A DNA stretch of 16,516 bases, taken from positions 1 through 16,516 of the forward strand of contig JAUYMO010000015.1 in NCBI GenBank assembly GCA_030699445.1, in the 5' to 3' direction. Shown here in pieces: positions 1 through 16,516 of this stretch. Both the position numbers and the translations under genes were made by a program. This DNA is from Candidatus Giovannonibacteria bacterium. Lineage in GTDB: Bacteria > Patescibacteriota > Minisyncoccia > UBA11713 > 2-01-FULL-45-33. How positions within the stretch are numbered: the first letter of the stretch is position 1; each line of letters starts with the position of its first letter. Below the pieces are notes generated by a model. The model made no database searches. It saw only the letters and a list, made by a program, of their open reading frames with translations, and was not told the DNA's origin.

Positions 1-1
1 A

Positions 2-214
2 GGCGGAAAGGTTACTTGGGTCAATAAAAGCCAGAGCCAGATTTGGCCGGCTTCCAATCCGCATCCTATTCACACGGACTATCCCGGCTTTGACGCTTCG
101 CGTGGCTTGGCCAACGGAGAATCTTATTCTTTCACTTTTGATAAAGTTGGCTCGTGGAATTATCACAACCATCTGAATCCGGGCATGAAAGGAGAAGTGA
201 AAGTGGTTGAGTAA
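2..214 (+). CDS. Cupredoxin-like domain protein, C-terminal fragment (5' end lies outside the window)
   Basis: The frame is open from the window edge to TAA at 212-214. Translation GGKVTWVNKSQSQIWPASNPHPIHTDYPGFDASRGLANGESYSFTFDKVGSWNYHNHLNPGMKGEVKVVE follows the plastocyanin/EfeO-type cupredoxin pattern (V-T-W-x-N, F-D, G-x-S-x-S-F-T-F, G-x-W-x-Y-H, G-M-x-G-x-V-x-V). It is absent from the ORF track because no start codon lies in the window. Confidence 0.6.
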   Translation, partial: GGKVTWVNKSQSQIWPASNPHPIHTDYPGFDASRGLANGESYSFTFDKVGSWNYHNHLNPGMKGEVKVVE

Positions 215-227
215 ATAAGCATTTTTG

Positions 228-1103
228 ATGAATAAACAATTTTTAGCTCTCCTGTTATTTTTGGTTTTGGGGGCTTACTTGATTTACGGCATTTTTTTCG
301 GGAATGCCCTGCAGGCGGTGCCGGTTTACGCGCCGAATAAAATAGCGGAGCCGGCTAAAAGTCCGCTAAAAAAAGAAATTGCGGCACCGCCTCCGCTGAA
401 AGCCCAAAAAGAAGCGCCGACCGCCGAGATAATTTTGACCGCCGACGGCGTTCTTTCCCGGACCAACAAAGAAAGGGAAAAAGCCGGTTTGCCGGAGCTG
501 GCGCCGGATCAAAAACTTACCGCTTCGGCCTTGGCCAAAGTCCGCGATATGTTTAAAAATCAATATTTCGCGCATGAATCGCTCGCTGGCAAGGGAGCTG
601 GCGACTTGGCGGAAAAAGAAGGCTACGAATTTATTATAATCGGCGAAAATCTCGCTTTAGGAAATTTTGAAGGAGATAAGGCGCTGGTTGACGCTTGGAT
701 GGCGAGCCCCGGGCACTGCGCCAATATTTTGGGCGCGCGTTACAAAGAAATCGGCATCGCCGCGGGGCGGGGGATGTTTGAGGGGCGGGAGACATGGCTC
801 GCGGTTCAGCACTTCGCGCTTCCTTTGTCGGCTTGCCCCGGGCCGGATGAAAATTTAAAAATCGGCATAGAATCTTTTGAGGCGCAAATTAATAATTTAA
901 GTATTCAGGCATCCGCTCTTAAAGCCGAGCTTGAATCAGAAAAGCCGCAAAACAGAAATGAATACGAGGCCTACAACGCGAAAGTTGACGATTACAACGC
1001 CATGGCCCAACAGATGAATTCTTTGATTGACCAGGTAAAAAACATTATTCCGGTTTACAATCAGCAAGTAAAAATATTTAACCAATGCGCCGGAGCAAAT
1101 TAA
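228..1103 (+). CDS. Membrane-anchored CAP/SCP (PR-1, YkwD-like) domain protein with a C-terminal coiled-coil tail
   Basis: This is ORF 225-1103; the ATG at 228 directly follows the TTG used by the track. It has an N-terminal hydrophobic helix (FLALLLFLVLGAYLIYGIFF). The CAP-domain core is LSRTNKEREKAGLPEL...AKVRDMFKNQYFAHES...GENLA...LVDAWMASPGHCANILGARYKEIGIAA. The last ~90 aa are heptad-like and rich in Q/N/E. Confidence 0.8.
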   Translation: MNKQFLALLLFLVLGAYLIYGIFFGNALQAVPVYAPNKIAEPAKSPLKKEIAAPPPLKAQKEAPTAEIILTADGVLSRTNKEREKAGLPELAPDQKLTASALAKVRDMFKNQYFAHESLAGKGAGDLAEKEGYEFIIIGENLALGNFEGDKALVDAWMASPGHCANILGARYKEIGIAAGRGMFEGRETWLAVQHFALPLSACPGPDENLKIGIESFEAQINNLSIQASALKAELESEKPQNRNEYEAYNAKVDDYNAMAQQMNSLIDQVKNIIPVYNQQVKIFNQCAGAN

Positions 1104-1630
1104 TTTCCCAAAAGTTTTTTAATAGGGCGGCGGAGAAAGTGGCGCGGGAGCTTTTGGGTAAATTCCTCTGCAGGCAACAACTTGGGAACCGAGTTCCCAA
1201 GTGCCTTATGATTACAGAAGTTGAGGCCTATGATGGGTTTAAAGATAAGGCGTCGCACGCGCATCGCGGAAAAACCACGCGGAATTTCCCGATGTTCGGC
1301 CCAGCCGGCCGGTGGTATGTTTATTTTACTTACGGAATGCATTGGATGTTAAATATTGTGACAGGGCCGCAAAATTATCCGGCGGCGGTTTTAATCAGAG
1401 GGGTTGAAAATATCAATGGTCCGGGGCGGATTACCAAATTTTTAAAAATTAATAAGCGTTTTAACGCCAAAAAAGCAGATAAGAAAACTGGTTTATGGAT
1501 TGCCGCCCCTTCGGGGCGAGCCTCGCCCCGTAAATACGGGGCGGGAAAATTTAAAATCAAGCGCGCCTCGCGCGTGGGTGTGGATTACGCCGGAAAATGG
1601 GCTAAAAAACTACTTCGCTTTACTTTTTAG
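1085..1630 (+). CDS. mpg: DNA-3-methyladenine glycosylase (Mpg/AAG family)
   Basis: Family hallmarks are present: FFNRAAEKVARELLGKFL, ITEVEAYDGFKDKASHAHRGKTTRNFPMFGPAGRWYVYFTYGMHWMLNIV, AVLIRGVE, NGPGRITKFL and RVGVDYAG. It overlaps the upstream gene by 19 nt. Confidence 0.85.
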   Translation: MRRSKLISQKFFNRAAEKVARELLGKFLCRQQLGNRVPKCLMITEVEAYDGFKDKASHAHRGKTTRNFPMFGPAGRWYVYFTYGMHWMLNIVTGPQNYPAAVLIRGVENINGPGRITKFLKINKRFNAKKADKKTGLWIAAPSGRASPRKYGAGKFKIKRASRVGVDYAGKWAKKLLRFTF

Positions 1631-1642
1631 TTGTCTCCCGTC

Positions 1643-1648
1643 TATAAT
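1643..1648 (+). promoter_or_regulatory. Possible -10 box (TATAAT) for the glutaredoxin-like gene, with leaderless-type spacing
   Basis: A perfect TATAAT sits at 1643-1648, 6 nt before the ATG at 1655. I see no convincing -35 and no Shine-Dalgarno sequence in between. Confidence 0.3.
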
Positions 1649-1654
1649 AGATAT

Positions 1655-1891
1655 ATGAAAAAAGTTTCAATTTACTCAACTCCCTGGTGCGTCTACTGCA
1701 AAATGGCCAAAAAGTTTTTTGAAGCCAATAAAATTGCTTTTGAAGAGCACGATGTGGCAACGGACGTTAAAAGCAGGGACGAGATGATAAAAAAAACCGG
1801 CCAGATGGGCGTTCCGGTGATAGACATAGGCGGGAAAATCGTCATCGGCTTTGACCAGCAAAAACTAAAAGAACTTTTGGAGTTAAAATAA
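1655..1891 (+). CDS. Glutaredoxin-like protein (NrdH/YruB-type thioredoxin fold)
   Basis: MKKVSIYSTPWCVYCKMAKKFF...GVPVIDIGGKIVIGFD carries the CxxC redox motif (CVYC) and the GVP...G-F motif of small glutaredoxins. I prefer the ATG at 1655 over the TTG at 1631 used by the track. Confidence 0.8.
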   Translation: MKKVSIYSTPWCVYCKMAKKFFEANKIAFEEHDVATDVKSRDEMIKKTGQMGVPVIDIGGKIVIGFDQQKLKELLELK

Positions 1892-1896
1892 AAAAA

Positions 1897-2949
1897 TTAG
1901 CTGAATTTCGCGCGGTCTTCTAATTTGACGCTGAAAGACATGTTTTTTCCGTGCCGCAAAACTCCCAGTTTCAGCTCGTCTCCGATAGAGCAGGTGTCCA
2001 AAATGTCTTCCAAAGTTTCTTTTTCCGTAATTTCTTTATTATTCGCGGTTAAAATTATATCGTGCTCTTTCAAACCCGCCTCAAAAGCCGCGCTCCCGGG
2101 CAAAACGGCGTGGTCTCCGGGAAGCTCTTCGCGCACGATGAGGGCGCCCTGCTCCACGGGAATTTTAAAATGCCTGCCAATATTTTTATTCAATAAAACA
2201 TATCTTATTCCCAAAAATGGCGCCCGGACGTGCCCGTATTTTTTTATTTCTTCCAGATCTTTTTTGGCGCGGTCAATTGGTATGGCGAATCCGATGTTTT
2301 GCGCGCCGTAAACCACGGCCGCGTTGATGCCGATGGCGTTTCCCTCCAAATTTATCAAAGGCCCGCCGGAGTTTCCCGGATTTATCGCAGCGTCGGTCTG
2401 GATTAAACCGCGCAATCTTTGCTGGTGGCCTTCAATGTCGGTAATGGCTGAAAGAAGCCGCGAAAGGCCGGAGACGATGCCGGTTGAAACCGTGTTTTGA
2501 AATTCTCCTAAGGCGTTGCCGATGGCAATGACGGTTCTCCCGAGTTTTATATTTTTGGAAGTTCCCAAAGAAATTACGGTTAGCTCTTTGGGCGGATTTA
2601 TTATTTTTAATATGGCGATATCCGCTAATGGGTCTGCCCCCACAATTTCCACATCGTATTTATCTTCTCCGATGACGGCTTTATAGCGGGCCTCTTTATC
2701 TTGGATGACATGTTTATTGGTAAGGACGATTCCGGACGAATCCACGATAAACCCCGAACCGCCCGATACCGAAACATTACCTTTTTTGTCGGCTTCGCCG
2801 AAGAGCTTTTCTTCAAACATTTTCGGGTCCATGCCCATTTTCATTAAATCTTTTTCAACCAGCTCAACATTTTTGGAGGCGGCAATGCTTACCACGCCGG
2901 GAAGAACGCGCTCTATAATTTTTATAATTTTTTCCTCGTGTTCGGTCAT
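1897..2949 (-). CDS. htrA: HtrA/DegP-family (S1C) serine protease with a C-terminal PDZ domain
   Basis: The catalytic triad contexts are LTNKHV (His), DIAILKI (Asp) and GNSGGPLINLEGNAIGINAAV (Ser). A PDZ-like C-terminus is present (GALIVREELPG...AGLKEHDIILTANN...LKLGVLRHGK). The start is taken at MTEHEE (ATG 2949). The track start at 3009 would add a short hydrophobic N-terminus but leaves no promoter space before tRNA-Arg. Confidence 0.85.
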   Translation of the reverse strand: MTEHEEKIIKIIERVLPGVVSIAASKNVELVEKDLMKMGMDPKMFEEKLFGEADKKGNVSVSGGSGFIVDSSGIVLTNKHVIQDKEARYKAVIGEDKYDVEIVGADPLADIAILKIINPPKELTVISLGTSKNIKLGRTVIAIGNALGEFQNTVSTGIVSGLSRLLSAITDIEGHQQRLRGLIQTDAAINPGNSGGPLINLEGNAIGINAAVVYGAQNIGFAIPIDRAKKDLEEIKKYGHVRAPFLGIRYVLLNKNIGRHFKIPVEQGALIVREELPGDHAVLPGSAAFEAGLKEHDIILTANNKEITEKETLEDILDTCSIGDELKLGVLRHGKNMSFSVKLEDRAKFS

Positions 2950-3013
2950 CTTATTTAATATAACAAAAAAATATGCTATAAGGAAACCATGCCGGAGGCA
3001 TGCAGGCATGCTT

Positions 3014-3085
3014 CCCCTCGTAGCTCAATGGACAGAGCAGATCCGTCCTAAGGATAAGATGGGGGTTCGATTCCCTTCGAGGGGA
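3014..3085 (+). tRNA. tRNA-Arg (anticodon CCT)
   Basis: Hand-folded cloverleaf: acceptor CCCCTCG/CGAGGGG, D arm GCTC-AATGGACA-GAGC, anticodon loop GTCCTAA and T arm GGGGG-TTCGATT-CCCTT. The discriminator is A and no CCA is encoded. Confidence 0.85.
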
Positions 3086-3124
3086 CAATTGGAAGTTTTG
3101 GCCGATTAATGCTACTATAAAAAT

Positions 3125-3379
3125 ATGAATAATTGGTTTTATGGTTCATACGGCCATTGGGCCAGCCCCTTTTGGGGAGGTTTCGGCGTGGGTTTTTTGG
3201 CGCCGATTTTATTGATTTTGATTGTCTGGAGCTTATACTGGAAAGCGCGAGCCTTGTGGCGCGCCGCCAGAAACGGGGACAAAGCTTGGTTCATCGTTTT
3301 GATTTTGGCGCAAACTCTCGGCATTCTGGACATTCTCTATCTCTATGTTTTCAGCAAAAAATCCGGGGAGCAGAAATAA
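3125..3379 (+). CDS. Small two-helix membrane protein, DUF5652-like
   Basis: The 84-aa ORF contains ILLILIVWSLYWKARALWRAARNGDKAWFIVLILAQTLGILDILYLYVFSKK. I recognise this W-K-x-x-A-L-W-x-A-A-R ... T-L-G-I-L-(D/E)-I-x-Y-L pattern as DUF5652. The overlapping ORF 3133-3459 is an alternative frame. Confidence 0.7.
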   Translation: MNNWFYGSYGHWASPFWGGFGVGFLAPILLILIVWSLYWKARALWRAARNGDKAWFIVLILAQTLGILDILYLYVFSKKSGEQK

Positions 3380-3393
3380 ACTTAAACATAAGG

Positions 3394-3464
3394 GGGCCTA
3401 TAGTAAAATGGTATTACGCGTCCATGGCATGGACGAGGCCGGGGTTCGATTCCCCGTAGGTCCA
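3394..3464 (+). tRNA. tRNA-Ala (anticodon GGC)
   Basis: The acceptor is GGGCCTA/TAGGTCC and carries the G3:U70 wobble, which is the alanine identity element. The anticodon stem is CGTCC/GGACG with loop ATGGCAT, and the T arm is CGGGG-TTCGATT-CCCCG. No CCA is encoded. Confidence 0.9.
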
Positions 3465-3526
3465 AAACAATAAATTATTATTTTGTCAAGATAGCGGAGC
3501 GGAGGAAGTTATGGTATTTTGGTTTT

Positions 3527-4078
3527 ATGCCGGATGATGAAATTTTAAAGAAGTCGCTGGACAATCCTTCGCTTTTTTCGGTTTTGATTGATAAATATCA
3601 ACTGCCTTTTGTAAGGAAGGCGCAAGGCATTGTGCGCTCAAAAGAGGAAGCCGAGGATATTGTGCAGGAAACTTTCACCAAAATTTATTTAAACGCGGGA
3701 AAATTCAAAAAACAGCCGGGCGTGGAATTTAAAAGCTGGGCCTGGCGGATTTTGGTTAACACTTCGCTGACCCATTACCGGAAGTTGAAAAAAAGCTTCG
3801 GAGACGTGGGTTATCTGGACGAAATTTTAGCGGACGACGAAAAAGCCGAATCGCTTTTTTCCATGGAAGATAATTTGGACAGGAACGAAAATATCGGCGA
3901 GGTGCGGGATGCTATTGAGAAAATGCCTTCCGAGGCGGCCGAGCTTTTGCGGGCGCATTACGTGGAGGACCGCCCTTACGCCGAAATTGCCAGAAAACAT
4001 GGGATTTCCATAGGCGCTTTGAAGATGAAACTTTTCCGCGCGCGCAAAGTTTTAAAGGATATCATGAAGCAGGCTTAA
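3527..4078 (+). CDS. ECF-type RNA polymerase sigma-70 family factor
   Basis: Region 2 is EEAEDIVQETFTKIYLNAGKF...SWAWRILVNTSLTHYRK. Region 4 with its HTH is LLRAHYVEDRPYAEIARKHGISIGALKMKLFRARKVL. Confidence 0.85.
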   Translation: MPDDEILKKSLDNPSLFSVLIDKYQLPFVRKAQGIVRSKEEAEDIVQETFTKIYLNAGKFKKQPGVEFKSWAWRILVNTSLTHYRKLKKSFGDVGYLDEILADDEKAESLFSMEDNLDRNENIGEVRDAIEKMPSEAAELLRAHYVEDRPYAEIARKHGISIGALKMKLFRARKVLKDIMKQA

Positions 4079-4082
4079 ACTT

Positions 4083-4439
4083 ATGGCTAACGATCTAAAA
4101 AAACGAATAATGAGGCGAGTTTATGGGATTTGGTTCGTCAAACGGGTCATCCCGACGGCCGGAGGCAGTGCTCTTTTTATGGGTATCGCCTTGAAAGAGA
4201 CGGCCAGCAGGTTCTTTGTGGCCCAAATTGCCTCCAATTTTATGGAGGTAGCCGGTTCAAACATTTGGGCGATTCCCAACTTTATCGCCTCGGCTATGAA
4301 TAAACTTGAGCCATCGGTACTGGTTCTTACTGCGGGAGCGGGATTGGTTGGTTTTGCCTTAGCGGTAAAATTATTGCGAAGCATCAGAATAATGTCGCAG
4401 AATCCCGGAATGGTCCGCGCCGCGTACGCCAAGAAGTAA
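4083..4439 (+). CDS. Membrane protein; possible cognate anti-sigma factor
   Basis: It starts 4 nt after the sigma gene stop. The 118-aa product has a basic N-terminus (KKRIMRRVYGIWFVKRV) and hydrophobic segments. There is no HxxxCxxC zinc anti-sigma motif, so the function is inferred from position only. Confidence 0.45.
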   Translation: MANDLKKRIMRRVYGIWFVKRVIPTAGGSALFMGIALKETASRFFVAQIASNFMEVAGSNIWAIPNFIASAMNKLEPSVLVLTAGAGLVGFALAVKLLRSIRIMSQNPGMVRAAYAKK

Positions 4440-4472
4440 CTTAATTTGAAAAGGTCGTTTTTAATAAGTTAG

Positions 4473-4511
4473 AAAACCTCCCCCGCGGCGCGGGAGAGGT
4501 TTTCTTTTTTT
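4473..4511. terminator. Rho-independent terminator, probably bidirectional
   Basis: AAAACCTCCCCCGC-GG-GCGGGAGAGGTTTT forms a ~12-bp GC-rich stem with one mismatch. It is followed by TTTTCTTTTTTT on the + strand, and on the - strand it is preceded by an A-run and followed by TTTTCT. It lies 34 nt after the 4083-4439 stop, between convergent genes. Confidence 0.8.
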
Positions 4512-4735
4512 ACGGAGGCTTTCTTTATTTTAGATAGCACCATACTTTTGCTATCGCCGAAGTATGGTCATAAGAAGCAAGGTCACATCATTTTAATTTC
4601 GGTGTCTGTTTGAAAATATCCGAACGGAACTGGCTGGGCTCGGCGGGCGGAATTCCCCCCACACCCCCCTTCCGCCCGCCTCGCCTTGAACCGGAGCGGA
4701 AAGGACGATTTCAAGTTTTTCTTTGGCGTCAATAA

Positions 4736-5695
4736 CTAGGGATTCAAAGACAAATCAAACAACTGACGATTTTTCCCACCACTTGGGACATCCTCTCCCA
4801 GTCCAACCGCGATTGCTACTTTGCCTAACATTAAATCTGAAAATCTTGTATAAATGATTGCCCTTTGTCCCTGTTTATCGCTTAACACTCTCGGTTCAAT
4901 AATTTTGCCGACCTTGTCGTAATAAATATAACCCTTATTTTCCGCATAAGTGTAATCGTATTGTGTTCCACCTCTCAAATTTTCTTCTCGCTTTGCATAA
5001 CCTTCTACAAAATAAACTCCGTTGCAATTCGAGAAATCAAGTGATCTATAAGACGGATTGGGTTCTATCTGTGCCGGATCACAGTTAAGTATTAAGTCAT
5101 GCTTGTCAAAGAAAGTCATAAGTATCGGCTCCGCAGTAACACCCTCTTTACTATTGCCAAAACTTTCTCTTAAAACATAAAGTTTTTGTTCTGTTCTGCT
5201 GCTTGTATTGATTGCAAAAAGAGTGCGGAAACCGACTGAGGCCATGCCACCTGTATCTTCTAAAATTTCAATAAGAACCACATCTCCGTTTTTAAACAGA
5301 GAAATTTCCGGCTCCAGCGATGGTTGTTCATAATCTTTGATAATTTCTCGGATGTAATCCCCTGTCGATTTAAGTTCAATTTTGGTTTCTCCATTTTGTG
5401 TATGTTGGATTAAGAAAACCTTTTGACTATCAAAAACAAGATTTAGAGTTTCAAGTGGAGAAACGCTTGTGACCGCCGAACTCAAGACATAGGCATTATT
5501 CCCCGTCTGTAAAGTCTGCGATCCTACATCAGAAGTATTTTGAGTAGGCGGAGTCGTCGTAGTGGTTAATTTGGGTAAGAAAAAATACATACCAAATCCG
5601 ACTATAATGGCAGTTACTAAAACACTACTACCAATAACTAAAACAGGGTTATGATTTTTGATACTTACCTGTTGAGGCTCAAGATTCTGTTCCAT
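4736..5695 (-). CDS. Hypothetical membrane-anchored protein (N-terminal TM helix, Thr/Pro linker, ~250-aa extracytoplasmic domain)
   Basis: A 319-aa ORF with a TM segment (PVLVIGSSVLVTAIIVGFGMYFFL) followed by TTTTTPPTQNTS. I recognise no family motif. It is visibly more AT-rich than its neighbours. Confidence 0.6.
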   Translation of the reverse strand: MEQNLEPQQVSIKNHNPVLVIGSSVLVTAIIVGFGMYFFLPKLTTTTTPPTQNTSDVGSQTLQTGNNAYVLSSAVTSVSPLETLNLVFDSQKVFLIQHTQNGETKIELKSTGDYIREIIKDYEQPSLEPEISLFKNGDVVLIEILEDTGGMASVGFRTLFAINTSSRTEQKLYVLRESFGNSKEGVTAEPILMTFFDKHDLILNCDPAQIEPNPSYRSLDFSNCNGVYFVEGYAKREENLRGGTQYDYTYAENKGYIYYDKVGKIIEPRVLSDKQGQRAIIYTRFSDLMLGKVAIAVGLGEDVPSGGKNRQLFDLSLNP

Positions 5696-5719
5696 AAAAT
5701 TGATAGTTAGTTATTAATA

Positions 5720-5875
5720 TTATTTTACTAAATCTTCCATTGGAACGCCCAATGCTTTGGCAATTTTATTATATCATTTTTTGATTTCGGTTTTGGTGGC
5801 GATTCTCGCAAAAAGAAAAAAAACTAGAGCAACCATTTCGATTGCCCTAAAACTACAAGAACTTGTGAGGCTGGT
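5720..5875 (-). pseudogene. Probable remnant of an XRE-type helix-turn-helix gene (frame-disrupted)
   Basis: The minus strand reads ...ARIATKTEIKK-TGA-YNKIAKALGVPMEDLVK-TAA, with the stop at 5720-5722. KIAKALGV-x-x-x-D-L is the typical C-terminal helix of HTH_3/XRE domains. Upstream, the reading frame is broken by stops in all three frames. Confidence 0.3.
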
Positions 5876-6094
5876 TTACCGAATCTTCCCGTCTGCCGCG
5901 TCTTTCAGTAGCTGTTTGTATCCATCCAGCGGGAGTTGAATCCACGACTGCTCGTGGCACGTAGCACATTCAGAAAAAACCTCCCGCGTCTCATCTTTGG
6001 TCTGCAGCGGCAGAACAAATCGCCGAGAATGATCCAATTTCCCGCATATGTATGCCCCGCTCTGTTCATTCAGAAGTTGCTGTAATTCACTCAT
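5876..6094 (-). CDS. Hypothetical 72-aa Cys/His-containing protein (possible degenerate zinc-ribbon)
   Basis: The ORF has a strong Shine-Dalgarno sequence (AAGGAGGT, 5 nt before the ATG). It contains YICGKLDH and ECATCHE, a possible C/H...CxxC(H) knuckle pair. I recognise no family. Confidence 0.55.
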   Translation of the reverse strand: MSELQQLLNEQSGAYICGKLDHSRRFVLPLQTKDETREVFSECATCHEQSWIQLPLDGYKQLLKDAADGKIR

Positions 6095-6099
6095 TGCTT

Positions 6100-6107
6100 A
6101 CCTCCTT
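6100..6107 (-). promoter_or_regulatory. Shine-Dalgarno sequence (AAGGAGGT) of the 72-aa ORF
   Basis: The plus strand reads ACCTCCTT at 6100-6107, with a 5-nt spacer to the ATG (6094-6092 on the - strand). It is the strongest RBS I saw in the window. Confidence 0.6.
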
Positions 6108-6128
6108 GTCGCTTTTTGTACTGATAGA

Positions 6129-6157
6129 ACATTATCACACATTCATAAGCATTGCAA
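6129..6157 (-). promoter_or_regulatory. Candidate sigma-70-type promoter for the 72-aa ORF
   Basis: The minus strand has TTGCAA (6157-6152). It is followed either by a 17-nt spacer and TAATGT, or by an extended -10 TGTGATAAT (6139-6131). Confidence 0.35.
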
Positions 6158-6169
6158 TCTCAATCAAAC

Positions 6170-6195
6170 AAAAAACAGCGCGACGCTGTTTTTTT
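6170..6195. terminator. Bidirectional rho-independent terminator downstream of the tRNA-Lys/tRNA-Ser unit
   Basis: AAAAAACAGCG-CGA-CGCTGTTTTTTT is a perfect stem (AACAGCG/CGCTGTT) extended by A and T runs on both sides. On the - strand it follows the tRNA-Ser 3' end (6235) by ~40 nt. Confidence 0.75.
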
Positions 6196-6234
6196 AAATC
6201 AGTATATTTTTTTTACTCTTACAAAAAATAATTT

Positions 6235-6321
6235 CGGAGGTGGGAGGATTCGAACCTCCGATGCCGTTTCCAGCATACCGCTTTTCGAGAGCGGCGCCTT
6301 CAACCACTCAGCCACACCTCC
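6235..6321 (-). tRNA. tRNA-Ser (anticodon CGA), class II with a long variable arm
   Basis: The reverse complement has acceptor GGAGGTG/CACCTCC and anticodon stem CCGCT/AGCGG with loop CTCGAAA. The variable arm is ATGCTG-GAAA-CGGCAT and the T arm is GGAGG-TTCGAAT-CCTCC. The discriminator is G and no CCA is encoded. Confidence 0.9.
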
Positions 6322-6336
6322 ATTAAATTTTGCCTG

Positions 6337-6409
6337 TCCGCCCAGTAGGAGTTGAACCTACAACCTTGTCCTTAAGAGGGACCTGCTCTGCCAATTGAGC
6401 TATGGGCGG
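6337..6409 (-). tRNA. tRNA-Lys (anticodon CTT)
   Basis: The reverse complement has acceptor CCGCCCA/TGGGCGG, D arm GCTC-AATTGGCA-GAGC, anticodon loop CTCTTAA and T arm GTAGG-TTCAACT-CCTAC. The discriminator is A and no CCA is encoded. Confidence 0.85.
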
Positions 6410-6421
6410 TTTAATTTTTAG

Positions 6422-6449
6422 ATTATACATTTTTTGCCATAAAAATCAA
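6422..6449 (-). promoter_or_regulatory. Candidate promoter of the tRNA-Lys/tRNA-Ser unit
   Basis: The minus strand has TTGATT (6449-6444), a 16-nt spacer and a perfect TATAAT (6427-6422). The -10 box ends 12 nt before the tRNA-Lys 5' end. Confidence 0.5.
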
Positions 6450-6474
6450 AACATGCTAAGCTTTTTATATTCAA

Positions 6475-6951
6475 ATGAACCAGCTGATAAACTTATTCGC
6501 TAAATACGGTTTTTATTTTTTTCTGGGGCTTTTGGCGCTGGACGCGGCTATTTTGATTTGGATATTTTTCTTGCGCAAGAATTTCAGAAAAATTTTCGGC
6601 GGCTCTCCGGCAGATGGAGTGAATCTGGAAAAAGTTCTTTTGGAACTGCGGGACAACCAGAATATTTCTGCCGAAAATTTTGAGGAGCTGAAAAAAAGAG
6701 TAGAAGTTTTGGAAGAAGCTCTGCCGAAAAATTTAAGAAAAATCGGGCTCGTGAGATACAATCCTTTTTCCGATGCCGGCGGCGACCAAAGTTTCGCTCT
6801 GGCTTTGCTTAATGAAAAAAATGACGGCCTGATAATTTCATCGCTTTACGGCCGGGAAATGAACCGCGTTTACGCCAAGCCGATCGCGAACGGCGTTTCG
6901 CAATATCAATTAACGGACGAGGAAAAACAGGCGATACAAAATGCAAAGTAG
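6475..6951 (+). CDS. DUF4446 family protein (N-terminal TM helix)
   Basis: The C-terminal core VRYNPFSDAGGDQSFALALLNEKNDGLIISSLYGREMNRVYAKPIANGVSQYQLTDEEKQAI matches the DUF4446 signature as I know it (VRY-x-AF-x-D-x-GG-x-x-SF-S-x-ALLD ... R-x-YAK). Confidence 0.75.
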   Translation: MNQLINLFAKYGFYFFLGLLALDAAILIWIFFLRKNFRKIFGGSPADGVNLEKVLLELRDNQNISAENFEELKKRVEVLEEALPKNLRKIGLVRYNPFSDAGGDQSFALALLNEKNDGLIISSLYGREMNRVYAKPIANGVSQYQLTDEEKQAIQNAK

Positions 6952-8437
6952 ACCGCCAATCGTGGTAATAATGGGTCATATTGACCATGGCAAGACCACA
7001 CTTTTGGATTTTATCAGAAAATCCAGCGTCGCGGCTTCGGAAGCCGGAGGCATCACACAGCATATCGGCGCCTACGAAGTGGACCACGCCGGTAAAAAGA
7101 TAACTTTTTTGGACACGCCCGGGCATGAAGCTTTTTCTAAAATGCGCTCTAGGGGCGCCAAAGTCGCCGACATTGCTATTTTGGTTGTGGCAGCGGACGA
7201 CGGAGTGAAACCCCAAACCAAAGAAGCTTTAGAAACAATAAAAAATGCCGCGATTCCGTTCATGGTGGCGATTAATAAAATAGACAAGCCCGCGGCGGAT
7301 TTGGAAAAAGTAAAAAATGAACTGGCGGAACTCCAGGTTTTTTTGGAAGGAAGAGGAGGCAATGTTCCTTACGCGGAAATTTCCGCCAAACAGGGAACGG
7401 GGGTGGACCATCTTTTGGAAGTAATTTTACTTTTGGCAGAGATGGAAGAGATCACGGCCGACCCGAAAAGTTTCGCTTCCGGCTTGGTAATAGAATCGCA
7501 TAGGGACCCTAAAAGAGGCGTTACCTCAACCTTGCTTGTCATAAACGGCACGCTTAAAAAAGGGGAATACGTCGCGGCTGGGGAAGCCGTGGCTAAAGTA
7601 AAAATTTTGGAAAATTTCAAAGGCGAGGCGATGGATTCGGCGGGGCCGTCCCAGCCGGCGGTGGTTGTCGGCTTTGATAAAACTCCGCAGGTTGGAGCGG
7701 AATTTAAAACTTTCTTTTCGCAAAAAGACGCTTTGCTGGCTTCTTCAGCAGCGGTCGCGAAAAATGCGCTCTTGCCCGACTCCTCGAAACCTGGTTTTGA
7801 GGCTTCAAAAAAACCAGGTTTCTTCCCGTCGGGCGATTCCTTGGGCTTGGTTATAAAAACAGATGTTTTGGGCTCGGCAGAAGCGATTTCGCATGAAATA
7901 GAAAAATTGAAAAACGAAAAACTTAACCTTAAAATTTTGCGCTCCGGCGCCGGAGATTTGTCCGAAGACGATATTAAAATGGCGGCTTCATCCGCCCTGC
8001 CTTTAGCCATCGCTTTTAAAGTTGGGATTTCGGACTCCGCCCGGGAGCTGGCCCGGCGCATGGGGGTGGAGATTGCCGAGTTTGAAATTATTTATGACGT
8101 CGCCGATTTTTTAAAAAAGAAAATTGAAGCAGTTTTGCCCAAGGAAGAAAATAAAATTCTTTTGGGGCGCGCTAAAATTTTGAGGATTTTCCCAGCGAAA
8201 GCCGCCCCTGCAATGCGGGGGCAGATTATCGGCGGGAAAGTGTCGGAAGGAGTTTTGAAAAAAAGTGCCACTTTTGATATTTTACGCCGCGATAAAAAAA
8301 TCGGCGAAGGGAAAATTGAAAATCTGCAACAGGGGAAAATAAATGTTCCGGAGGTTCCGGCGGGCGGTGAATTCGGTGCGCTGGCGGGCGGAAAAATTTC
8401 AATAGCCGAAGGGGACGAATTGGAAATTTTTGAGTGA
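6941..8437 (+). CDS. infB: Translation initiation factor IF-2, short form that starts at the G domain
   Basis: The sequence RPPIVVIMGHIDHGKTTLLDFIR...ITQHIGAYEV...FLDTPGHEAFSKMRSRGAKVADIAILVVAADDGVKPQT...NKIDK supplies G1-G4. Domain II and the C-terminal domains follow (VIKTDVLGSAEAI..., IIYDVADFLKK). It overlaps DUF4446 by 11 nt and rbfA by 4 nt. Confidence 0.92.
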   Translation: MQSRPPIVVIMGHIDHGKTTLLDFIRKSSVAASEAGGITQHIGAYEVDHAGKKITFLDTPGHEAFSKMRSRGAKVADIAILVVAADDGVKPQTKEALETIKNAAIPFMVAINKIDKPAADLEKVKNELAELQVFLEGRGGNVPYAEISAKQGTGVDHLLEVILLLAEMEEITADPKSFASGLVIESHRDPKRGVTSTLLVINGTLKKGEYVAAGEAVAKVKILENFKGEAMDSAGPSQPAVVVGFDKTPQVGAEFKTFFSQKDALLASSAAVAKNALLPDSSKPGFEASKKPGFFPSGDSLGLVIKTDVLGSAEAISHEIEKLKNEKLNLKILRSGAGDLSEDDIKMAASSALPLAIAFKVGISDSARELARRMGVEIAEFEIIYDVADFLKKKIEAVLPKEENKILLGRAKILRIFPAKAAPAMRGQIIGGKVSEGVLKKSATFDILRRDKKIGEGKIENLQQGKINVPEVPAGGEFGALAGGKISIAEGDELEIFE

Positions 8438-8784
8438 TGGCGCATCAAATGCCCCACCAGCAAGAAAGATTCGCTTCGTTTTTAAGAAGAGAAATCGCCG
8501 GATTTCTCCAGCAAAACGCCTCGCGCGATGAAAACGTATTTATATCCGTAACCAGGGTTATTACAAAAGAGCGGTCGGACAAAGCCGAGGTTTTAATTTC
8601 CATTTTTCCGGATAAAAACGCGGACGCGATTTTTCACAACATAAAACGGCTGGAAAAAAGCGCCCGCAAATACATCGCTTCCCGTTCGCGCCGGCAGTTT
8701 ATCCCGCTGATTAAATTTGTTTTATACGGCGGAGACAAATCGGCGAACCTTGAAAATTTGCTGGAAAAAGTTAAAAATGAATAA
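8434..8784 (+). CDS. rbfA: Ribosome-binding factor A
   Basis: An ATGA overlap with infB gives the classic infB-rbfA order. The sequence is RbfA-like: RFASFLRREIAGFL...VFISVTRVITKERSDKAEVLISIF...LEKSARKYIASRSRRQFIPLIKFV. Confidence 0.8.
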   Translation: MMAHQMPHQQERFASFLRREIAGFLQQNASRDENVFISVTRVITKERSDKAEVLISIFPDKNADAIFHNIKRLEKSARKYIASRSRRQFIPLIKFVLYGGDKSANLENLLEKVKNE

Positions 8785-8804
8785 AGTGGTAAGTAAAATT
8801 TTTG

Positions 8805-8876
8805 AGGCCTGGGGGGGAATTGAACCCCCGTATAAGGGATTTGCAGTCCCTTGCCTTACCACTTGGCTACCAGGCC
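8805..8876 (-). tRNA. tRNA-Cys (anticodon GCA)
   Basis: The reverse complement has acceptor GGCCTGG/CCAGGCC, anticodon stem AGGGA/TCCCT with loop CTGCAAA, and T arm GGGGG-TTCAATT-CCCCC. The discriminator U is the Cys identity element. Confidence 0.9.
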
Positions 8877-8915
8877 ATATTCAAAATTTTACGTCGAAAT
8901 GCGATTAAAATCAAT

Positions 8916-8997
8916 GCCTCCGTGGCGGAAATGGCATACGCGCGGCGCTTAGGACGCCGTCCCGAAAGGGTTAGAGGTTCAAATCCTCTCGGAGGCA
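8916..8997 (+). tRNA. tRNA-Leu (anticodon TAG), class II
   Basis: The acceptor is GCCTCCG/CGGAGGC and the anticodon stem is CGGCG/CGCCG with loop CTTAGGA. The variable arm is CCC-GAAA-GGG, the T arm is AGAGG-TTCAAAT-CCTCT and the discriminator is A. Confidence 0.9.
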
Positions 8998-9003
8998 AAA
9001 ATC

Positions 9004-9074
9004 GCGGCCATGGTTTAGTGGTAGAACATGTCCTTGCCAAGGACAGGATGGGGGTTCGATTCCCCCTGGCCGCA
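9004..9074 (+). tRNA. tRNA-Gly (anticodon GCC)
   Basis: The acceptor is GCGGCCA/TGGCCGC and the anticodon stem is TGTCC/GGACA with loop TTGCCAA. The T arm is GGGGG-TTCGATT-CCCCC and the discriminator is A. Confidence 0.9.
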
Positions 9075-9111
9075 TAAAAATTAGGAAAATTTTTTTAAAC
9101 GTTTATATTTT

Positions 9112-9495
9112 ATGCTTTTAGTAAAAACAAAAATCGGACCGAGTAAGATAAATGGCATCGGGCTTTTCACAGATCAATTTATTCCAAAAGAAACTCTTGT
9201 GCAAAAATTTATGCCAGGATTTGATTTGGAGATTTCTGAGAATGATATACCAAACTTGTCCGAACCGGCGCGCGAACAATTTCTTAAATACGCTTATAAA
9301 AACAAGGGCGGATATTATATTCTTTGTTTTGATGATACTAGATTTCTTAATCATGCGGATAATCCAAATTTAATAAGCAATGATTCCGATGAAGAAATTG
9401 ATATTGCGGCTAGAGATATTCAAAAGGGAGAGGAACTCACGGTAAATTACAAAGAATTTGACACAGATTTTGATTACAAAATGGGCATTCATTGA
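9112..9495 (+). CDS. Minimal SET-domain protein (putative protein-lysine methyltransferase)
   Basis: The 127-aa product carries the three SET signatures. These are the GxG AdoMet loop (KINGIGLFT), RFLNHADNPN (the R-F-x-N-H-x-x-x-P-N pseudoknot motif) and GEELTVNY (the E-E-L-T-x-x-Y catalytic Tyr). Confidence 0.75.
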   Translation: MLLVKTKIGPSKINGIGLFTDQFIPKETLVQKFMPGFDLEISENDIPNLSEPAREQFLKYAYKNKGGYYILCFDDTRFLNHADNPNLISNDSDEEIDIAARDIQKGEELTVNYKEFDTDFDYKMGIH

Positions 9496-9533
9496 TTTGT
9501 GACTATGCCCGCTTTTGGTTGTTATTATAAAAT

Positions 9534-9833
9534 ATGCCTCAAAAAAGAATAACCGTCCGTGTTATGGGACGGGTGCAGATGGTGATGTTCCGGGATTTCG
9601 CCAAGAGAAAAGCGCGCGGTCTGGGGCTTATGGGATTTGTAAAAAATGACACCGACGGAAGCGTAAGAGTTGTTGCGGAAGGCGACGAGGAAGTTCTTAA
9701 GCGATTCATTGAATTATTGCGCGAAGGGCCTATTTTTGGTAAAGTAGAAAACATTATGGTTGATTGGGAAGAGCCGACTTTTGAATTTACTTCGTTTGAA
9801 ATTATTTACCCGCCTGCCGGTCGGGCAGGTTAA
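9534..9833 (+). CDS. acyP: Acylphosphatase
   Basis: The sequence ITVRVMGRVQMVMFRDFAKRKARGLGLMGFVKNDTDGSVRVVAEGDEEVLKRFIELLREGP matches the acylphosphatase pattern V-x-G-x-V-Q-G-V-x-F-R...L-G-L-x-G-W-V-x-N-x-x-D-G-x-V. The loop Gly is replaced by Met. Confidence 0.8.
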   Translation: MPQKRITVRVMGRVQMVMFRDFAKRKARGLGLMGFVKNDTDGSVRVVAEGDEEVLKRFIELLREGPIFGKVENIMVDWEEPTFEFTSFEIIYPPAGRAG

Positions 9834-9851
9834 AAACAAATTTTCGCGGTT

Positions 9852-10520
9852 ATGAATTGCATCGGCATTATTATGGACGGCAACCGGCGGTGGGCGAAAG
9901 AAAAAAACCTTCCGCAGTTCGCGGGGCACGAAGCAGGTTACCAAAAATTTTTGGAAGTTATGGGATGGGCGCGCGACGCGAGCATCCGCAATTTAATTGT
10001 CTACGCGTTTTCCACAGAAAACTGGAACCGCCCCGAGGAAGAAGTTTCATATCTAATGAAGCTGATTGAGAGAATTATTGAAGAGCGCGCCCAAAAAATC
10101 GCGGAAGAAAAGGCGCGGGTTAAATTTATTGGAGAGCTGGATAAATTCCCGGAACGCGTCAGAAAAAGCATGAAAGAGCTTGAAGAAAAAACGGCGATGT
10201 TTAAAGATTACACATTGGGCATCGCGGTTAATTACGGAGGAAGAGCGGAAATCCTATCCGCTATAAAGCGCCTCCCGCAAAATATTACGCAAAATTTAAC
10301 CGAAGAAGAATTTTCAAAATATTTATGGACAGGCGACTTTCCGGAACCGGAACTGATTATTCGCACGGGCGGGCAAAAACGGCTTTCTAATTTTCTTTTA
10401 TGGAAAGCCGCCTATTCCGAACTTTATTTTACCGATACCTATTGGCCGGCTTTTTCCAAAGAGGAATTTTTGTCAGCGATAAATTTTTTCGCAGAAACCA
10501 AGCGCAATTTCGGAAAATAA
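9852..10520 (+). CDS. uppS: Isoprenyl transferase (undecaprenyl-diphosphate synthase family)
   Basis: Family motifs are present: IGIIMDGNRRWAKEKNLP...GHEAG...VYAFSTENWNRPEEEVSYLM...IRTGGQKRLSNFLLWKAAYSELYFTDTYWPAF. Confidence 0.92.
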   Translation: MNCIGIIMDGNRRWAKEKNLPQFAGHEAGYQKFLEVMGWARDASIRNLIVYAFSTENWNRPEEEVSYLMKLIERIIEERAQKIAEEKARVKFIGELDKFPERVRKSMKELEEKTAMFKDYTLGIAVNYGGRAEILSAIKRLPQNITQNLTEEEFSKYLWTGDFPEPELIIRTGGQKRLSNFLLWKAAYSELYFTDTYWPAFSKEEFLSAINFFAETKRNFGK

Positions 10521-10532
10521 AAATTTACTATA

Positions 10533-10614
10533 TGCCGCCGGTGGGAGTTGAACCCACACCCCTTGCGGGACACGATCTTAAGTCGTGCGCGTATGCCAGT
10601 TTCGCCACGGCGGC
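10533..10614 (-). tRNA. tRNA-Leu (anticodon TAA), class II
   Basis: The reverse complement has acceptor GCCGCCG/CGGCGGC and anticodon stem CACGA/TCGTG with loop CTTAAGA. The variable arm is CCC-GCAA-GGG, the T arm is GTGGG-TTCAACT-CCCAC and the discriminator is A. Confidence 0.9.
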
Positions 10615-10635
10615 GTAGTAAAATTTTACACCTTT

Positions 10636-12174
10636 TTATATTATTAGGAAAGCCCACCAAGGGGTTTTTTCGCTGATGACCTCGCCGGTTTCGGCGTTAA
10701 TAAAAAGTTCAACTTCCATTTTGGCCGGTATTAAAAACAAAATTCTTGCGCGCTTCTCTACTTTTACTTCATAAAAATGATTGTTAAAAGCAGGCTTAAT
10801 ATCTGTGATTGAAACAAAGTTTTTATTTTCCAGAAGTTTTTGCGAAATTTCAGATTCAGTTTTAATCACAAGAGGTTTTATTTTAACATCTTCTGTTTTT
10901 GGCAGCTCGGTTTGGATTTTTTGAATTGGCGAGATTGGGAGTGGCGCCGGAGGCGAAGGAATTATGGTTTTAGCTGAAGGCGTTGGGGAGGTTTGTTTTG
11001 CGGCTGGCGCCGGCAGCGTTGTCGGCATTGGCGCAGGAGGGGCAACGGGTGGAATGACTGGCGGAGTGATGGGAGCCGTGGCAGCCGCAGCCGGAGGCTT
11101 TATCACAATGGTTATGCTTTTCCCGCGCGTTGCGTCATAAGTCCCGGCAGTTTTTGAAGGAAACAGGGAGATATTCACCGCCTGATTGGTTTGGCTTTTA
11201 TTTTGAAAATAGAGTTTTAAATTGCCGTTCGCTGTTAAAGAATCGCTAAAAGCCAGTTTGTCGCAAGGCAAAATAGAGCTCGGATTTTTTGATGATGTTG
11301 CCGAAACAGATTCAACGCAGAATATGCTGATATTAGCCCCCTTAGCATTAGTTGTTGCCCAATTCAAAGTTACGGGCTCGCCGTAATTTGCCAATGTTGT
11401 TGAAGCTGCAAAATAAGTTACCTCCGGATCCGGCAATATATCGGAAGCAATGGTTACGGTAATATTCGCGGCGTGCGTCGCGTCGTAACTTTTTGGAGAG
11501 ATAGCCGGCAGCAAGGTAAATTGCAGAGGAACGGCTTCGGTTAAGGAATTATAAAAATTTAAAGCCAAAGTTCCCGAAGGCGCGAGGTCGCTTGTAAAAA
11601 CCGGTTTTCCGCAGGGCATGGTTCCGGTAAATGAAGCGGAAGTAACACGGATTCCTTCTTTGCATTCAATTTGCAGATTAACTCCGTCAACGCCCGCGGC
11701 GGATTGCCATGATAAAACCGCCGGTTTTTCAGGCAGTGTGGTTTCTGGAGAAGCGGAAAATTTTATAATCGGCTGGGCGAGAGCCGCTACTGCCAATGTC
11801 GCGTCTTTGCTTCCGGCGCCATAATCTTGGCCCGATGCGTTTTTCGGCGTAAGCGTAGCGGTTATAACGCGGGAAAACCCCGATGTATTATAAACATAAA
11901 AAGTGAGCAGGTCGTTGACTTTAGCGGTAGTTGAAATTTTATTGCCGCAGCTGAACGCGCTTCCGCTGAAATATTTAAATTTAATGCCTGTGTAGCATGG
12001 AATTATAAATGAATATCCTCCGGCTTCCTGCAATTGCCAGGCGAAGCTCGCGACATCTCCGGAAGCAATGGAGGCGGGAGAGACAACAAAAGTGGTAACG
12101 GAAGGATTTTGAGCGAAAGCGAAAAACGGCAGCGCGAATAATGTAAAAAGCGCGATTTTTAGCGCGAGCTTCAT
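10636..12174 (-). CDS. Secreted surface protein: signal peptide, three Ig-like repeats, Pro-rich linker and a PepSY-like C-terminal domain
   Basis: The signal peptide is MKLALKIALFTLFALPFFAFA|QNP. Three ~105-aa repeats (aa 25-129, 135-242, 250-358) each have a conserved W, two Cys and a terminal (Y)DAT...I/V-x-I. A ~58-aa P/A/T-rich linker follows. The C-terminus FYEVKVEKRARILFLIPAKMEVELFINAETGEVISEKTPWW resembles PepSY (YEV...D/N-A-x-T-G-E-V). Confidence 0.8.
   Translation of the reverse strand: MKLALKIALFTLFALPFFAFAQNPSVTTFVVSPASIASGDVASFAWQLQEAGGYSFIIPCYTGIKFKYFSGSAFSCGNKISTTAKVNDLLTFYVYNTSGFSRVITATLTPKNASGQDYGAGSKDATLAVAALAQPIIKFSASPETTLPEKPAVLSWQSAAGVDGVNLQIECKEGIRVTSASFTGTMPCGKPVFTSDLAPSGTLALNFYNSLTEAVPLQFTLLPAISPKSYDATHAANITVTIASDILPDPEVTYFAASTTLANYGEPVTLNWATTNAKGANISIFCVESVSATSSKNPSSILPCDKLAFSDSLTANGNLKLYFQNKSQTNQAVNISLFPSKTAGTYDATRGKSITIVIKPPAAAATAPITPPVIPPVAPPAPMPTTLPAPAAKQTSPTPSAKTIIPSPPAPLPISPIQKIQTELPKTEDVKIKPLVIKTESEISQKLLENKNFVSITDIKPAFNNHFYEVKVEKRARILFLIPAKMEVELFINAETGEVISEKTPWWAFLII
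11101..12102 (-). repeat. Three tandem ~105-codon intragenic repeats (Ig-like modules) within the 512-aa gene
   Basis: Unit starts align as VTTFVVSPASIASGDVASFAW / IIKFSASPETTLPEKPAVLSW / VTYFAASTTLANYGEPVTLNW. Unit ends align as SKDATLAV / SYDATHAANITVTI / TYDATRGKSITIVI. The Cys pairs are C60/C76, C171/C188 and C286/C304. Confidence 0.65.
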
Positions 12175-12181
12175 GCCGGCG

Positions 12182-12493
12182 CTAGGACGGAGTTAAAATC
12201 GGAGTCAAATTTTGGCTTGGGCAAGACGAGGTAAAAGGAAGAAGAGACGGACTGGTTCCGAAAACAGTCCTGTAAATCGCGAACACAAGTCCCCACATCG
12301 CCAGCATCACAAAAAGCCCGAAAAGTCCGTAGGTAATGTATTTTCTTCCTTGCCCGACTTTCTTTTCGTCCTCGCCGGCAATGACGTATTGTATCACTCC
12401 CCATAAAAAAACAAGAGTGGCAACAATAAACAAAAGACTGGTCAATTGTTTTATCACGACTACGATATTGCAGATTATTGTTGAGACAGTCAT
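12182..12493 (-). CDS. VirB2/TrbC-like two-helix mini-pilin paralogue (P4, no signal peptide)
   Basis: The core is LLFIVATLVFLWGVIQYVIAGEDEKKVGQGRKYITYGLFGLFVMLAMWGLV, read as helix, charged A-G-x-D-E loop, G-K, then a G-L-x-G-L helix. It starts 2 nt after the P3 stop. The tail is rich in Ser, Pro and Thr. Confidence 0.7.
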   Translation of the reverse strand: MTVSTIICNIVVVIKQLTSLLFIVATLVFLWGVIQYVIAGEDEKKVGQGRKYITYGLFGLFVMLAMWGLVFAIYRTVFGTSPSLLPFTSSCPSQNLTPILTPS

Positions 12494-12495
12494 AT

Positions 12496-12759
12496 TTATT
12501 TAAAGAAATTTTTTAATATTGTGATGATTGCTTCAACGGAAATCATAATTAAAAGCCCCAGCAACCCCCAAATCATATGGCTTTTTCCTTTTGTCCGCGC
12601 GTCTTCATTTGCGGCTCCGGCGATAAACTCCACCACGCCGTAAAGAAATACCACCGCGCCCAAAACCAAAAGCAAATAAGTAATCGGGTCTAAAATGGAT
12701 TGCTGAATGGTTTTGATTAAATCGTCAACTGTTCTGGCGTATGCTACGGCAATCATCAC
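12496..12759 (-). CDS. VirB2/TrbC-like two-helix mini-pilin paralogue (P3, vestigial signal-peptide end)
   Basis: The core is YLLLVLGAVVFLYGVVEFIAGAANEDARTKGKSHMIWGLLGLLIMISV. The N-terminus MMIAVAYA|RTVDD aligns with the last residues of the P2 signal peptide (LFAYA|ADV), but the rest of that peptide is missing. Confidence 0.7.
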   Translation of the reverse strand: MMIAVAYARTVDDLIKTIQQSILDPITYLLLVLGAVVFLYGVVEFIAGAANEDARTKGKSHMIWGLLGLLIMISVEAIITILKNFFK

Positions 12760-12771
12760 TTTGTTTTAGAA

Positions 12772-13128
12772 TTAAGGCGATGGCGGCACATCTCCAGGGC
12801 CAGGCGGTATAACTCCTCCCCCTACTCCGAATTGGGAAACCAGCGCGCGGACCACTCCCCAGATGGCTACCATAAGGAAAAGGCCTATCAGCCCGAAAAT
12901 TATAAAGCTCTTGCCCTCTTTCAATTTGTCTTCGTCACCGCCCGCGGTAATGTATCTGATAACGCCCCAAAGAAAGACAATGGTGGCGATAATCATCAAT
13001 ATGGGAATAATCCGGTTCAAAATGATTTGCGTTTGGTAAAGGATTGAAATCACATCCGCGGCGTAGGCGAAAAGTGGCGCCAGCAATGCCGCGGAAACAG
13101 AAATTTTAACCAGTGTTTTTATGTTCAT
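12772..13128 (-). CDS. VirB2/TrbC-like two-helix mini-pilin paralogue (P2, with signal peptide)
   Basis: The signal peptide is MNIKTLVKISVSAALLAPLFAYA|AD. The core is ILMIIATIVFLWGVIRYITAGGDEDKLKEGKSFIIFGLIGLFLMVAIWGVV. The tail is Gly/Pro-rich (GVGGGVIPPGPGDVPPSP). Confidence 0.75.
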   Translation of the reverse strand: MNIKTLVKISVSAALLAPLFAYAADVISILYQTQIILNRIIPILMIIATIVFLWGVIRYITAGGDEDKLKEGKSFIIFGLIGLFLMVAIWGVVRALVSQFGVGGGVIPPGPGDVPPSP

Positions 13129-13196
13129 AGATATATAATACTATTAATTTTAATTTTATACGACCTTTTATAATTTTTTAACCTATATTTATAATA

Positions 13197-13538
13197 TCAC
13201 AGCTTGCCCGCGAAATCTATAACGGCGGTGGCGAGGGCGGACGCTCCCACCAAAATAGCCGTGCCTAAAATCGTCCAGTAAAATGTGTCTTTGGCTGTTG
13301 TTAATTGCTTTTCATCGCCTCTCGCGGTCACAAAAAGCAGCCCCGCGTAAATCAGAAAAACCGTCGCTATCGGAAGGCCTATTTTGGTAACCAAATCCGC
13401 GAATTTCTGGACCACCTGTTGGAAGCTGGATGTGCTCCCGAGCGGATTTGGAAAAGTTTCGGCTGAAGCCAAAAACGGCAGAAATATTAAGGCCGGAAGC
13501 AAAGAAAAAATGAAGGTTTTTATTTTGTTTATCCGCAT
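13197..13538 (-). CDS. VirB2/TrbC-like two-helix mini-pilin paralogue (P1, with signal peptide)
   Basis: The signal peptide is MRINKIKTFIFSLLPALIFLPFLASA|ETFPNPLG. The core is GLPIATVFLIYAGLLFVTARGDEKQLTTAKDTFYWTILGTAILVGASALA. Confidence 0.7.
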   Translation of the reverse strand: MRINKIKTFIFSLLPALIFLPFLASAETFPNPLGSTSSFQQVVQKFADLVTKIGLPIATVFLIYAGLLFVTARGDEKQLTTAKDTFYWTILGTAILVGASALATAVIDFAGKL

Positions 13539-13552
13539 GGATTTATTATAAC

Positions 13553-14416
13553 TTATTTTAATGGAAAAGAAACATGGATATGATTAGTAGGCGACTTGCA
13601 ATTGTTTACCGGGGCTCCTCCTTGCGACTCGCAACGCGCGACCCCGCCGAATGAAGAAGAAGAAACTTTTGCCAGAAGGACGAGAAAAGCGCCCTGTGAT
13701 TTATTGTTTTGTGCCGGCACAATATCCACTACCGGTTGCCCCGGACCATGAGTTTGGTGGCCGGCTTCCGTTCCGCCTGTAACCACAAACGGACAAACAT
13801 TCCAGCACTCCGTTTGTAATTGGATAAGTTTTGTTGCAACATATTTTGGCAATCCTTTTAGGCTTGTGCAGGTAGTAGCTTGCTGGGTGGGGCAATCGCC
13901 TTTATTGATTGGAACTCCATTGTTGAGCAAAAGCTGTCTGGCTTCTTCGTCCGTCTGAAAAACATCTCCGGCTGGTGGTTTTTCTGTGATGGGCGGAATA
14001 ATTGGCGTAATCGGAGTGTCAATCGGCTTCTTGCAGTCTTGTATTTTTTGCCAGGCGAAAGTGGGCGAGCCCGAAACCAAAGTGTTTATGATGGTATCCA
14101 CTATCAGCCAGCCGCCGAAAGCAATGAAAATTCCGACGATTGAAGATGTGATAACTTTTTTGCCAGTTTCAATGCGATTTGGATTTCCGGCGCTGGTTGC
14201 CCAGACAATTCCGCCGATGAGAAGCGCGAGTACCAAAACCGGAAACGCCAGACCGGTCAGCGGTTTTACTAAAAAATCCACGATGTTTTTTGCCAAAGTC
14301 CAAAGGTCGCATGGCGTGCAATATTCCCCTTTGCCCAAACCGCAAGTTACAAGGCCGTCCGCCGCGAACGCCGGAAAGGCAAGAAATAAAAGATTAAAAA
14401 TTAAAAATTTTTTCAT
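13553..14416 (-). CDS. Fusion protein: signal peptide, pilin-like two-helix module, Pro/Thr/Ile linker and a Cys/His-rich C-terminal globular domain
   Basis: I place the start at MKKFLIF (ATG 14416-14414). This forms an ATGA overlap with the stop of the upstream solute-binding gene, whereas the track start at 14539 would overlap that gene by 127 nt. The N-terminal module is AFA|ADGLVTCGLGKGEYCTPCDLWTLAKNIVDFL...LIGGIVWATSAGNPNRIETGKKVITSSIVGIFIAFGGWLIV. The linker is PIDTPITPIIPPITEKPP. The C-terminal ~137 aa have 7 Cys plus VTGGTEAGHQTHGPGQPVVDI and a terminal NHIHVSF. Confidence 0.75.
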   Translation of the reverse strand: MKKFLIFNLLFLAFPAFAADGLVTCGLGKGEYCTPCDLWTLAKNIVDFLVKPLTGLAFPVLVLALLIGGIVWATSAGNPNRIETGKKVITSSIVGIFIAFGGWLIVDTIINTLVSGSPTFAWQKIQDCKKPIDTPITPIIPPITEKPPAGDVFQTDEEARQLLLNNGVPINKGDCPTQQATTCTSLKGLPKYVATKLIQLQTECWNVCPFVVTGGTEAGHQTHGPGQPVVDIVPAQNNKSQGAFLVLLAKVSSSSFGGVARCESQGGAPVNNCKSPTNHIHVSFPLK

Positions 14417-15699
14417 ATTGCTTGGAGCCTGGCTTTGGCTTTTTCCAATGAATCCCGCAGGGTGAACCTCCCCACGGCCATGTCTTCTATTAAAGTCCTG
14501 AAAATTTGGTCGGTAAGCGCGGGGTCGGGATTTGGCCAAAGTTTAAGCGCCAAAACCGAATTCGCGAAAACCGAGCGCGTAGATTCTTTTTGATAAACCG
14601 GCAGGACATCGCGCCGAAGGGAAACATTTCCGGTTTTATCCGCGTAACTTGCCGAATTTTCCGCGCTTGATAAAAATTGTATGAATTGCCAGGCCTGCGT
14701 TTGGTTGCGCGACGCTTTTGGCACGGCCAGGGCGAAAATTTCCCCGCCGGTTACGGGGCGCGCGGCGCCGGCTAATTGCGGTAAAAGCGCTGCGGAAAAA
14801 GACAGGTGCGCGTTTTTATTTTTTATTTCATTGTATTCCGAAATTTTACCGAAATACATGGCAAGTTTGCCATTTGTAAAAGCGTCTTGTGCTTCGGGCA
14901 ACGCGCTAGACCAGCTTTGTGAATTTTTTTTGGGATTCGCGAAATCGGTTATGAATTGCAGGGAAGATTCAGCGGGGTGCAAAGTAACCTCGCCGATGTT
15001 TATTGGTTCGTTCAGCGCGACTTCTCCCGAATCGTTTATAATTTTTTCTCCGGATTGCAAAAAAAGCGTTGTTAAAATAAGCGGTGCGTTTTCTATATTT
15101 CCCGCCCGGCCCAGAGCCGCGCCGGATATGACGATATTTCCTGAAGAATCTTTTTTTGTGAGCTTCGCGGCGACGTTTAAAAATTCATCCCAGGTTTTGG
15201 GAGGCGAAGCGATGAAATCTTTTGTGAAAAGGTCGTTATTTATAAAAAGCGCCAAGGGGTCGGCATAAAACGGAACACCGATAACTTCTTTTTTCGCGCC
15301 TAGAAACGCCGAGGCCGCTTCAACATATTGCTGGCTGATTTCCCGTTCGGTAAATAAAATCGCGGGAGCAGTTGAGAGCTTGTCTTTGTGTTTTTTAAGA
15401 AAATCGGAAGGGAAAACGACAATGTCCGGTGCTTCGCCGCGGGCGATGGCGTTTAAAAAATCGCTTTCAAAATTCGCGATATCTTTTTTTGAATATTTCA
15501 CGTCAAAATTTTGATGGGCCTCGGCGTATTTTAAAACCAAATCTCTTACGGCGCCCTCGTCGCCAAACCCCCACATAGTAATGCTCGCTCCGCCCTCTCC
15601 GCCGGTTTTTAATCCGGGCACGATTCCGGTAACGATTAAAACGGCTATGACCACTATAACGATTGCCCCTCCTATTATTATGATTTGCAGTTTGTTCAT
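14413..15699 (-). CDS. Extracellular solute-binding protein (ABC-type, family 1-like) with an N-terminal membrane anchor
   Basis: The TM anchor is IIIIGGAIVIVVIAVLIVTGIV. The SBP_bac_1/8-like pattern includes ITMWGF...APDIVVFPSDFL...VIGVPFYADPLALFINNDLF...PPKTWDEFLNVAAKLTKKD...GKLAMYFG...ALLPQ...TGGEIFALAVPKASRNQTQAWQFIQFLSS. Confidence 0.8.
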   Translation of the reverse strand: MNKLQIIIIGGAIVIVVIAVLIVTGIVPGLKTGGEGGASITMWGFGDEGAVRDLVLKYAEAHQNFDVKYSKKDIANFESDFLNAIARGEAPDIVVFPSDFLKKHKDKLSTAPAILFTEREISQQYVEAASAFLGAKKEVIGVPFYADPLALFINNDLFTKDFIASPPKTWDEFLNVAAKLTKKDSSGNIVISGAALGRAGNIENAPLILTTLFLQSGEKIINDSGEVALNEPINIGEVTLHPAESSLQFITDFANPKKNSQSWSSALPEAQDAFTNGKLAMYFGKISEYNEIKNKNAHLSFSAALLPQLAGAARPVTGGEIFALAVPKASRNQTQAWQFIQFLSSAENSASYADKTGNVSLRRDVLPVYQKESTRSVFANSVLALKLWPNPDPALTDQIFRTLIEDMAVGRFTLRDSLEKAKARLQAI

Positions 15700-15706
15700 G
15701 CTGATT

Positions 15707-16240
15707 TTATTTATTAAAAATTAATCCGTAATGATGGCTTCCGGCGGAAAATTCTTTATAAAAAGAAAAGCCTGCGCTTGTTAAAATTGTTTTGGCTTCA
15801 TCTTTTCCGACGCGGTGGTCCATGGAAGGCCCGCCTAAGGATGAATCTTCGCTCCATTCCACCGCCATCAAGCTTCCGCCTTTCCGCAAAATCCGATAGG
15901 CCTCCTGGGCGACGGCGTTTTTATTTTGTGCTTGGAAAAGGATATTTGAAATTAAAACCTTATCAATGCTTTCGTCACGGATGCCGGAACCCCTAGGCAT
16001 CTCAAGGTCCGCCCGCTGGGGCTCAATATTAAAAAGATGGAATAATTTTATTTTGGCGCGTGTCGCCTCCAAAGCTTCAGGACGGATATCCAAAGCGTAA
16101 ATTTTGCCGTTGGGCCCGACGCGCTGGCCCAAAGGCACGGAAAAAAAACCCGCCCCGCACCCAAAATCGGCGATTTTCTCGCCCGGCCTCACGTCCCAGA
16201 CATCAATCGCTTCTTCAGGATTTAAAAACAAATCTGCCAT
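15707..16240 (-). CDS. Class I SAM-dependent methyltransferase
   Basis: Motif I is KIADFGCGAGFFS, the post-I acidic residue is in IYALDI, and a Methyltransf_11-like block follows (IDKVLISNILFQ...AYRILRKGGSLMAVEW). Confidence 0.8.
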   Translation of the reverse strand: MADLFLNPEEAIDVWDVRPGEKIADFGCGAGFFSVPLGQRVGPNGKIYALDIRPEALEATRAKIKLFHLFNIEPQRADLEMPRGSGIRDESIDKVLISNILFQAQNKNAVAQEAYRILRKGGSLMAVEWSEDSSLGGPSMDHRVGKDEAKTILTSAGFSFYKEFSAGSHHYGLIFNK

Positions 16241-16255
16241 GAGTTGATTATAACA

Positions 16256-16516
16256 CTATTTCCTCTGCCTTCGTATGAAAGCGGGGATAGAGTCCCATTC
16301 GCTCTCGTCGGAATTATTTTTGTTTTGAACTTGCACGCCGGAAGATTTTCCCGCCGGATTTGCGGAAACCGGATTATTTTTTTGCGCGATTGCCGGACTG
16401 AATAAAGTCGCCGATTTGCCTATGTGATCGTCCGGAAAGCCGGAGGCGATGACGGTTATTTTAATGTCTCCCTTTTTCAAACGTTCGTCCTGAATCGCGC
16501 CGAAAATAATTTTAGC
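16256..16516 (-). CDS. ftsZ: Cell division protein FtsZ, C-terminal part (5' end lies outside the window)
   Basis: The frame is open to the window edge. AKIIFGAIQDERLKKGDIKITVIASGF is the end of the FtsZ globular core. A disordered linker follows, then the conserved C-terminal peptide (DSIPAFIRRQRK). Confidence 0.85.
   Translation of the reverse strand, partial: AKIIFGAIQDERLKKGDIKITVIASGFPDDHIGKSATLFSPAIAQKNNPVSANPAGKSSGVQVQNKNNSDESEWDSIPAFIRRQRK

Follow-up and report, generated by a model that had tools for sequence, protein, structure and literature searches.

The gene cluster between ftsZ and tRNA-Leu(taa) on a Candidatus Giovannonibacteria contig is probably (roughly 60%) the pilin-array module of a Patescibacteria-type T4SS, a system derived from the monoderm MPF-FATA class, encoded away from the virB4 core genes. 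The window analysed is the whole 16,516-bp contig of this MAG (Table 1). All nine spacings given for a tight, co-oriented minus-strand unit in a preliminary description were reproduced exactly from ORF coordinates and tRNA positions: 15 nt between ftsZ and the methyltransferase (MTase) gene, 7 nt between MTase and the solute-binding protein (SBP) gene, -4 nt between SBP and fusion, 14 nt between fusion and P1, an AT-rich 68 nt between P1 and P2, 12 nt between P2 and P3, 2 nt between P3 and P4, 7 nt between P4 and the 512-aa gene, and 21 nt from the latter to tRNA-Leu(taa). The negative spacer reflects an ATGA at 14413-14416, in which the SBP stop overlaps the fusion start codon (ATG 14416, in agreement with the NCBI and Logan gene calls). 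The P3 start is ambiguous (GTG 12759 or ATG 12756); the ATG, consistent with the 86-aa Logan gene call, widens the P2/P3 spacer to 15 nt.

Table 1 Features of the co-oriented block, with positions in the window
Feature	Position	Strand	Evidence or remarks
tRNA-Leu(taa)	10533..10614	-	ARAGORN and Rfam; downstream boundary of the block
512-aa secreted protein	10636..12174	-	three repeats, Pro-rich linker, weak PepSY-like end
P4, 103-aa leaderless pilin	12182..12493	-	T4SS_pilin 33.8 bits; Ser/Thr/Pro-rich C-terminal tail
P3, 86/87-aa pilin	12496..12759	-	T4SS_pilin 37.4 bits; no recognisable signal peptide
P2, 118-aa pilin	12772..13128	-	T4SS_pilin 34.2 bits; signal peptide, Gly/Pro-rich C-terminal tail
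P1, 113-aa VirB2/TrbC-like pilin	13197..13538	-	TrbC 45.1 bits, T4SS_pilin 44.5 bits; signal peptide
Pilin-peptidase fusion, 287 aa	13553..14416	-	T4SS_pilin 32.0 bits, TrbC 26.3 bits
Fusion C-terminal domain, aa 150-287	13556..13969	-	predicted extracytoplasmic zinc peptidase, Hedgehog/DD-peptidase (LAS, M15-like) fold
SBP, 428 aa, MalE/sugar type (SBP_bac_1/8)	14413..15699	-	Pfam; N-terminal transmembrane anchor
Class I SAM-dependent methyltransferase, 177 aa	15707..16240	-	Methyltransf_31/25/11, E 5e-17 to 7e-14

Profile searches bore out the earlier proposal that the small proteins are VirB2/TrbC-type hairpins. Indeed, all five hairpins, including that of the fusion, exceeded the PF18895 (T4SS_pilin) gathering score of 26.6 bits, P1 also passed the cut-off of TrbC/VirB2 PF04956 with the fusion just under it, and the common core motif described for the five products was seen in their alignments. 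Identity among these paralogues is 19-29%, far below the 44-94% of positional orthologues (P1, 44-79%; P2, 58-85% in Giovannonibacteria-type loci; P3, 53-94%; P4, 48-79%). The five hairpins are anciently diverged VirB2-like proteins, each with conserved orthologues of its own, an argument that the paralogues differ in structural role. They resemble the VirB2/TrbC/TraA pilins of diderm T4SSs (PF04956) in their signal peptide, two hydrophobic helices and short charged loop. In contrast to diderm systems, the host is monoderm, VirB5, VirB7, VirB9 and VirB10 are missing, there are five divergent paralogues, two of them leaderless, instead of a single major pilin, and there is no evident sign of a cyclase or acetylase (TraF/TraX). 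The absence of signal peptides from P3 and P4 speaks against the T4SS reading.

The fusion is composed of a signal peptide, a Cys motif (C25, C33, C36), a hairpin (~aa 48-115), a Pro-rich linker (~aa 130-150) and the C-terminal domain. Its hairpin is VirB2-like, T4SS_pilin being matched by 20/20 fusion homologues, and the AF2 model places helices at 35-50, 57-73 and 79-115. The C-terminal half, whose nature the preliminary description overlooked, is predicted from sequence and its AF2 model (pLDDT 89, pTM 0.85) to be an extracytoplasmic LAS/M15-type zinc peptidase. The metal-binding residues H223, D231, H279 and H281 are invariant across the 20 homologues and follow the H-x7-D ... H-x-H motif of LAS zinc peptidases (Hedgehog N-terminal domain, VanX/VanY/VanXY, Peptidase_M15_3 endolysins), with 'HGPGQPVVDI' and 'NHIHV' in the fusion and 'HYEGRAVDI' in Shh. 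These peptidases were also the best fold and profile matches: the domain profile matched Hedgehog N-terminal domains over the HxxGxAVDI motif (E 0.003-0.01), and Foldseek ranked Hedgehog N domains best (probability 0.89-0.96, with unrelated chains interspersed) and VanXY D,D-peptidases at a much lower probability (0.23-0.41), with weak E-values of 0.003 or higher. In the viral library, the top matches include 'Peptidase', M15A and M15B entries. Moreover, one fusion homologue combines a pilin with Peptidase_M15_3 (P0024, E 3e-8) and another a pilin with VanY (L065:7639-8610, E 4e-5). The window's own domain matched none of the Pfam and PHROG peptidase models, and hhalign gave no significant alignment to a certified M15_3 domain; compared with LAS zinc peptidases it is too divergent for any Pfam M15 model, is Cys-rich and has one more residue in the H-D spacer, and its activity is putative.

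This peptidase is probably a VirB1-like wall hydrolase. VirB1 and the Gram-positive T4SS hydrolases (TraG of pIP501, PrgK of pCF10, TcpG, and the lysozyme SEML1_0006 in Southlakia epibionticum) are likewise extracytoplasmic peptidoglycan hydrolases that accompany T4SS parts as presumed wall openers. Enzymes of this class are lytic transglycosylases, CHAP domains or lysozymes, whereas the putative enzyme here is predicted to fold as a Hedgehog/M15-type zinc peptidase and is part of the same polypeptide as a pilin hairpin, to which it is tethered. No description of a pilin hairpin tethered to a LAS peptidase was found in the searched literature.

The SBP matches SBP_bac_8 (E 9e-32) and SBP_bac_1 (E 2e-28), and among solved chains the oligosaccharide-binding MBP1 (4r9f, E 1.5e-18) is nearest, ahead of maltose/sugar SBPs. 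It shares the full-length SBP_bac_1/8 fold with Cluster-B sugar SBPs (MalE, UgpB, mannooligosaccharide MBP1 4r9f) and sits outside the cell on a membrane anchor, as in monoderms. It differs from them in that no permease or ATPase gene adjoins it, in its translational coupling to a pilin gene and in belonging to a high-scoring subfamily of its own, found together with pilin arrays. In SBP-anchored metagenome loci, pilin ORFs directly follow 43/48 high-scoring SBP homologues and 0/9 low-scoring, ordinary ones, several of which have two polytopic permease-like ORFs in that place. Ten of ten sampled distant pilin ORFs matched PF18895, seven above the gathering score. The SBP-pilin coupling reaches far beyond the window's genus, a reach that had been overlooked. 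The high-scoring SBPs form what looks to be a new, distinct membrane-anchored MalE-like subfamily, tied to pilin arrays and lacking adjacent permease genes. The main texts of PMC12102498 and PMC10633639 do not mention solute-binding or substrate-binding proteins, the S. epibionticum supplementary tables (PMC10633639) contain no PF13416 or PF01547 protein, and we came across no account of a dedicated sugar-type binding protein encoded almost always just upstream of pilins.

The gene order is conserved: MTase, SBP, fusion and four pilins are kept in every genome locus with a Giovannonibacteria-type fusion and in 10/10 GTDB-species loci. The loci with this order are L002-L007, L009 and, for the GTDB species, L015-L024, Ryanbacteria and Tagabacteria among them. 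The MTase is the first gene of this cassette and lies directly upstream of SBP in 10/10 GTDB loci and L002-L009. In streamlined CPR genomes, strong synteny conservation can inflate apparent functional linkage. It is conceivable that the SBP, and the MTase, are housekeeping neighbours joined to the pilins by inherited synteny only, the SBP feeding a sugar ABC importer encoded elsewhere. The SBP sequence matches are full-length and ordinarily MalE-like, CPR gene order is strongly kept around ftsAZ and infB, and the upstream partner varies, being MTase in 31/52 high-scoring SBP loci of the metagenome set and NTP_transferase elsewhere (L061, L076, L077, probably L081). However, SBP-pilin adjacency is kept down to ~25-30% SBP identity and in differing surroundings (ftsZ, gyrA, dnaA-dnaN, T4P genes), the start/stop overlap of the two genes recurs across loci, and the lower-scoring SBPs have an SBP-permease-permease layout and never pilins. 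Coincidental adjacency is therefore improbable.

The 512-aa protein behaves differently. Its three putatively Ig-like internal repeats of ~110 aa are real (alignment z-scores against shuffles of 18.8, 6.1 and 4.3) and its Pro-rich linker stands, but the claimed PepSY-like end falls under the cut-off (20.6 vs 24 bits); PG_binding_1 occurs in 16/22 homologues. It adjoins the array only in the window (L001), L006 and L007, does not follow the array in L002, L004/5 or L015-L024, and has homologues in L010-L012 that lie apart from any pilin gene. Contrary to the initial view of an adhesin belonging to the cassette, it is a lineage-specific downstream neighbour.

Searches of the window's proteins turned up no VirB4, VirD4, VirB6, PilB, sortase or relaxase family, as reported before. 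No syntenic locus has a secretion ATPase within 10 kb, and none of roughly 60 loci has a T4SS ATPase within 6-10 kb. The preliminary description derived from this an autonomous surface fibre of SBP, pilins and 512-aa adhesin that needs no T4SS. The tight, co-oriented spacing of the genes would agree with such a fibre. However, the adhesin does not share the conservation of the array, and every characterised VirB2-family pilus that we know of requires VirB4 and VirB6 for pilin extraction. In 1,948 VirB4-positive Patescibacteria assemblies with PF18895/PF04956 pilins, these lie near virB4 in 1,135 and away from it in ~40% (PMC12102498). Part of Table S1 of that paper lists VirB4 for 22/24 Giovannonibacteria genomes and for 7/9 cassette-bearing draft relatives, the latter set including neither the window's MAG nor the complete, cassette-bearing genome CP066687.1; the two drafts listed without VirB4, which would favour autonomy, are incomplete (486 kb and 740 kb). 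Because virB4 is often encoded far from pilins and VirB4 is listed for 7/9 of these relatives, a self-contained cluster is unlikely, and the autonomous fibre with its adhesin is highly improbable. Nor is the system uncharacterised as a class, as had been proposed: 441 pilin arrays of 2-11 genes with mean identity of ~25% occur in 383 assemblies (PMC12102498), and one such array is essential in S. epibionticum (PMC10633639). The window's array resembles these T4SS arrays (PMC12102498; SEML1_0014-0019, PMC10633639) in its tandem PF18895/PF04956 hairpins, five here against 2-11, its paralogue identity, its Patescibacteria genome and its lack of a relaxase. It differs in lying >10 kb from any virB4, whereas the S. 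epibionticum array is inside the T4SS cluster, in the dedicated SBP and MTase ahead of it, and in the fusion of its first member to a LAS peptidase.

Another reading is that the hairpins never polymerise and serve as a membrane-display scaffold anchoring extracellular modules (peptidase, fn3-like domains, Pro/Gly tails), which together with the SBP would make up a patch facing the host, where wall is digested and nutrients are captured. In related loci, many hairpins of the arrays are joined to further domains, such as a C-terminal LAS/VanY or, in L053, N-terminal fn3/PhoD_N-like extensions, and there are products of 209-584 aa; the lack of a nearby T4SS ATPase fits as well. To our knowledge, pili have never been seen in Patescibacteria, and PMC12857230 speaks only of the 'potential to elaborate conjugative pili'. 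On the other hand, P1-P4 are bare 86-118-aa hairpins that have nothing to display, the hairpins share homology with true subunits of pili (TrbC/VirB2; P1, 45 bits), and the S. epibionticum array is essential along with its T4SS. We consider a display scaffold rather unlikely.

Under the preferred T4SS reading, each of the five hairpins would be membrane-inserted with both ends outside and the short charged loop inside, and a distal VirB4/VirB6 machine would extract them for polymerisation into a heteromeric pilus or a stalk that resembles one. The zinc peptidase on its Pro-rich tether would cut peptidoglycan peptide stems at the assembly site, in the role of VirB1; alternatively, carried on the filament, it may cut the host's wall. 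The SBP may work with the filament, either aiding assembly or docking outside the cytoplasm or serving as a receptor for host-derived glycan or muropeptide cargo; its role is conjectural because no T4SS known to us uses an SBP. The MTase, presumably cytoplasmic because it has no signal peptide, may also have a role. Tandem VirB2-like pilin arrays are known in Patescibacteria and are ascribed to a VirB4-based T4SS (Wang 2023, PMC10633639; Quinonero-Coronel 2025, PMC12102498), and three features look new: the SBP-pilin coupling, the pilin-zinc-peptidase fusion and the conserved orthologues of each pilin paralogue.

The window spans a complete 16,516-bp contig of a Candidatus Giovannonibacteria MAG (locus tags Q8Q46_). 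Its right end cuts off ftsZ; this gene and all those that follow as far as tRNA-Leu(taa) lie on the minus strand, and the spacers recorded in the preliminary description from ftsZ to tRNA-Leu (15, 7, -4, 14, 68, 12, 2, 7 and 21 nt) proved exact. The contig proteins are deposited at NCBI as MDP3934771-77. The start of P3, the third of four small pilins, is ambiguous between GTG at 12759 (87 aa) and ATG at 12756 (86 aa), the latter being the public gene call. A scan for consensus promoters and terminators returned counts at or below the shuffle expectation and did not set the operon boundaries.

Features of the methyltransferase-SBP-pilin cassette and its downstream neighbours (SBP, solute-binding protein; P1-P4, small pilins)
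Feature	Coordinates	Strand
Methyltransferase	15707-16240	-
SBP	14413-15699	-
Pilin-peptidase fusion, 287 aa	13553-14416	-
P1	13197-13538	-
P2	12772-13128	-
P3	12496-12759	-
P4	12182-12493	-
512-aa protein	10636-12174	-
tRNA-Leu(taa)	10533-10614	-

Elsewhere in the window, a secreted CAP/SCP-domain protein (225-1103; PF00188, E 6e-15) has a long Gln/Asn/Ala-rich, coiled-coil-like C-terminal region. The GC content is 0.39-0.40 at 4500-6500 versus 0.44-0.49 elsewhere, and this low-GC region contains a 319-aa membrane-anchored protein that matches no family, at 4736-5695, and a Cys-containing ORF of 72 aa, at 5876-6094. Eight tRNA genes, single or paired, are spread over 3014-10614, and IF-2 (6941-8437) is short at 498 aa. 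A 127-aa SET-domain protein is encoded at 9112-9495; a SET-domain gene (9514-9882) also lies near the homologue of the 512-aa protein in L010, a Sungbacteria-like locus.

Profile searches supported the pilin relationship proposed for the small proteins. The fusion and P1-P4 scored 32.0, 44.5, 34.2, 37.4 and 33.8 bits, respectively, against PF18895 (T4SS_pilin), all five above the Pfam gathering cut-off of 26.6 bits, and P1 also reached 45.1 bits on TrbC/VirB2 (cut-off 27.9 bits); in NCBIfam, the pilins matched the Mycoplasma ICE pilin-like family below threshold only. The shared core motif of the preliminary description was recovered in all five hairpin modules. The helical hairpin, with two hydrophobic helices and a short charged loop, is visible in the pilin-core alignments (A3 and A4), and the AF2 model of the fusion places its helices at 57-73 and 79-115. 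By eye, the fusion, P1 and P2 start with signal-peptide-like leaders (a hydrophobic core ending in AxA), and P3, P4 and their orthologues start without one. With five genes at 19-29% pairwise identity, the tandem set agrees with the Patescibacteria VirB2 pilin arrays of PMC12102498 (at least two tandem, low-identity pilins).

Exact-protein look-ups traced fusion homologues to CP066687.1, a closed genome of 651,549 bp with the array at 154-175 kb, to MFIJ01000016, to JBGGHG010000026 and to one distant genome. The order methyltransferase-SBP-fusion-four pilins was present in all four, including the distant genome, where fusion identity is down to 32%. When GTDB was scanned with one genome for each species, 10 loci were obtained, with six Giovannonibacteria, a Parcubacteria bin, Ryanbacteria, Tagabacteria and two MAGs labelled Saccharibacteria as hosts, and tblastn found the seven cassette genes in identical order wherever the contig was long enough, two of the contigs (L023 and L024) ending within the array. 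P1, P2, P3 and P4 are 79%, 85%, 94% and 79% identical to their counterparts in the genome locus L006, and 54%, 74%, 55% and 67% identical to those in CP066687.1. Since each pilin resembles its positional orthologues much more closely than its paralogues, the five pilin genes are, judging from sequence comparison, old and individually maintained paralogues. Antigenic variation was considered for the window's array and rejected in view of how well the orthologues at each position are conserved; the separate conservation of five paralogues points to a heteromeric structure rather than to the antigenic-variation idea offered so far.

Array size and surroundings differ among lineages. The Ryanbacteria array is expanded to about 7 pilin genes (L022:11122-13656), two metagenome lineages (L076 and L081) have 8-9, and Giovannonibacteria are constant at 5. 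At L025:8130-9493, the SBP is followed by two separate, consecutive genes, one for a Cys-motif pilin of 149 aa and one for a pilin-peptidase fusion of 304 aa, and the methyltransferase gene is found some 5 kb further downstream. The reverse-strand genes downstream in L009 and L025 showed no conservation between the two loci. Serine recombinase genes adjoin pilin or fusion genes in two contexts (L013/L014 and L021:12503-13843), and in L019 an ORF for a reverse transcriptase (RVT_1; 11737-13161) is found close to the array.

All 20 fusion homologues match T4SS_pilin, and their alignment shows invariant H223, D231, H279 and H281, the H...D...H metal-ligand pattern of LAS/M15 peptidases, together with the hairpin residue G95. 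In the 12 closer homologues, C25, C33 and C36, which precede the first helix, and C128, which follows the second, are also invariant. One of the 20, the distant homologue P0024, additionally matches Peptidase_M15_3 (E 3e-8), and the second gene after the SBP in the metagenome locus L065 combines T4SS_pilin with VanY, the latter just under the cut-off (E 4e-5). The window's own C-terminal domain gave no Pfam or PHROG peptidase match, and hhalign against the M15_3 domain of P0024 returned a probability of 2%; its profile aligned to Hedgehog N-terminal domains in the PDB across HxxGxAVDI (E 0.003-0.01). The domain was modelled alone, because the full-length fusion model gave histidine-kinase matches that were spurious products of the helical hairpin. 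The resulting model was confident (pLDDT 89, pTM 0.85). Its fold resemblance to solved LAS members is tentative: Foldseek ranked Hedgehog N domains best (probability 0.89-0.96), with unrelated chains among them, and VanXY D,D-peptidases lower down (0.23-0.41), and the viral library yielded matches including proteins named peptidase, M15A and M15B.

Close relatives alternate between two variants of the C-terminal peptidase domain at the same place in the fusion (alignment A1). The genome loci L006 and L007 have GDHxxNSDHYQGxAADL...THLHF versus GHQTHGPGQPVVDI...NHIHV in the window, with SBPs about 91% identical, which indicates a domain swap at a fixed position. We infer from the sequence a topology with a signal peptide, the N-terminus outside, the charged loop inside and the C-terminus outside, so that the putative peptidase would stand on the outer side of the membrane, held by a Pro-rich tether of about 20 residues. 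Pilin termini face the filament exterior in F-pilus structures and in F-pilin epitope display, so a C-terminal passenger domain is sterically plausible. Array members of 371-584 aa at L053:7354-8469, L057:9818-11140 and L061:9002-10756 have the hairpin at or near the C-terminal end after a long N-terminal extracellular region; that of L053 shows weak fn3- and PhoD_N-like matches, and the hairpin thus appears to be a carrier for other domains too. A less likely rival reading takes the hairpins as a non-filament display scaffold; the passenger domains speak for it and the TrbC/VirB2 homology against it.

As proposed in the preliminary description, the SBP is a membrane-anchored ABC-type solute-binding protein. 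Along its full length it is a sugar SBP of the MalE kind, and it has a membrane anchor at the N-terminus; it matches SBP_bac_8 and SBP_bac_1 (E 9e-32 and 2e-28) and sugar SBPs in the PDB down to E 1.5e-18. A metagenome scan anchored on the SBP, not on the pilins, gave 80 loci (L026-L105), whose ORFs were searched with HMMs built from the pilin and SBP alignments. One to nine pilin ORFs lay within 1.2 kb after the SBP in 43 of the 48 high-scoring loci (at least 250 bits and at least 500 bp of downstream sequence), typically with a gap of -3 to about 60 nt, and none of nine lower-scoring SBP homologues was followed by pilins. The distant pilin ORFs sampled all matched PF18895 (10/10), seven of them above the gathering score. 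No permease or ATPase gene adjoins the SBP of the window; permease-like pairs followed low-scoring homologues only, multi-transmembrane permease-like ORFs coming next in L094, L096, L098 and L104 in the classical ABC layout.

In 31 of 52 loci, the gene immediately before the SBP encodes the methyltransferase. By Pfam, NTP_transferase replaces it in L061, L076 and L077, and L081 has an ORF there that corresponds in size only. This sugar nucleotidyltransferase has 288-299 aa in the more distant SBP-pilin loci, and L077 reads dnaA-dnaN-NTP_transferase-SBP-seven pilins. Mere inherited adjacency of the cassette genes is a less probable rival explanation. Solute- or substrate-binding proteins are not mentioned in the main text of PMC12102498 or PMC10633639, the supplementary tables on Southlakia epibionticum contain no PF13416 or PF01547 protein, and literature searches on SBP-pilin coupling found nothing. 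Two findings offer useful leads that can be tested: the widespread coupling of the SBP to pilins and the fusion of a pilin to a peptidase.

The 512-aa protein had been described as a tip or adhesin with three repeats and a PepSY-like end. The three repeats are real, and the PepSY-like end matches PepSY below threshold (20.6 bits, cut-off 24; E 5.8e-4); the C-terminus reads ...WWAFLII, without LPXTG. The protein follows the array only in the window (L001), L006 and L007, and the three homologues with contexts read have no pilin neighbours. The expected gene order held from the methyltransferase to the fourth pilin but not for the 512-aa gene. PG_binding_1 is found in 16 of its 22 homologues, and we treat the protein as a variable wall-associated neighbour, not a tip adhesin.

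Family searches of the window's proteins bore out the statement that conjugation, type IV pilus and sortase machinery is missing from it: none matched N_methyl, T2SSE or sortase families, as a type IV or sortase-assembled pilus locus would require, or VirB4, coupling protein or relaxase families, as a canonical conjugation locus would. VirB4-, VirD4- and VirB6-like ORFs were likewise found neither within 10 kb of the cassette in L002-L009 and L015-L025 nor within 6 kb in the 80 metagenome loci. The large Walker-A ORFs in the flanks were IF-2, FtsH, LeuRS, DnaA, a DEAD-box helicase and a PilB-like protein, none of them VirB4, and the contexts of the distant fusion homologues P0021, P0019, P0024 and P0023 contained no T4SS genes. 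Type IV pilus genes lie beside the SBP-pilin array in two metagenome loci, encoding N_methyl and PilX_N minor-pilin-like proteins at L076:1283-5070 and a PilB-like T2SSE ATPase at L038:6788-8548.

The preliminary description read the cluster as an autonomous fibre, an unlikely rival that would suit a locus devoid of secretion genes; to our knowledge, every characterised VirB2-family pilus requires VirB4 and VirB6. Table S1 of PMC12102498 lists VirB4 for 7 of the 9 draft genomes with the cassette that were matched by name and, among the rows consulted, for 22 of 24 Giovannonibacteria. Given VirB4 in relatives and this requirement for VirB4 and VirB6, the economical reading is that these pilins form a distal module for a T4SS whose genes lie elsewhere in the genome. 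The earlier observation is confirmed, and its interpretation is only partly supported.

Pilins of PF18895/PF04956 have been catalogued over 3,035 Patescibacteria genomes; 1,948 VirB4-positive assemblies have pilins, near virB4 in only 1,135, and 441 arrays have 2-11 genes each with a mean identity of 25% (PMC12102498). The six-gene array of S. epibionticum (SEML1_0014-0019) is essential and lies within the T4SS cluster (PMC10633639), whereas the cassette here has no virB4 within 10 kb of the array in the loci examined. According to a 2025 review, potential pili occur in no monoderm T4SSs other than these (PMC12857230). The role of the Patescibacteria T4SS and its pilin arrays has been called "completely unknown" in reviews, though the system is essential for epibiotic growth (PMC11665869). 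Because such arrays have been catalogued and are essential in S. epibionticum, the class of the object is already known, and within this phylum a pilin array is nothing unusual.

Under the distal-module reading, five distinct VirB2-like hairpins would sit in the membrane, and a distal VirB4/VirB6 machine would build them into a heteromeric pilus-like structure. The first subunit would bring its putative LAS peptidase to the site, where it may cut wall peptide cross-links, in function a counterpart of VirB1, or perhaps attack the host wall. More speculatively, the translationally coupled SBP might cooperate with the structure, either by helping in assembly or docking or by receiving cargo. A bolder reading, to which we give roughly one chance in eight, makes the SBP-coupled array a nutrient-harvesting organelle: the tethered peptidase would open either the host wall or that of the cell itself, the VirB2-like filament would form a bridge to the host, and the dedicated, permease-less SBP would take glycan or muropeptide cargo at the filament base. 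If this were true, the T4SS of Patescibacteria, essential but enigmatic, would gain a role in import, and the SBP would be the first candidate for its substrate receptor. Most Patescibacteria with pilins have no recognisable VirB1 (PMC12102498), a puzzle that the pilin-peptidase fusion may answer. Moreover, the SBP, so regularly found with pilins, is a concrete, clonable handle on the T4SS, and its ligand or its pilin contacts could tell whether the apparatus serves export, adhesion or import.

What the first reader, a model, noticed from the sequence alone, without database searches (positions are those of the whole stretch)
13553..14416. Pilin-like module fused to a Cys-rich domain with an H-x2-H-x7-D ... 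H-x-H signature (possible LAS/hedgehog-type zinc hydrolase fold)
The protein has three parts. The first is a complete signal peptide plus two-helix pilin-like module with an N-terminal C-G...C-x-x-C-D-L motif (aa 1-117). The second is a P/T/I-rich linker. The third is a ~137-aa domain with 7 cysteines. This last domain contains TSLKGLPKYVATKLIQLQTEC..VCPFVVTGGTEAGHQTHGPGQPVVDI and ends in PTNHIHVSFPLK. A His followed about 7 residues later by Asp, plus a C-terminal H-x-H, recalls the zinc ligand arrangement of LAS enzymes (lysostaphin, D-Ala-D-Ala carboxypeptidase, hedgehog). The block '(S/T)GG..(x)..H..G..VD(I/L)' resembles the 'SGYR...S-x-H-x-x-G-x-A-x-D' block of peptidase M15. If this reading holds, a cell-wall-active or target-cell-active enzyme is tethered to a pilin scaffold. 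That would be analogous in logic, but not in sequence, to VirB1-type lytic factors. The hydrolase assignment is only an inference from motif spacing.
Basis: partly seen in the sequence, partly recalled or inferred. Interest (0 to 1): 0.7.

Follow-up and report, generated by a model that had tools for sequence, protein, structure and literature searches.

The report
Pilin-tethered zinc cell-wall peptidase candidate
An ultra-small (Patescibacteria/CPR) bacterium encodes a secretion-system pilin fused to a previously uncatalogued domain that is predicted to fold like the zinc peptidases that cut bacterial cell walls. This suggests these bacteria build their wall-cutting tool directly into a pilin subunit.

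Summary
The gene lies on the minus strand (13553-14416) and encodes 287 aa: a signal peptide, a VirB2/TrbC-type two-helix pilin module (Pfam T4SS_pilin, above its cut-off), a Pro/Thr/Ile linker and a 137-aa Cys-rich C-terminal domain (CTD). The CTD matches no Pfam, NCBIfam or PDB sequence.

The CTD belongs to a large family: 532 clusters at 50% identity. H223, D231 and H281 are invariant, and H279, H220 and E217 are at least 96% conserved. These four His are the only histidines in the protein.

Two independent AlphaFold models (pLDDT 92 and 84) find almost only LAS-fold proteins among their top matches: Hedgehog N-domain, LdcB/VanY, VanXY and phage M15 peptidases. The scores are modest (TM about 0.5, E 0.002-0.2).

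Domain partners point to peptidoglycan:
- SLT+CTD fusions.
- Pilin+SLT genes adjacent to pilin+CTD genes in other CPR genomes.
- A pilin+Peptidase_M15_3 fusion.
- Actinobacterial PG_binding_1×2+CTD proteins.

Best reading: a zinc peptidoglycan peptidase anchored outside the membrane by a pilin module. It is the first gene of a five-pilin array and probably supplies the VirB1-like wall-opening function. Catalysis, metal binding and site geometry were not tested. I rate it a new variant of a known kind, interest about 0.65.

The parts
13553..14416 (-). Whole gene: 287-aa pilin-CTD fusion protein plus stop codon. It is identical to NCBI 'MAG: pilin [Candidatus Giovannonibacteria bacterium]'.
14360..14416 (-). 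Sec-type signal peptide (aa 1-19, MKKFLIFNLLFLAFPAFA|A; an AxA-like cleavage site is inferred).
   Evidence: Hydropathy. The cleavage site is inferred from the sequence, not predicted with a dedicated tool.
14285..14359 (-). Extracytoplasmic N-terminal segment of the mature pilin, carrying C25, C33 and C36 (C-G...C-T-P-C-D-L).
   Evidence: C25 is at least 90% conserved in the near family.
14093..14275 (-). Pfam T4SS_pilin (VirB2/TrbC-like) match, aa 48-108. It covers two TM helices (about aa 45-78 and 87-115) around the basic loop SAGNPNRIETGKK.
13967..14032 (-). Pro/Thr/Ile-rich linker (aa 129-150), directly after conserved C128.
13556..13966 (-). C-terminal domain (aa 151-287). It is an uncurated family with a predicted LAS (Hedgehog/DD-peptidase-like) fold and three probable disulfides (C175-C183, C204-C208, C262-C273).
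13721..13780 (-). Family signature TGGTEAGHQTHGPGQPVVDI (aa 213-232). H223 and D231 are the putative Zn ligands. E217 and H220 are conserved family-specific residues.
13565..13585 (-). C-terminal strand NHIHVSF (aa 278-284), the H-x-H motif. H281 is the putative third Zn ligand (Asp in some relatives) and H279 the putative catalytic His.
13197..13538 (-). Small VirB2-like pilin paralogue 1 (113 aa), 14 nt downstream of the fusion gene.
   Evidence: TrbC 1.2e-11, T4SS_pilin 1.6e-11
12772..13128 (-). Small pilin paralogue 2 (118 aa).
12496..12759 (-). Small pilin paralogue 3 (87 aa).
12182..12493 (-). Small pilin paralogue 4 (103 aa).
14413..15699 (-). Membrane-anchored solute-binding protein (SBP_bac_1/8). 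Its stop codon overlaps the fusion gene's ATG. The order is conserved in L001, L005 and L006.

Best explanation
The gene encodes an extracytoplasmic zinc-dependent peptidoglycan peptidase of the LAS (lysostaphin / D-Ala-D-Ala peptidase / Hedgehog) fold. It is carried on the C-terminus of a VirB2/TrbC-type pilin module.

Proposed mechanism:
- After Sec export and signal-peptide removal, the two pilin helices sit in the membrane with the basic loop in the cytoplasm.
- The roughly 22-residue Pro/Thr-rich linker and the disulfide-stabilised CTD therefore lie outside the membrane, within reach of the wall.
- H223, D231 and H281 bind Zn2+. H279 (first His of H-x-H), together with H220 and E217, completes the active site.
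- The enzyme cuts peptide stems or cross-links.

It is the first gene of an array with four plain pilin paralogues. I propose it is the array's built-in 'VirB1-like' factor, opening the cell's own wall locally where the VirB2-like filament or T4SS assembles. It could act as a membrane-anchored subunit or as a minor subunit of the filament.

Shown: the architecture, the size of the family, residue conservation, the predicted fold class, the domain partners and the synteny. Inferred: metal binding, catalysis, the substrate, the topology and which wall is cut.
For: Architecture and pilin identity.

The CTD is a large family that almost always follows a pilin module. There are 532 clusters at E<=1e-3. 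152 of 166 carry the pilin module, and in 151 of those 152 the pilin precedes the CTD.

A LAS-type residue set is conserved: invariant H223, D231 and H281, with H279, H220 and E217 at least 96% conserved.

Fold evidence:
- AF2 model with pLDDT 92.1 and pTM 0.87.
- PDB hits: Hedgehog N-domain (probability 0.98), LdcB/VanY (TM 0.52-0.53) and VanXYc.
- BFVD hits: phage peptidases and 'Peptidase M15A', best E=1.8e-3.
- A second model, of the divergent subfamily, has Hedgehog as all 8 top hits.

Sequence bridges:
- A2 profile versus PDB: only Hedgehog, aligned on the Zn motif.
- Subfamily with 'SDHYQGKAADI...THLH': the top 23 PDB hits are all Hedgehog.
- That subfamily versus M15_3: hhalign P=1.9e-4.
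- That subfamily versus the main family: hhalign P=3.5e-6, probability 88%. It also occupies the same syntenic slot.

Peptidoglycan associations:
- SLT+CTD proteins.
- Pilin+SLT genes directly adjacent to pilin+CTD genes in Adlerbacteria and Saccharibacteria loci.
- A pilin+Peptidase_M15_3 protein.
- Kitasatospora and Streptomyces PG_binding_1×2+CTD proteins. In one Streptomyces locus the neighbouring gene is PG_binding_1×2+Peptidase_M74, itself a LAS enzyme.

An extracytoplasmic location is supported by co-varying Cys pairs.

Literature: Patescibacteria carry VirB2-like pilin arrays, mostly without a VirB1 homologue (PMC12102498). The pilins are essential in S. epibionticum (PMC10633639).
Against: - No curated model (Pfam M15*, M23, M74, HH_signal; NCBIfam) is matched.
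- Every LAS link is marginal: Foldseek E 0.002-0.5 and TM 0.35-0.54.
- The broad family profile A5 and the actinobacterial profile A8 lose all sequence signal to LAS proteins.
- The spacing is H-x7-D rather than H-x6-D.
- The Hedgehog/VanX-type general-base Glu has no conserved equivalent. E263 is Glu in only about 37 of 133 sequences.
- The best structural neighbour, the Hedgehog N-domain, is itself of disputed catalytic status.
- No VirB4, VirB6 or VirD4 gene lies in the 16.5-kb window or within 10 kb in the orthologous loci. A link to a T4SS machine is therefore not shown here.
- Model coordinates could not be inspected.
Confidence: 0.55

Rival explanations
1. Host-directed weapon. The fusion protein is polymerised into, or at the tip of, a VirB2-like pilus. 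The LAS domain is displayed on the filament surface and digests the cell wall of the host or prey bacterium during epibiotic attachment, rather than the producer's own wall.
For: - The chemistry evidence is the same as for the best explanation.
- A pilin module is conserved in 152 of 166 family members, rather than a simple TM anchor.
- Paired pilin+SLT and pilin+CTD genes would give a complete muralytic kit on one filament.
- The family is shared between Saccharibacteria and related CPR lineages and Actinobacteria, the known hosts of Saccharibacteria.
- Pilins and the T4SS are essential for epibiotic growth (PMC10633639).
- From my own knowledge, the C-terminus of F-type pilins is exposed on the pilus surface.
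Against: - No evidence here that this protein enters a filament.
- A 170-aa C-terminal load on every subunit would be hard to pack, so at best it would be a minor subunit.
- Giovannonibacteria hosts are unknown.
- The short linker fits a reach to the producer's own wall equally well.
Confidence: 0.2
2. Non-catalytic LAS-fold module. The CTD keeps a structural or ligand-binding zinc site, as the Hedgehog N-domain does. It acts as an adhesin or receptor-binding head on a pilin stalk and recognises peptidoglycan stem peptides or another surface ligand without cutting them.
For: - The top fold neighbours are Hedgehog signalling domains.
- There is no conserved general-base Glu.
- The canonical substrate-binding Arg of 'SGYR' is replaced by 'TGGTE'.
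- The last His is replaced by Asp in many relatives.
Against: - The full H/D/H-x-H set plus H220 and E217 is conserved over very deep divergence, which is typical of active sites.
- The domain is repeatedly partnered with a true lytic enzyme (SLT) and with PG_binding_1, which already supplies binding.
- His-to-Asp is a conservative change for a metal ligand.
Confidence: 0.12
3. Released enzyme. The pilin module acts only as an export and maturation carrier. The CTD is cleaved off in the linker during pilin maturation and works as a free secreted hydrolase. VirB2/TrbC pilins are C-terminally trimmed in RP4 and Ti systems, and VirB1* is released (my own knowledge).
For: - The exposed Pro/Thr-rich linker lies directly after conserved C128.
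- CTD-only secreted proteins exist in Actinobacteria.
- There is precedent for C-terminal processing of this pilin family (my own knowledge, not tested).
Against: - No TraF-like maturation peptidase gene lies next to the array.
- Strict conservation of the fusion across hundreds of lineages suggests the tether matters.
Confidence: 0.08
4. Not a LAS domain at all. The fold resemblance and the motif are convergent, or a modelling artefact, and the CTD has an unrelated function such as a metal- or redox-active Cys/His domain.
For: - All similarity scores to LAS proteins are sub-significant at database scale.
- Broader profiles lose the signal.
Against: - Two independent models and three independent sequence comparisons all land on the same superfamily and align the same residues.
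- The domain partners are peptidoglycan-related.
Confidence: 0.05

Closest known systems
Peptidase M15 family (VanY/LdcB, VanX/VanXY, Pfam Peptidase_M15_3 and phage L-Ala-D-Glu / D-Ala-D-Ala peptidases)
   Same: - Predicted fold neighbours: 4jid/4mph LdcB with TM 0.52-0.53, plus VanXYc and phage 'Peptidase M15A'.
- A His...Asp pair and a C-terminal His-containing strand are aligned by hhalign with P=2.3e-4.
- Extracytoplasmic and cell-wall-associated contexts.
   Different: - No M15 Pfam model is matched.
- 'SGYR' is replaced by 'TGGTE'.
- The spacing is H-x7-D.
- It has H-x-H, not the E-x-x-H or D-x-x-H of VanX/VanY/T5-type enzymes.
- It has three disulfides and is fused to a pilin.
Hedgehog N-terminal domain and bacterial Hh/DD-peptidases (PMC6027127)
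   Same: - Best fold hits for both models.
- The only PDB sequence-profile hits, aligned on 'GHHSEESLHYEGRAVDI'.
- H-x-H at the end of the last strand ('AHIHCSV' versus 'NHIHVSF').
   Different: - Scores are not significant at database scale.
- There is no Ca2+-site acidic cluster.
- The E177 equivalent is not conserved across the family.
- The domain is not a signalling ligand but part of a prokaryotic membrane protein.
VirB1-type T4SS-associated peptidoglycan hydrolases (VirB1, PrgK, TraG of pIP501; cited in PMC12102498)
   Same: - The logic is the same: a muralytic activity encoded at the head of, or next to, pilin/T4SS genes to open the wall.
- Bifunctional SLT+peptidase designs are mirrored by the SLT+CTD proteins and the pilin+SLT / pilin+CTD gene pairs.
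   Different: - There is no SLT/GH23 or CHAP domain in this protein.
- It is covalently fused to the pilin itself.
- No T4SS ATPase lies nearby in this window.
VirB2/TrbC conjugative pilins and the VirB2-like pilin arrays of Patescibacteria (PMC12102498, PMC10633639, PMC12857230)
   Same: - T4SS_pilin Pfam match above its cut-off.
- Signal peptide plus a two-helix hairpin.
- Member of a tandem array of 5 divergent pilin genes.
- Such arrays of 2-11 genes are described for 383 assemblies (PMC12102498).
   Different: - About 170 extra C-terminal residues carrying a folded domain.
- Four conserved extracytoplasmic Cys flank the hairpin.
- I found no description of such pilin-enzyme fusions in the papers searched.
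Zn DD-peptidase/MepA-type LAS enzymes with PG_binding_1 domains in Actinobacteria (Peptidase_M74; Streptomyces albus G DD-carboxypeptidase is from my own knowledge)
   Same: - Actinobacterial homologues of the CTD have the same PG_binding_1×2 + catalytic-domain layout.
- In one Streptomyces locus such a homologue sits next to a PG_binding_1×2+M74 gene.
   Different: - The CTD is not detected by the M74 or M15 models.
- The actinobacterial branch ends in H-W-D instead of H-x-H.
- RefSeq annotates these proteins only as 'hypothetical' or 'peptidoglycan-binding'.
Modular type IV pilins (for example Streptococcus sanguinis PilB/PilC; my own knowledge, not tested here)
   Same: The concept is the same: a pilin module with a functional globular module grafted onto its C-terminus.
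   Different: The pilin superfamily is different (type IV pili versus VirB2/TrbC T4SS pilins). The grafted modules there are adhesins, not putative hydrolases.

Membership tests
T4SS_pilin / TrbC-VirB2 pilins (PF18895, PF04956) | Match to the curated family model above its gathering score. | tested here: met
   PF18895 scores 32.0 bits against a 26.6 cut-off, E=1.3e-7, over aa 48-108. PF04956 scores 26.3 bits, just under its 27.9 cut-off.
T4SS_pilin / TrbC-VirB2 pilins (PF18895, PF04956) | Signal peptide followed by two hydrophobic helices joined by a short basic loop. | tested here: met
   Hydropathy peaks at aa 4-24, 45-78 and 87-115, with the loop SAGNPNRIETGKK.
T4SS_pilin / TrbC-VirB2 pilins (PF18895, PF04956) | Small protein consisting of the pilin module only (about 70-130 aa). 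| tested here: not met
   The protein is 287 aa, with 172 residues following the hairpin. The four neighbouring paralogues are 87-118 aa.
T4SS_pilin / TrbC-VirB2 pilins (PF18895, PF04956) | Encoded with T4SS machinery (VirB4, VirB6 and others). | tested here: not met
   No such gene lies in the 16.5-kb window or within ±10 kb in L001, L005 and L006. Only pilin paralogues and housekeeping genes are present. The rest of the genome was not examined.
T4SS_pilin / TrbC-VirB2 pilins (PF18895, PF04956) | Polymerises into an extracellular filament. | not testable with these tools
   This needs microscopy or biochemistry.
LAS / Hedgehog-DD-peptidase zinc hydrolases (M15, M74, M23, Hh-N) | LAS fold: a central antiparallel sheet carrying the ligands, packed by helices. 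| tested here: met
LAS / Hedgehog-DD-peptidase zinc hydrolases (M15, M74, M23, Hh-N) | H-x(6)-D (or H-x3-D in M23) first metal motif (PMC6027127). | tested here: not met
   This protein and the main subfamily have H223-x7-D231, one residue longer. The syntenic 'bridge' subfamily (SDHYQGKAAD) and the actinobacterial branch (SHGNGYKVD) have the canonical H-x6-D. His and Asp are invariant.
LAS / Hedgehog-DD-peptidase zinc hydrolases (M15, M74, M23, Hh-N) | H-x-H motif on the last strand. | tested here: met
   H279-I-H281, with H281 in 137/137 and H279 in 133/137 sequences. It lies on a predicted strand, residues 131-135 of the model. The motif is H-x-D in distant relatives.
LAS / Hedgehog-DD-peptidase zinc hydrolases (M15, M74, M23, Hh-N) | Significant match to a curated family model or a solved LAS protein by sequence. 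| tested here: not met
   There are no Pfam or NCBIfam hits for the CTD. The best PDB profile hits are Hedgehog at E=0.09-0.7. hhalign against a pilin+M15_3 pair gives P about 2e-4. Broader profiles give nothing.
LAS / Hedgehog-DD-peptidase zinc hydrolases (M15, M74, M23, Hh-N) | The three ligands converge on one Zn site, and the protein binds Zn and hydrolyses peptide bonds. | not testable with these tools
   Model coordinates are not exposed.
VirB1-like T4SS muralytic factors | Lytic transglycosylase (SLT/GH23) catalytic domain. | tested here: not met
   This protein has no SLT match. SLT occurs in relatives as SLT+CTD and in adjacent pilin+SLT genes.
VirB1-like T4SS muralytic factors | Encoded with, and required for, pilus or T4SS biogenesis. 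| tested here: inconclusive
   It is the first gene of a conserved five-pilin array, but no T4SS core genes are nearby. The functional requirement cannot be tested here.

The most novel reading that the evidence does not exclude
VirB2-like pilins of Patescibacteria are a modular display platform. Paralogues carry different muralytic heads: this LAS-like domain, SLT lytic transglycosylases and M15_3 peptidases. These paralogues co-assemble with plain pilins into a T4SS filament that enzymatically drills through the host bacterium's cell wall. This would explain how these wall-bound epibionts reach host cytoplasm or nutrients, and why most of them lack a separate VirB1.
Probability: 0.2. Interest if true: 0.85.

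Novelty: new variant of a known kind. Interest (0 to 1): 0.65.

Why it matters
Patescibacteria make up a large share of bacterial diversity and live attached to other microbes. Their T4SS and VirB2-like pilin arrays are essential in the one system tested (PMC10633639), but their function is unknown. A recent survey noted that most genomes with VirB2-like pilins have no recognisable VirB1 wall-opening enzyme (PMC12102498).

A large, unannotated LAS-like family is almost always fused to these pilins, and it is flanked in other lineages by pilin+SLT fusions. This gives a concrete and testable answer: the wall-cutting activities are grafted onto pilin paralogues.

The finding also defines a new zinc-peptidase-like domain family with at least 532 clusters. 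The family is also present in cultivable Streptomyces, Kitasatospora and Nonomuraea, fused to PG_binding_1, which makes the biochemistry directly accessible. I found no description of a VirB2-family pilin carrying an enzymatic domain.

Tried and rejected
- Word-indexed homologue search with the CTD alone found nothing. The full-length query and the exhaustive search were needed.
- A word-indexed search with the M15_3 domain of P0024 returned only one protein, so no deep M15_3 profile could be built.
- The broader CTD profile (A5, 51 sequences) gave no PDB hit and only a trivial hhalign match to M15_3.
- The actinobacterial profile A8 gave only a spurious ribosomal-protein hit. The sequence link to LAS therefore rests on the 'bridge' subfamily alone.
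- Model coordinates are not exposed, so ligand distances could not be measured.
A six-sequence alignment worked, but its single search pattern [VLI]TGGTEAGH biases the taxa recovered.
- No homologue was found in the phage collection, using either the CPR or the actinobacterial domain.
- The promoter and terminator scan showed fewer or no more sites than shuffled controls and was uninformative.
- I rejected the 328-aa TTG-start ORF (13553-14539) as the gene, because the extension overlaps the SBP gene and homologues start at the ATG.
- I considered a mobile-element or conjugative context and rejected it for this window. The neighbours are IF-2, RbfA, UppS, tRNAs, a sigma factor and HtrA.
Full report
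**1. What is there**

The finding's coordinates hold a minus-strand gene. The ATG is at 14416 and the stop codon at 13555-13553, giving 287 aa. The mechanical ORF list extends it to a TTG at 14539. That extension overlaps the upstream solute-binding-protein gene, whose stop codon overlaps the ATG (ATGA). The same 4-nt overlap occurs in orthologous loci.

The protein is identical to an NCBI entry named 'MAG: pilin [Candidatus Giovannonibacteria bacterium]', so the window comes from a CPR/Patescibacteria genome. The rest of the window is ordinary chromosome: IF-2, RbfA, UppS, an ECF-type sigma factor, HtrA, eight tRNAs and others.

**2. Anatomy**

- *N-terminal module.* There are three hydrophobic stretches, aa 4-24, 45-78 and 87-115. 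They fit a Sec signal peptide followed by two transmembrane helices around a basic loop (SAGNPNRIETGKK).
- *Pilin identity.* Pfam T4SS_pilin matches aa 48-108 above its gathering score (32 versus 26.6 bits). TrbC/VirB2 falls just below its own.
- *Cysteines around the hairpin.* C25, C33, C36 and C128 flank the hairpin on what should be the outer side.
- *Linker.* A Pro/Thr/Ile linker spans aa 129-150.
- *Histidines.* The protein has only four His, and they are exactly H220, H223, H279 and H281.

**3. The CTD is a large, uncurated family**

The CTD has no Pfam, NCBIfam or PDB sequence match. An exhaustive HMMER search found 532 cluster representatives at E<=1e-3 and 81 at E<=1e-10.

Among the 166 sequences retrieved and re-scored:
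- 152 also carry the pilin module.
- In 151 of those 152, the pilin module precedes the CTD.
- The CTD usually ends the protein.

Conservation is striking:
- Over 131 full-length members, C183, H223, D231 and H281 are invariant. C175, G214, G215, T216, E217, H220 and H279 are at least 90% conserved.
- Over 166 members: H223 165/166, D231 166/166, H281 137/137, H279 133/137.
- C262/C273 and C204/C208 appear or disappear together. With the near-invariant C175/C183 pair, this suggests three disulfides and an extracytoplasmic location.

**4. Fold**

An AlphaFold2 model of aa 149-287, built with a 20-sequence alignment, is confident: pLDDT 92.1 and pTM 0.87. Its order of secondary-structure elements is helix, helix, strand (FVVTG), loop with H220/H223, strand (VVDIV), helix, strand, strand (HIHVS).

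Foldseek results:
- *PDB.* The list is led by Hedgehog N-domains (6rmg_B E=0.018, probability 0.98; 3ho5_H TM 0.49). LdcB/VanY-like carboxypeptidase (TM 0.52-0.53) and VanXYc follow.
- *BFVD.* The hits are phage peptidases, including 'Peptidase M15A', with a best E of 1.8e-3.
- *Second model.* A model of a divergent subfamily (P0005 CTD, pLDDT 84) gives Hedgehog N-domains as all eight top PDB hits, then VanXY.

**5. Sequence links to LAS**

- The 20-sequence profile hits only Hedgehog proteins in the PDB (E about 0.55). 'hqtHgqGkavvDi' aligns with 'SLHYEGRAVDI', the Zn-ligand motif.
- hhalign against a pilin+Peptidase_M15_3 protein (P0024, M15_3 E=3.3e-8) aligns H223, D231 and HIH with its H, D and HLH at P=2.3e-4.
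- The signal comes mainly from a 'bridge' subfamily (P0005, P0008, P0010, P0015, P0016). Its motif is TGDHSxNSDHYQGxAADI...THLH, with the canonical H-x6-D spacing.
- The bridge profile's top 23 PDB hits are all Hedgehog, at E 0.09-0.6. Its hhalign P against M15_3 is 1.9e-4.
- The bridge subfamily is homologous to the main family. hhalign gives P=3.5e-6 and probability 88% over 109 columns. The main-only HMM gives per-sequence E of 1e-9 to 5e-6.
- The bridge subfamily occupies exactly the same syntenic slot: methyltransferase, SBP, pilin-CTD, four pilins.
- Broader profiles (A5, A8) lose the LAS signal entirely.

At the sequence level this is therefore a remote, bridged relationship. It is not membership of any curated family.

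**6. Domain partners and context**

- *SLT+CTD.* Two family members lack the pilin and instead carry an SLT lytic transglycosylase N-terminal to the CTD (P0062, P0071).
- *Adjacent pilin+SLT genes.* In CPR genomes recovered by a genome scan, the gene directly next to pilin+CTD is a T4SS_pilin+SLT fusion in Adlerbacteria (L022) and Saccharibacteria (L024, L038).
- *Pilin+M15_3.* P0024 is a pilin fused to Peptidase_M15_3.
- *Actinobacterial relatives.* The same scan showed the domain is not confined to CPR.
  - Nonomuraea, Microbispora, Streptosporangium, Streptomyces and Kitasatospora encode secreted proteins matching the CPR-built HMM. At database-scale Z, E is 1e-10 to 1e-17 over nearly the whole profile.
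  - A tblastn search of plasmids also found a homologue on a Deinococcus plasmid.
  - Some are PG_binding_1×2+CTD (PG_binding_1 E=3.3e-35).
  - In one Streptomyces locus the adjacent gene is PG_binding_1×2+Peptidase_M74, which is itself a LAS enzyme.
  - RefSeq calls these proteins 'hypothetical' or 'peptidoglycan-binding'.
  - In this branch, and in some CPR members, the last His is Asp (H-W-D), a conservative change for a metal ligand.
- *This window.* The fusion gene heads an array with four small pilin paralogues. The order methyltransferase, SBP, pilin-CTD, four pilins is conserved in three other genomes. No VirB4, VirB6 or VirD4 lies within reach.

**7. Mechanism**

The best-supported reading is a Zn-dependent peptidoglycan peptidase held outside the membrane by a VirB2-like pilin module. 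H223, D231 and H281 would be the metal ligands and H279 the catalytic His of the H-x-H motif, as in M15A, M74, M23 and Hedgehog (PMC6027127 for the motif definition). H220 and E217 would be family-specific active-site residues replacing the 'SGYR' Arg.

Three observations favour a built-in VirB1-like, self-wall-opening role for assembly of the VirB2-like structure:
- The gene heads a pilin array.
- Pilin+SLT partners exist.
- Most Patescibacteria with VirB2-like pilins lack VirB1 (PMC12102498).

I put this at about 0.55. The more exciting alternative is display on the filament to attack the host wall, at about 0.2. The remaining rivals are a non-catalytic Hedgehog-like binding head (0.12), release of the CTD by linker cleavage (0.08) and a non-LAS function (0.05).

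The architecture, conservation, fold class and associations are shown. Metal binding, catalysis, substrate, topology and target wall are inferred.

**8. Comparison with known systems and novelty**

- *What it works like.* It resembles an M15/M74-type LAS peptidase combined with VirB1 logic.
- *LAS membership.* It fails sequence membership of every curated LAS family. It deviates in spacing (H-x7-D) and in the 'TGGTE' block.
- *Pilin membership.* It passes the T4SS_pilin model but not the 'small pilin' definition or the 'within a T4SS locus' criterion here.
- *Prior description.* Searches of the literature found VirB2-like pilin arrays in Patescibacteria and their essentiality (PMC12102498, PMC10633639, PMC12857230). 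They found no description of pilin-hydrolase fusions or of this domain. The searchable library is incomplete, so prior description elsewhere cannot be excluded.

I rate it a new variant of a known kind: a new LAS-like domain family in a new pilin-fused architecture. Interest is 0.65.

Noticed in passing
window 14413-15699 (-), junction at 14413-14416: A membrane-anchored solute-binding protein (SBP_bac_1/8) has a stop codon that overlaps the pilin-CTD start (ATGA). The order methyltransferase, SBP, pilin-CTD, four pilins is conserved in L001, L005 and L006, yet no ABC permease or ATPase lies nearby. An orphan SBP coupled to a pilin array is unexplained. It might bind released wall fragments.
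   Followed up: partly
L022:1510-2697, L024:508-1644, L038:8443-9438: T4SS_pilin+SLT (lytic transglycosylase) fusion genes lie immediately adjacent to pilin+CTD genes in Adlerbacteria and Saccharibacteria MAGs. This means a VirB2-like pilin module carries a well-known muralytic domain.
   Followed up: partly
P0017, P0018, P0020; L074:110-1114; L017:8726-9451; L015:23-874; L025:11804-12772: Other VirB2-like pilins carry different, unannotated C-terminal domains of 100-200 aa, for example '...CHQxxTCVD...EHFSIY'. The pilin module looks like a general carrier for extracytoplasmic cargo domains in CPR.
   Followed up: no
L047:8445-9428 and L047:9200-10390; L081; L053; plasmid hits H1-H15: Actinobacteria (Streptomyces, Kitasatospora, Nonomuraea, Microbispora and others) and one Deinococcus plasmid encode secreted homologues of the CTD. 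Some have two PG_binding_1 domains. In one Streptomyces locus the homologue lies next to a PG_binding_1×2+Peptidase_M74 gene. RefSeq annotates them only as hypothetical or peptidoglycan-binding proteins.
   Followed up: partly
window 14030-14359 (-), residues C25, C33, C36, C128: Four conserved cysteines flank the pilin hairpin on its presumed outer side. They are absent from the four small pilin paralogues. They could staple the N- and C-terminal ends of the pilin module by disulfides, which recalls the head-to-tail cyclisation of T-pilin/TrbC. This is speculation.
   Followed up: no
window 10636-12174 (-): A 512-aa secreted protein lies directly downstream of the pilin array. It has several repeated beta-rich segments, a long Pro/Thr/Ala-rich stretch and a weak PepSY-like C-terminus (E=5.8e-4). 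It is absent at this position in L001. L005 has an unannotated 443-aa gene there.
   Followed up: no
window 13553-14539 (-): The mechanical ORF call starts at a TTG 123 nt upstream of the real ATG and overlaps the SBP gene. Automated annotation from the longest ORF would add 41 spurious residues.
   Followed up: yes
L003/L012 (Moraniibacteria), pilin-CTD at L003:10001-11098: In this genome the pilin-CTD gene (P0021) has a long Cys- and Gly-rich N-terminal extension. It lies about 9 kb from dnaA, rnpA and yidC. PMC12102498 reports that this region often holds the Patescibacteria T4SS.
   Followed up: no
window 9112-9495 (+), 3125-3379 (+), 225-1103 (+): A bacterial SET-domain protein (E=6e-12), a DUF5652 membrane protein and a secreted CAP/SCP-domain protein with a coiled-coil-like tail are encoded elsewhere in the window. 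They are unrelated to the finding.
   Followed up: no
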